Source: Yuukianura sp. NJ FZ-2021
Taxonomy: Eukaryota
Assembly: GCA_046563655.1 (NCBI GenBank)
Contig: CM102283.1
Location: forward strand, 9,796,001-9,860,000
Direction: 5' to 3'
Length of the DNA stretch: 64,000 nt
Below are positions 1 to 64,000 of this stretch, one piece after another. The position numbers and the translations under genes are program-made. The notes under the pieces were generated by a model that saw only the letters and a program-made list of their open reading frames with translations, did no database searches and was not told the DNA's origin. Every line of letters begins with the position of its first letter. Positions within the stretch are counted from its first letter, which is position 1.

Positions 1-304
1 AAAATTGACAAGTTAATGACAAGCTACAAAAAAGCTCAATAAAGTCGAGTTATTTTTGCAAATTTTAATCTTTTTGCAACTGTAAAAAAGCAAAAAACTG
101 TGTTAATTAACTTTTTGAATTAACATAACCTTGTGGAGGTCATGAGGTCAAGGGAGGAGGTTGTTGAAACCGAGGTTATAAAAAGCTTCTGCTCCAGTTC
201 CACTTCCTTCCAGTCCACATTTTCAATTCTTTCAAAAAATTAGTCTCTCCTTTCTAAAATTTCAAAATTTTGAAAAATTTTCTTGGAACAGTAAGTCCTG
301 GAAG

Positions 305-1425
305 ATGGGCGTTTGGATCAAGGTCAAGTTTTTTAAGACAGCAGCCGCTGCCCTCCTCTGTCTTCTTGTACAAGGTAACTTCAAAAATCAAAATTTTGAC
401 CTACGTTGACCTTTGACCTTTCAAAAATGCTTGACCTTTGACTTTTTCTGTTTTTCAGGCGTTGTGAGTGACCCTACTGAAAAATGTCAGCCAAGGAACG
501 AAACCTACGCAATTTCGGATTCTGCACAGTGCGACCTGTTCTACGATTGTCTCAAAAGCGGAAAACTGACAGAGCGCATGTGCGATGACGGATTCGTTTT
601 CTCCGAGGCCATCCGAATGTGCGACTATCCACACAATGTAGACTGCTCCAAACGTCCTAAACTTCGTAAGTTCTGCAGAAACTTAAAAAACTTTCAAAAT
701 TGTCTAAAATTTTGAAAAATTTGCAGAACCGGCGCAATCTACCGACACGAACTGCGAGCGACGCAATGGATTCTACCCGTTTCCGTCGGACATCTCCTGT
801 CAGAAGTTCTACCATTGTCTGGAGGGCGTGGCCTACGAAAAAACATGTCCCGAGGGGGTTATCTTTGACCACAGTCTGGGCACTTGCGTCCATCCCGACT
901 TGTCCCATCGCAAAGACTGTCCGGCGCACACTGTCCTCAACTTCAAATGCCCAAACATGAACCAACGCTTCTCTAAACTCAAATTTGGAGACCACGATCG
1001 TCATCCGCATCCAGACGACTGCAGGTAAACTTTTGACCTTTGACCTTTGACCTCATGACCTTTGACCCTGAAATTTAGTATTTTGTGCTAAAATGTGTGT
1101 AAATTGCAGGAAGTTTTACATTTGTCTGATGGACGGAAAGCCACGTCTTGGCGGTTGTCCCGTCGGGAAAGTCTTCAACTCCGAAACAGGATTCTGCGTT
1201 AAGCCGAAACACGCTCCAGACAATTGGTAAGAAACAGATGCAAATTTTCTGAATTTGAAATTAGCAAAGTGTTTTTGCAACTTATGCTAATTTATGCTAA
1301 TTTTGTGTTTTAGCAAGGACTACTACACGACTGGACCTGGAAAATTAGCCAACTTCGAACTGGAATCTGCCGAGACAGAGAAAAACGCAACCAAAACTGA
1401 AAAAGAAAAAGATTCCAAACAATAA
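305..1425 (+). CDS. Obstructor/CPAP3-family cuticle protein with three chitin-binding type-2 (CBM14) domains, obstructor-E-like; 5 exons
   Basis: Signal-peptide-like start MGVWIKVKFFKTAAAALLCLLVQ, then spliced exons (about 459-665, 727-1024, 1110-1226, 1314-1425) encoding three 6-Cys ChtBD2 repeats (CDLFYDC..CDDGFVF..CDYPHNVDC; CQKFYHC..CPEGVIFD; HPDDCRKFYIC..GCPVGKVFN). TATAAAA at 177. The start codon is less certain because a donor-like GTAAGT lies at 291. Confidence 0.9.
397..1068. promoter_or_regulatory. Clusters of TGACCT nuclear-receptor half-sites, mostly DR1-spaced (TGACCTTTGACCT), in obstructor introns
   Basis: TGACCT at 397, 407, 414 and 432 (intron 1) and at 1034, 1041, 1048 and 1056, plus TGACCC at 1063 (intron 3). 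Function is inferred only. Confidence 0.4.
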
Positions 1426-3483
1426 CCCGCTCAAAATTAATTTTAGTCTCCACAAACTCAATTTTTACACAAACTTTTTAGCTTTAGCATTTAGAATTTA
1501 CAAAATCAGGTTTTAAAGAAGAAACAAATAAAATTTTAGATTCATGAAACCAAAATTTCAAAGCCACATTTTCTTTTGAAAATGTGGTCGTTGGCCTTCA
1601 GTTGTGCATTTTTTTTTCAATTTTTTTAATTTTGAATTTTTCTTTTCAAATGTTAGTTTGTGAATAATTTTGAGTAAAGTTGTAAAATTAAACTTGACAT
1701 GAGAGTGGATTTGAGGTTTTATGTTTGTCGCATCATCATGTTTTTCCTGGTTAACAAATTCTGGTGCGGTTGACCTTCACTTTAAACCCAAAAGGTTAAT
1801 TAAAATTCGCAAACTTTTATTAGAGGTTATCTCCCTACATATCCAGTTGCGATAAACATAAAGTCTGGGTGACTTTACTTGTTGCAAAACAAACTTAGCT
1901 TATAGTTTGCTAAAAATCAAAACTATAAAGCGTCGTTGGACTGTAAACCATAAACTGTAAGTCAAATATTTTAATTTTTCATTGTTTCTGCCAAACATTT
2001 ACAAGTCAAATCTTGTTTTGCAACTAACTTTTTTTTCTTGTAAAATTTTTTAACAAAACGCACCTAACTAGAGGTCAGTTTCTTCAAAACTTGTGGAATT
2101 GATTCAAAAAAAACTTTTCGAAATGACATTAGACGCCAAAAAGGCGCTTAATCTTTTCGACTTTTAATAACTTTTATTTTACGACTATGATTTTATCAGG
2201 ATGCTTTTTAAAGAGTTTAGAAAGTTACGAAAGTGATTTTTTAAAAACCGTTTTCCTTCTAACTTATTTTGACGAAGAGAGTGAAATGTGGCGGCAGTTG
2301 TCAACAAGAAACTAAGATTGCAATTGCAATCTCTGTCTAGCACGAGGTCAGAGGTCACCAGAGTGACCTCAGCCATGGACAAATTTAATGTTTTGAAAAG
2401 TGGACAAAGTGGAGTAGGTTGTTAGTTGAGGTGGAGCATGCAATAAAGTAATTGGGTTAGTTGTGATGATTGATCCAGAAGCCTATGAGGTTGTAGTTGG
2501 TAGTACTTACTTATAGTCTCCAGAAACTATTAGTCGTCCAGTAGTTGACATTAATTATACTAATGCAAGTGTAATTTTCAGCTGCTAATGAAGATGTGTC
2601 TGCTTAGTTAATTTCTACTTTCCTATGTAGTTTCTATCTTGGTCTGTGGTTTTAGTGTCCAAGTGGACCTCCCTCTCCTAAGTGGTTGGCAAATCGCTGA
2701 TACAATTTGTAAAAGCAGTCATTGGCCAGCAGTCTAAAGATCAAAACAGACTTTCCAGTTTCTAGTCTCTAAAAACATCTTGGACTGGAATAGTCCACTT
2801 TTAACTACTATTTATAAGTACTAGTTAGTTTTACTACTTTTAGTTTCGAGGTGTCACGTACATCACCAATCGACACTTCAAAATTAAAGTGGGAATGAAT
2901 TAAGTGATAAACATCTTCATTTCAATCACGCAACACTTTCTTTAGTCAACGGAACAAACAAACTCAAGCATCCGCCAAAAGTAAGACTTAACACAAGTAG
3001 CGCAACTTTTTTTTTAACATTTCATAACTAAAATGCCAATTGCAAAAAAAATCATTTTGAATTAAACAGTTGGTTAAAAGAGAATTTTTTTGTGTCAGGG
3101 TCATTTTTCTAGTTGTCTTAATTTTGACCACAACCAAGGTTAAATTTAAAAATCTAATCCGGAAGTTGTAGCGTGTCCAGCCTCAGTCAAATCAAAATTT
3201 CAACCACACAAATCTGTTCTACTAACTTTATGTAACTCATTTCATAGCACAATTGAAAGGCGTTAGAGCTGAAATATGATACTGTTAACATTACACTTTA
3301 CAAAAAACTGGTCCTAATGCTTTGTTTAGACTACAGTCCGTTTTAAATGTCAATTAAAATGACTAACAGAAACTACACAATTTGATTTCAGAGTTTCAAC
3401 CTTACTGCTTTTTGCACAACCGCCACGCACTGCACTTGTTCACTCAAGTTTAGCCGCTAAGTTTTAAAATTTAAAATTTCCAA

Positions 3484-6400
3484 ATGTCTGCACATCGAAA
3501 TTACCAGGACTCTACAATCAGTAGTAGAAGCAAAGGTATCAAAAATTCATGAAAGTTACGCACATTTTTTTTGTAATGGAACATATACATAACACTAACA
3601 AAAATTCGACACCAGAAAAATCCTATCTCATAACTTCAAAAAAATTTTTATTGATTATTAAAATATCAGAAAAATATTTTTGAGTGGTGCCAACGACATG
3701 CTTTTTTTGAACATTTTCATAGTGCCGTGTTTCAAGATGTTTTCGAAGTCGAGTCGGACGAGCACTGACCGAATTGCTTTGGGGGAAAATGAGAATGAAA
3801 AGGAAGATGTGAAAGTCACGACTAAAAAGAATCCTGACGGAAGTGTCATCACGACAACAACGACTATAAAGGTGACAAGATCTTTTAATAACGGGACACC
3901 ACAAGGCGCCAAAACAACTCCGATTAAATTAGAAACCGGAAAAGTGTCGACGGCAGAACAGCCGAAAGGAAGCATCATCAAAAAACCGAATGTTCCGACG
4001 ACACTCGAAGCACCGAGTACCGTACCGAAAGAGCCGAACCGAGCTCCGAGTCCGGCAAAACCGAAACCGACTAATAAATTCCTTGGCGCTGGAAGACAAA
4101 CTCCAGAAAGAAAAATTTCTCCAGCGGTGGATCCGGGAAATGAATCTCCCACGGCAGAAACTGTGAAAAGTGAAGGCAAAAAATTATTTGGGGCTCCACT
4201 CGGAAAAAACAGCAAATTCAAGACAATTGGCGTACGATGCCAAATTTCAAAATTTTAAAAAATTTAAAAATTCATGCCAAAATTTAAATTTGAGTGACAT
4301 TTTAGGGACCGGTTCGTAAAGATGTCCAGGATTTTGAGAACATCAAAAGTGAACTGGCTGGAACTGGAAAGTTGTTTGAAGATCCAGAATTCCCGGCTGC
4401 AGATTCATCCATTTTTTACAGCAATGCAGGACGAGTGGATGTTACATGGAAGAGGCCTCATGTAAAATTTTGAAAAAATTAACAATGTCAATAAAATTTA
4501 AACTTGTTTCAAAATTTTGAAAAACAACACAAGAGAATCCACTTTATGCATCATAATAAAAGTCTTGTGTCTCCAGGAACTTGTTGACAAGCCTGAATTT
4601 TTTGTTGGAGGAGCATCTCGTTTTGATGTTAATCAAGGCGAGTTGGGTAAGTCTCTTGTTTCAAAATTTTGAAAAAATCAACTTTTTTTTTCATTTTATG
4701 AACTTTTTATAATGCAACTTTTTTTTGAAACTTCAAGGTAACTGCTGGTTTTTGGCTGCTGTCGCTGGCCTCACGATGAATGAAACCCTGTTTTTCCAGG
4801 TTGTCCCAAAAGACAACAGTTTTGTGGACAGCTACTGTGGTGTTTTCCACTTTAGGTGCACTTAAAAACCAAAATTTTGAAAAAATTTAGAGAAAGAAAA
4901 ATTTTTTTTTTAACTTTTTCAAAATTTTAGGTTTTGGCAGTATGGGAACTGGATTGACGTTGTGGTGGATGATCGTCTTCCGGTTAACTACCGCGGAAAA
5001 TTGGTCTACATGCACTCTACAGAAAAAACGGAATTCTGGAGCGCTTTGCTGGAAAAAGCTTATGCAAAGTAAGCTGCGTACAACTTTTTTTTTAAATCGT
5101 TCTGCGCATGGTGACTTTTGTACTTTGTAGGCTTGCTGGTTCTTACGAAGCTTTGACCGGAGGTCAGGCGAGTGAAGCCCTTCAAGATTTCAGTGGCGGT
5201 TTGGTTGAAATGATTGACCTCAAAGACACGAAGCTGGACGTTCTCAAGGTCATGGAACAAGCACACGGTCGCCAATCGTTCATGAGTTGCTCACTCAAGG
5301 TAAAAATCACTTCAGGTTTTAAATTCACTTTTTAATTTCAGTTTTTAAATCCACTTTTTCGTTTTTCTGTGCAGCCAACTCCGGGTGTGAAAGAAGCACA
5401 ACTCGGCATTGGATTGGTTCGAGGCCATGCCTACTCTGTGACCGCTGTCCATCGAGTCGAAGTCAAAACACCAAACAAAACGGGTATTTCCACTTTTCAA
5501 AAAAATGATCAAAAAAAAATTTTGTTGAAAATTTTTTGAAAAAAAATGTTTTTGAATTACATGTAAAATTTCCCCTTCAGGCAAAGTTCCGTTGTGTCGA
5601 ATTCGAAATCCTTGGGGCAATGAGTTTGAGTGGAAGGGGGCTTGGAGCGACGGGTAAATTTTTCATCTTCACTCAAATTTTTATGTAAAAATTGAAATTT
5701 TAGTAAATTTTTGCACTTTTTTGAGGTCGCGTGAGTGGTCTTTGGTGTCTGACCAGCAGAAGAAAGAGATCGGATTGAGTTTTGAGGATGACGGAGAATT
5801 CTGGATGTCGTTTAAAGATTTCATGGAGTTTTTTGACACTTTGGAAGTTGTGAATTTGAGTCCAGATTCAATGTTGCCTGGAACTGAAATGCAAGGAAGA
5901 GCATGGAGCACAAGCTACTTTGAAGGAAGCTGGGTCACTGGATGCACTGCTGGAGGATGCACCAACTTCATCTCCAGAGAACCAAGTACAATTTTACAAA
6001 TTTTGAATAATAAAGTTAAGATTTTTCAAAATTTTGATTTTCTTTTTCAGAAACTTATGCTTGCAATCCTCAGTACATTGTTGAGTTTAACGAGGCTGAT
6101 GCTGATGGAGATCCCAGTAAATGCACAGTGTTGGTTGCCCTGATGCAGAAGAATCGTCGGGCGAAGAAGAAGGAAGGGGTGGGGGCCCTTTCCATTGGCT
6201 TTGCTTTGTATGAACTGAAGGACCCCCCTGAGAAGCTGCCAAGTCCCCTTGACCTCAACTACTTCCTGTACCACAGGAGATTCAATGACTCCGGAATGTT
6301 TCTCAACCTCAGAGAGGTCAGCGGCAGATTCGAGTTGACCCCAAAGGTCAAATACTGCATCATCCCAACTACTTTTAGTCCAAACGAAGAAGGCGAGTTT

Positions 6401-8268
6401 CTCATTCGGGTCTTTTCGGAATCCAAAAACAAAATGACGTAAGAAATCATCTTTAAGACTAGCAGAAAAAAAAACTTCAGTTTTTCGAATATTTAAAAAT
6501 TCAAAATTTAAGATTTTTCATACGACGTAAGGCATTACCTTATTAGCAAGTCAAAAACTTAAAATTTTGGACTTAAAAACTTAATTTATTTTTAAAATTT
6601 TTAACACTTTAAAATTTTTTTCCTTTTGCTGAAATTTAGAGAGCATGCTGGTGACATTGGAATGGGCAAAGTTGATGACGCGGTGAGTTATGAGTATAAT
6701 TTTTTGTTTGCGGAAAATGTTTTTGCAAAAATCGAACTTTTGTCACGCAAACCTTCATTTTCGCGTGCCAAAAATTGACATAGTCCAGACCATGACCATT
6801 TCTACGAAAGCGACCTTAAGAGTGACGATTACCGTTAATCAATAATACACAAAGTGTTAGACAATACAAAACAAAACAGAAACTTACATTTCAGAAATTT
6901 TTCAGACATTTCAGCAACATTTTTCTCAAAAAACTTTGTCTAAAATGGAAGGGAAGAAATTGACAAAAGTTTTAGACAATTTGAAAAGTTTTGGTAGATT
7001 TTTGAAAACTGTTCCAGAGTGTAGTCACTGCCTAAGTGACGTTTTAGTTGAAAAGCACTTATTAACTAGAACTATCACTGTGACTGAAACAACAACTAGA
7101 CACAAAAGTGACCTCCGACCTCTGCCTCTCCTTCCACTCACAGAATTTAGTGAAATTGGAATTCAGCACTACGATTATGAACTTTTAGAGCTAAAGTCAT
7201 TGTCTCCAGAAGTAATTGAACTGATCAGTTGTTTAATTCAGGTTGAAGAGAATACAAAAGAGGAAAACAAGGAAACGACAGAGGCTGTTAAAAAATTGTT
7301 CAACGAAGTGGCAGGACAAGATGAGGAAATCGGGTGGTTTCAACTCAAGAAACTTCTGGATTCGTACTTGCAGAAAGGTACAAAAAAGAAATCAAAATTT
7401 AAAAAAATTGCACGTTTTTGGCACAACTAAAACGTTCTGTTAGCAAAACACTTAACTTTTGGCCATTGATGTTCTAACTAATTCAATTAATTAACTGCAT
7501 GCACTCACGTCGGATCCAGTTCTCGGTAAGTGAAAAAAAAATTCTGAGAGTTTTGCACAATTTTTGTCATTTTTTAAAATTTTGCACCGTTTATGTTATT
7601 TTTGTAACTTTTTATGTCGCTCTTAACACAAGCTTTTACAGTATAAAGCTAGCTATGGAGGGGAGATGTTTTTTGGAATGATTTTTCGAAATTTTTCAAA
7701 AAATGTTTTTTGGAATTTTTTTTTTAACAGAGTTTGAATTTGATGGGTTCAGTCGAGAAGTTTGTCGTTCGATGGTGGCAATGGTGGACATGGATCGAAC
7801 TGGGAAACTAGGCCTGGACGAATTTAGTGAACTCTGGACCAGCATTCTCCGGTGGAAGGTCAATTTTTCACAAAAGAAAAGTTTTCAAAATTTGAAAAGT
7901 TAACATTTTTTAAAATTCCAGACCTGCTTCAAAATCTTTGATGAAGACGCTTCTGGTAGCCTGAATTCGTTTGAGTTGAGGAAGGCCCTTAACTCTGCCG
8001 GGTACTTGGTGAACAACCAAGTGCTCAAGGCCCTTGTACTTCGCTTTGGAGACGAAGATGGCTGTATCTCTTTCGAAGACTATATCATGTGTGCTGCCAA
8101 ACTCAAGGCCATGATAGGTACACTTTTTCGAAATTTCACTTTTACAAAATCAAAATTCAACTTTTCCAAATTTTATTTCCAGATGCATTCAAAGAAAAAG
8201 ACACTGATGGTTCAAACGAGGCCAAATTTACTTTATCCGAGTGGGTAGAAACGACACTGTATGCTTAA
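3484..8268 (+). CDS. Classical calpain (CalpA/CalpB-like): low-complexity N-terminus, CysPc protease domain, C2-like domain III, penta-EF-hand domain
   Basis: Catalytic triad motifs [12 protein letters not shown] (split by an intron near 4647-4737), GHAYS and [52 protein letters not shown]-hands [13 protein letters not shown] and [13 protein letters not shown]. Stop TAA at 8266-8268. Confidence 0.95.
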
Positions 8269-8739
8269 ATGTTCTGACTCTGACCTTTGACCTCTTCGGC
8301 ACTTGTTCAATAATCGACCATGTTTTTCAAAATTTCAAAATCACTTTTTCAATATTTCAAAAAACATATCATGTACTTTGTTGTCACTCCAAAATTTGAA
8401 GAATAGTTTGAGGCAGTTTTGAGAATTGTTTAAGTTCCTGGAAATTTTCCAAAATTTATTTTGTGTTTACTTAAAAAATTGGATAGTTAAGTTTAAGGGA
8501 TCAAAAATGGCGGCAATTTTAAAAATCTTAAAAAGTTGAAAAGGGACCTTTGAATTTGCCGCGTATTCCAAGTGTTTTAAAAAAATGAGTTATGGTAAGC
8601 GGAGATTTCGAATTTTTTTGAAAAGTATTCAAAAAAGTCCTTTTCAACTCTGACCTTTGACATGAATAACAGTCAAAACTTAACTAAATCTCCATTTTAA
8701 ATGTTAAACAATAAACAAAATAATTCCCGCGTCTCTTTT

Positions 8740-11700
8740 TTATTGTTTTTGTTGCGTCTGCGCCTGAGTGGGGGCAGCGTCTTCGTAGTTGTCGTAGTAG
8801 TAGTAGTCGTCATTCTTGTCTCCCGAGGCTGCCTTCGGTGGAAGTGTGGTCGTCGTAGTTGTTGTTCTAAAAAAAACTTAAAATTTAAAATTTTCGAAAT
8901 CTAAAACTTCAAAATTTGAAATTACCGCTGAGTAGTTGGTTGTTGTGTTGGTCTTTGTGGTTGGCGTTCCCTCGTGTTGGTACTCTGAACACGACTGCCA
9001 GTCTGGATGGATTGGGCGACTATTGGCTGCTGAACAACTTCTGGTTTCGGTTTCTGTGCAACTTTTTTGCGTGGAATCGGTTTTTGTGTTGCCGTTGACG
9101 ACGAACCGGTATCACCGGACAAACCGAGCAAAAGTTCGCTCTTCCGAATGCCTTTGAGTTCATCTCCATAGTAATTCTCACACCCTTCAACTCCCTCTGG
9201 ATCTGTGCATTGTCCAGAAAAGGCATCGCTTCCAATTTGATATACTGTTCCAATTGGACATCCGTATTCTCGAGGACTTCCATCTTAAAAATGGAAAATT
9301 TCAAATTTATCAAATCTCAAAGTTTCAATTTTTTCAAAATTTTCAACATTTTTTAAAAATTTGGTGATGTGTCTTACTCATACCGAGACAAATGTAATAT
9401 TTTCTGCAGTCTTCTGGATGGGCATGACGAGAGAAAGTGCCTGGATTCGGATTGTCTGCTGCATTTGGACATTTGAATCCACCTTCAGTCTCTGTCAACA
9501 CAAAAAAAAAATGAAAATTAAAAAAAAAAGTTAAAATTTTGAAAAGTAATTGCATTTTTTTGACATTGACAAATTGATATGATTGTTTGTTGCATTATGC
9601 AGAACAGAATAAAAGAAACGCTTTCTGGCCCTTAAGGGCTTCAAGAAAAGAAGAAAACACAATGCACTTTTGAAACAAAGATTGATGATGTCTTTGTGCT
9701 GTCAAATTCTGTATTGTTAAAAGACGCGCTTTAGGCGCGTATTTCTTTGAAGATTCTTACCAGTCACTTTGCATTCTGGAACTTGATCTTGCCACATGCA
9801 GACTCTGGCGTCTCTGTCATAAGCTAACCCTGGTGCGCATGTGTACTTGTTGGCTTCTCCGTTCCAGCATGACCAAAACGTGTCACATCGCTGCTCGTCT
9901 GGAAAAATACCGTAAAGACGCGGACAGTTGGCGGATCCAATCGGTGGCTCCAATTCAGTTCGTTCTCCGCACTCAACATTGTGCTGATAGTCGCAATTCT
10001 CATTCAAGAATTTGGCATCGGTCGCATCAAATGCTAAGCCGTTTCCACAAGTTTTGAGTGTGGCGGCAGAATTTTCACACTTCCAGTACTTGTCACAACT
10101 GCGATGATGTGGGTAGAATCCATACTCATGTGGACATTTGAACGACTCTTGCGCAACTACTGTAAATTGCACAAAATATGCAAATTAGACTAACTTTTAA
10201 CCTAAACGTATTCATTGTCTATCATAATTGACCAAGTTACGCAAAAAAGGATTTAACTCATGTGCAAAACCAAATACGAGTAGTTTCAGTTTCCGCAAGT
10301 GATGCAATGCGCAGTGGCAGCGGCAAACCTTAAACACATTGTGCCCATAACTCACTTTACTCCACAAAACGAAACAAGGAAGCTTTTTGTGCTAAAAATT
10401 TAGAGTCGTGCGCAGAAGTTGCCTCAATTCAAATCCTCATCGCCCTTCCCACACTTAAAATCCTCTCGAAATTGCATAAAACACAACACATATTTTATAT
10501 TTCAAGTTATGGGAGTCACAAAAACCAAAATGGCAGTAAAGGCTTAGCTTCTACCGCAAAAAGGTTCCCTCGAAAAAGTGCTTTTTGGGGAACCTTTTTC
10601 ATACTTCCTTACAAAAATTAACAAGAGAAAGCTTTCCCACCAACACAAAGTTTGTGGTCCACTGCTCAGTTTAGATTAAAAGAGACGCTTTTGTTCCGTT
10701 TCATATTGAAAATTAATTTTTGTAAAAGGCTAAATTTTAAAGAGTTCTCACAGTTTAGATTCAGTTGAGTGATTTTGAGTTGGAAATTTATCCTTCAATG
10801 CACTTTTTTTTATATCTCCTTAATCACTGAATTGAAACGAGCCAATTTTGAAAAAGTTGTTAATGGCTGATACTATCTCATTTTAATTGATGCACGTAGA
10901 CTCCGTGGGCTATGCATTTCAAAAAGGCGCCACAATTCCTTTGGCACTCTTTTTGAAAATTTGAGTGGTGGCGAAGTCGTGATGAATTTGTGTCGTGACG
11001 ACTCATCTTCATCGCTCATGTCATAATGCAACAATTTAAAAAATGAGAAACAACTGAGGAAGACACTTTTGAGTTGCATAAGATGCATGTTGAGTCAGAG
11101 TGACCGGAGGGGTGTTGGCGCATGCGCTCTTCCATCAATTCTGCACTTGCACAGACTACTAATTGCTCAGAATTGACAAAACGCCTTGAATTTAGTAAGA
11201 AGTAATAAATCAATAGTTGAAAAACTACTCTGCTTTGGTAGATTAGTAATTGAAGGTCTTGTGTTGAAGTGATTGACCCAATTCCAACGTTCACGCCCTT
11301 TGACACTTTGCTTTTTAATAACTTTTGAGGTTACGCTAATCAAAACAGAATAGTCTAACAGTTAAAAATGCTAAAGTGTAAGATGAATTAATTGTTAAGC
11401 CGGTTTTCCTTGAACAAAGTGTCACTGACTTGTTCTCACACTACTTGGGAAATTTAACATCTTCAGACCAATGTCAAAACAACTCCAACGCAAGTTTCTC
11501 ACTTTTAAAAGAATTATGACAAAGAATTTAAAGTGAAAGTAAGAATTTTAAATTCATTTGCAATGTAATTAGTAGACTTATTTTAAATTATTACATTGCA
11601 CTTATTACATTAAATCCGAATTAGGCTTTTTTCGTATTTTGTTTTCGAAACTTTTTCTAAATTTTGGATTCGTCTAACTGTGTTTTTGGAATTGTTTTGA

Positions 11701-12491
11701 AGGACGTAGAAAGTTTGGATCCGTTTTAAGTTTGTGGCTGATTTGATTTGGTGTTCAAAGTGTCTAATTTTGGAAAAACGAAAGTTGAAAAAGAAAAAGG
11801 GCGTTGGGGGCCTTGAAATTTTGAAATTTTGGTTTTGACCCAGTTGTTGTTTGAATCCTTGAGTTCCAATTTTATTGTTTTCCTCTACTTGCTTATCATT
11901 TGATCATTGTTTAATTTGGACTAATTTTGAATTGGGTTAACTTATGTGAGGTTAGTTTTTCAGTCTTATGACTTCAATCTTTTGTAGACCGAAAAAGCAA
12001 AACGATTAATATCTCTACCATCACATGTCCAATTACCGCCAGCCAAAAAATTTTTGAAAAAAGTGCATCTTTTTCCATTTGTCCACTACAGTTTCAACTT
12101 CTCCAATGCTTTCATTTAAAATCAAAATTATGAAATTTTGAAAGTTATATGAATATGAAAGGAGAAGCGGAAGTACAAAATTGTGCAGACTGACTACGCA
12201 TGCGTACTCAAATGAAAAGCGCGTAAAGAGTAATTAAAAAGGCGAGTTTTGATGCAAGATTGGCATCTCTGGGATTAATTAAGTAGAAAATTGATTAAAA
12301 CTTTCTCCACCTGGGGAGATAGGCTCCAATAACTATCAAATTTCAAATCAAACCACAACAATTACTCTAAACCTAAACTAATATTTGTAAAAACCAAAAA
12401 GTAGCTTTCGCCACTTCTAAACAAAAATACAATTTTGAAAGTACTTACCACTGTGAGCGACGAAGAGGAGAAAAACGACGGCCTGAATCAT
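8740..12491 (-). CDS. Gasp: Gasp / obstructor-C (CPAP3-C) chitin-binding cuticle protein with an extended C-terminal tail
   Basis: Exon 1 MIQAVVFLLFVAHS (12491-12449), then a 2.3-kb intron, then FKCPHEYGFYPHHRSCDKYWKC..LKTCGNGLAFDATD..CDY.HNVECGERTELEPPI..CPRLYGIFPD..GLAYDRDARVCMW.DQVPEC..FSRHAHPEDCRKYYICL..REYGCPIGTV, matching Drosophila Gasp as I recall it. Confidence 0.93.
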
Positions 12492-13267
12492 GGTCGAAGT
12501 GGACCAGCGCCAAAATTCAAAATTTAGAAAACCGATTGATTGTTGCGTTGATAGTGGAATGCACACGACTGAAGATGTTGTACAAAGTTACACCAGTTGG
12601 ATTACATAAACCTGACGAGATTGGTTGAAAAGTGACCTGTCAGCAGAAGGGGGAGAATTTGAATATATCGACAATGGATGTCACTTTCGATCCACCAAAA
12701 CTTATGGTCCCTACTGTATATTTCAACTTTTAAAGGGGTAAGGCCCTGTGGGGGATGATTGTTAAGAGCAGAAAAAACTTTCTCAAGACGCCACAATAAC
12801 CAAACTGACCGATTTCTACATCCAACTTCTCCAATTTATATCAAGGGAAACAAATCAAAAGGCCTTAAGCCATGTACGAATACTCGAGTCTACTTAATCA
12901 TCGCATAACGTGAATTATAACATAAAGTTATAAAAGTTATAACATTTATAAAAGTTATAACTTTATAACATAAGCGTCACTAACCTACAAACAGAGGGAA
13001 CTAAACTTTAGCATCTCAATGTTTTATGATCCTGTTGAGACTGTTTCCGTTTCCGCTCTTCTTACAAAATGTCATTTTGAGTAGAAAAGTGAGGAATGGG
13101 AATTAAGCTAACAATCCAACACAAGTTGATATATTAACAATAACTTTGTGTATTTATAAAAAGACGTTTAGAGGTATAAATTAAATGCTTACGGAAGATT
13201 TACCACGTCAAATAATACGATATAGACCTTATTTCTGGCAATTTGAGGAAGCTTTTACAGCTTCTTC

Positions 13268-13609
13268 TTAGTCAGCCAGAGTTGGGACGCCGCCGGCCAT
13301 GCCTTTCCCGTCACAAGCCACGATCTTCACTTTATCGACTTTGGCCAACTCATGAACCTCACGGAATTCAACGTCGTTGAGAAGGAACGTCCACACGTTG
13401 TCGCAGAAGCGATAGGTGTGCAGTTTTCCAGCCTTGAACGTGAGTCTGGACTTGACGCGGCTGGACAAAGCGACGTTCATCGATCGATCGAATTGGGTCA
13501 GGATTTTAGCAGCCAAGCTCGGAGTGATTTGTCCGAATGTTATCATTTCATCCAAAGACTCCTGCAGAGTGTGTCCCAACGTTGTGTTTCGATAGAGTTG
13601 ATACGCCAT
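13268..13609 (-). CDS. GTF2A2: Transcription initiation factor IIA gamma (small) subunit; intronless CDS
   Basis: [22 protein letters not shown]...[21 protein letters not shown]...[12 protein letters not shown] is the hallmark TFIIA-gamma sequence. The likely ATG is at 13609, inside ORF 13268..13744. Confidence 0.97.
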
Positions 13610-16600
13610 GATCGCGACTTGTCCTTCCCGATTATTGATTTCCTCTTCTGGAAACAAAACAACAAAATATGATATCAAAATACAAGTAAAAAGCCAGAAG
13701 AGAATGAAAATGGGCGTATAATTGATGTGATTAATCATAACCACAAGGAATTCACTCCAAATCGTGATTTAAGTGAATTTGCAGGAGTCCTTAGGCGTGG
13801 TTGTAAAGTGACCTTCAGAAGTAAGTATTCCTGGGAGTTGAAGAAATTGGTAATTAAGATGTGCATAAATTACATAGATGTCAAACGCAAGATCTGGTCC
13901 AAGTCAACTGACGAGAGATGGAAGGTCACCAGGAAGGCTTTATGATAATCTGTATGTTCCGCTTCTAATTCAAGTATGACAGACCGGCCGCAGCATCACC
14001 TTTTCCTTCACTGCTTCTCCAAGTATCAACTGGATCTAAGAGTAATTAAGACAACATTAATCAGCAACTGAGCTTAAAAGTAGGAGACATCCGTATCTTG
14101 GATGTAAACCGAGCGAACAAGACATCCTTGAAGTAAAAAGTCGGCAACCTTAAAATCAATTAACTAATTGATGGATCAGTTCGCTTTCGCTTCGTCGCTT
14201 ATTAGGCAACGTTCTTACCTGGTTGGAGACAAAGAGACACGATTCCTCAGCAGAGGTCTAGTAACAAGCGTAATTGAATTGATTGATGTTAATTGGTCGC
14301 AGTCTCGCAGTTAATTAAATTAACAACCACAAAACGAAAACAGAGAATGAGAAATTGATCTCTTCAAAAAAATCTTTAGAAAAATATTTAAATTTGGCGC
14401 TTGTTGCGGTTTGACAAACGGCTCTCCACTCATTCCACGTTGCACCCTCAGTGCATAGATGGGCATCCACAAAATTATTTAATTACTCAAATTATTAAAA
14501 TCCAATCTAAAATTGCACAAAATTGACGCCGTACTAATAAGTTTTTAGAAAAAATAAGTTCGTGATGATCTCGACTTTGATGTTTTTTTTAAGTTTTTAT
14601 GAATTTCAAAAAATAACCAAATTCTGAGTCACGTTGTAAAGATTAGCAATTTAGAACTTGCTGACATAAAAATTCGAACAATTACTTTTGAACCACGACT
14701 TCTGTTGATCATCTTCCCTTTGTCTTTGAATGTTTGACATGGGAAAGTGTGTTAAACGATTGTTTTGAAATTTCCCGCATCGATTCATGTAGTACTAATT
14801 TCCATAATGGCTGTTAACTGATAAACACAATGGAGACTTCCCAAGAAGGACTTTTATACCGCAGCCACTTCGTCGTCAAAATAAACTTTCGTTTCAAAAA
14901 CTTCAAACTTTGCTACGTGTCACTCCGCATCTAAGCATTTTTTGACGGATTAAAAAACCTCTTTCTTTGTTTAGTTTTAAAAAACCACTAGCGTCAATGA
15001 ACAAAAGATTCAAAAGAGAGTAAATCCGTTTTTAAAATCATCGTGTGCTTTTCAACCTGCTTTTAAGCTTCCGAACTTGTTAACTTTCAACGTTTGCTCA
15101 AGGATGAAATGTCAACGGTCAAACACAGCGGGTAGTTTTTTGAGCTTTCCGAAAAAGATTTCACAAAAATGTCTTTTCATCAAAAAGTTATGCCTCGTTG
15201 CTCAAGTTAAGAAAAGTCAACAAGAGACACTATGTCTGTGGTGGACTTTTTTTCCTTTAATCCCTGCATAATGAAAATGGATTGTGAAACGACCAATGAT
15301 TTTTAAATCTCCTTTTAGTTTCACCATTGGTTAATATTTTTTACGGTTGTGAGTTAATAGTTTTAGACACTTGAGTGTGACAGTGAAATAAGAAATGAGT
15401 AATGAGTTGATGTGGGAATTGATCAATTGAAAGAGAGATTTTGGGTGATCATGAACTTTTAAGCTTGGATTTAACGAACTCTCTCCCCACTGGGCTTAAC
15501 GTACCACTTTCTGTGTCAAAATTCAGTGAAGCCATGCAACTGAAGTCACAGTATAGCAGTGAGTGACTGCAGAAATCTTAAGGTGGCAACAATAGTTACT
15601 CCCTCCGAAACTACATTTTTTTCTGATCATTTCACAGTTTCATCAAAGTATTCCTAACGTTCAGAATTACTTTTGTTATGATTAAAAAACTCCTAGCAAG
15701 GACTTAAGACGTCCAAAACTTACAAAATTTTAAGTTTATGTGAGGTTTACACAAAAAGTTTTATGTAAAGCCAGATCAATTTTTTCAAAGGAACAAAAGT
15801 ATCGAGGTCACATCGACTTCTGAGGAATCGAGGAAAACACGCGGTAAGAAAACATTTTTAAGGTCAATGCAGTTCCGTACCATAAGTTTCCCCATAGTGG
15901 CTGCACTTCAATTCCTACTGAAGAAGCTAAAAGGTTTGAGCATAAAATTTTGGATGTTTTTGTTGGAACCTTACAGTATTTTGTGTTGAAAAGTAAAGGA
16001 CATAGGATTTGTAGCATTGAGGGCATTGTTTCCTTTCTATTGTCATTTTGGGTTCCCATGGATCCATCCCAGGCAAATACTCGACTCTGCGGGCACTTTC
16101 AGTACCAAACTAGCAGGCAGGAAAAACATAACTTTTTAAAATTGTACGACGCCACTGTGTCCATTAGGCAACTTCATCAATCATCTTAAAATTTAGAGAG
16201 TCAATTAGTTCCAGAACTAAGAAAAAAATTGAAGTTCAAATTAAAAGTTTTCAGTTGACAAGAACAGAAAAAGGAAAAGTTTTTGTGCGTGACAGTTATT
16301 TAAAGAAAGTTTGTTTGATTTAGCGTGTGGAAGACAAGTATTGGGACTTGAGGAGATCAAGGATTGGGCGCGGTAAGATTCAAATTTCAAAAATGGCCCA
16401 TTGTCACGTGAGTGTGGAGCCCTTAAGGATGTGACATCAAAGGGCCTTGTCACTCCTACTCAACGTACCTCAACTATCTTCATTTAGTCTTTTGTTTCTA
16501 AAAAGTACTTCCACTAATCATTTCCTTTTCTTTTTTTAGCCAAGGTTCTGCACTTTGTGACTCCGTAACCCAAATTATTCAAGTCGCTGGTTACCATAAC

Positions 16601-16775
16601 CTACAACGTAACTTGAGTAACCTTCAGCTTCAATTTGCAACTTCACAAATTCATTTAGTGCCACAAACTGGAAAGTACTGAATACATTTGCGTAATGACG
16701 CACAGTTGATCCAAAGTGAAAAGTGATCTGCTCCTGAACTTTTTTTTTGCAAACTTTTAATACAGTGTGAGAACA

Positions 16776-18556
16776 ATGTTTTTATGGATTGGAAAGTGTG
16801 TGACCTTTGGGTCACTTGTGCTGATCATTGTCATTGGAAATCATTGTGTGGAACCTCATGGACGCCTCATTGAACCTCCTTCCAGAAGTTCAGCATGGAG
16901 GTAAGTTTCTAACATTTTTTGAAACTTCTACTTTTTAGAAAGACTTTTTGAAAATTCTACTTTTTAGAAAATGTTAAGTGGAATATTCCACTTGTTTTTG
17001 TATAAGTTTTTAGTCTATTTTTTTGACGTAACTGACCACTTCCTTATAATTTCTACTTGTGAATTTAATGTGTTTGAATTGAGGCGTTGCCACACTTTTT
17101 TGCTCTAGTTAACTGGGCGTGTAATAAAAGTTAAATCTGATTTGGTGTTGAATTTTGCTTGAATTGCAGGTATGGTTTCAACACAACTGCCAATTACAAT
17201 GACCACGAACTGTACTGCGGTGGATTCTCTCGTCAGTATCAGAAAAACAAAGGGAAATGCGGAATCTGTGGAGATGTAAGAAGAATTTTAGAATTTAAAA
17301 ACTCAAATTGTCAAAATTTTTCAAAAGTTAATTTTAAATTTTGAATTGTAGGCTTACGACATGCCCCAACCGCGTCCAAATGAAGCAGGGGGAGTGTATG
17401 GCCAGGGCGTCATTGTACGCAAGTACCGTGTGGATTCCATCATCAGAATCAAAGTGGAACTCACAGCCAATCACAGGCAAGTTTCAACGCTATCCACTTT
17501 TTTTCTTTGAGTTTCAAATTTTGAAATTTTGAACTTTGGCTGATTTTGAACAGAGGTCACTTTGAATTCCGGTTGTGTCCAAACAACAATCCGAAGAAAA
17601 TTGCAACTCAGAAGTGCTTGGACACTTATGTTCTTCAGCAATCCAATGGCGAAGGCGCAAGGTCAGTGACCTCAGAATCTCGAAATTTTGTGTCATTTTC
17701 GAAAAAGAACTTAAAAATTAAAATTTCGTTTTTTTAAATAGATATTTTCCGTCCGAGGGCACGAAAGTATTCGAATCTAGATTTTTGTTGCCGAGAGGAT
17801 TGACGTGTACGCAGTGCGTGTTGCAATGGCGTTACATCGCTGGAAATAACTGGGGTCAATGCGAAGATGGAACTCAGGCGGTGGGCTGTGGGCCACAAGA
17901 GGAGTTCCGCGCATGTGCTGATGTCTCCATCACAAATAGTACTGGACATGCTGCCGCTGAACCTGACGATACTGTTGAACATGACAGAGACAACGAAATT
18001 GATAGACGTAAGACTCATAAATATCAAAAACTTAAAATTCAAAAAATGAAATGTCACTGAAAAAGTTAACTTTTGAAATTTAACAGAAAAAGCAGAGAAA
18101 CCATTCATACCTCCAACGACTGAACTCCCGCCGCGTCCAGAACAGCAGTCAGCTTTAGCCTTTGTGATGGCCATTGTTGCACTCATGATTGCCGCCATTT
18201 TGTTTGGAGCTCTCTTTGGGTGGTTCTACAGAAAAGAAGTTCTGCACTTCGCCAGAACAACAATCAACAAACCCAACTGGAAGTTGGGCAATGCTCAACA
18301 ATTCATTGCCACCAGAAGCACTACGTCTCTAACAACAGTCTATGCTTCTGCGCAGTCAGGTCACCATCCAGAACTGGGGGTCAACGGCAGACCAACGGTC
18401 CCCCCTCCGCCAATTCCTCCCCCCAGAAACAAAAAGACTTCGACCTCTGACCTTGACACACCAAAGTTCAACAGAACTGTTACCCCAGACATCATTGCCC
18501 CCCACCAACAACAACCACAGTCCCTCTCTGTTACAATCAATGGACTTCCGATTTAG
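16776..18556 (+). CDS. AA15 lytic polysaccharide monooxygenase (chitin-binding type-4 fold) with a C-terminal transmembrane helix and Pro-rich cytoplasmic tail
   Basis: Signal peptide followed by N-terminal His (HGRLIEPPSRSSAWR, His codon at 16857); ELYCGGF; CGICGD; ELTANHRGHFEFRLCP; CTQCVLQWRYIAGNNWG; GCGPQEEFRACADV; TM segment ALAFVMAIVALMIAAILFGALFGWFY followed by RK. Confidence 0.93.
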
Positions 18557-18986
18557 ACAATTCCTTCATTTTTAGTATTTTCAAATGCCCATAGACCTGT
18601 TTATTTTGTACTTCAATCTCCGTGATATCCTATGTTATTCTAGTTGTAATTAATATTTTAATTAAAAATTGATCAATTGTTGCAGAAATTATGAAAATTC
18701 TAAGAATTTATACTTTATTGTCTCAATGATTTTTGGGAATTTTTTACTGTTCTAACAATTTGCTTCTCAAACAGTTCTTGGACGGGGCAGAGTAAGACAA
18801 CTTTGAATTTTGAAACCTTTCAGGCGGGAAGTTTTGGCAAAAACCAGAAAACAAGTTTTTATTTTTTTCGCATGTGTTTCAGCATCCGCTTTCGTTTTTT
18901 GCACCGATTTTTTGTTCTGCTAATCACTGATTAATTAACTACTTAATCAATTGATTAATTAATTAAAAGGAGGTACTGGCGAAACA

Positions 18987-19508
18987 ATGAGATTAAGTTT
19001 AGCATTACTGAAGCAGCGGAATATAATCCCGGGAAATCGATACCTTGGGTAAGCAGCAAGCTGCTTTACTTTTTTAATCGATTAGCCCTAACTTGCACTT
19101 AGTTATTGATTAATTGATGGCTTAGCCAGTGAAGAGTGTGATTGATGAGAATTTGAATTGATTTACAGAAAGAAGCAGATGCCAATACTGATCTGGCCTT
19201 GGACCTTGGAGAGTTTCAAGAAGAGACTGGCAATCGAGGAAAAGAACATGTTTTACCTACGACATCCCTACATTACCATTGTAAAGATCAAATCACTTAA
19301 GAGTGATGTATTAAGTGTCCAATGCAGTGACATTAACTTAAAATGTTGTTTTTAGGAACAAGAGAGGGGACATGCTGCTGCTATGGGAAGGAGAGAGGCA
19401 TGGATGAACGAGAAGAAACTAATTAAAGCTGCCACTAAAATTAAGAAAAGTGTTAGGATGGAAAACTACCTAGGCCATCTAAATGTCCAGAACAAATGGG
19501 AACTATGA
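18987..19508 (+). CDS. MRPL57: Mitochondrial ribosomal protein L57 (MRP63); 3 exons, only partly in the ORF track
   Basis: Exons 18987-19048, 19169-19280 and 19356-19508 give MRLSLALLKQRNIIPGNRYLGKK...RLAIEEKNMFYLRHPYITIEQERGHAAA...LGHLNVQNKWEL. This matches the MRP63 motifs IPG...GK, PY.T.EQERGHA and HLNV..KW. Confidence 0.9.
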
Positions 19509-20602
19509 ACATTTTTATAGGCTATTTAGTCCCGTTCCAGGTCAGTTAACATTAGAACCAAACTATAAATCACTCAATATTTAACATTTAATTACCGAAG
19601 TACTTTTTAGTACATTCTGTGTTTAGCAAGTCTTTGTTCTGTTTGGCAGAATAAATTTACATTCGTCAAAAGTTCTTCCCTTGCACGGAGAAGGTTATAG
19701 GCGCCACCCTTTCCCAAAAATGGTCTAACCGGAGAAAATTTATTGATTTTTTTGAAAGTAGGAATATTTTATACGATCCAGATGAAAGTGTTTAGCATGG
19801 ACCCTTATACCCTACTAATTCAAGAAGTGGATGAGGAAGTAAGTAGGAGAGGGGGACTTTGAAAAAAAGCTACGCCCCATTTTCACTTCTTTTGTTGTTG
19901 TGTATATGTTATTGATCTGTGCACTTTTGTGTTTATTCCAGAGAACAACAGGAGACAGATCTCATTCATTGATGTAGATGTAAAAGCAGTTTAACTTTGG
20001 AATCTGGCGTCTCAACTCTTACCTCATCCACTTTCAACTTGAAAGTTTCAACTAAACACCCACTTTACGTTAATTGACTTCAAGTGTCAATTCAGACTCA
20101 GACGGGCAGACCCAGGGCGTCAACACTCCAGTGTTCATAATCTTCATCTTTTCCTTGGCTTCCTGCACAACAACAATGTCCACAGGATCCGGTAAGTTTC
20201 ATTAATTTTTTACATGGATTTGTGGTTTTTGTTGTAAAAGTGTAGGTCGTTGACCCTAATTTCACTCCAAGCAAAAAGATGAACAAAAGATTCCGACATT
20301 ATCCACAGGCAGGCAACTCTCTTTCTGAAATTTGATGACTCCGAGGAATTCCGCTGGGATTCACAAGTTTTTGCAGGGATACTCAAATGTCAATCTTTGA
20401 CATTTCGCTAGTGCCCTTTCCAAGGCTTGGAAATTCCAACCCACTTCTCATATTCTGCAAAAACTTCCGTTCAGAACATTCTGCGTTTAGTATATTTCTG
20501 GAATTCTGCGGGAAACGTTTTCCTTTGTTACAGCAATTTCACAAAAATGTTGGAAAGCTTTTGAATTAATTTTGGAATAGTTTTTGGTAATTTTGTCGTA
20601 AA

Positions 20603-22841
20603 ATGTCGTACAGTAGTTCCTATTACCCGCATTACGGCTACACAAAACCGAATCCTCCTGTTGGCGCCAGTGGGAGTGACACGAGGCCTTCGACATTGGA
20701 TTTGGGCCGACCCAGCACCAGCACTGCAAAGTCCAACTACATACTCAATCCAGCTCCAAATCCAACCAAGCCATCGAGATACGCCAGTTCAAATTTAACC
20801 GCCCCCACCGCAACTCCCGCCAAATCATCTTCATACTCGTGTCTTCCCGCTGCTGCAGCGTCTTCAATCGCTTCTTCAGCGGCAGCTCCAGGCTCACTCT
20901 TTGCTTCCAATTACACAACTGGATATGGAAGGAAACCACCACCACAGCAACAGGAAGTGATCACAGTCCCACCCAAGAGCAGCTCCACCCTGGGATATGC
21001 AAGAGACCCACTCCATGTTCCTTATTATCAAACACAAATGACGGGGTACAAGGTGGGGCAGACGGTGGCTCCAGTCCCACCACAACCCCAACCCACCCTG
21101 TCCATGTCTTGTAGTAAAAGTACTCATAGTCTCATCGACTCTATTCCAAATGCTTTTTGTCTTTCATGTCCTCCTGCCGAATTCAAATTCTCCGATGCCT
21201 ATCGTGCCAAAACGCTACCACGCACAGGAAAGGAGGTCAGACATGTTCAAAATTTGGAAATTGAAAAATTTGTGCTAAAATTCAAAATTTTGGTGTTTCA
21301 GAATGAACGTCTGATTGGATTTGCGACATTGCCGGAACAAGTGCATAGGAAATCGGTGAAGAAGGGCTTTGACTTTACTTTGATGACCGTGGGAGAATCT
21401 GGACTCGGAAAATCAACGCTCATCAACAGTCTTTTCCTGGCAGATTTCTATCAAAACCGCAAAGTTCCCAGTGTCAATGGTAAAACTCACAATTGAGGAA
21501 TTACAACCTGGAAAAACTTTTCATGTATTTTGAAATAAGATTTCAAATTTTTTTTAGATCAGTTGAAAAGAACAACAACAATTCAAAAGCATCAGACGGA
21601 AATAGAGGAAAGAGGAGTGAAGTTGCGCCTGACAGTGGTCGATACACCAGGTAACTAAACTTCTGGACATGTCAAACTTATAAATCCCAAAATTTAACTT
21701 GAGCGCTAAAATTTAAACTTGTTTCGTATATTTTAGGTTTTGGAGACGCCATTAACTGTGAGAACAGTTGGAGTGCTTGTACAGACTACATAGATGCCCA
21801 GTTCCAGCAATACTTCGAGGCTGAGAGTGGTCTGAACCGACGACATATCCAGGACACTCGTGTTCACTGCTGTCTTTACTTCATCCCGCCGTATGGAAGA
21901 GGGTAATCGTCCATGATTCAAAATTTACCACCACATTTTTCATTGTGAAATTTTGAATTTTGATTTTGAAATTTTGAGTTTTTGTTTGTAGACTGCGGGC
22001 CCTTGATGTTCAAGCGATGAAACATTTGCAAAGTCGGGCCAACCTTATTCCGGTCATCGGCAAAGCTGACATCTTAACACCCACGGAGGTCAAGCGTCTC
22101 AAGGAACAAATTCTGGAGGATCTCCGTCAACATCAAATTCAGGTCACATTCAACCATTTCAAAAATGTGTGGAAAAATTCCAACTTTTTCAAAAACTAAT
22201 TTTTCAATTTTCAGATTTATCAGTTTCCAGAATGTGATGAAGAGGAAGACGAGGAGTTCAAGAGACAAGATCGTGAGTTGAAAGCTGCCATTCCCTTTGC
22301 GGTGTCATCCAGCGACACTTTTGTGGAAGTTGCTGGACGAAAAGTTCGTGGACGACAGTATCCTTGGGGAATCGTCGAAGGTGAAAAATTTACTTTAGAA
22401 AAAACTCATAATTCAATTTGTTTTTATTCTGTTTAGTTGAGAATCCAACGCACAGTGACTTTTCGAAACTGAGATCCATGTTGATTCAGTCCCACATGCA
22501 CGATTTGAAGGAGACAACACAGGAACTGCACTATGAAAACTTCCGAGCCAAGACAATCGCTCAAATCTCAGCAGTGAACAACAACACCAACAAAGAGAGA
22601 TCTAAATTGAAACGTGACTCTCCGCCTCAGTCACCACAAGATCTCCTCCTCCAGAAAGAAGCAGAGGTACTCGTCACAATTTTCATAATGCACCACATTT
22701 TCATGCAAAAGTGGACTGAAATTATGCAATTCTGCTTTTTAGATCAAGAGAATGCAGCAAATGATCACGAAGATGGAAGCGAAACTAAAAGCTGCCGGGA
22801 AACAGCCGAGCAGAGACTCGGGTAACGTCATTGACCTTTGA
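20603..22841 (+). CDS. Sep4: Septin of the SEPT2 group (Sep4/SEPT4-5-like) with a long Ser/Pro/Tyr-rich N-terminal extension
   Basis: [40 protein letters not shown] (P-loop); [44 protein letters not shown]; short coiled coil [15 protein letters not shown]; stop at 22839-22841. Confidence 0.92.
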
Positions 22842-23107
22842 ATTTAAAAAAGTACGAATTTAAAAATCTTTGGTACAAATCAACTGTGAAGGGAACCGGA
22901 ATACATTTGCGTGTAGTTCAAACTGTAAAAGTTAAGGTTCAATTGAAATTCTAGTCTTTCTGTAAGCTGATTAACTCTGTTAGTTACTTTGACCTTTGAC
23001 CTCATTCCAAGTTAAGCTAATGAACTTACCAAAATGCTTTAAATAAAGTCTTTACTCGGAACTTTAGAATTGTGATGAATGTCACTGAATGTTGATAGAT
23101 TAAGATC

Positions 23108-24455
<1,348 letters not shown>

Positions 24456-26103
24456 TATTTCACCCGCAAATCCTGCAAAATCAAAGCACAATATGTGGTT
24501 AGGTTTTTTACTAATTACTCAAATTTAAATTAGATTACTTTGAAGTTTTTAATTACTTTTCAAGTGAAGTGATAATGAAGCGGAATTAAGTCGTGGAAGT
24601 GTGGACGAGTCTCTTACTTTAAGCTCAGTAATCAGTTATTTGGAAGTTCCACGTTGCTACTCCAGAGAATTGCCGGTAATTGATGAAATGTTCCGGCAAG
24701 AACAGTTGTATAGAGTAAGAAGATTAATCGATTAACGACATCTAAGCTACAGAATACATCACAATTTAATTTACAAAAGTGACAGTGAAAAACGATAATT
24801 TTATCTGATTGTGAAATTTAAAATTTGAAAACAGCTGTCGAGCCCGCCACCACCACCATGGATGAGAATGGCGTCTGTTTTGCGTCATTCTCTTATGAAG
24901 ATGAACTTTTTAGCTCATGATTTTAACATTTTACATGCAATTAATTAAAATAGCAGTTTCAATTTGGGATTTAAAATAGTATATTTAATTATTTCTTATT
25001 TAACTTGTACAATGAACTGGTTTAATCCACAATTGTAAAGATTATAGTGGCCTACCCCACTCTTTCCGGCTTAGAAGTGACATTTGGACTAAGATTGATT
25101 GACATTTGACATTTAAATATCAAGAAATAGAAGATGAGGGTCAAAGATGTGAGAGGCGGCGGTGACCTGCCGTGACACAATTGACCTGCACTTTGTACCC
25201 TCTCCAAATAATTGTTCCAGGCTTAAGCTGAACTTCCAAACTTCCTCAAATTAAGGTTTCTCTGGAAGGTTCTGCTTCATGGAAAATTTAGTTTTGAGAT
25301 GATCCAAATTGTGAGTGATTGACATGGGGGGAAGCAATGTGGGCCAAAAATCACCTCCCAACTGCATGTTGGTTGAGCAATTTGCAATAAAAGCACAAGC
25401 ACTGTCAGCCATTTCAATTTATGACCACCATAAATCAACGGCATTCAAAACTCAAATTGAGCAGAGTGCACAGTACTTCACAAAATATTTGACAAATACT
25501 TAAGCACTTCACAAAAGTGCGAGAGAATCATTCTCGAAATAACACGAACATTTTGGAAATTGGTGGTTTTGCCCCGCCTGAGGTAGAACAAGGGCCATCA
25601 AATAATCATTTCGGGTAACTTTTTTTCTTTGGTGGAAATTACTATAATTTGGGACAATTTTAAAAGTTACTGGTCAAGTGCAGTGGAGCATAACTGCAGC
25701 ATCCGTTCACGTTTTAAAAAGTCAAAACTGTGTGATATAAATCCCATTCGGAGTTTTGAAAAGTGTTGAGTAGGATCTTCACTAGGTTTACGTCCACTTA
25801 TGTTCTAACCGTCACGTAGAGCAAGTCCATTTTGAACTTTGAGTCATACACGTAGCGTTGCGTAACTTTTATCACACGCAGAACGTAGGAAACTTTCAGT
25901 AAATTTTTAGAGAGATTACGGTATCAGTCAGGGCCAGAATTTTAAGACACTCGCACTCAAAAAGTACTGGGATTTCCTACTTCACATTTCTGCCCAAATA
26001 TCAACACTACACTGAAACTCAATTGTTCAAATAAACAATTTAAACTTTTTTTTAAATTTTTTAGAGCGGAGTTTTTGTGAGTCAAGACAAACTTTGGAAA
26101 AAA

Positions 26104-28370
26104 ATGTGCGGAATATTTGCAATCCTTAACTCATCTACAGTTCACACGGAAGAAGGCAGAAAGAAGGCTTTGGCACTTTCCAAATTGTACAAAATATACT
26201 TCAAAGTTAACTTTTTCCTACAATTTTTTTCAATTTCAATGTTTTTAACAGGTTGCGACATCGAGGGCCGGACTGGAGCGGTTGCAAAGTTTCAAACGGC
26301 AACATTCTCTGTCACGAACGCCTCGCTATTGTTGGACTCGGTAACTTTTAGCTTAATCAGCCTAACATAATTAAACAAAAAATAAACAAAATTTCGATTT
26401 CAACAACGTTTGTTTCGTGCAACAAACTATGAACCAATCATTAGTTAACTTTCAGAAATACAAAAGTTTCAAATGGCAACATTCTGTGTCACGAAAGACT
26501 TTATATTGGACTCAGTAGATTTTAAACCAATATTTACAGAAATTGCAAGAAAAGTGAACACTGTTTCAAAAAATGTCTAACCCTGAAAACACTTAACTTT
26601 TCAGTTTCTGCCGTGTCAAATTTAAAAAAAAACGAATTTTGTGTTTGATGGACAATTGTAAAATTTGCAGAACTTTTATTCCTAGACAGTGGATCTCAGC
26701 CACTCACCAATCACGATGGCACACTCATCCTCACAGTCAACGGAGAAATCTACAATCATGTTGAACTTCGCAAGTATCTCAAGAAAGATGTCACTTTTAA
26801 AACACACTCCGATTGCGAAATTATCATTCATCTGGTAACATTTCTAAATTTTACCAAAATTCTAGGAAATTTTCAAAATTTTAACTAAATTTTACGATTT
26901 TTCAATTTTTTTTGTCATTTTTGCAGTACGAAGCCCTTGGACTCTCATTTTTGAATCTTCTGCGCGGAATGTTCAGTTTCGTTTTGTACGACGGAAACAA
27001 AGATTTGTTTCTAATCGCTCGGGATCCAATTGGCATCACTTCTTTGTACCGCGGCAAAAATTCTGCTGCTCCAGAAACAATTTACGTCGCTTCAGAATTG
27101 AAAGCTCTGCAAGAAGATTGTGATGAAATTGAAGTTTTCCCGCCAGGACACTACTACAACTCCGCTTTCGGCAAAACTGTTCGCTACTACACTCCTGATT
27201 GGTGGGACAGCGATCGAATCCCGTCACAGCCATCAGATCTGACCATCCTTAGAGAAGCTCTTGAAGCGGCAGTGCACAAGCGCCTTATGGCTGACGTTCC
27301 ATTTGGAGTTCTGCTCAGCGGTGGACTGGATTCCAGCCTCATTGCCAGCATCACTGTGCGAGAGGCTGAAAAAATACTGCAGTGTCCAGACGAAGATGGA
27401 AGCGCCATCTACAACTGGCCAAAAGTACACTCTTTTTCTATTGGTTTAGAAGGATCACCTGATTTGAAAGCAGCAAAAGAAGTGGCAGATTTCATTGGTA
27501 AAATTTAAAAAAAATTAGTTTCAAAAAATTTTAAATGAAATTTTGAATTTTAAAATATGAAGATTTGAATTCTTAGGAACTAAACATCACAGTTTTATCT
27601 TCACGCTGGAAGAGGCTCATGACGCCCTCTATGACGTCATTTACCACTTGGAAACGTATGACGTCACGACCATCCGGGCGTCAACTCCAATGTACCTTCT
27701 GAGTCGGCGCATCAAAGCCATGGGCGTCAAAATGGTTTTGAGTGGCGAGGGAAGTGACGAAGTTTTCGGCGGCTACTTGTATTTTCACGCCGCGCCGTCA
27801 AGCTCCGCCTTCCACGCGGAATGCGTTTCCCGGGTCAAGAATCTGCATCTATCAGACTGCCTCCGGGCAAACAAGTCCACGATGGCATGGGGGCTGGAGG
27901 CTCGTGTTCCGTTTCTGGACATTGACTTCCTCCAAGTTGCGATGAATATCAATCCGGAAGAAAAAGAGTTCGGAGATGGAAAAATGGAAAAATATGTTCT
28001 GCGCAAGGCATTTGATGTTCCCGAAGAACCTTACTTGCCCCACCACATTCTGTGGCGCCAAAAAGAACAGTTTTCAGATGGAGTTGGTTATGGGTGGATC
28101 GACTCTTTAAAAGAAGCCGCTGAGTCGCACATCAGCGATGAGCTGTTTGATCAGCGACATAAACGCTGGACCGTGGATGTTCCAGAGACAAAGGAAGCGT
28201 ACTGGTATCGCTTGATGTTCGATACGCTGTTTCCGAATCCAGCAGCAGCGTCCACAGTGTCGAGATGGATCCCAAGGTCTGACTGGGGGTGCTCAAGGGA
28301 CCCCTCTGGAAGGGCTCAGAAAGTACACACTGCTGCTTATGCCAACTTCCAAAATGGAAACTCACACTGA
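26104..28370 (+). CDS. ASNS: Asparagine synthetase, glutamine-hydrolysing (fungal/AsnB-type sequence); 5 exons
   Basis: N-terminal MCGI (Ntn Cys); [87 protein letters not shown]. Confidence 0.96.
26456..26514 (+). other. Partial tandem duplicate of ASNS exon 2 inside intron 2 (pseudo-exon or mutually exclusive exon)
   Basis: aaagtttcaaatggcaacattctgtgtcacgaaagact..attggactc closely copies exon-2 sequence 26286-26339. It is flanked by tttcag and gtagat. Confidence 0.75.
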
Positions 28371-28439
28371 GCTGCTCTACTTTACACCAAAGTCTCCATT
28401 TCCAGTTGAAAATCTCCATTTCAAGATGAAATTTTCCAT

Positions 28440-28840
28440 TTCCAGTTTTTTCCAGAAATTTTTAATTTTCCTCTCATTTTCATCCTTCTTTTTCAAACCG
28501 TTCAAAAAACATCTCCCAAAGTAAAAATGATGACTTTAAATAAAAATGCAAAAAAAAAATCGAATGTGGTGAATTATAGTTGTGCAATGTTTGGACAAGT
28601 ATGGTTTGGAGTTTGCAAAAACTTGATGTAAATTTTTCATTTCCAGTTAAAATTTTCAATTTTTCTCTCATTTTTCCTGCTGGTTTTTAAAGTCGTTCTA
28701 AAACATTCATCATGGAATAAAGTAGAAATGATGACTTTTGGAATTAAAACAGAAATGTGAAAATTGAATGTTGTGAGTTGTAAATTGTATAATGTTTGAG
28801 CAAGTATTTTTTTGAGTTTACAGAAACTTGATGTAATTTA
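28440..28840. repeat. Degenerate tandem duplication of about 200 bp downstream of ASNS
   Basis: aaagtaaaaatgatgacttt (~28518) vs aaagtagaaatgatgacttt (~28719); gaatgtggtgaatt..caagtat..aaacttgatgtaa (~28562-28631) vs gaatgttgtgagtt..caagtat..aaacttgatgtaa (~28766-28836). Confidence 0.6.
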
Positions 28841-30544
28841 TCTTTAATTAATTCATTATTAACCCACTTTTGATTAAAAAAGCTGACTTTATTCCTGCTC
28901 CACATTGAAAAAAGGAGATTGTGCTTCTTCACAAATCGATTTTTTTGAATGGCGTCCACAACTTAAGTTCTGCGTCTGTTTGGAATAAGTTTGAGTATCC
29001 TTGACCTTAGCAAGTAAAAATCAAGTTGGAGTCCACCAGAGTGAAGTTGTTCCTGTTTCAAATGTTAAATGTCGGAGTGGGAACCTGTCCTGATGGACGA
29101 ACCTGATTCATGGGACGGTTGTTTAATAAATTAAGTTGAAGATGGTCAAGATGAAGTTGAGGAGTTAATGAATCGATGATCATAGCATTCCAGTCTGTCC
29201 CTAACCTTAGATCCTGTATCACTTCTCCACAAAACAACTGCCCGAAACGACAATTCCCAATGAGCAACAGTTACTAAGGAATTTTCAATTCAAATCAGAA
29301 CTTGACTAAGGAAATACTGCGAATTGTCAATGGATTCTTAGTTACGTGACTCGCACTTTTACGAACAAAATTGACAGTTTAAAACTGACGCTAAACGCAG
29401 TTAAACGAAAAATGAAAGTGGAGTGAAAGTTAGAAATTTACGGTGTTAGTACTTGCCAAAAATGACAAAAATTTATTACCTAATCTTTTCCTGTCTAATT
29501 TTATTTACACTCTGGAGTACAACTAACGGTAAGATTATAAAAAAAAAAGGGGGAAAAAATTGAAATGACAGTTGTGAAAAGTTGAAGGCCGCTTGAAGTA
29601 TTTTAGTTTTTTCAACGAAAGTTAAGATTTCCCAGATACAGATTGTATTCTTTGATTTGGTTGAATCCATTTAATAGGGTGGCAAGTAATTCGGTCGCAA
29701 AGTAAAAAGATCGCAAGTGATCTTTGCATTTTTTCTATTTCTTTACTTTTAGATGCTAAAGTTCAATGGCTGCTTGCAGTACTGGTGATTGCCAAACGCA
29801 CCGAGGAGTAGTTTTATGGCTTTAAAACTCGTATTTTTGTGATCAAATGTCAAATGCTAATTAACCTCCCAGTTTTTTCTTGTTTTTGCAAATCCGAGAT
29901 TTTGCAAAGATCAACAAGAATATCAGTGATAGAAGAAAAGTGGGAAGATGAGATCTTTTTGTCATTCGAGTTGTTGATAAGAGACAATTTGGACATAAAA
30001 TGTCAATTGACAACTTGAACTTTTGATGGCGATCATTAACCTTTGAAGTCGATGTGCTTCACAGTTTTTTCGAAAGACAAAGATCAAGTGTCAATCAGGA
30101 TTTAAACAATAAAGTTTAGCATCACACTCCCCCGAATTTACACCTCAATTCAATTTAATTTGTCAAAGATTTTTTTTTTGCAACGTAATGCAACTTGACA
30201 GAAACTGACATTCAAAATTGTTATTTCTTTGCACGTATATAAAATGCAGTCGGAAACGCAGCAATTCGAAAAATGAAATTCAAGTTTTATGAAATTGTCA
30301 ACTTTTATGAAACTGTTATGTTTGTTTCAAATCCTTTAAAAATTGGAGGTCAAGTTACCGACCGGTGAAACAGCTTCTGGTGTTTAGTTTCAAAATTTTG
30401 ACAAAAACCTCTCAACAATCTCTGAATCTCTAAATCTTTGAAAAATTATGTTCAAGTGACACTCCCTAAAATTTAAGTTTCGGAGCCAAAAAAAATCATG
30501 GTCATTAATCTTCGTCATAATTTTGAAATTTTGAAACTTTGTAG

Positions 30545-32374
30545 GTAACACGTATGACATTCCTCGGTGGTTGCGAGTGAGTGAAGATGAACTCGTTTGT
30601 CCAGAACCTACGGGTCAATTCAACCATCCCAAATACTGCGACTTTTTTCTCAACTGCTGGCAAGGTCACGCGGTCGTTGGACGATGTCACTTTGGACTCG
30701 TTTTCAATGAAGTCAACAGAGCTTGTGACTACAGGAGCAAAGTAGACTGCGGAAACAGACCAATTTCGGGTAAAAGTTCCAAAATTTTGGGAATTTTTTT
30801 CAAAATTTAAATTTTTGAAAGTTTGCTAAACCATTTTTTTTTGCTAAAGATGCTGACGAAGCTCCTGCTGCTTCTATTGATCCACAATGCCCGCATTCCT
30901 TTGGGACTTTTGCTGACCCCGGAGACTGTTCTCAGTTTGTAGTTTGCCAGGGGGGACTTGGGTCGGTTAAAAAGTGTCCTCAAGGGAGAGAATACTACAA
31001 CTCTGTAAGTGTCAATCAAGGAAACTAATTAACAGTCTACGCTAACTGTACAAACAACAATTAAAAAATCCATTCACTCAAAACCAGTTTTTAGGTCCTA
31101 GATGAATAATAGCATTCCTTTTTTGCTTCCTCAATTCCAAAAATGACAATGAAAATTAATCATCAAAAAATGGTTGAGATTTTCAAAAATTTTTGCAGGC
31201 CATTGGATCCTGTGATTCGCAAAGGCCTTCGGGATGCCCAGAAATTGGACAAAGTCCACCAACAGCAATTGAATCAACAACCATTCCACCAACAGCAATT
31301 CAATCAACACCCAGCACTGTCCCAATTCTTGGAAGTTCAAGTAAACCGCCGGAAGTGCCGGACTACGAAATCGGTGAACCAGCGCCTGAAATTTCAGCCG
31401 GGGGAACACCAACATTAGCTCCGACGACAAAACGTCCTCAAGCGCCGTTTCGACCGAAACCACCACTTGAGCCAGGCGTTATGCCACCATTTGAAGAAAC
31501 ACCATCACCACCACCAGCAGAACCAGAATCAAAACCACCACAAAACCAAGAAGCCCCGTTTAGCCCCAAACCACCATTTGTTACTGAGAAACCACCAGCA
31601 CAAATTGTCGAACCCCCTCAAGAAAGTGAACCCACAAACCCACCTCAAGTGGATTTCAGCCCTAAGCCACCATTTGTTCCCGCCAAACCACCAAAACCAG
31701 AACCAGAACCACCAAAACCCCAGCCTAAACCCCCTCTGACACCAGAACAAGAACCAGAAGAATCAAATCTCGCGCCGTCAGAAGCCCCACCTACCGGGAA
31801 ACCCTCAACAGTCACAAATTTAAAGCCCAAACCACCACTTCAGCCAAAACCAGACGAAGATCCCGCCAAACCACCACTAATCAACTTAGAAAATCTTAAA
31901 CCCAAGCCGTCTTTTAAACCGCCCGCTTCCGGTGAAAATCCAATCGACGCGCCTCAGGCGCGTCCTCCTCCACTGAGACCCGAAAATTTCAAACCACAGC
32001 GCCCTCCAGGGGCTGAACAGCCTGCTTTGAGCACCTCGACGCATGCTCCGATTGACGGTGAAGATGATCCACACATTCTGTTTCCATTTCTGCCCAAGTT
32101 CCCGGATCTTTTCAAATGTCCAGTGGAGACGATGATGCTGCCAGTATATGGCGACTGCTCTTCCATGATTGCTTGTATTGCTGGTGTTGGACATCGACTT
32201 TTCTGTCCTCCACAACAAACTTTTGACCTTGAACTGAGTCGATGCACTTCCAACGATTCTTTTTGTCCAAAGCACGCGTCCATTTTTATTAGCGGAATGA
32301 AAACAGATTCTCCTGATATCATCTATGCATATTTGCCTGTATCCAAATTGAGTCAATTAGTCAAAGTTAATTAG
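30545..32374 (+). CDS. Peritrophin-like protein: two CBM14 domains, a long Pro/Lys/Glu-rich linker, then a third CBM14-like domain; 5' exons not resolved
   Basis: CPEPTGQFNHPKYCDFFLNCWQG..RCHFGLVFN..CDYRSKVDC; CPHSFGTFADPGDCSQFVVC..KCPQGEYYNS; a linker of more than 250 aa with repeated PKPP/KPP; CPVE..YGDCSSMIAC..FCPPQQTFD..RC..FC. TATA-like TATATAAAA near 30236. Confidence 0.8.
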
Positions 32375-32839
32375 TAATTACAATTGTGACTTTAGTCTAT
32401 GGGTCAGAGGTAAACTAATTAGTAATTGAATAGAAATTGACGTTAATCAAGTTTATACTCTCCAACAAGTGAATAAAATAAACTATAATTTAGCTCATTG
32501 TAATTACTTAGTAACTAGTGCATAATTATTTAGTAATTAGTTAATAATTACATAGTAATTACATAATTACTTAATTTCAATAAATGATTCAGTTTTTAAG
32601 TAGAATTTGCCCAACTCTGGCTTAGGTGACGGTCGGTCTTATGCGGAACCTCTAGTAAGACAAAACGGCGCGAAGTACGAACTTGGTATCGGTTTGAAAG
32701 TTTCCGGTATTCACGATCCGAACTTTGTTTCGGTACCGGCAGAAACTATAATTTAAAGTTTAGTTTACAAGTTGATCTTTTCTTGATTAACGATTAATAG
32801 ATTAATTAAGGCGATTAATTAGTTAAATTTGAGTGGCTG

Positions 32840-33266
32840 ATGGCCCAGAAGAGGAGGGACGAGTGTCAGTCATTTGCTTGTGCCATTCAAGACTGTCTTG
32901 CAAGTAAGTGAAGATTTAAATTTCATAATTAGTAATCGTAGTTTGCTCTGATTGGAAACGTCGACTGTGATTGTTATCTTCGCTATCTCGTTATCTTTTT
33001 AGCATGTTGCGAGACTTTGGCACATCGCTTTTGGCTTGCTCATTCATGTTTTTCTAACCTGGATGCTGTTTTTTGCTACTGTAGAAAACAATTACCAACA
33101 GGAGAAGTGTGAAAACGTTATTGGACGGATGCTTGATTGCTGCGAAGAAAACGGAAGCCAGAACTATCCATCGTGCGACGGATTTAAGTTCCAAATAGCC
33201 AAACGACAGAAGTCTCGAAACGCATCAGCTGCTGGAGACATCGGCAGCAAAACACACACCAATTGA
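32840..33266 (+). CDS. CMC4: Cx9C motif-containing protein 4 (p8MTCP1-like), mitochondrial intermembrane space; 2 exons
   Basis: MAQKRRDECQSFACAIQDCLA / NNYQQEKCENVIGRMLDCCE...SCDGF matches the CMC4 pattern C...AC.IQ.CL..N.Y.E.KC......CC...C.GF. The intron spans about 32904-33084. Confidence 0.88.
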
Positions 33267-33481
33267 GACTCTCCCCGTATGACATTTAGCAAATGCAAAG
33301 CCTTGCCAGTTTGGTTTTCATAGTGGCTTTTAGATTAGAAATCAATAATTCAGTATGTGCTTAGCATCGCTGACAAGTTAACACTAGCATTCAGGAAGTA
33401 CTGCATACTGGTTATGGTAAATTCAAATTCTGAATTGCTCATTTACTAATTCTCACCCCTTCTGTTTTATTGAATTTCAGT

Positions 33482-33869
33482 ATGGAACGATTGAAGACGT
33501 TGATCAGAGGCGAACCTAAAGTCCAGAAGAAGTTCATCCGAGATACCAAAGGTCGACCGTACTACCTCACTTCCCTTTCATTCTACAAAAAATATCCAAG
33601 ATTAGTCGTCTTCGGAGGCGGAACTCTAGCATTTCTCATTACCTACAGTGGATTCTTTTACAACTTAATCTTCACAGAGTGAGTCACAACTAATCAAATC
33701 AACTAAATATTAAACTTATCACTTAATCATTTGTAACTTATACTTTTTTAGCCCTTCTACAGTCAATCCCGCTGATATGCTTTGGCGCAGCGAAATTCAA
33801 TCTGGAGTAACGAAACTAGAACGTTTTCGACAAGCCTTTGCAAAACCACCTCCAGAACAAAGTCCATGA
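33482..33869 (+). CDS. Unrecognised 104-aa small protein with one predicted transmembrane helix; 2 exons
   Basis: Exons 33482-33678 and 33752-33869 (gtgagt donor, tttttag acceptor) join in frame: MERLKTLIRGEPKVQKKFIRDTKGRPYYLTSLSFYKKYPR-LVVFGGGTLAFLITYSGFFYNLIF-TDPSTVNPADMLWRSEIQSGVTKLERFRQAFAKPPPEQSP. Confidence 0.6.
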
Positions 33870-33909
33870 ACAAATCAAATGAAAAAATTTCAAAATCCGA
33901 AGTTTCAAA

Positions 33910-34107
33910 ATGGACTCTGTTGTCAAAGCTAAGAAAAGACTGAGATTGTTTCCTAAATTACTTGGATCCTGTCTTCTGGAAGGAGCAGCTTACGCCAAAT
34001 GTGTTACTCAAACTGACGATCCGAAGTTGCATCAGTGCCAAAAGGAGTTCCTCATCTTTAGACAATGTTTAGAACAGGCTGCCAAGTCCAATTCAACTAA
34101 AATTTGA
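33910..34107 (+). CDS. NDUFAF8: NADH dehydrogenase (complex I) assembly factor 8, twin Cx9C protein; intronless
   Basis: RLRLFPKLLGSCLLEGAAYAKCV...CQKEFLIFRQCL matches the NDUFAF8 pattern RLR.FP..L..C..E.AAY..CV...C..EF...R.C. Confidence 0.88.
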   Translation: MDSVVKAKKRLRLFPKLLGSCLLEGAAYAKCVTQTDDPKLHQCQKEFLIFRQCLEQAAKSNSTKI

Positions 34108-34136
34108 TCATCAAAAGAACTTAAACATAAACCGAA

Positions 34137-35312
34137 ATGTCGTGTTTTGATTCCGTTTTGGGTCATCTGTTTGGAGGTTTTGTGTTGCGGATGGTCATGC
34201 TATCTTATGGCATGTACCAAGATTCAGTGAGTGTCGTTAAGTTTACCGATATCGACTACTCTGTCTACTCTGATGCTGCCCAGTATGTCGTCAACGGATC
34301 GTCTCCCTACAACCGTGAAACTTACCGCTACACTCCCTTGTTGGCATGGATCCTCACTCCAAATTCAACGTACCCATCATATGGAAAGTTCGTTTTTATC
34401 CTCTTCGATCTTCTAACGGCTTACCTCATCATCCTCATTCTGCAACGTCGCAATCCCACGTCAGTCGCAATTCGCTGGAGCTTCCTTTGGCTCTACAATC
34501 CTCTACCGATGGTCATCTGCAGTCGCGGGAGTTCCGAGTCCATCATCCTCGCTCTCGTCCTGGCAACCATCTTCTTCTTCCAGAACAACGCAACTTTAAT
34601 TGCTGGACTCATGTATGGATTATCTGTGCATTTCAAACCATACACTCTCCCCTTTTCACTGCCGCTGTACTTAGCCTCAGTCAAGATTTCAGACAAGGAC
34701 AAACCTTACTGGAAGTCTCTGTTTTGTTTCTCCTACCAGCGACTTCGTCTCGTCACTGGAGCTGTCATTGGATTCGGTCTTCCTACGCTCATCTTCTACC
34801 ATGTCTATGGAATGGAATTCCTTCAAGAAACGTACTTGTATCATCTCATCCGGAAAGACATCAAGCACAACTTCTCCGTCTACTTCTACCTCCTCTACCT
34901 CCACCATTCAGACGAATCACTACTGCTCAAATTGGCCACTTTTCTACCCCAACTAATTGTGCTCCTTGTAATCAGTTTCCAGTTCCCCTCCAAAGAACTG
35001 ATTCCCTTCACCTTCTTCCTCCAAATCTGTACTTTTGTTATCTTCAACAAAGTATGTACTTCCCAGTACTTTTTGTGGTACTTGAGTATCCTGCCTCTCC
35101 TTGGACCGAATCTGAAGCTCAAGTGGACTCATGCCCTTCTACTCTTTGCTCTTTGGTTCTTCATCCAAGTATCGTGGCTACTTCCGGCCTACTATCTGGA
35201 ATTTGAAGGCAGAAATACTTTCATCTACATTTGGGTGGAATCAATTGCTTTCTTTTCCGGAAACATCGGCATTCTTCTTCAAATAATCAAAAATTATAGT
35301 TACCCGGCTTAA
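34137..35312 (+). CDS. PIGM: GPI mannosyltransferase 1; intronless, multi-pass membrane protein
   Basis: VKFTDIDY (DxD motif); SPYNRETYRYTPLLAWILTPN; WLYNPLPMVICSRGSSES; YLYHLIRKDIKHNFSVYFY; FNKVCTSQYFLWY; WLLPAYYLEFEG. Confidence 0.96.
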   Translation: MSCFDSVLGHLFGGFVLRMVMLSYGMYQDSVSVVKFTDIDYSVYSDAAQYVVNGSSPYNRETYRYTPLLAWILTPNSTYPSYGKFVFILFDLLTAYLIILILQRRNPTSVAIRWSFLWLYNPLPMVICSRGSSESIILALVLATIFFFQNNATLIAGLMYGLSVHFKPYTLPFSLPLYLASVKISDKDKPYWKSLFCFSYQRLRLVTGAVIGFGLPTLIFYHVYGMEFLQETYLYHLIRKDIKHNFSVYFYLLYLHHSDESLLLKLATFLPQLIVLLVISFQFPSKELIPFTFFLQICTFVIFNKVCTSQYFLWYLSILPLLGPNLKLKWTHALLLFALWFFIQVSWLLPAYYLEFEGRNTFIYIWVESIAFFSGNIGILLQIIKNYSYPA

Positions 35313-36308
35313 TTTTAATAGGATCTTGTTGTTAGGAAGTTAGTGAGGTCAAATTAGTCAATTAATGAGTCAGTAATTTGTGGAAATGCGTGGAAAGTCT
35401 AGTAGAATTGCAAAGATTTAGTGTAGATTTAAAAGTATTGAGGCCGTTTAGTAAAATTATTGGTTTAATTGCCGTAGTTCAATAGTTATTAATTTAAATT
35501 GTAATTAAAATTGTTAGTGTGATTTAAATATTGAGATTGGTTATGAATTTGAATGATGCGATGTGATATGCGAGATATGAGGGGAGATCGACTTTCGACT
35601 GCTTTTCAACATGATTTGCTGCAAGCTTTTTTTTTGAAAAACACAACCAAAAATTCCTTGCAGAAAATCAAGACGAGCATTTTCTGCAAGCAGGAGAACT
35701 AGTACCTTTGCGTAGGTTTTGGTGGAGGTATATGGAGTCCATTTGGTATTTCCGAGTGATTAGTAACTGGACCGGAAGGATTTTGTTGTTCAGATGCTGT
35801 GACTACTGGTGGAGGAGCTTGAGGGAACAGGCTTTGGTAAATATTCGGTAATCACCACAGTGATATTGTTGACTGTCACTGGCTCACTGTGCACTTGGCT
35901 TCGGTCTACGTTCTTCAGTCGAGGGCGGCTATAAGTTAAAAATCACCAATTAGCAACAATTTCGTCCGTTCACACCGAATTAAATCCATCCGTCGAAATT
36001 TTTTCCACTGGATTTTCTTGTAGTGTGATGCGATGAGGAGACCAAAAGCTTAGTTTTTCAAATGCTGTTTTTATTTTGTGTATTAAATTTAGGATTTATC
36101 ACTACATGTTACCAGGAAATTATGAAATGCATTTCGACATTGGACAATGACGTGGGCTATTCCTATCTAAATGTAAAGCAGAGCGGATATCACACTCAAA
36201 GTGGTGTAAATTGGCGCATTTCTGCCAATTAAGCTTTTGATTATTTAAATTATTTGTAAATTGTTTTACTTAGGAAGATCGTATCAAAAGGAAATAAGTT
36301 TGGATGGT

Positions 36309-39038
36309 CTAATCTAGAAACAAGTCATTCCAGGGGAACGGTGGTATACAATGTTCTTCAGTAACAATCACTGAATCATGGTACTTCATCAATACTTCCA
36401 GGTACTCGTCCTTCTGAAATTGGAAATTTTATCTTTATTCACATATTCTCTTTTTAAAAATTTTGGAATATTAGGATTATGTGTAGAAAGTAATTCAACA
36501 CTCACCTCATTAAAATCCTCAGGATCGAAGACGAGTTTTTGAAGGCGTCGTAGTTGCCCAGTTTGGCTGGCGTAAATAACCCCCTTCCAGCACTCAATTT
36601 TCAGGAACGATATGAACTTCAAATGTGTCAGTACTAGTAAAAGCAAACAACATTTGTCAATACATGCACCGCAACGTGAACGATCATTTTGTATTTCTGG
36701 ATGGATTTTTTTTTGGCGTTTACAACGGTTTACTAATTTATCGATCAAAAAATTAAAAGATAAAAAGCTGTATTATAAAAATTGATGACTTACACGGCAA
36801 ATTTCGAAAAGAATCAATTGACTCGGAAGTTTTCTCAACTACTGGCAGAGAATTGGTGATGTCGCCATTCGAAATGTATTCAGCTCCGTTGGTTAGGTGG
36901 TTCCAGTGTTTAAATTGAAGTTCACGAATATCATCAGGTTCATTTGCTTCAGAATGGACATAAATGTGCAGTTTCTGAACCTTTGGAAACTGGAAAATCC
37001 CTTTCAATGTTTCAGAGGCAACGCACAATTCAGTAACGTTGGGCAGTACGGAAGGCCAATGTTGACGCTCTTGGTCCGTTTTCAAGTAGATATTTGCGTA
37101 TTTCACATTTGGAAAAACACATCCAGCAAACATGAACTTATCCGTCGTTCCACGATATATGCAGTCGAGCGATGTTAGAGCTGGAAATTCCACCGTGTGA
37201 CGTAAAGTGACTGATTCGTATGGGAAATAAAGTTCCAGACATTGAACATTTGCGAGGGAACGGAGTGGTAGTTCAATTGGACCAATGTAGTGGTTATGAC
37301 CATTGTCGTCTCTCCAGAAGTGGAGACATTCTACATATAATCTGCGCAAAGATGTCAGCTTTGGAATCCATTTTGAAATAATTTCCAGGGTTTGAGCTAC
37401 ACTTCCAGAACTGGGATCCCGTGGAATCAAGAATAATTCCAAGTTGAGAATTTTGAATTTCGTTGAAACTGCAACCAAGTTTTCGAGGTCACTGATGTTC
37501 ACCTCTGGAAAGTGAATAATCAGATGCAACTTTTGAATGTGGACGATTCTATTGATTTTGAAGAGATGGTTTAAGATGTTTGGCGCAAGAGTACGGTATG
37601 ATGTCTCATGATAGTGTAAATCTCCAACACATTGGATTGAAACGTTCCGAAGATTTGGAGCCTTTTGCAGAAGAACCAGAAGATTATTGAAATCCACTTT
37701 GTCCATAGAATCGTCGGCTTGGATCTTGATTGTTTTTAACTTTCTGAGTGCAGGCATTTCCAGAATATTGGCCATTTCCTCTTTCACAGTTGGCACAGTT
37801 CCCTCTTCCCCAATTCGATAACGGATTTTTTCTACATTTTCGCATGTTTCCAACAGGATTTGGAAGTTGTTGAACAGAGAATTCTGTTTTAGCGGTTGCC
37901 GGCAGGACATCCAAATTCGCCAGCATTTAACAATCCTTCCAAACTGGACACAAAACTCTTCCAGTGGCTCCCCATACGCGGAGAGATGTTGCGAAAATCC
38001 AAACTTTTTGAACGGAACGACCGTTTCGTTTTGTCCAAACACCGAAATAAACTTGACAATGTCAGAGTCTTCTGTAAAGTTCACTCGAAACAACTTGGTC
38101 ATACATGTCGTTGCTAGTTGGTTGAAGCGGTGATTGACCAGGCGCAACTTTGGAATTTCTTGCTTCCTCAAACAACCGATGATTTGAAGCACAATCTGAA
38201 ACACAATAAGATTGTTAATCATTTGAAGTCAACAAGAACGTGTCTAATTTTAACTTTTTTGTATGTCAAATGTTGTTCGAGCTGAGATTCTTGTTGTATA
38301 AAAATACGTCTTGGATGTTTAAAATAACGTTATTCAGTGGAATGCAAAACCAAAAGACAGTGCCAAAATATCCGCATATTCCCTGTCAACCTGTGTAGAG
38401 TCTAATTTGTTTCAAGGTCGAAGATTGCAATAGTTTTTACAACTAGGAGCCAAGTTGACCTTACCTCGTTTGGAATGGAATCCATGTTGGCACTGGCAGT
38501 GGAACACAAACGACCAGGATCACTTGCGAGAGACGGAGTCGTTGTTGTGACTTTTTCCAATTTTGCGGGTACTGGTTTTGACGATGAAGCTGACGACGAA
38601 GGAACTGATGTTGAAGATGCCACAGTCGTTCCTAATGTTGCTTCTTCATTGCTATTCCCAAAGGCCAAGGTCTTCGACTAGAATAATTACAAAAGCAATT
38701 ACCAATTGAATTTAGGTCAGTTTATGAAATGAAACTCACTTTTTCATGAGCAACCTTGGCATGCCTCAGAATGGCAATAATGTCTCCCATAGCAGTGATT
38801 TCCATATCGCGGAGACACTCTTTCGTAAGATCCAGGAGCATGTCCGGTTTAATCCGATTGTCTTCAAACACCAACGCATATTTGGTGTCGAAAGTGGGTA
38901 GAATTCCAGCATTCCTGAAGAAGTCCAACCAGAAGGCTAAACAAGACAAAATATCAAATTAAAACAAATTGAATTCCCAAACTAATTCGTAAATCAGTGG
39001 AAATTCTTACCATATAACTTTCCCTTTTCAGCAGACAT
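36309..39038 (-). CDS. Chimeric gene: C19orf47-derived SAM-like N-terminus fused to an F-box / LRR-like protein
   Basis: Predicted exons 39038-39011, ~38936-38740, ~38677-38465, 38195-36794, ~36633-36506 and ~36414-36309 join in frame. The duplicated C19orf47 exons run into ...PSLASDPGRLCSTASAN-MDSIPNE|IVLQIIGCLRKQEIPKLRLVNHRFNQLA (F-box), followed by LRR-like repeats (PALRKLKTIKI, APNLRNVSI, LTSLRRLYV, FPALTSL, FPNVK, LPNVTEL). Confidence 0.75.
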
Positions 39039-40158
39039 GTTAAGGCTAGTAGATCTTGACTTGAGGACGTAGACGTTGACCTACCGGTAGAAACCTTATA
39101 AGATGCTTTGTGTGACGAAGTGGTTCTTAGTTTGATGGAGCAGATTGGAAAATGAAATGGAATGCAACGCGAATGTTATACGGAACACCACGAACGATTG
39201 ATTCAACGTCACTTGCTGTTGATAGTTCCCGGAAGATTACTAAAATAACTTTCAGTTAACTCAAGGTAAATAGAATAGTAAAGGAGTTAACTATGTTAAT
39301 TCGGTTTCAAATTTAACCAATAATAGTGTCATTTAAAACATCGCAGCGTTAAAATTCAAACTTGTATCGCGAATCGCTATTGGTTGGATTAGTTCTGACA
39401 AATCTGACAGTTCTTAGGATTAGTTGACTCATTCCTCGTTGACGTTTCGATCATCAGCTGGGCCAATTAAGATTTTGTTTCTAAAGTTTCATTTCTCATT
39501 TAGCATCTCCCTTCTAATTAATCGATTAACTTCTACGCAGCTGTTGATGTTACATTCCATCATCAGCATCTTATAAGGTTTCTACCGATAGGTCAACGTC
39601 TACGTCCTCAAGTCAAGATCTAACTAGCCTTAACATGTCTGCTGAAAAGGGAAAGTTATATGGTAAGAATTTCCACTGATTTACGAATTAGTTTGGGAAT
39701 TCAATTTGTTTTAATTTCATATTTTGTCTTGTTTAGCCTTCTGGTTGGACTTCTTCAGGAATGCTGGAATTCTACCCACTTTCGACACCAAATATGCGTT
39801 GGTGTTTGAAGACAATCGGATTAAACCGGACATGCTCCTGGATCTTACGAAAGAGTGTCTCCGCGATATGGAAATCACTGCTATGGGAGACATTATTGCC
39901 ATTCTGAGGCATGCCAAGGTTGCTCATGAAAAAGTGAGTTTCATTTCATAAACTGACCTAAATTCAATTGGTAATTGCTTTTGTAATGATTCTAGTCGAA
40001 GACCTTGGCCTTTGGGAATAGCAATGAAGAAGCAAATAACGAAACAGCAGGAACGACTGTGGCATCTTCAACATCAGTTCCTTCGTCGTCAGCTTCATCG
40101 TCAAAACCAGTACCGGCAAAATTGGAAAAAGTCACAACAACGACCCCGTCTCTCGCAA
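38524..40158. repeat. Near-perfect inverted duplication: arms ~38524-39107 and ~39565-40158 (about 0.59 kb), spacer about 457 bp
   Basis: ORFs 38722..38949(-) and 39724..39951(+) translate identically, and the 5'UTR and introns also match. Visible differences are scattered substitutions, a 1-bp UTR indel and a 9-bp in-frame indel (EEATLGTT vs EEANNETAGTT). Confidence 0.97.
39108..39564. promoter_or_regulatory. Putative bidirectional promoter between the chimeric F-box gene and C19orf47
   Basis: Divergent ATGs at 39038 and 39635; CAGCTG E-boxes at ~39455 and ~39538; ATTGG (CCAAT-like) at ~39379 and CCAAT at ~39463. Confidence 0.5.
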
Positions 40159-41731
40159 CGACTTCCAAAGTTTCCGGTATGCTTTTATGGATTACTTTAG
40201 TGTTTAACGTTCCTGATGTCGTACATGTGCAAAGCAATAATGGTAACAATATCTTGTTTCTATGCAGTGAATGTGAAGGCTCCAAACAAAACAGCGAAGG
40301 ATTCAACCAAACTTGCAGAATCTACTAAGACAGATCCAGAACTAGGAACTGCTGGAACAGTTCCAGCTAAGCAGGAAGCTGAGAAACAGACAGGAAAAGC
40401 TCAAAAACGATTTATCATCGTTGATCCAGAAAGCAGCTCGGATTCTGATCTTCCAGATCCAGTGAAACGTCCACGGGAAGCCTCTCCTGCTGAGCAAAAG
40501 AAACGAAGTTCAAATGCTTCTGAAGGCTTCTCTGGTCTGCTCAGTAGTCGACGTAAGTTGAACACAACTTGATTAGTCCTTCTAAGTTTTAAATCCTAAA
40601 ACTATTCCACCAGTTGGACCATCAGTTAGCACGGAGAAGGTGAAACCGTCGACTACGAAAGGAGTATTCGATAGACTCGGGAGAACGAGTGACGGAAACC
40701 CATGCATCTCCGGAGAAGCAACAATTATTAGACCAAATCCTTCATCAACTATTTCTAAATCTACTATGGCCAGTGGAAGCGATGTAAGGATTTTTAAAAT
40801 TACATTTTTATTAAAAATCATCAGACATTTCTAATAAGCTGTTTCTTCTTTTCAGTCTTCTTCAGTATTTGAGCGATTGGGACAAAGGGGAAGTGCCAGT
40901 GTATCTACATCAACTAGAACTACTGCTGATGAACCCAGTTCATCTCGTTCTCGTCCTCAAGATGACTTTGATCGACGTCGTGAATCTCTAAGGCGAGACG
41001 ATTACCGAGACAGCTCCAGAGTCGAGGGAAGCGATCGTCGCATCACTCTGCGTCAAAGATCGCCACAACTGGCCAGTCCAGGTAAAACGTTCTCAAATTT
41101 TTTTAATAGTAAGTTGATAAAATAGATTCCTCCAACTTTGGATTTTCCACTTTTCAGTGGTGAGAGTGGCACGGAATCCACCAGGATATCGCTCACCTTC
41201 AAGCACTGTTTCACGCTTGCATTCAGACGTGTCTGATTATAAAACACCAAGTCCACGTAAATCCAAAAATATTATATAAAATATAATAAAATAAGATAAT
41301 AATATAATAAATAAGAAATATATATATAATAAGTTATAAATATAATAATAAATTATAGCTTTCTTTGTTAACAGGAGGTCGAGGTGAGGCTGATTTGAGG
41401 TCAAGAGTTGGTTCTGGAACTGGAAGGGAAAGTCGGAGAAAGGTGAATAAATAGCTTAGTAAGCCAATTACATTTAACTATGCGGTGAGTTCAAACGTTT
41501 TTCTTCCTTCTTTCAAATGTACTTTTGTTTTTGTAGATAATTGGGACTACTATTATCAAGACTAAAAACCGCGGGAGGGACTTCCGTGTGGGTCAAGTAC
41601 TTAAATCAACCAGGATCGAACGGAGCGATGGGACTTCAGTCGTTCAACGCTTCATTGTCAAGAAAGTTTCAAAACCACCACCAACACGTCGCGGATATCT
41701 CCGCAGTCGCAGTCCCTCCGAATCCGATTGA
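39635..41731 (+). CDS. C19orf47: C19orf47 homolog (N-terminal SAM-like/DUF5577 domain, low-complexity Arg/Ser-rich remainder)
   Basis: [55 protein letters not shown] matches C19orf47 W..FF..AGIP...YA..F.DNRI...MLLDL.KE....G.T..GDIIAIL.HAK. Downstream repeats GVFDRLG, SVFERLG and HCFTLAF-adjacent RL motifs; stop at 41729-41731. Confidence 0.85.
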
Positions 41732-42103
41732 ATGCTGAATACTAAAACTACTGGGCTAATTCTTTGTAATTTGGTTGTTTACACCTAGTGCCACTAAAAC
41801 AATACCCTATCATACTAGATACTAAAAAAATACTAAGTTTGTTACTAACGATAAAAGCATGGTCTAGGCCTGTCAAATTTTTGTAAATACTTGTGTATTT
41901 AGTGAATTAAATGGAGTGTGCAACACTTCACCTAAAAGGTAGCAATGTTGTGAGAGCGAAAGAGTCGAGAAGTTGTTTATTTCAGAACTGGAAAGACAAT
42001 CAAGAAAATGCTACCGTGGATTACTTAATCAATTACGATTAGTAATCGTAATACTAAGTTTACATGATTGTGATGATTGGATTCTGGAACGTTGACGAAG
42101 TTT

Positions 42104-42968
42104 TTACGTTGGAGGGGCTTGTTTGGCCATGTCCCGTATCTGAGTGTTGCTCAGAATTTCGACGGGTTGTTGGTTCGTGTTGAAAATGTTGAGAACAATG
42201 GCAGTGGCAACTGCAGAAGTTTCGATGCTCATCAACCGCCAGCGGTCGAGACAACTTGTGACTGATTGCAAAAAAGCTTCCGGAGCACGTCTTTCCGTTC
42301 GATTGCAGAGGAGAACTCCCGGTTGATATATCGATAGTCGCTCAAACTTCATGGCTGTCAGTTCAGCTTCAACTTGACCTTTGACCTTCATGTACAGGAA
42401 GGACGAGTCCTTGTTGGCTCCGCCAGAAGAAACTAAGCTGAAGTGTTTGGTGCCAGCGTCCTTTGCCAATTGAGCAGAGTTGACAATGTAGTCGTGATCC
42501 ACTTTCTTGAACCCTTCGACCCCTGACTTGGCCCGGGTAGTTCCAAGGGCACAGATTCCAGCGTCATATCCCTTGAAGTCCTCAGCATAAGCTGTCAGAT
42601 TGTCAAAGTCAATTATCTTCTGAATGAACTTTGCATATCCCTCGGACTTTGGCAAATCAACCAAACGTCGTCCAAGGAGCGTGACCTTTTCAATTCCAGC
42701 GTTTTCAGCTAATTTCTTGACTACTTCCTTGCCGACTTCCCCAGTGGCTCCAAGGACAAAGACGGAGACTGATCGTTGGGACATGTCAAACTCAAAGACG
42801 AACGGTTCCTATCATAAATCAAAACGTTATAACAATTCCCAAATACGATACTTAAAAGTAAGTAAATGACTTTACCGAAGTTGGGATAAAATCCTGTAGA
42901 TAATAGTATCCTGCAAGAGAAAGGATAATGATCAGTATGGAGGATGTGAACAGTTTGGAGTTGTTCAT
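42104..42968 (-). CDS. HTATIP2: Oxidoreductase HTATIP2 (TIP30), with a probable N-terminal signal anchor exon
   Basis: VFVLGATGEVGKEV; CALGTTRAKSG..GFKKVDHDY; SLVSS.GANKDSSFLYMKVKGQVE; SIYQPGVLLC.R.E.R. Upstream exon 42968-42876 (MNNSKLFTSSILIIILSLAGYYYLQDFIPTS) splices in frame to EPFVFEFDMSQR. Confidence 0.93.
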
Positions 42969-43397
42969 TATCAGTCAGAGTACCCTTAAGAAAGCTCCAG
43001 CTGGAATGGTAGGTCCTTAAATTTTAGCAAGTGTCAGATCACAATGACATGCACAACTTCTGTCGTTCCGTCCAGATGATCAGCTGACTCGAGTGTCCGA
43101 ACCGTCAAGTCCTTTATACCGACCGCCACATGTGTTCGGTGCTCAAACTCCACGAACCACGAAGAGAATACCCACCAAGGACACACTGACACTTCCTCAC
43201 TGTTGAAACGCACATGTTATTCGCAGTAATCATCTTGTCTAATTTGAACCATAGATCAGCTGATCAATAGATTAAAAACATTACTGCATTGAATTATTCG
43301 TACTAAAACCATCTCATTTCATTCAATTTTTAGTACTCGGCTACCTTGGGCTTGGACAATTAATCGCTGCAGCGATATCCAATAGACTACACTAAAC
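42969..43397. promoter_or_regulatory. Putative bidirectional promoter for HTATIP2 and SLX9
   Basis: 429 bp between divergent ATGs; GATCAGCTGA at ~43077 and the palindrome GATCAGCTGATC at ~43254, resembling the housekeeping E-box (Ohler motif 5). Confidence 0.5.
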
Positions 43398-44228
43398 ATG
43401 GGGAAACCCAAACAACGGCCTCGTCTATCCACTGGCTTCGCAGCAGCAAAACAGACACAGTGCATCCTGTCAACTGGACTAAAATCCACTCCAACCAGAG
43501 ACAATGTCGCCCATGTCAAACCCAGTTTGACCTCTGGGAGTTCCGCTCCTGCGTGGCTCACCGAACTTCGCTCAGGCAAAATCACCAAAGCCAAGGCGAA
43601 GAAACGACGTCAACAGAACGTTCTGCCAAACGTTTCTTCAGCGCAAGTCCTGGATTCTGCCGTGACACACAACGTTTCAAAAGTACCAATCGCTTTGAAT
43701 ACTGGAGCCACTATTACCAGTACAAAGGCTTCACCCCTTGATCCTCAAGCTTTTCTAACAGCAACCCGAAAGCAAATGAAGCTGGTTATTCGTAGCAAGA
43801 AATCAAGGGAACTGATCAAGAAGGAAGTCTTTCGCAAAAGTAACAAACGCCATCTAATTCTTAAATTACTTAATTAAGTGTTCAATTATGTTTCAGAGGT
43901 TGAAGACATCAAGGCAGAAGAGAAATCCAAGAAAGAGAAAAAGGCTCGTCAGAAAACCGTAATAGTCGGAGACATGCGACCAATCTTAGATGCCCTTCCA
44001 CCAGTACTGTCTCTGGATGACGAGATTCAAAACTTAATTAACCAATGCAACGATTCTGGAAGGAAACTAAAGCCAAAGCGGAAACTAACCATGAAAAGGC
44101 GGCAGGAAGAAATGTAAGTGAAAGGACATTTCCAAATCAAAACTAAATTCACTTCGACTAATCTTAACTTTTTTATCATTTCCAGTGCACAAGGATTGAA
44201 ATATTTCTCTGCTAAGCTAAAAACATGA
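43398..44228 (+). CDS. SLX9: Ribosome biogenesis protein SLX9 / FAM207A homolog; 3 exons
   Basis: MGK start, highly basic, with KKEKKARQKTVIVGDMRPILDALP (FAM207A motif VVGDL.PL.DALP). Introns at ~43840-43896 and 44114-44185. The C-terminus is shorter than I recall for the family. Confidence 0.72.
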
Positions 44229-44288
44229 AACAACTGGAATTTATAAAGAATATAACTTATAACTAAATTTTAATAAATACAAATAAAC

Positions 44289-45420
44289 TTATGGCTTATC
44301 TTTCTCTTCCATTTCCTCAGCACCAGCCACCACTGCCTTAGTTTGTCGGTTACGCGGAGGCTTTTTGACAGTCAAGTCCACAGTTCGCAGTGGCGTAAAT
44401 CTTGGTAGTGCAGAAGGCTCAACATAAATCAAAGGCTGGAAGTCCCCTATGTCGCCCAGCACGGTTATTTGTGGTTCGTCCGTATCCAGCACTTCCACTG
44501 GGGGAGCCATGTATATACCATCAGATGTAGATGTCGCAGGAACTTCTGCTGAAGCTTCAGCAGGTTGCCGCCGTGTAATGTTTCTTCTGGTCATTTTCAA
44601 AACCTTGTGAACTTTTGCCACCAGTTCGTAATCGGTGTTGCAGTATTTGTGATTTGAGAAAACCGGATTCAGAGGAGGGTCTGGCTCTGGGATCAAAGAC
44701 GTCAAAACCGTCTTTGGAGGCGGTTGATTTGTCGATAGTGGATCGCGTTCCGGTTCGGACTCGGCTTGGGAATCTGCCTTGGAGTTGTCAGTCTTCTCAC
44801 GAAATAGTAAATTCGTCCCCATCGGCTCTTCGTACTTCCCCATGTAGAAACTAAGAATCAAAATGTAACACAACTCTAATTAAAATTCACTCAACTAATT
44901 AAAACTCACAAAACGTTACTCACCGTTCTCCAATTTGTAGAATAGGATGATCGTCATCTAGGTTGTAAAATACGAGACTAATCTTCGGTCGTGTGGGTTT
45001 AATAACTTTGGGGTTCTCTTCCCTGTGCCGTTTTGCTTGGCTTAGAAGGAAGTCATCTGGTTCCTTGGCAAAGAGCTCTTGGATGTTTGGAATGTCATCA
45101 AGGTCAACGTAGATCAAAGTCTCTTCCCAATCATCGTCGTCAGCTCCTTCCGGACACTCTTCTTCGTCAACTTCCATTTGTTCGGCATCCACATCGATAG
45201 TAATAGGTTCATCTTGAATGACGTTGGTTGAGAGAGGATCCCGCGGAATCCTGAATCGGACGTTGTCATCATGACGGTGACGACGAATAGTCGCTCTGGA
45301 TGTTGAGGGTTGTTCTCTGTCAATTGGTTGTAACTGAATTACGGAAGAGGTCAATCGTTCCGGAATACCGGAATCTGGAGGATGGAAAATTATCTCCACT
45401 TGGTCCGTCAAATCCTCCAT
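44289..45420 (-). CDS. GTF3C6: General transcription factor IIIC subunit 6 (TFIIIC35 / tau55-like); 2 coding exons
   Basis: An acidic run then EETLIYVDL, NLDDDHPILQIGER|FYMGKYEEPMGTNLLFRE and YELVAKVHKVLKMTR fit the TFIIIC_sub6 domain (PILQ.....F.G.YED..GT...F.E). Confidence 0.8.
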
Positions 45421-46118
45421 ATCTTTTTAGAAACAAAAACAACAGAACATCAATTAGTTTAAGCTTAATTCTACGGTAACGTCTGATCAGTTAATTAAGT
45501 AAAACTTACTAGTAGACCTGCTGTGACGTTTGTTTTGCGAAATACAAGGTTAGTAGACGTTCAAATCCCGATTCCCGACAAGAGGAACAAGGAATTTGGT
45601 TTGTTTCCACTTTTGGAGGATGCGGTGTAGAACGGAGTGCGGACCGAAAGGCTAACAAAAATCTTCCCAAAACTTTGTTTTGGGTTTATCATTTGAATTT
45701 GAGTACAGAGTTCCCGCAATTTAATCCCAGCTCCAAAATTGCTTGGAGACTAATCCTATGAAAATGAGGAAACCGCTGACATGGTTATCTGAGTATTAGA
45801 CATCTCTAGAATACGAACATGAGACAAAAGTGCGGGAAATGTTCTCTCAAATTCAAAAAAAAAAAAAACTAAAATCAAAACAAAAAATAGTAACAAAAGA
45901 CAAACCAAAAGAATTTAGTAATCCGAATTCAATCATTGAATTTCAATGTTGTTATTATTGAGTTCATTGAAGTCGATTAGTATCTAATTAATCAATGATT
46001 TGTTTTAGGAATTAATTAGTAGTTGTAGTACTAATTAATCTAATCTAATCTAGTACTAATTAATCTAATAATAACTTTGTCTTATATGCAAAAGAAGATC
46101 AAACAGAAAAGATTACGA

Positions 46119-47235
<1,117 letters not shown>

Positions 47236-47978
47236 ATCCCGAACTTCTCGGAGTTGGACATTGAATGCCTGCTTCGATTTTAAACGGTTAGTCTGAAATA
47301 AGTCGCATAGTTGAAGCCAACTGGGTATGTTTTAATTTGAACCTGGTTATTGACATATTTTGAATTAAGTGTCTGAAATACTCCGTTCATGAATAAAGAT
47401 ACATTGCCATTTGTTTGTTTCCAGCTACAGACTATGTTAATGACTTTTGAAGATAATGCTTAGTATGGAGCTGGAAATGAGGAAGTTAGCCAAGGGTCAA
47501 AGATCTTGGACACTCAGAGGATGAGCTCCCTCCAGATAATAACGTCTACAACTGAGAATCTTTGTTTTCATGAACTCTGGAGAATGAAAGGGAAATGGCA
47601 AATCTGTACTTTGTCCATCACTCTTACTTTTGTGTTCGTTCTCATCTTGTAACTTGGTTCACTTTCTCAAATTTTGAAATTCCTAATTTGCATAGTCGAA
47701 ACCTTTTTCCAGTTTTAGTTGAATTTTTCAAAGTGAAAGTGAAGTTTGGAATGAGGTGAGCATGGTTTTGGAAATTTCATTGAAACGGAATTGGAGCTGG
47801 ACTTTGATTAGGGACAATTGCTGGCAGTTTGTGTCCACTTTCTGGAGAAACGTTGTTCAGTTTTTGAACTTTGGAGAATCACAACCATCTTGTCCAGCCA
47901 AGAGAATGGTTTAGCTTCTTCTTGTTCGTTTCATACTTTTTTCCTTCAACATTTCTCTAGTGTTTCCAGAAACTGAAA

Positions 47979-50900
47979 ATGTGTGACGTGAAGTGCCGCC
48001 AGTTTTTAGTTTTTCCATTTTGGATTTTATTTTGGTTCATTGCCGAAAGTAGTGGACAGTGGCCTGCACATGGTAAGCCCAACTTTTTCCTTAATTTTGA
48101 AATGAATGAAAAGCGCTGGAGTGTTGAACTAATCGCTTCTGAGACGCTGACTTTAGTGTTATCTTTATCACTTCTCTAAAAAAGAAAGCCAGAGACACAA
48201 ACATCAGTTTCCGTTGGACAAGATGAAAAGGGCAATGACCTTTTGTGCAAAATTCAACTAATTCTAACTTTTCAAAACTGTTTGAACAGTTTTTGAAAAT
48301 GGGACAACTTTTTGTCATTATTTATTTTCAGATTTTATAGATTTGTTAGAAGCGACTAGAGTTTCCGAGATTCCGCTTGGCGTGACAAGGACGAGGGGAT
48401 TTTGCGAGAGAAGACCGATTTCTGTGGTCCCACCGGGTGGGACCAGAGATGCTGAAGATCATGAGGATGATGTAGCCTACAGAATTTCATCTTCTGCACT
48501 CGTTTCCATCAACACCGCTGAAATTTTCCCAAGTGACACATTTTAAACACTTCTCCATTAAATTCCGCAATGACATTTTTAATTTTAATTTGTAGATGGA
48601 TTTCCAAGAGATTTTTCCATCGTTTCAACAATTCGTCCAGAAGTGGATACTCGCTCAGTGTTGTTTTCCGTGTACAATGACATTGGAGACGAGCAGTTGG
48701 CAGTCGAAATCGATGACAGAGTCACTCTCATTTATGAGGTACGTCAACAAAAAATTTGTTTTCCTAAATTTCAATTTTTGGAACATGAAAGTTTAGAAGT
48801 GGAATTTTTTTTAGGACAATGCCATTGAGCCTCCGAATGTCTACAGAGCTTCGTTTGATGTGACGATAAACGACGGAAAGTAAGGAACAGAGTGACTGAA
48901 AAGTGGCAAATTTTGTACTAAAAAGTGTCTAATTTTGTGCTAAAAAGTGTTTAATTTGTTAGGTGGCATCGACTGGGCATGAGTGTGAAGGGGAACTCCG
49001 TCACACTTTTAGTGGACTGTCGAGAAGTGGGTTACCTCGTGTTGAATCGAACTGGTGGCTCTGTTCCCGCCAACTCAGGCGTCCTCCTCATCGGTCAACA
49101 GTTGCTAAACGACAAAGCATTTTTCCTTGGCGACATTCAGCAGTTGATGATAGTTCCGGATCCAGCGGCAGCCTACGACGTCTGCGTCAAGTACATGCCA
49201 GCATGTCACCTCCCCTTTCCAAGGATACAAACGGAGCAAGAGGGAGAAGTGGATAGAGGACGTTCCAAGCCTGCAAATGAAACGGTAACACTCCAAAAAA
49301 AGTCAAAAAAGTTCATTTTTGAGTTTTTGTTTGGAATTGAAGGTTGAATCTGCGAAGATTGTTTACATTCGTGGGGCGAGAGGTTATGCTGGTCATCCGG
49401 GCCCTCAAGGGCCAAAAGGCGACAAAGGTGAAGCTGGCCGCGATGGCCTGAATGGCGTTGTGGGTTCTGCTGGAGCTCCTGGACATGTTTTCATGATTCC
49501 AGTAAGATATGGATGTTCAAAATTTTAAAATTTGGGAAAAATAAAAAGAAAATTTTGATTTTATTTTGTTTAGCTTAGTTCTGCCATCAGTGGAGGCGGT
49601 GGATCCAAAGGCCCTGACGCCACTGCAGAAGCTCTGAGGCAAATGCTGGCCCAGCACATGGTACCTATTTTTCTAAAAAGTAAGGAAAACGTAAAACTAA
49701 ACTTTAGTTTCTAATTTCAGATGGCAATGCAGGGACCTGTTGGTCCGGTAAGACAAATCAATCAATTTGTAATTTTTGGAATAAATATATAATTAAAAGT
49801 AATTAAAATATTTTTGTCAGGTTGGTTTAACCGGAATGCCTGGGCCTATCGGTATGAAAATTGGAATTGTACTCAAGCAGTATTTGTAGTTCAACTTTTA
49901 AATTTAAATGTAAATTTTAGGACCGACGGGTTCGGATGGACAGAAAGGGGAGCAAGGCGAGGTAAATAGAACAGAGATTAATTAGTTGAAAGTTGTTCTG
50001 ATTAATTCAACTATTAACCAAATTTTGGTATTGCAGTCTGGGGGTAAGTTTTCAAAAACATTTTCCAAAGAGAAGGAAAACTGAAACAAAGTGAAATTTT
50101 CAGAACATGGACCAAGGGGTCACAGAGGAGAGGTAAGAATTTTCTATTTAAAAAAAAACAATTGAAATTTGAAACTAATCTTGATGTTGAGATGGGGGAG
50201 AGGGGCAGAGATGGAAAGCGGGGCAGAGCTGGAAGAGACGGAGGTAAGCTTGTACATTGTTAAATTTCATGAAATTAGTTACGTAATTATGAAACTTTCA
50301 AAATTGAAACAATATTTTTAGAGCGTGGGATTTCCGGACCTCCTGGTAAGTTTTTCAATTCAGTTTTTTGGTGTGGCGTTCTTCTAACACACAACGTATT
50401 TTGAAAATTAGGTGAGAAGGGAGAAGTAGGCCCTCAGGTAAGGCTTTATTTATAAACAACAGTTATAACAAAAATTCCAATGAAAATTCTAATTGATTTT
50501 TGTTTGCAGGGTATTCCGGGGTAAGTTAACTTTTTTGATAAAAAATTATGACGGCACGTGTAAATGTAAACTTTTTTCGTAAAATTTGAAAGCTTGCCTG
50601 GTGAAAAGGGTGATCGCGGAGAAAGTAAGTGAAAGTTTCTATTATTCTTCATTTTGCAACAGTTTGTAGCATAATCGTGTCTTATATTTTAGAAGGCGCA
50701 CAAGGCGAGAAAGGGGCTCCTGGACATGATGTAATGACCTTTGACACTTTAAAATTCTGAATTATCCAAATGACAAAGATGACATTATGCTATTTCTGAT
50801 AGGGCGAGGCAGGTGACGTTGGTCCACAAGGATCCGTAAGTTTTAGAGATTTAAATTAGACTTTTAATTAAATTGTTAAAGTAAATTAACTTCCAAATGG

Positions 50901-53900
50901 AAATTAATCAGACTGGCCTTGGCGGGGAGATAGGTCCTAGAGGTTTTCTCGGACCAAGAGGATTTCCCGGGTAATGACTTCTCAACGTCATGTTCAAACT
51001 TCAAATTGGCGTTCTTAAATTCCTTTTGGCTTTTTAAAAAAATTTGATTGACTTTCAGGCCACCAGGACCTTCAGGGGGTAAGGACTTGACGAATTGGAC
51101 GTGATTTGATTTGAAATTTTTTTTACAAATGTACTTCTATTCAAATAGTTAACGGGAACGAGGGCCCCCCTGGCCAAAAAGGAAATCCTGGTAAAAGACT
51201 TTGCAATTCCTTTAAAAAGTAACTTGTGAATGCGAATTAAAAAACAATTTTTTTTATGTAGGCCCCGAAGGCCCTCCTGGAATGATCGGAAGTACTGGAC
51301 CGATCGGTCCAATAGGAAGGTAACACACAATTGTGGATCAAAGTAGTTACAGTAATAAGTGTAATTAGTAATTACAGTAACTAGTAATTGCTCATTTGTT
51401 GATCAGTCCTGGCCCCGTTGGACCGAATGGGCCGATCGGCCCTCCAGGGCCTCAGGTCAGTTTTCACTCACTTGCCAATGATGGCCATTTGCCTAAACAT
51501 TTCCACATTCCGAAAAAGTTGCTAAACTTGTGTTATTTCGCAGGGCAAGCCTGGATCTCACGGACTTCCTGGAAACGACGGGTAATTTTAAGTTAATTGT
51601 TAAGTTAGGCAATAAAATTGGAGTTCATTTGGATTATAGTCCAGCGGGACGTGATGGAAATCCAGGAATTGGCGGAATTAAAGGGGATCAAGGCCACAAA
51701 GGCCCTCAGGTGAGTGCAACATTTTAAACTAATTAATATCTAATTAGTTATTAATTTAAATGAAATGCCACCTAATGTTAGTGTTGAGTTGAGATAAAGA
51801 AGTCGTTTCTTATTGTGCCTAAAATTATTGCTCCAAACGAGGTGTCTCGACATGCCCCATTTTGTCTCAATTTTGAATCTTTCTGGCGGGTAAAAACTGA
51901 CAAATTTTTATTTTGCAAGGGCAAAAATTACAAAACAAACAAAAATTTTGATAAAGTTATCAAGTTATTGATTAAACCGGATTAATTAATCACTGACGAC
52001 AGCATTGTTGTGTTTCCAACGAAGAATTGGATTGACCTTGTCACGGTAAGAGTTCAACTACAGATTAACTTCATTCACAATACTTTCCTGTACGCTTGTT
52101 TACGGAAGCTCAGCATTTTAAAGTTAAAATTTTCTTACAGAGATCTTTGCCCTTGAAATATCCGATGATTAGATGTCCAAAATGACGTTGATGCAACGTC
52201 TGGCAGGTCGCTGCGTTTGCGTATCTCCACTGAGAACAAGAGTAGCTCCGATTTTATCCACATTGAACTTTGACATTATACACCACCGATACGGAAACCA
52301 CTATTTTCATAACTACGTAAAAACATACACCAGTCATCCATCACATCTCCAACCGCCGAATCCAACTGACGAAGAATTGGACTTGGATAAATTCATCTCT
52401 ACATTGGAACGAGTACCGAAGCAAACATTCGGAAGAACTTTTTTACATGCCTGGGTCCAACACATGATTCGTTTCCCTCAGCAGCTGAACAACGTCTCTT
52501 GGCCAGATATCACCCGTCGCTGTATAGAAATGGACCGATCAATTGATCAACACACCTTCAGTGGAATTCTGCTCCAAATCTGCAATGGCCTTCACGACAT
52601 TACAGTTGCTGAAGAATACTTGAAGTGGGACACTAATCCCTCTCTAAGTGCCCTCACACTGCACATTCGCACTCTAGGATTCAAAAATCATGAGGAATCA
52701 AGGATCTTAGAACTATACGAGTTGATTAAAAAGAAGAATCGAGGGGTTTGGGATTTCCAGTCCGGGGAACGTGTCATTACAGCGTTGAGCAAAACTTCGA
52801 AATGGCGAGACTGTTTGGACATCATAAAGAAAATGGAAATTGGAGGGACAGTTCCAACAGTTTGCTACTCGTTCATTGCCAGTGCTGCTTTTGACCGAAA
52901 AGAAATTGAGCTCGGATGGAGCCTCCTTAATAATAACATCAAGCATCACCGACTTTCTGGAGAAACGTTTGCTTCTTACCTCAGAAACGTTCAGCCAACC
53001 GAAGAAAACGTTGTGAAACTTCTTGATTTCATGGATTTATATGAACATTTCGCAGACGAAATGACCATTCAAGCTCTTCGAAGCATTTTTGAGAATTGCC
53101 TGGGATACACTGGAACAGTATCGGACATTCTTCCGTCAAAAGCGACCTGCTCATCTTGTGGAACTCAATTGGAGAAGAACGCTCTTAGTCAAGGTTTGTA
53201 AACAAGAAAATAGTTTTTCTTTAACAGGTCATGGAATAAGTCGCTTTTTTTTTACTTTTTCTAGCCGAATATGTTCACCTAGTTGACTCATTTATGAACA
53301 AAGTACTCCAAGATGAAGACATTTTTCTCAACACGACTCCACAAGAACTGAAACATTTTAGGAACTTTATAGCTGGAAGGGGGCCCTTTGACTATGTCCT
53401 GGATGGACTCAACATTGGATATGCACTGGGGAGACACAATTTAGGAGAGTCTGCTCAGAATTTACAAGACTTGGTGGAGCAGTTGTCACGAGAGGGAAGT
53501 CGCGTTCTGGTGATAGGACGGAAGCACATGACAAAATGGCCACGAAGGAACATGCAAGGAGTAGAACGATGTGCTACTCTGTACTTGATCAACAACAACT
53601 CCAATGACGATCCATTCATCATTTACTCTACGCTAAAAAGCCACTGCGGTGCGAAGTTTGTGTCCAAGGACATGATGAGGAACCACACTTTTCGTCTGGG
53701 GGATCCCGTTTTGGCTAGACTTTTTAAAAGATGGAGACTTTCGAATCAGTTGACGATTGAGGCCGGTAGTGGCCGAGGTGTGCTGCGTACGGTTCCTTTT
53801 ACACCAATTCTGCCCGTTCCTCAGAAGAATTCGGACAGTGGAATTTGGCATATTCCTTATGACTCTGATCGATTACTGTCACCCTATGACTTACCTTCTA

Positions 53901-56900
53901 AGTGGCTCTGTTTAAAACCTAAACATAAGTTCAAAAAATAAAAGATTTTTATATCAATTTCTCAACTTTGTTTACATATTTTTAATATTTTCATAAATAT
54001 TTTCATTTTAGAAGTTGAAGGAGGAGGAGCTTAAAGGAAGTGACTTAAATTTTGTTGTTTTTTTGAAGGGCTCCATTGGGTTTCCTGGAAATCGAGGTCC
54101 TAAGGGCTCCGACGGATTTAGGGGGGCGTCGGGAGACGTAAGCGTCATTGAAAACTTTTTTTTAAATAATTTTATTATAATTTAAATGTTCATTAGTTTT
54201 ATTTTTTACCGGAATGGCATGACTAGAAAGGAGATAAGGGAGGTGAGTTGCAAACCTTCAAATACACGTTGATTAATATATACTAATTAATATAATTTAT
54301 TAATACAGTAATGTAGATAACGATATTTTTAAATTGTATTATATTATTTAAATTATGTTTTAAATTTGCAGAGCGTGGTGAGCAGGGTGAGAAGGGCGAA
54401 ATGGGGTTCAAAGGCGACAGGGGGTCAATGGGAGCTCAAGGGCCGGCTGGAAATGAGGTACTTTTGCTAAAAAGTGCCACACAAGTGTACTTGTTTAATT
54501 GAAAACTTTGTTTAGGGTATCGAAGGACAAAAAGGGAACGATGGTGGTAAGTGCTGCATAAATATTTAGCCTAGCAATTAATATGATTAACTCCCAATGT
54601 GTTTTGATTTTTAGCACGGGGTGAAACTGGCCCCATTGGTTTAACCGGAGAGAAAGGAAGGGTGAGTTTCAATTTAGTTTTTAGATTTTCTACGACTTGT
54701 TTCATTTTTTTTGTAAATTAAGTTGTGTTATTTTCGGTTTTAGATTGGGGCTCCGGGATTTCCAGGGTAAGTTTTTCCTAAAAAAACCTCTCAACTTGTG
54801 AAAACTTGGGAAATGGTAATATTTTGTGATATTTTAATATTAAAAATATATTAATATTTTTAGGTATCCTGGTCCCCCGGGGGAGGTAAGTGAATGAGCA
54901 GAATGCTGGCAAATACTTGGGAAGTACTTTAAAGTTTCATTTCATTTCATGAAGAAAGGGGACAAAGGGACCGAAGGCCGGTAAGAAACTTTGCTTAAAC
55001 TGAACAATTTTTTTTTAAAGTAGCCTTGCCCTAACAGGTTTGCACTTTGTTTCTAGACCTGGACTAGCTGGCGAGAAAGGAGAACGGGTAAGTTGAACTG
55101 GAGTGATTTATATATAAGTGCAATATAAATAGATAAATATAAAATATTTAAATATTTTGATTGCAGGGTTTGATTGGTGGGATCGGAGAAAGGGGAGAAA
55201 TTGGGCCCACCGGCTATCGAGGGCTCCGCGGGAAGCGTGGAAGGTGCAATTGTTTATTTTAATCTTTCATTTCGACCTCTTTAAACAGAAAATTGGTTTT
55301 GCGTATTGCAGAGATGGAAATCCTGGACCTAAGGGGTAAATTTTTTTAGTAAGTTCTAAATTTTGTAAAGTTTTACATAAAAATAGTTTTGTTTGAAGGG
55401 ATACTGGGCAACCCGGACTGAGCGGGTTACCCGGAGAAAGAGGAATGCCAGGTCGTGAAGGTTCGGATGACTTTCAAAGATGCTTTAGCTTTCTACATGG
55501 ACTTGGACTTGATGAAAGCCAAAAACTTTTTGTATTTAGGTATTCGAGGTTTTGTCGGGGAGGCTGGCCAACCAGGATTGTCAGGTTTGAAGCTTTTAGT
55601 TCAAAATCAAACTCAAAAAACCACACTGACTCCTAAATGTTTTGATTTTTGAATCCTTTTTAAACGTTTTTAACAGGGAAAGATGGAATAGTGGGTCCAC
55701 CAGGAGAAAGAGGGCCAGAGGTAAGATGAAGCTGGAATTCAAATCCACTTGATCATAGCGTAGTAGGTAATATGGTCGAAATCATTTGGTCGGAAGTAAA
55801 AAGATGGAAAATCGAATGTCTTGACCATTTCCTCTTGCGAGCTTTTTATTTCAGATCAAATTAGCTTTCGACCTTTTTGTATTCCGATCTTTTTTGAATT
55901 TCGACCATTTCACTTCCAAGCTTTTCACTTTTCGACCTTTTTACTTCCGGCCTCATTACCTGCGACCAAATTATTTGGACCATATTACATGGAATGGAGC
56001 ATAAACATGGTTTATTTTTTTTTTGTAGGGGTCACCGGGTCAAATTGGGCCCCCAGGACCCCCCGGAGTTGCTGGAGTTTCTGGAAAAGACGGGGAACAA
56101 GGCCTGGAATTTTAAAAACTAAGATAAGTGCTTTTTAACTAACTTTTGTTGTGGTTTGTGACTTAGGACCAATGGGTCCGAGCGGCGAAAGTGGAAATCA
56201 AGGGCCCCCTGGGGAGCCTGGGCTGCCAGGGACTGCAGGACAACCGGGGCAAGTCGGTCCTGCGGGGCCGATTGGAAAATCCGGCACAAATGGACCCCCA
56301 GGTTCGTACTTTCAAAATGATTTCCAATTTTTACACAAACTATTCTCGAAATGAAACTTTTTGAAGGTTTGCCGGGTTTTCCTGGGGAGAGGGGACACGC
56401 CGGGCTTCCAGTAAGAGAAGTTAAGTTTACGTTTTTAATTTTAACAAGATTCCTTAGTCATTTGAGCTTTTTAGGGCATGCCTGGGCTGAAAGGCGAAGC
56501 GTAAGTGTAAATTTAAAGAAATATTTAACATTGTGCATGAGATACGTTACAAAAATTGTGTGATTTCAGCGGAGCTCATGGTCCAGCTGGTCCAGTAGGA
56601 GACAAGGGAAGGTAATTGTTTTTAAAATTTAAAACTTTATGAAAATTTTAAGAAACTTAACATTCTTTTTATTCTTCAGTTCTGGCGAACCAGGAAAAGA
56701 AGGCAAGTGAATTTCTGAATTTTGTGGACTGAATTTATTTTCCTGCACTTTTTACTAATGATTTGGTGGAATAATTTGAAGGACCCCCTGGACCCGAAGG
56801 GCGAATAGGAATTCCAGGCCCTCAGGGACCTGGAGGCTCCAAAGGTTTGCAAACGAATTGGAAATTGATTACTTTTAGATTAATTTCTCAATTTGTGTTG

Positions 56901-59900
56901 GTTTTAGGGGAGAGGGGTGAGAGTGGAATCCAAGGAATTGCTGGGGTGGCTGGAATTGCAGGGCCAAGGGGTCTCCCAGGGGTTCGAGGGCCTAATGGCC
57001 CCCCAGGGGAAGGTACAAAGCTAACACTCTTTTCATTAGTTCAACCAATTCTAATTTTTGTAAAATGTTGACAGATGGAGACAAGGGTGATGCTGGACCG
57101 GTATGCAATGATCTGTCAATGATTTTAGCACGAATTATAAAACTTTTGAGTTTGTGCTTATTTTGATTTTTGTAGCCAGGGGAAAAGGGCCTCCGAGGAC
57201 TCAAAGGGGAAAGTGTAAGTTGAATGCACAGTAAATCATAAAAACATGATTGTATATTACGGAATGATTGTGACAGGGACCCTTAGGACCTCAAGGCATC
57301 CAAGGACCTCGAGGTATGAACTAAATTGTATTTTAACTTTAGTTTGTGAATTAATTGGATTAGTTTGATGTTGTTTGTAGGTGAGATTGGTCCTGTTGGT
57401 CCGCCTGGTGAGAAGGGGAGCAGTGGCAGTCAAGGAGTCAGGGGGTACTTAATGCTAAATATGCTAAAAGCGTCCATTTCTGTGTTTTTATTGTATTTTC
57501 TAAAGGCCAAAGGGAGAAAGAGGGCCAAATGGGCAATTGGGCCCACCGGGGCCGAGAGGGATGCAGGGGTAAGTTAACTTTAACTGTTTTCTGTGATCTC
57601 TGACCTCAGCTTTGTTTGATTTCAGAGTGCCCGGCCCCCCCGGTATTAAGGTATCTTGATTACACTTGACACTTTTAGTGTCAACTTTTGAAATTTTACT
57701 TTTTATTTTTTCTTGTTTAGGGAGAAATGGGAGATACCGGAGCCAAAGGACCGATTGGGTTGCAAGGGATTGCAGGGGCAGAAGGGCCTCCAGGTTAATC
57801 AAACTCATTTAACTAACGATAAGTCTTGACTAAACTTAAATCTAACGATTAATTCACGATTTGAATTTTAGGAAGCAAGGGTGGTGAAGGGTTTCCCGGG
57901 CCGGTTGGACCTGATGGTAATTTTTTCCCTTGATTCTTTCTAAAATTCTGAAACTTTGTTAACATTTTGTTTGCGTTTGTGTTTAGGAAAGCAAGGCCAA
58001 AAGGGGGAACCAGGTCCTTCTGGGGTGCCAGGCGAATCTGGTGAGCTGAATGCTTTAGAATTTAAAAAATTTGGTTTTGCGATATGTGTTTTTTGGATTT
58101 TTGCTAACTTTTGTTTGGATTAATTGAGGGCCGATTGGACTTCCGGGGAAGGATGGGGCTACAGGAATGCGTGGTGACGAAGGAAAACAAGGCCTCCAAG
58201 GGCCCCCTGGCCTCAGAGGTCTCATTGGAGCAGGTCCGAATTTGTAACTCCCACTAAATGGAATTTGTAGTAATTAAACTTATTAACTAACTTGATCTTA
58301 TTTTCTGTGTAGATGGAATGAAAGGCAACCCTGGATCTCCAGGTGAGTTTTGAACCAGTTTAGTTTTCAATTTCTGTTAGAACTTTTGGGGTTTTGTGAT
58401 TGGTAAAATATTTGTGTTTGTTTTTAGGATTTCCTGGACCCACGTACGTTCAACTTTGTTGTTAAATTAATTTTTTTTTTCAAATTTAAAAAAAAATATT
58501 TTTAAATTTTAAATTAAACTTTGTCTTACTAAAAACTTTTGCCTGTCCAGCGGTGAACCAGGACTTCAAGGCGTGAAGGTAAGAAGTTCCTACAATTTGT
58601 TGTTGACGCTTAATTTTAATTTCCTAATCTTAATTTTAATCTTAATCTTAATTTTAACATCCAATTCGTTTGTGAATTGTAGGGTGAGAGAGGAAGTGAT
58701 GGATTGGACGGAAAGATTGGGGAGCCGGGTAAAATAGACAAATACCTTTTGCCAAATGTGTTGAATTGTTTTCACACGTTGGAATTTTGTGAAGGTCCCA
58801 TTGGAGAGCCTGGACCGCAAGGGAAAGTGGGATTACCCGGGTATAAATTTTAATTCTTTTTAAACTTTGGGATTGATTTCTAATCAAAAATGTTATGTTT
58901 TGTTTTAGAACTGCTGGAAAAACTGGAATGCCGGGGCCTGCGGGTTAGTTGTGGTTAAAACAATTAAAATATTTTTAGTTTTTGCTAAAACTGAATGAAA
59001 CTTTGATTTTTCAGGGCCGCAAGGAAACACTGGTTTGACTGGGGACAAAGGTGACAAAGGGGGTGTAGGGCCCATGGGCGAAAGAGGATTGATTGGGCAG
59101 CAAGGTTTGCCAGGGCCTCAGGTAAGCAATTCACTACTTTCCATATCGGTAGTTTCATACTTTAGCTCAAATTTTCATTCTAAGGGTCCTGGAGGACTTC
59201 GCGGTGAGCCCGGCCCTGCGGTAATTATTTTTTTTTAATTCACTCAATTTTCAGTGTAACTTTTCTAATTGCGTTTTGTTTAGGGAGAAGTGGGGGCTCC
59301 AGGAAGTGTTGGACAAATTGGTTAGATTTTGAGTAAAAACTGGAGTGAGGATTGGAATTATTCACAGTTTGGTTTTGTTCTTAGGAAGTCCTGGCCTTGT
59401 AGGGCCAAGTGGACCAAAGGGGGTCAAGGGGGAAGTTGGAAAGCGTGGTCTCAAAGGTCATCCGGGTAAGTTTAGTAATTAAAAAGTATAATGCAATTAA
59501 ATTAATTAAATTAAATTTCTATTCTAGGCACCATTGGGCCCCCTGGACCGAAAGGAGACATGGGCGAGGTAACACTTTTGTCAAATACGACTTTCTCAAA
59601 TTGAAATTGCGTGATTTTTCAACATGTTTTTAGAAAGGAAACAAGGGAGACATCGGTCCACAAGGTCAGTATTTCAATTTGTCAAATTTTTATAATTGAG
59701 ACAAAATTTTAAAATTTTGAATTTGTTTTTAGGTGCGTCCGGACTTAAGGGTCAAATGGTATTCCACTTTTACAATCAAAACGTTCACTTTTAGAAGTAT
59801 TTGAATTGAACTTTGAAATTTAACAGGGCATTCAAGGGTTCAAGGGAGATAAGGGATCTGAAGGGCCAGGTATGCATAAATATACTCTCAAATTAATTTT

Positions 59901-61272
59901 GAATTTTGGATTTAATGGACATTTCTTTCAGTTGGTTCACCCGGCCCAATTGGTCCTGTCGGTCCAAAAGGAGGTAACAACTTCAGCACAAATTCTGAAA
60001 TTTGGGGAGCCCTTGACATCTAGTTCACCCAATTTGTCTGTTTTCAGTGGAGGGAATGACTGGAATCAAAGGGGATATTGGCCCCGTCGGATTGCCCGGC
60101 CCCGCCGGTTAGCCTTCACCACTTTGTAGTTGTAATTTAGTAGTTAACTTGTAATTTTAAGTAATGTTGAGAATTTGTTTATTTTGAATCCATTTACTGT
60201 AGGTCCCCCTGGGGAACTGCCGCTGTTGCCACCCGAACTTTTGTTCAGCACTTCCGGCGGAAGCAGTCCTGGACGAAAAGCAAGGAAGAGACGAGCAGCA
60301 CCCACTAATACTGCCAGTAGTACTGGCAGTAGTACTCCGAAAGTGCCTGACCTTGACCTTGACATTGACCTGGACTCAAAACTACAGGAAGTGTACACTG
60401 ACATCTACAACATGCGAGTGGAACTGGAGAGGACTAGGAAACCACTCGGCACGAGAGACAATCCAGTCAGAACTTGTCGTGATCTCTTCTATGGACATCC
60501 ACATTTCAGAGACGGTGGGAATCTAAAAGTTTTTAAAAAGTAAAAATCAACTTTCTATTTTGTGTTTTTAGACTGGTACTGGATTGACCCGAACCTTGGA
60601 ATGCCTGATGACGCCATCTTTGTCTTTTGCAATTTGACCAACTCGGGAGAAACTTGTATTTATCCAGAAACTAAAACTACGCGCCTCCCACTCATCTCTT
60701 GGGGAAAACATCCCGATTCCAAAAAGAAAGAAGTTTGGTTCAGCTCCTTTCACCAAGGCTTCAAAGTAACAATTTCATCAAACTATGAAAAAACTAAAGA
60801 ACTCAAGCTGAAATTTTAATTTTTGAAAATGTAGATAAGTTATGGATCGATTGGAAACGTTCAGATGACATTCCTCCGCCTGCTGCACGAAGAAGCCATT
60901 CAGAATTTTACATATCTCTGCTCCAAGTCTGTTGCATGGTACGACATGAAGGGAGCAACGTACGGAAATGCAATCAAGTTCCTGGGACACAACGAACAGG
61001 AATTTGGATACACGCAGACGTACAAACCAACTGTACTTAGAGACGACTGCAAAGTAAGTTTCATTTTAACAAAAAGTTATGCACTTTTTACAAACATGCG
61101 TATTTTTAATACTTTTGATTTTCAACAGCAAAGAGCAGAAGACTCCAAGACAATTTTCGAATTCAACACCAAGAAGACGAACCAGCTACCGATAGTGGAT
61201 TTTCTGCCAGTTGATTATGGCGTCGGAAGCCAAGCTTTTGGATTTGAAATTGGTCCGGTTTGTTTCCGCTAA
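47979..61272 (+). CDS. Fibrillar collagen alpha chain, clade B (type V/XI-like): signal peptide, TSPN/LamG domain, minor helix, major Gly-X-Y helix, COLFI C-propeptide; about 78 exons by manual count
   Basis: TSPN motifs [35 protein letters not shown] and [19 protein letters not shown]; dozens of Gly-X-Y exons, including [19 protein letters not shown], resembling COL11A1/COL5A1; furin site RKARKRR; COLFI motifs [45 protein letters not shown] and FEIGPVCFR. Confidence 0.93.
52173..53941 (+). CDS. PRORP: Mitochondrial RNase P catalytic subunit (PRORP/MRPP3), nested in a collagen intron; 2 coding exons
   Basis: Basic mitochondrial-type presequence; helical PPR-like region; Zn ligands CSSC and WHIPY...[15 protein letters not shown] catalytic motifs [27 protein letters not shown] and VSKDMMRNH. 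Intron at ~53194-53264. Confidence 0.93.
55767..55988. mobile_element. MITE-like non-autonomous element of about 220 bp in a collagen intron
   Basis: 26-bp terminal inverted repeats, gtaatatggtcgaaatcatttggtcg (55767-55792) and cgaccaaattatttggaccatattac (55963-55988), match at 24/26. Internal tttcgacc subrepeats. No clear target-site duplication. Confidence 0.65.
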
Positions 61273-61870
61273 ATTTTAGTATTTTAACACTTGAAAATTT
61301 AAACTTCTAACTTTTAATTTAACTTTTCAACATATTTTCCCCGGGAGTTAACTTTGGTTTCAGCGCCTGCGCACAAACAGTTCAGACTTTCACTGCCATT
61401 TTGTATAAAAGTTGAAACTTTGTCATAATTTCCTCACTTCTTTTAAAGTTTTCCTATTAAAATAAATTTGGCATTTTATTTCTTATAAAAAATACAAGTT
61501 GCTGAGCATATAATTTTCTCCACTGAAGTTGATTAGCAACTCTTGACTCAATTGACACGTTAATTGCAAATATTTGTTGTTCTGGTTGTTACAAAACTAC
61601 ATTTGAGAAGATCAGTTTGTAAAACAGATTAAGGGAAGAAGTTCTACTAAAAGTTCAATACACGGAAGGAGATTGGTCAACCAATTCCAAAATCACTCCC
61701 ATAAAATCAGAATTCATTCATTTCATTCTCATTTCCATACTCAAATTGGGGCAACCAACTTCCTTCCGGCTAAAAGTTGTGGACTAAACAGGTATGACTG
61801 GGACCCACATTCTCAATTTCAAATTTCAACTTATTTTCAAAAATTACTTTTGAGCCTCTTTTCATGTTTT

Positions 61871-63849
61871 TCATCCCCAGACTGACCACTGTGGTTTGAC
61901 GACATGCATGGGACCCTGGACTGGAGGGAGTTTGCGATGTGACTCTTTGACCTCTGTGACATGTTTGTGTGTCTCCCCATGTGTCTCTTTTGTCTTGTGC
62001 TCTTCAGTGACCTTGTTTTGATGTTGTTCATGAATGTGCTCTTTGTTGACATGGATATGCTCTTTTTGGTTGTGGTAGTTGTGAATGTGGTAGCGATGCA
62101 AATGGTAGTTGTGCACAATGTAGCGATGGAGATTGTGCTCATGCAGCACTTTCTGGTGGTGGTTGTAGCGGTGCAGCACTTTTTGATGCACGTTGTGAAC
62201 ATTGTTTTTGAGGGTGGTCGAAGGTGGTGGAGCACCATAAGATGGTGGAGGTGAACCATAATTTGGTGGGGGTGCACCATATCCTGATGGCGGGGGAGGA
62301 GGAGGACCTGATTGGTGCCCAATTTGTGGTGCTATGTAACTTGGCGGGCCGTAATTTTGTGCAGCCTGTTTTGGCGGGCCGTAACTGTTGAGAGAAATTG
62401 GGCCGCTTGGACCGAATGTTGAAGTGGGAGGGGGTGCACCATAATTTGGTCCTGCAGACGGTGCACCATAATTTGATGAAACTGGTGCACCATAATTTGG
62501 TGGTGGAGGACCATAGTTTGCTGAAATTCCGGGAGCACCATAACTGGAAGAACCTGCAGCGTCGAAAGCAGCCTCTCGTGGTGGATTTTCAAATGGTTTT
62601 CGAACAGCATTGTACTGTCCTTCTTTTTCTTGAACTGCGTTGAATTCTGATTTTTGTGGAACAACGTACTCAATTGACTTGACTGGAATGTTGTAGAAGT
62701 TCCCTTCAGGAAGTTTTTGTGTCGTCACTTGTTCCTGTTTTGGTGGTTCTGGTGCTGGTTGTTCGTAGGCGACTGGGTCAAGGTTGATGACTGGCGGAGC
62801 GTAGTTGTTGACCGGATAGCCATAGAGTGCTGGAGCTGGGAAGTAAAGCGGCTGCGCTGGCAACGTGACTGGCAACGCATTTTGCGGAAGTGGTTGCCAC
62901 CGAGTGGAGTAAGACAAGCTGGATGCTTGTGGTTTCGGTTCATTCACTTCGTTACTCGACACAGCTTCTGTACTGGACGGCGGAAGAGACTGTGCAACTG
63001 TTGTGCTTGACGGTGGTGCTTGAGTAGTACTTTTCTTTAAAAAAAAAAAGAATAAAAAAAGATGAAAATAAATGAAAAACTTTAAAAATTTTATGAAATT
63101 CTTTGGAACTGACAACTTGGACGACTGGAAAATAAGAATCATTGGGCAGCATCTGCATGATGATTGGTTCCAAAGCTTTTCCCGCCCGAGCTTCGAATGC
63201 AATTGACCTTTGGATGGTCATGGACGTAGGAATGGACGGGAAGGACGGAGGGATGGACGGCGTCAAAGTTGTGGACGTCGTCCCTGTGGACGTTGATGTT
63301 GGTGACGAAAGAGAAGTTGAGAAGAGGGTGACAGTTACCTACAGATTAAGCAAAGGTCAAAGGTCATTGTCTAAATATTTCCACCTTTTTGTTTTTAACA
63401 AGTGAGACTAATACTGTGAAATTGGGGATAATTACTGCGATTGTTGCGCAACGAGATCAGCAGAGTGTAAAGCACCTTCTGCCATTTCTAAAATCTTTTG
63501 TCAAAATGTGAAAACGTTCTTCAATTTTTCATCTTGGGGAAGATTGTAAACAAAAATGTTAAAAGTTGGCATTTGGGAACAACAAAATGAAAACAAAAGT
63601 TATGAAGCATGTTAAGGGATCAAAACTTGTTAAAATTTGTGTCACGTTTTAACTGATGGTGATGACGATTAGACAGCCACTGGTTTTCACTCTCAGTTTT
63701 TATACTTTCCAAATGAAAATGAGAGTCAACAGTTCAACTTTGCAACAAATTTTACAAAATCTACAAAAAAAAAAGTAACTCAAAATTTAGAAATTTTTTC
63801 TACTTACGATTATAGCTAGTCCGAACCCTCCAGGCTTCCTGTTAGCCAT
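61871..63849 (-). CDS. Secreted extensin-like cuticular protein with YGAPP/YGPPP repeats and a His-rich C-terminus; 3 exons
   Basis: Exon 1 63849-63808 (MANRKPGGFGLAII, gtaagt donor) joins VTVTLFSTSLSSP to make a signal peptide. Then Ser/Thr-rich sequence, about ten (N/S/G)YG(A/P/S)P repeats, and NVHNVHQKVLHRYNHHQKVLHEHNLHRYIVHNYHLHRYHIHNYH. Confidence 0.8.
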
Positions 63850-64000
63850 GTTGAATTTTAACTACTTTTCACTCTACTTTTTGTTTTTGACTTTGAAACT
63901 ACGCAAAAATATTTTTGTTTTGCGAACTTTTGCAAGTCAGAAATATTTTGGGCGTGCTAAAAAGAGAGATCAGAGTGGCTGGACGCCTTGGTTCGTACTG

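Follow-up and report, generated by a model that had tools for sequence, protein, structure and literature searches.

Fungus-to-arthropod gene transfers are known, among them the carotenoid genes of aphids and mites and several springtail genes. For asparagine synthetase (ASNS), the closest described counterparts of the gene analysed here are the Asn1/Asn2-type enzymes of Entomophthoromycotina, a group of arthropod-pathogenic fungi, as found in Neoconidiobolus thromboides, Entomophthora muscae and Massospora cicadina. Two further reference points are E. coli AsnB (PDB 1CT9) and human/vertebrate-type ASNS (PDB 6GQ3, 8SUE and 9B6C), the latter having the same family, two-domain plan and reaction as our protein. 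Crisp et al. 2015 (PMC4358723) named C. elegans asns-2 a foreign gene, and by that description it resembles our case as an invertebrate ASNS flagged as horizontally acquired. Known fungus- or microbe-derived genes of springtails include those for beta-lactam synthesis and carbohydrate-degrading enzymes, and these are events of a comparable kind in the animal group to which our host appears to belong. ASNS was absent from the main texts that we found on springtail foreign genes and from the searchable supplements (three files for Folsomia and two of three for Orchesella), and we found no paper tying ASNS transfer to springtails, mites or Entomophthoromycotina. PMC10386553 reports that Entomophthoromycotina infect Collembola and mites, and we count this host-pathogen infection as contact supporting transfer.

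Within the window, by which we mean the whole 64-kb stretch of DNA that was analysed, we found an intact ASNS gene on the forward strand at 26104-28370, with five exons, four GT-AG introns and a 561-aa product. The first-pass annotation had placed the gene at exactly these coordinates, and both ends are correct, with the start ATG at 26104 and the stop TGA at 28368-28370. Splicing of the five exons gives an uninterrupted 561-aa frame, with the following features.

26104..26186, + strand: exon 1, with a Met-Cys-Gly-Ile start that puts the glutaminase catalytic Cys right after the initiator Met
26187..26251, + strand: intron 1, 65 bp, GT-AG, GC 0.22, phase 2, codon 28
26252..26340, + strand: exon 2, encoding RHRGPDWSG ... 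ERLAIVGL
26341..26685, + strand: intron 2, 345 bp, GT-AG, GC 0.29, phase 1, codon 58 (Asp)
26686..26834, + strand: exon 3, encoding DSGSQPL ... SDCEIIIHL
26835..26926, + strand: intron 3, 92 bp, GT-AG, GC 0.20, phase 0, at the Leu107/Tyr108 boundary
26927..27497, + strand: exon 4, in which the glutaminase domain ends and the synthetase domain begins; PP-loop SGGLDSS at residue 238
27498..27576, + strand: intron 4, 79 bp, GT-AG, GC 0.13, phase 1, codon 298
27577..28370, + strand: exon 5, the synthetase domain (Pfam Asn_synthase, E 2.9e-55), with the WIPRSDWGC C-terminal motif and the TGA at 28368-28370
28539..28544, + strand: possible poly(A) signal AATAAA, 169 nt past the stop; weak

The AATAAA is a weak poly(A) candidate because the hexamer is not enriched in the 64-kb window (81 found against 98.9 expected). 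All three peptides quoted in the first-pass annotation are present: exon 4 encodes the first, and exon 5 the remaining two.

The domain content of the protein is that of a class-II amidotransferase enzyme. Exon 4 matches GATase_7 (E 5.4e-13) and then Asn_synthase (E 4.7e-21), and the latter match continues in exon 5, so that a class-II glutamine amidotransferase domain precedes the Asn_synthase domain, as in the AsnB family. MCGI at residue 1 places the Ntn glutaminase Cys nucleophile directly after the initiator Met, and the synthetase part contains, beyond the PP-loop, SGEGSDE at 353 and [12 protein letters not shown] at 457. Exons 4 and 5 align colinearly with residues 106-289 and 292-552 of E. 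coli AsnB, with the PP-loop, the synthetase motifs and the N-terminal Cys all kept. The product is thus predicted to be a putatively working glutamine-dependent asparagine synthetase of the AsnB type (EC 6.3.5.4). In such an enzyme the N-terminal Cys would hydrolyse glutamine and the ammonia would go to the C-terminal PP-loop domain, where aspartate would be activated by ATP as beta-aspartyl-AMP and then converted to asparagine.

We compared the two synthetase-bearing exons with the solved enzymes. Exon 5 scored 310 bits against E. coli AsnB and only 172 bits against human-type ASNS, and exon 4 scored 166.5 and 51.6 bits, respectively, which sets the protein apart from metazoan (vertebrate-type) ASNS. 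Moreover, the alignment to the solved human-type enzyme has an SDELTQGY-type stretch where our protein has SDEVFGGY, so the vertebrate motifs named in the first-pass annotation are indeed visible there. The yeast motifs that it named likewise recur in Saccharomycetaceae matches (Tetrapisispora, Kluyveromyces and Lachancea). Our protein and most named fungi (for example 26/26 Mucoromycota and 20/20 Basidiomycota, but 20/34 Ascomycota) carry W[IV]P[KR]x[DE]WGC near the C-terminus, a motif that occurs in 0/12 bacteria and in two of 101 other cluster representatives. On these scores and motifs we assign the protein to the AsnB/fungal type and not to the vertebrate one. The fungal type asserted in the first-pass annotation is borne out, both by the higher scores of E. 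coli AsnB over human-type ASNS and by top matches that are fungi.

The top named matches came from Entomophthoromycotina, with full-length identities of 71.7% to N. thromboides and 69.6% to E. muscae. Among the best 120 of 8000 scored proteins, every one with a name was fungal apart from Physarum, two mites and a single plant-transcriptome entry; the named rows included neither a springtail nor an insect, and many of the 120 rows are nameless. M. cicadina (P0012) falls in the same clade as our protein, though not among the best 45 identities listed. Five near-exclusive residues are common to the window ASNS and the Entomophthoromycotina set, compared with zero or one for each of nine other groups. 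Furthermore, the linker between AFD and YLP is five residues long in our protein, in the unnamed relatives L081, L082 and P0001, in 3/3 Entomophthoromycotina and in 3/3 Zoopagomycotina. Domains, C-terminal motif (WIP..DWGC) and linker are thus the same as in Entomophthoromycotina ASNS, and what differs is the animal genome in which the gene lies, the additional intron at codon 298 and a C-terminal extension of nine residues. The fungal affinity proposed in the first-pass annotation holds, but yeasts are not the nearest relatives, since Entomophthoromycotina are closest by identity and in the trees described below.

In the trees, the window ASNS is labelled WIN; L081 and L082/L083 are metagenome relatives, and P0001, an unnamed Logan protein, and P0065 are further rows. 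The labelled non-fungal eukaryotes were Physarum, mites and one plant-transcriptome entry, all of which fell inside the fungal clade, and the trees have no labelled holozoan or plant outgroup. A FastTree analysis of 298 rows grouped WIN with Entomophthoromycotina (0.996) inside the fungal clade (0.952). In an IQ-TREE LG+C20 PMSF analysis of 54 rows, support was 100/99 for WIN with Entomophthoromycotina and 97/97 for the fungal clade, with a terminal branch of 0.55 for WIN against 0.07-0.22 for fungi. Bacterial AsnB from 12 named genomes, E. coli AsnB's kind, formed one compact separate clade. When metagenome relatives were added (65 rows), WIN paired with L081 (99) in an 8-row Entomophthoromycotina-like clade (100), which joined Zoopagomycotina and Kickxellomycotina at 92. 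The fungal species tree places Entomophthoromycotina beside these same two groups.

Taken together, we consider it likely that a springtail-like animal gained this gene, with most of its introns, from an Entomophthoromycotina-related fungus. The opposite direction, from an arthropod into an ancestor of Entomophthoromycotina, or a gain by both from an unsampled lineage, would suit two aspects of the trees. WIN+L081, L082 and the named Entomophthoromycotina crown form a trichotomy with P0001 below, and the Entomophthoromycotina clade of the 54-row tree is one arm of a fungal polytomy that is not joined to Zoopagomycota. Even so, we regard such a reverse or third-party transfer as very unlikely, given that the clade lies inside the fungal radiation and, with 65 rows, at the place expected of Entomophthoromycotina, that the protein has the C-terminal motif and the linker length of the fungal clade, and that the solved animal ASNS are of a different type.

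Vertical inheritance would also produce an ASNS of this type in an animal. In that case an AsnB-type gene of early opisthokonts, interrupted by introns at codons 58 and 107/108, would have persisted in fungi and springtails but disappeared from most other animals, and the grouping with Entomophthoromycotina would be an artefact of long branches or sampling. In the 65-row tree WIN+L081 lies outside the crown of named Entomophthoromycotina rather than within it, as this scenario would allow, and the trees are without labelled holozoan sequences. We also constrained the topology, choosing the groups with the tree already in view. Keeping all fungal-clade rows as one group that excluded WIN cost 29.1 lnL (p-AU 0.040), and leaving L082, P0001 and P0065 free under the same constraint cost 27.0 lnL (p-AU 0.0625). 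For the fungal origin claimed in the first-pass annotation, branch support in the fungal clade is therefore strong, whereas placement outside fungi is only marginally rejected, and so vertical descent, though unlikely, retains some probability. Weighing against it are the support of 100/99 and 100 for the grouping with Entomophthoromycotina in the 54-row and 65-row trees, the five near-exclusive residues and the effect of better sampling, which puts the clade with other Zoopagomycota and in agreement with the fungal species tree. Beyond the mites, no named animal was among the best 120 of 8000 matches, and many independent losses would be required.

The mites bear on the same question. Acariform mites (Dermatophagoides, Blomia, Sarcoptes and Oppiella) carry an ASNS of the fungal clade, as does our window, and they are the only other arthropods in which we found one. 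However, the mite sequences group with Mucoromycota (clade supports of 86-93 in the 54-row IQ-TREE analysis), and their AFD-YLP linker has nine residues in four of five sequences, the motif not being found in the fifth, as it has in 23/26 Mucoromycotina. Forcing WIN together with the mites cost 69.5 lnL (p-AU 5.3e-7). On this test, a single shared arthropod origin of the window and mite ASNS is rejected, which again counts against vertical descent. We found no paper describing the fungal-type ASNS of mites. A broader scenario, which we put forward tentatively, is that soil microarthropods captured fungal ASNS genes with introns at least twice, a springtail lineage from Entomophthoromycotina (from pathogen to host) and mites from a Mucoromycota-like fungus, with fungal introns kept and spliced by animal machinery and the native ASNS possibly replaced.

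We then compared the intron positions with those of 80 metagenome loci. The position and phase of intron 1 also occur in L081 and L082/L083. Intron 2 is identical in position and phase to introns of the Pezizomycotina-like loci L098 and L124, and the L081 intron lies at most 4 nt away; intron 3 is shared with L081, L082/L083 and the ascomycete-like loci L098 and L103. The nearest named genera to L098, L103 and L124 are Gyalolechia and Ascosphaera. Three of the four positions are therefore common to fungal-clade relatives, with introns 2 and 3 exactly matching filamentous ascomycete genes, and for that reason introns 1-3 probably arrived with the gene. None of the 80 loci is broken at codon 298, which makes intron 4 a candidate gain in the animal lineage and the only intron that looks new. 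The first-pass annotation had described host-style introns. This is apt for their AT-richness and for the unique intron 4, but it does not fit introns 1-3 as plain host additions.

These positions argue for a DNA-level transfer of an intron-bearing gene. Transfer of a cDNA-type copy was dropped, because the shared introns speak against it. The introns alone do not separate transfer from vertical descent. Introns 2 and 3 occupy old positions that reach Pezizomycotina, and they do not decide the matter because an old opisthokont gene inherited vertically would also be expected to share them. Should L081, L082/L083 and P0001 come from animals, intron 1 would be uninformative about the donor. The DNA of L081 and L082 had no similarity to the window outside the exons, and a Pfam search of eight ORFs flanking the gene in L082 returned no family.

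The surroundings of the gene are animal. Its neighbours in the window include calpain, CBM_14, TFIIA-gamma, septin, PIG-M, PRORP, ATG5 and fibrillar collagen COLFI, with animal Pfam families on both sides, as the first-pass annotation had described in speaking of arthropod-type neighbours. A GDP-fucose-synthase-like gene and PIG-M are among the flanking genes. The best named match of PIG-M is the springtail Allacma fusca (63%), which agrees with the hexapod host proposed earlier and suggests a springtail-like, hexapod-like animal. The possibility that the whole window is fungal was dropped, as COLFI, CBM_14, calpain and the other animal families speak against it.

If the assembler had merged animal DNA with a gene of a fungus that lived inside the sequenced animal or on its surface, the assembly would likewise contain a fungal-type ASNS. 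Such contamination is conceivable insofar as Entomophthoromycotina infect springtails (PMC10386553), and sequencing runs X1-X4 come from one sample, possibly the source of the assembly. Yet contigs of run X5, which has another organism label and comes from another study, bridge introns 1-3, and a 151-base contig of metagenome run X6 crosses intron 4 with no difference; this comparison covered 25900-28600, a span that stops short of bridging to the neighbour genes. In addition, animal genes flank the locus on both sides in one 64-kb stretch, base composition agrees with the neighbours (GC3 of 0.495 against 0.38-0.56), and none of the fungal-clade loci has intron 4. A known infecting fungus as the source is ruled out, because identity to the nearest named fungi is only 69.6-71.7%. 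We conclude that contamination is highly improbable, in line with the first-pass annotation. Among 40 listed variants (with 122 more), 14 were exonic, comprising 13 synonymous changes and one Ile>Leu, and the other 26 fell in 1015 non-exon bases. Because 13 of these 14 are synonymous, the gene is under constraint.

A potential model for the history of the locus is that the germ line of a host ancestor took up genomic DNA of an Entomophthoromycotina-related fungus, including the gene and at least two, probably three, of its introns. If the gene is expressed, the animal spliceosome would have gone on using the donor splice sites, while the intron sequences drifted to the AT-rich composition of the host and a fourth intron was added, until the base composition of the gene matched that of neighbouring genes. 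That donor intron positions are still visible suggests that an intact genomic copy was transferred. Transfer is probable, as a further case of the known fungus-to-arthropod type, and what would be unusual is that a core amino-acid biosynthesis enzyme came from a lineage of arthropod pathogens. The locus is also a rare natural experiment on whether introns of fungal origin function in animals. Together with the fungal-type gene of mites and nematode asns-2, it raises the question of why ASNS has been captured repeatedly, and if the native ASNS is gone, this foreign gene would be essential to the soil animal that carries it.

Intron 2 had two further features. A stretch at about 26377-26410 is multi-copy in runs X1 and X5, and a search for it across the window found only its own copy. 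The same intron contains a degenerate copy of the exon-2 tail, at 26463-26508, which is 85% identical to 26286-26331.

The asparagine synthetase (ASNS) gene is complete at window 26104-28370 on the forward strand and comprises five exons.

Exons of the ASNS gene, in window coordinates
26104-26186, + strand, exon 1
26252-26340, + strand, exon 2
26686-26834, + strand, exon 3
26927-27497, + strand, exon 4
27577-28370, + strand, exon 5

These are separated by four GT-AG introns (65, 345, 92 and 79 bp; GC 0.13-0.29), and the spliced sequence of 1686 bases encodes a stop-free protein of 561 aa. Pfam detected glutamine amidotransferase and Asn_synthase domains. The N-terminus is MCGI, and the PP-loop SGGLDSS lies at residue 238, with the remaining synthetase motifs also there. 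E. coli AsnB (1CT9) aligned colinearly with exons 4 and 5 (166.5 and 310 bits), whereas human-type ASNS scored far lower against them (51.6 and 172 bits). Because of these domains, motifs and scores, we assign the predicted protein to the glutamine-dependent asparagine synthetases of the AsnB/fungal type, unlike the type solved from human. All three peptide stretches quoted by the first-pass annotation were found in the window sequence, and the yeast and vertebrate versions that it gave were seen in Saccharomycetaceae matches and in the alignment to the solved human-type enzyme, respectively.

The window also contains genes for calpain, a peritrophin-A chitin-binding protein, TFIIA-gamma, septin, PIG-M, PRORP, ATG5, a fibrillar-collagen C-terminal domain, and an NAD-dependent epimerase (Pfam Epimerase) whose sequence we read as GDP-fucose-synthase-like. 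The single-exon PIG-M gene has its best named relative in the springtail Allacma fusca (63%), followed among named matches by crustaceans and fishes (44-50%); matches without an organism name reach 83%. The host is thus probably a springtail or a close relative of springtails, which supports the earlier guess of a hexapod. The ASNS coding sequence has a GC of 0.482 and a GC3 of 0.495, and falls within the span of twelve neighbouring coding stretches (GC3 0.38-0.56). Relative synonymous codon usage correlated with that of six pooled neighbours (r=0.62), and short AT-rich introns also occur in the neighbouring genes. Elsewhere, an ORF at 17722-18060 (+) gave a weak match to LPMO_10 (lytic polysaccharide mono-oxygenase; E 2e-4, 22.6 bits), just below the Pfam cut-off, and a 491-aa open frame adjoining PIG-M at 36753-38228 (-) gave no Pfam family.

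Six DNA sequencing runs contain parts of the stretch and were mapped over window 25900-28600 only, i.e. ASNS and its flanks. Four of them (X1-X4) share a single sample, from which the assembly may have been made. Contigs of X5, a run from a different study with a different organism label, bridge introns 1, 2 and 3, with 22 differences and 4 gaps in the contig at 26304-26808 and 4 differences over 569 bases of exon 5. A 151-base contig from the metagenome run X6 covers all of intron 4 with zero differences. The gene itself, introns included, is thus present in independent data. Contamination or a chimeric assembly is an extremely improbable source.

Run X1 has 162 variant positions in these 2.7 kb, suggesting that its sample was highly heterozygous or pooled. 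Among the 40 listed of the 162 variants, 26 fall in the 1015 non-exon bases and 14 are exonic; the latter comprise 13 synonymous changes and one Ile-to-Leu replacement, indicating that ASNS is under purifying selection. Intron 2 carries at 26463-26508 a degenerate direct copy of the 3' portion of exon 2 (26286-26331; 85% over 46 nt, spacing 177). One X1 contig is without 214 bases containing this copy (26357-26570), and the region may be an indel polymorphism. Contig depth in X1 and X5 is several-fold higher at 26355-26445 (intron 2) and 26846-26882 (intron 3), with loose contig ends at both sides, which suggests small multi-copy elements; no second copy of the intron-2 stretch was found elsewhere in the 64-kb window. 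Just 3' of the stop lie a 20-bp tandem repeat in three copies (28389-28447) and a duplication of ~205 bp (28580-28634 versus 28785-28839, 82%).

When 8000 proteins were scored against exon 5, the best 120 were fungal (top identity 75%), apart from rows without a name and a few named exceptions, namely Oppiella nova, Dermatophagoides pteronyssinus, Physarum and one plant-transcriptome entry. The best full-length matches were Neoconidiobolus thromboides (71.7%), a Logan protein (69.9%) and Entomophthora muscae (69.6%). When clusters at 50% identity were searched through one representative each, one fungal representative reached 72% and all other full-length representatives stayed at ≤65%; a few short fragments aligned to portions of the query with identities up to 80%. 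Scanning JGI metagenome contigs yielded 80 loci, of which L081 (2886 bp) was the closest relative found, with 78% identity over the large exon. The Massospora cicadina protein (P0012) differs from every relative precisely at and near the intron-2 site, with ~29 residues missing further on; this looks like a mis-called gene model, not biology.

FastTree (298 rows) grouped ASNS with the three named Entomophthoromycotina (N. thromboides, E. muscae and M. cicadina; 0.996) inside a 199-row fungal clade (0.952), with fungal phyla recovered about as expected and mites beside Mucoromycotina. A quick IQ-TREE of 77 rows agreed. Our careful IQ-TREE (LG+C20 PMSF, 54 rows, 572 columns) supported the fungal clade at 97/97, ASNS with Logan protein P0001 and Entomophthoromycotina at 100/99, and a mite clade (99/95) within Mucoromycota (supports 86-93). 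Bacterial AsnB from 12 named genomes formed a separate compact clade; the other outgroup representatives were mostly without organism label. L081 was the sister of the window gene (support 99), and both fell with loci L082/L083 in an eight-row clade (100). This clade then joined Zoopagomycotina and Kickxellomycotina (92), the placement expected from the fungal species tree for an Entomophthoromycotina-like clade.

Constraining ASNS and the mites together cost 69.5 lnL (p-AU 5.3e-7). Holding the 45 other fungal-clade rows together without ASNS cost 29.1 lnL (p-AU 0.040). A third test, with two metagenome relatives added and L082, P0001 and the protein row P0065 left free, held 44 rows together against ASNS, L081 and 7 outgroups and cost 27.0 lnL (p-AU 0.0625). 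The groups were chosen once the trees were known. The position inside fungi thus combines strong branch support with only marginal AU backing. These AU values tell only marginally against the survival of an old opisthokont gene by vertical descent, a reading that the strong grouping with Entomophthoromycotina inside the fungal clade makes unlikely.

Tree-independent characters were also compared. Five residues are common to ASNS and the Entomophthoromycotina set, each in ≤5% of all other rows; near-exclusive residues shared with each of nine other groups numbered 0-1. The AFD-YLP linker has five residues in ASNS, L081, L082, P0001, 3/3 Entomophthoromycotina and 3/3 Zoopagomycotina, and nine in 4/5 mites, 23/26 Mucoromycotina and 30/34 Ascomycota; a search of the fifth mite did not find the motif. 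At the C-terminus, W[IV]P[KR]x[DE]WGC occurs across fungal groups; among bacteria it was seen in 0/12, and among the other representatives in 2/101.

Intron positions were compared with the metagenome loci, whose gene structures come from tblastn and reading of the sequences.

Introns of the ASNS gene and matching metagenome loci
Intron 1, codon 28, phase 2, common to L081 and L082/L083
Intron 2, codon 58, phase 1, identical position in L098 and L124
Intron 3, between Leu107 and Tyr108, phase 0, common to L081, L082/L083, L098 and L103
Intron 4, codon 298, counterpart in 0/80 loci

Many further loci had matches starting at residue 58, the intron 2 site, and the L081 break lies at the same place with a non-GT donor or 4 nt off under GT-AG. 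No Pfam family was detected in the L082 flanks, nor did these resemble the window. The nearest relative of L098 and L124 is the lichen ascomycete Gyalolechia, and that of L103 is Ascosphaera, showing that introns 2 and 3 occupy old sites in the fungal gene. The first-pass annotation had taken the introns for host additions. Their AT-rich style does resemble that of the neighbours, but the positions of introns 1-3 are common to fungal-clade loci. This evidence says that most of the introns would predate the gene's arrival in this lineage, only their sequence having turned to the host's AT-rich style. Because introns at old positions also fit vertical descent, introns alone do not tell it from transfer.

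Taken together, the sequence comparisons make it probable that an intron-bearing genomic ASNS passed from a fungal relative of Entomophthoromycotina into a springtail lineage, so that the proposed fungus-to-arthropod transfer stands as the best reading, with its AU backing marginal. The transferred gene would then have undergone amelioration and gained intron 4. Transfer in the opposite direction or via a third party is very unlikely. Entomophthoromycotina infect Collembola and mites (PMC10386553), making contact between donor and springtail lineage plausible.

Gene transfer from fungi to arthropods is already known, and many foreign genes have been reported from springtail genomes. C. elegans asns-2 is among the genes listed as foreign (Crisp et al. 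2015, PMC4358723). In the literature collection searched, no paper tied the transfer of an asparagine synthetase to springtails, to mites or to Entomophthoromycotina, and none covered the mite fungal-type gene; for the published Folsomia and Orchesella genomes, the searchable supplement files (all but one) contained no asparagine synthetase entry.

Acariform mites (Oppiella, Dermatophagoides, Blomia and Sarcoptes; P0034, P0067, P0121, P0124 and P0158) carry fungal-clade ASNS, with which metagenome locus L085 belongs. A mite query retrieved other acariform mites first and then Mucoromycota at 63%. The mite genes group with Mucoromycota and have the longer linker, whereas the window gene groups with Entomophthoromycotina and has the shorter one; the mite genes are a candidate for a separate fungus-to-mite transfer. 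Inherited introns and this second, separate fungal-type ASNS add to the interest of the case. Proteins from the slime mould Physarum (P0025) and an Anthurium transcriptome (P0014) also fall inside the fungal clade; the latter clusters with Glomeromycota, a sign that the transcriptome may be contaminated by a fungus.

Follow-up and report, generated by a model that had tools for sequence, protein, structure and literature searches.

A compact four-gene cluster in an arthropod-like animal resembling the polycistronic PIG-M locus of Drosophila

Gene content of the cluster

Four forward-strand open reading frames (ORFs) lie between positions 32,840 and 35,312 of the window, the whole 64,000-nucleotide stretch of DNA analysed here. 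They correspond to a CMC4-like gene, a small ORF (smORF) for a 104 amino acid membrane protein, a 65 amino acid twin-Cx9C ORF and PIG-M (Table 1). The original prediction of four same-strand genes with stop-to-start gaps of 215, 40 and 29 nt was confirmed, and the gene names it proposed appear reasonable, with 'NDUFAF8' assigned by family features rather than by direct comparison. The nearest genes on either side of the cluster are at least 466 nt away; the upstream one stops at 32374, and AATAAA occurs at 32472, 32477 and 32579. The locus was compared with L001, a metagenome contig from a deeply diverged relative in which synonymous sites are saturated; the contig is genomic, with introns retained. 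Outside protein searches used single exons as queries rather than spliced proteins. A tRNA scan gave no matches, and neither did a search of Rfam, SL RNA included, at gathering scores over the 74 kb made up of the window and L001.

Table 1. Features of the cluster in window coordinates.
Feature	Position	Strand	Details
Putative promoter and 5' leader	32600..32839	+	GC ~0.40 vs AT-rich flanks 0.22-0.28
CMC4-like exon 1	32840..32903	+	ATG 32840; 21 codons + 1 nt; GTAAGT donor; holds first C-x9-C pair
Cistron 1 intron	32904..33084	+	GTAAGT...CTGTAG; exons joined give an open 81-aa frame
CMC4-like exon 2 and stop	33085..33266	+	Pfam CMC4 (PF08991), E 7.4e-6
Spacer 1, 215 nt	33267..33481	+	Without AATAAA or ATTAAA; AATAAT at 33344
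Candidate spacer 1 intron, 64 nt	33417..33480	+	GTAAAT donor, TACTAAT branch-like site, pyrimidine tract, CAG acceptor
smORF exon 1	33482..33678	+	HMMER relatives, aligned (A1)
smORF intron, 73 nt	33679..33751	+	GTGAGT...TTTTTTAG; position and phase kept in L001 (598-708)
smORF exon 2 and stop	33752..33869	+	Joined frame 104 aa, single-pass membrane protein
Spacer 2, 40 nt	33870..33909	+	55% A; L001 counterpart 41 nt, 51% A, 2% G
Twin Cx9C 'group 8' ORF	33910..34107	+	65 aa, intronless; C21-x9-C31, 11 residues, C43-x9-C53
Spacer 3, 29 nt	34108..34136	+	55% A; L001 counterpart 94 nt
PIG-M (GPI mannosyltransferase 1)	34137..35312	+	391 aa, single exon; Pfam PF05007
Probable 3' UTR	35313..35530	+	Poly(A) signal candidates AGTAAA 35450, ATTAAA 35504

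The Pfam match of the first cistron was obtained with exon 2 alone and fell short of the cut-off (26.6 vs 28.9 bits). The joined frame contains both C-x9-C pairs, and PDB entry 1hp8, 'Cx9C motif-containing protein 4', gave a colinear match (E 0.13). By eye and without gaps, 20 of the first 41 residues are identical to the fly sequence. The L001 contig begins inside the equivalent intron, and the acceptor context is the same.

The internal intron of the second cistron was missed by the original prediction. An exhaustive HMMER search of 1.84 billion representatives identified six relatives of the smORF at E <= 0.001, one of which (P0006) is an uncharacterized protein of Folsomia candida; the same search reached no dipteran proteins. 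Two full-length relatives, P0005 and P0006, are similar in their C-terminal part to the exon-2 peptide. A word-based homologue search with the smORF found nothing, and Atlas features returned only weak bacterial look-alikes (0.85-0.87). Pfam had no match for exon 1 and only chance-level matches for the relatives (E of at least 0.03), and the A1 profile had only chance-level matches among PDB sequences (E of at least 0.28). The smORF product and its six relatives, none with a Pfam family, thus make up a small family of membrane proteins that has no annotation. A complex prediction of PIG-M with smORF exon 1 scored 0.00 and gave no answer. The searched text of a paper on Tribolium smORFs (PMC13670568) mentions neither PIG-M nor CMC4.

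The third cistron is a twin-Cx9C ORF of the type named 'group 8', whose 74 amino acid human member we take to be NDUFAF8. Arthropod group 8 ORFs consist of C-x9-C, 11-15 residues and C-x9-C, are 65-69 amino acids long and are intronless (PMC2075485), and the third cistron shares this cysteine spacing, a length of 65 amino acids and a single exon. Among Pfam families only the general CX9C (E 6.9e-5) and CHCH families were matched, both below cut-off, and no NDUFAF8 chain was among its PDB matches. Compared by eye without gaps, it is equal in length to the third fly ORF, with 24 of 65 residues identical and all four cysteines aligned. The N-terminus is basic (net +5 over the first 19 residues), similar to the weak targeting signal that PMC10174193 describes. 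As proposed originally, two of the products upstream of PIG-M are Cx9C proteins, with two C-x9-C pairs each in the CMC4-like protein and in cistron 3.

PIG-M matched the whole of PF05007 (positions 1-259 of 259) with 252.2 bits (E 1e-74; cut-off 23.4). Its nearest Atlas clusters are named 'GPI mannosyltransferase 1', with Arthropoda the commonest phylum. The D-x-D motif near the N-terminus (DID), which is presumably essential, is kept in L001.

Conservation and intergenic signals

L001 retains the order, strand and tight spacing of the four ORFs, with gaps of 219, 41 and 94 nt. Both intron positions that it covers are conserved, as is the acceptor 1 nt ahead of the smORF AUG. Amino acid identity to L001 is 76% for the CMC4-like protein (pN 0.14, pS 0.88), 58% for the smORF (pN 0.28, pS 0.85), 78% for cistron 3 (pN 0.13, pS 0.70), which is equally similar to P0001, and 83% for PIG-M (pN about 0.11, pS 0.76). 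All four ORFs are under purifying selection (pN 0.10-0.28 vs pS 0.70-0.88). With synonymous sites saturated in this relative and pN nonetheless so much lower than pS, chance does not account for the pattern, and a blastn comparison of the two loci detected similarity in coding parts only. The same gene order is found in L001 and in the published fly four-ORF locus. Colinearity between L001 and the window extends far past the cluster, and conserved order alone is therefore no evidence of selection for linkage.

Several features claimed for the two short spacers were borne out. Both are A-rich (55% A, 7% G), neither has a pyrimidine tract and AG near the AUG, and at 29-41 nt the short spacers are too small for a cleavage site and a promoter. 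AATAAA is absent from the forward strand between 32580 and 35800. ATTAAA had been thought to occur only after PIG-M (~35504), which is incorrect since a second copy lies at 33709 within the smORF intron. Weak hexamer variants are present in each gap: AATAAT at 33344 in the first, AATGAA at 33878 in the second and CATAAA at 34126 in the third. L001 has AATAAA at 2541, ~200 nt past the PIG-M stop. Spacer 2 contains a single out-of-frame AUG, at 33879. The junctions did not fold more stably than shuffled sequences (z -1.4 to +1.0; spacer 2 -1.4, spacer 3 +0.9). No conserved spacer motif was detected between the window and L001, the longest shared words being matched by 331 (spacer 2), 1140 (spacer 3) and 1958 (spacer 1) of 2000 shuffles.

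Spacer 1 is five to seven times longer than the other spacers in the window. The short intron originally proposed for it is plausible, with a candidate donor and acceptor in both the window and L001. The acceptor AG (33479-33480) lies 1 nt ahead of the smORF ATG, and the L001 counterpart (GTATGA at 322, CAG at 397-399, 78 nt) also ends 1 nt before the ATG. Removal of the candidate intron would shorten spacer 1 to ~151 nt. Four AUGs in spacer 1 open ORFs of 8-23 codons. In spacer 1 of L001, an AATAAA at 275 precedes a T-rich stretch and lies 42 nt ahead of the donor. This hexamer and the AATAAT of the window occupy comparable positions, 78-94 nt after the CMC4 stop, which suggests that CMC4 transcripts may often end there. 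Conservation of the candidate spacer 1 intron suggests that the smORF start is tied to an exon just behind the CMC4 stop.

Transcript structure and translation

The D. melanogaster CG9865 (PIG-M) transcript carries three upstream ORFs, all conserved, according to Hayden & Bosco 2008 (PMC2276209): uorf1, a Cx9C homologue of p8MTCP1; uorf2, a transmembrane protein; and uorf3, a 'group 8' Cx9C protein. The Cx9C ORF and PIG-M are reported to share one transcript across arthropods (PMC2075485, Hayden & Jorgensen 2007). The locus in the window matches the fly locus in gene content, order and strand, and its two shorter spacers are on the fly scale, which supports a polycistronic reading. We consider it probable (roughly 0.6) that the locus, from an arthropod-like animal, and the Drosophila polycistronic PIG-M locus are orthologues and that, by homology, the former is expressed as a single four-cistron mRNA. 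The smORF may be placed as a homologue of fly uorf2 by position, topology and a weak match seen by eye without gaps (near the transmembrane segment, 9 of 38 residues identical and the 'PRL ... DP' spacing shared). The original proposal of a message with three or four cistrons, combining mitochondrial proteins with PIG-M, is supported by orthology with fly and other arthropod transcripts.

Under the single-mRNA reading, transcription would begin at a single promoter ahead of the CMC4-like gene and run through all four ORFs, and three short introns (in CMC4, spacer 1 and the smORF) would be spliced out of the primary transcript. The mature mRNA would hold four cistrons and be polyadenylated only after PIG-M, perhaps accompanied by an isoform that carries CMC4 alone and terminates in spacer 1. 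The length of spacer 1 (215 nt, or 151 nt spliced, vs a 1-nt overlap in the fly), its four short ORFs and the AATAAA of L001 and AATAAT of the window within it argue against a single mRNA. In L001, the ATTAAA at 1141 in spacer 3, 19 nt before the PIG-M AUG, also weighs against it.

All four cistrons would be translated, the first by ordinary scanning. Access to the later cistrons would probably depend on ribosomes that terminate and then continue to scan over short, A-rich, unstructured spacers, with leaky scanning through the AUG-poor first cistron perhaps helping. Out-of-frame AUGs are depleted in CMC4 (0 vs 3.4 expected from codon shuffles, P 0.018); CMC4 exon 2 of L001 has 0 vs 1.8 expected (P 0.12). 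No depletion was observed in cistron 3 (2 vs 2.3 expected; 4 vs 2.5 in L001). Out-of-frame ATGs had been claimed ahead of each cistron, and AUGs are indeed present upstream of the smORF, Cx9C and PIG-M starts (6, 10 and 13), although these counts include cistron starts and in-frame methionines. Given the 13 upstream AUGs and the lack of AUG depletion in cistron 3, PIG-M cannot be reached through leaky scanning alone, and that route was rejected. The textbook examples of reinitiation do not follow ORFs as long as the 65-104 codons seen here.

Unlikely, though still credible, is a division into two units, in which CMC4 is monocistronic with a poly(A) site in spacer 1 and the smORF, Cx9C ORF and PIG-M form a tricistronic mRNA. 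The latter would start in spacer 1, or would skip CMC4 exon 2 through splicing of the exon-1 donor onto the acceptor at 33480. The AATAAA and T-rich stretch of L001, the AATAAT of the window at a similar distance from the stop, the disproportionate length of spacer 1 and the conserved acceptor 1 nt before the smORF AUG all favour such a division, as does the FlyBase observation (PMC4528330) that 5' genes of polycistronic loci often have monocistronic isoforms too, with an upstream poly(A) site. However, spacer 1 of the window lacks a canonical poly(A) signal, and a transcript that began past the putative cleavage site but ahead of the donor would have a first exon no longer than ~50 nt. In both species the candidate hexamer precedes the donor, an order consistent with read-through transcripts. 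In addition, single ESTs from D. pseudoobscura (DR121964) and D. willistoni (EB454746) each join uorf1, uorf2, uorf3 and the PIG-M start (PMC2276209), and FlyBase lists no monocistronic isoform.

It is very unlikely that the cluster consists of four tightly packed monocistronic genes, with promoters situated in the coding regions ahead of them and with poly(A) signals of non-canonical type that overlap the next gene. The AATGAA and CATAAA variants of the window, the ATTAAA in spacer 3 of L001 and the variable length of the spacer between the NDUFAF8-like ORF and PIG-M (29 vs 94 nt) would be compatible with this arrangement. It is opposed by the lack of room for a cleavage site and a promoter in the short spacers and by the other intergenic distances here, which are at least 466 nt. 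ESTs reported in PMC2276209 also cross the same junctions, in flies, in Aedes (uorf2 and uorf3), and in Bombyx and Acyrthosiphon (uorf3 and PIG-M).

A precursor cut by spliced-leader (SL) trans-splicing before each downstream cistron is extremely unlikely. In both species the smORF AUG follows a pyrimidine tract and CAG at a distance of exactly 1 nt, a placement typical of trans-spliced genes, and this would suit it, as would the L001 AATAAA ~125 nt upstream of the acceptor. However, such an acceptor precedes only cistron 2, where cis donors 64 and 78 nt upstream make an ordinary intron sufficient, and spacers 2 and 3 of the window and spacer 2 of L001 have no pyrimidine tract with AG near the AUG. 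The Rfam search of the window and L001 gave no SL RNA, and mature ESTs of the insect orthologues are polycistronic.

Comparison with known polycistronic loci

SL trans-splicing operons are known from nematodes, tunicates, copepods and amphipods. The nematode and tunicate operons resemble the cluster in being tight same-strand groups under one promoter. They differ in that their precursors are resolved to monocistronic mRNAs, whereas two of the three junctions in the window have no acceptor and the insect orthologues are mature polycistronic mRNAs.

In humans, CMC4 (p8MTCP1) likewise shares a transcript with another ORF (PMC2276209). Its partner, p13MTCP1, is unrelated to the genes in the window.

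The human PIGY/PYURF (PreY) locus produces one bicistronic mRNA for a small mitochondrial protein and a protein of GPI-anchor synthesis. It differs from the locus described here in that PYURF is not NDUFAF8, PIG-Y is not PIG-M, there are two cistrons rather than four, and its origin is independent. It is nevertheless curious that arthropods pair NDUFAF8 with PIG-M much as vertebrates pair PYURF with PIG-Y. PYURF stabilizes NDUFAF5, NDUFAF8 has been proposed to do so, and both are proposed to cooperate with NDUFAF5 in the matrix (PMC10174193). No paper naming PYURF, PIGY and NDUFAF8 together was found in the literature searched. We regard as quite doubtful the proposal that the four-cistron message is much older and wider than dipteran ESTs show, occurring with introns and a spliced spacer 1 in an animal whose smORF is closer to that of a springtail than to that of a fly, that complex I assembly and GPI synthesis are functionally linked and that the transmembrane microprotein is a new player in one of these two pathways. 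If it were true, the parallel between NDUFAF8-PIG-M and the vertebrate PYURF-PIGY would reflect a functional link and not an accident of gene fusion.

In common with the arthropod group 8 ORF described in PMC2075485, the window has an intronless twin-Cx9C ORF (65 amino acids, cysteine pairs separated by 11 residues) that immediately precedes PIG-M on the same strand. That paper describes the bicistronic pair only, whereas the window has four ORFs. It also reports group 8 ORFs with unrelated main ORFs in plants and nematodes and as a free-standing gene in vertebrates.

The closest counterpart is the tetracistronic fly locus, catalogued by FlyBase as CG42381/CG42379/CG42380/CG9865, 'polycistronic, all di/polycistronic', with spacers of -1, 8 and 22 nt (PMC4528330 supplement, Crosby et al. 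2015). The two loci share four products, their order on one strand, comparatively short spacers before cistrons 3 and 4, and upstream ORFs under purifying selection; the second products are weakly similar by eye. The spacers in the window are longer, at 215 (~151 if spliced), 40 and 29 nt. The window also has introns in CMC4, spacer 1 and the smORF and is known here from genomic sequence, whereas the fly locus is known from cDNA and ESTs. The comparison suggests that the whole four-gene arrangement is ancient, beyond the Cx9C-PIG-M pair. The locus adds a non-dipteran-looking example to one of very few curated tetracistronic animal mRNAs, and provides natural variants for studying access to a fourth cistron (a 215-nt spacer 1 with an intron vs a 1-nt overlap in the fly, and a spacer 3 of 29 nt vs 94 nt in L001). 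The four-gene arrangement itself is already known, given the catalogued fly four-cistron mRNA; what is peculiar to the present locus relative to the fly is the long spacer 1 with its conserved 64-78 nt intron, together with the introns within two of the cistrons.

Gene content and conservation of the cluster

Gene models were obtained by listing ORFs over 32400-35800 and joining exons by script, and the locations of the four cistrons are shown in the table. These models confirmed the stop-to-start distances of 215, 40 and 29 nt in the original prediction. The two short spacers have a base composition of 55% A and 7% G. Exon 2 of cistron 1 alone matches the Pfam CMC4 family slightly below the cut-off (E 7.4e-6, 26.6 bits against 28.9) and aligns colinearly with PDB 1hp8, 'Cx9C motif-containing protein 4' (E 0.13). 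Cistron 3, an NDUFAF8-like ORF, matches CX9C (E 6.9e-5) and CHCH (E 0.02), each below its Pfam cut-off, while cistron 4 matches the whole PIG-M profile (PF05007, E 1e-74) and has its nearest Atlas clusters in arthropods. A Pfam search assigned cistron 2, a small ORF (smORF), to no family. With smORF exon 1 as the query, an exhaustive HMMER search identified six relatives among 1.84 billion representatives, two of which are full-length (120-125 aa). A profile search recovered the same family, in which one member is listed as uncharacterized and comes from the springtail Folsomia candida. The middle cistron comes from a tiny unannotated family. The source of the window is taken to be an arthropod-like animal only distantly related to flies.

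A homologue search with the Cx9C ORF returned one metagenome protein (78% identity), and a scan of metagenome contigs for PIG-M returned one contig, L001 (10.4 kb), which is genomic and derives from a diverged relative. Order and strand of the four genes on L001 match those in the window, and the gaps there are 219, 41 and 94 nt. Amino acid identities between the window and L001 are 76, 58, 78 and 83% for cistrons 1 to 4. Synonymous differences are saturated (proportion 0.70-0.88), non-synonymous differences are far fewer (0.10-0.28), and blastn similarity is confined to coding parts. Together, these comparisons show that all four ORFs are protein-coding and under constraint. Colinearity extends far past the cluster (L001 3063 onward corresponds to window 43392 onward), and therefore conserved order alone is no proof of selection for linkage. 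The unusual feature of the locus is its tight spacing.

The flanking genes are well separated from the cluster. Upstream, a proline-rich gene ends at 32374 and AATAAA occurs at 32472, 32477 and 32579. Downstream, the next long ORFs start past 36389 on the opposite strand. The distance from PIG-M to the next syntenic gene is ~8 kb in the window (35313-43390) and ~0.7 kb in L001 (2336-3062), a difference which represents a lineage-specific insertion or deletion.

Features of the locus, its counterpart on L001 (in L001 coordinates) and other genes in the window. Out-of-frame AUGs are given as observed / expected from codon shuffles.
Feature	Location	Strand	Description	Out-of-frame AUGs
Cistron 1 (CMC4-like)	32840-32903, 33085-33266	+	ATG 32840; 81 aa; two C-x9-C pairs	0 / 3.4 (P 0.018)
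Cistron 1 intron	32904-33084	+	GTAAGT...CTGTAG
Cistron 2 (smORF)	33482-33678, 33752-33869	+	104 aa; basic N-terminus, single hydrophobic segment, short tail	1 / 1.6 (not depleted)
Cistron 3 (Cx9C ORF)	33910-34107	+	65 aa; intronless; twin Cx9C	2 / 2.3 (not depleted)
Cistron 4 (PIG-M)	34137-35312	+	Single exon
L001 CMC4 exon 2	24-181			0 / 1.8 (P 0.12)
L001 smORF	401-597, 709-826		Intron position and phase as in the window	0 / 2.0 (P 0.09)
L001 Cx9C ORF	868-1065			4 / 2.5 (not depleted)
L001 PIG-M	1160-2335
Asparagine synthase	26885-28370	+	Split across two or more long open frames (GATase_7, Asn_synthase)
Proline-rich ORF	31178-32374	+	398 aa; strong C and A skew in composition profile; C-terminal six-Cys region weakly matching chitin-binding Peritrophin-A (CBM_14, E 0.0017, below cut-off), as would suit an arthropod
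ORF pair	36389-38228	-	491 aa and 127 aa; no Pfam family; in extra window DNA
NAD(P)-binding ORF	42104-42808	-	In extra window DNA
TFIIIC subunit 6-like ORF	44289-44876	-
ATG5	46044-47235	+	Several exons; UblA, HBR, UblB; conserved and colinear at L001 5926-7646
Collagen-like open frames	48589-49528	+	Weak Laminin_G_3 match (E 0.0045), then Gly-X-Y repeats; indicates a metazoan genome

Proposed transcript structure and polyadenylation signals

The most likely reading, by orthology with the Drosophila melanogaster locus that ends in CG9865 (PIG-M), is that one promoter 5' of CMC4 would give rise to a polycistronic mRNA ending 3' of PIG-M, with three introns removed from the primary transcript. 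AATAAA is absent from the plus strand over 32580-35800. The original prediction placed ATTAAA only after PIG-M; it is indeed present there at 35504, but a second copy lies at 33709 within the smORF intron. AGTAAA occurs at 35450, and each gap contains a weak hexamer variant (AATAAT at 33344, AATGAA at 33878 and CATAAA at 34126).

Spacer 1, between CMC4 and the smORF, contains a good candidate intron. Its donor is GTAAAT at 33417, and its acceptor side consists of a pyrimidine tract and a CAG whose last base, 33480, is separated by 1 nt from the smORF AUG. The equivalent spacer of L001 has GTATGA at 322 and a CAG ending at 399, also 1 nt before the smORF AUG. This intron is probably genuine, given that the two species share its anatomy despite saturation at neutral sites, and it connects the smORF start to an exon immediately 3' of the CMC4 stop.

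A single mRNA almost certainly spans both short junctions, which would make the message at least tricistronic. This much of the predicted tri- or tetracistronic mRNA is upheld by orthology with the fly locus; that CMC4 is always on the message is less sure, because spacer 1 is long and its L001 equivalent contains a canonical AATAAA at 275. This signal counts against a single four-cistron message, as does an ATTAAA 19 nt 5' of the L001 PIG-M AUG. The same long spacer and AATAAA favour an alternative in which CMC4 is a separate unit beside a tricistron of the remaining genes, which we consider unlikely, though it is the strongest of the rivals. Four overlapping monocistronic units are improbable. 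Least credible is a spliced-leader trans-spliced operon: an acceptor precedes cistron 2 only and has a cis donor upstream of it, and Rfam identified no RNA family in 74 kb (the window plus L001).

Upstream AUGs and possible translation of the downstream cistrons

Cistrons 2, 3 and 4 are preceded by 6, 10 and 13 AUGs, respectively, and on sequence grounds leaky scanning alone is an unlikely route to PIG-M. This agrees with one part of the proposal that reinitiation or internal entry is more plausible than leaky scanning; for internal entry, however, there is no sign of a structured ribosome entry site at the junctions, where folding is no more stable than in shuffles (z -1.4 to +1.0). The spacers of the window and L001 share no word beyond chance. 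Start contexts are good at the short spacers (caaaAUGg and cgaaAUGu) and weak at the first start (gcugAUGg). The short, A-rich, unstructured spacers and good start contexts would fit resumed scanning after termination, and a CMC4 frame free of out-of-frame AUGs may reflect some leaky scanning past its weak start. FlyBase, too, leaves the choice between an IRES and resumed scanning open (PMC4528330). An AUG at 33879 in spacer 2 opens a 17-codon ORF (33879-33932) that runs out of frame into the beginning of the Cx9C cistron; spacer 2 of L001 has no AUG, so this one is not conserved.

Comparison with known polycistronic loci

In D. melanogaster, the CG9865 transcript FBtr0071680 is described as carrying three conserved-peptide upstream ORFs (Hayden & Bosco 2008, PMC2276209): uORF1, a twin Cx9C homologue of p8MTCP1 (CMC4); uORF2, which in the supplement sequence is a small protein with a single hydrophobic segment; and uORF3, a twin Cx9C protein equivalent to the 'group 8' ORF in a previous study of plants by the authors. 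Labels 1 and 3 seem to be swapped within that paper because the lengths cross: Table 1 gives 65, 84 and 76 aa for uORF1, 2 and 3, and the supplement gives 76 aa for 'uorf1' and 65 aa for 'uorf3'. ESTs reported there each join uorf1, uorf2, uorf3 and the PIG-M start in D. pseudoobscura (DR121964) and D. willistoni (EB454746), uorf2 and uorf3 in Aedes, and uorf3 and PIG-M in Bombyx and pea aphid. FlyBase R6.04 lists two tetracistronic loci (Crosby et al. 2015, PMC4528330), and CG42381, CG42379, CG42380 and CG9865 are annotated at one locus as 'polycistronic' and 'all di/polycistronic', with a 1-nt overlap and distances of 8 and 22 nt. The first fly junction is thus an overlap, whereas spacer 1 of the window is 215 nt with a candidate intron.

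The group 8 ORF is described as C-x9-C, 11-15 residues, C-x9-C, and in arthropods as intronless, 65-69 aa long and 5' of a putative mannosyl transferase on one transcript, an association dated to 300-500 My (Hayden & Jorgensen 2007, PMC2075485). Cistron 3 matches each of these sequence features (Cx9C spacing, length, lack of introns and position 5' of PIG-M). Compared by eye, ungapped and unscored, against the printed supplement sequences, cistron 3 and its fly counterpart are of equal length with 24/65 identical residues and all four Cys aligned, CMC4 shares 20 of its first 41 residues, and the smORF shares 9/38 around the membrane segment, with equal 'PRL'-to-'DP' spacing.

NDUFAF8 and PYURF have each been proposed to cooperate with NDUFAF5 (PMC10174193). 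Our literature search found no paper bringing together PYURF, PIGY and NDUFAF8. In vertebrates, PYURF and PIG-Y are encoded on one mRNA, and the parallel with NDUFAF8 and PIG-M here may merit specialist attention. Polycistronic PIG-M loci are already known, and curated, in Drosophila; the present locus is a further example in another lineage that differs in its first spacer and has additional introns.
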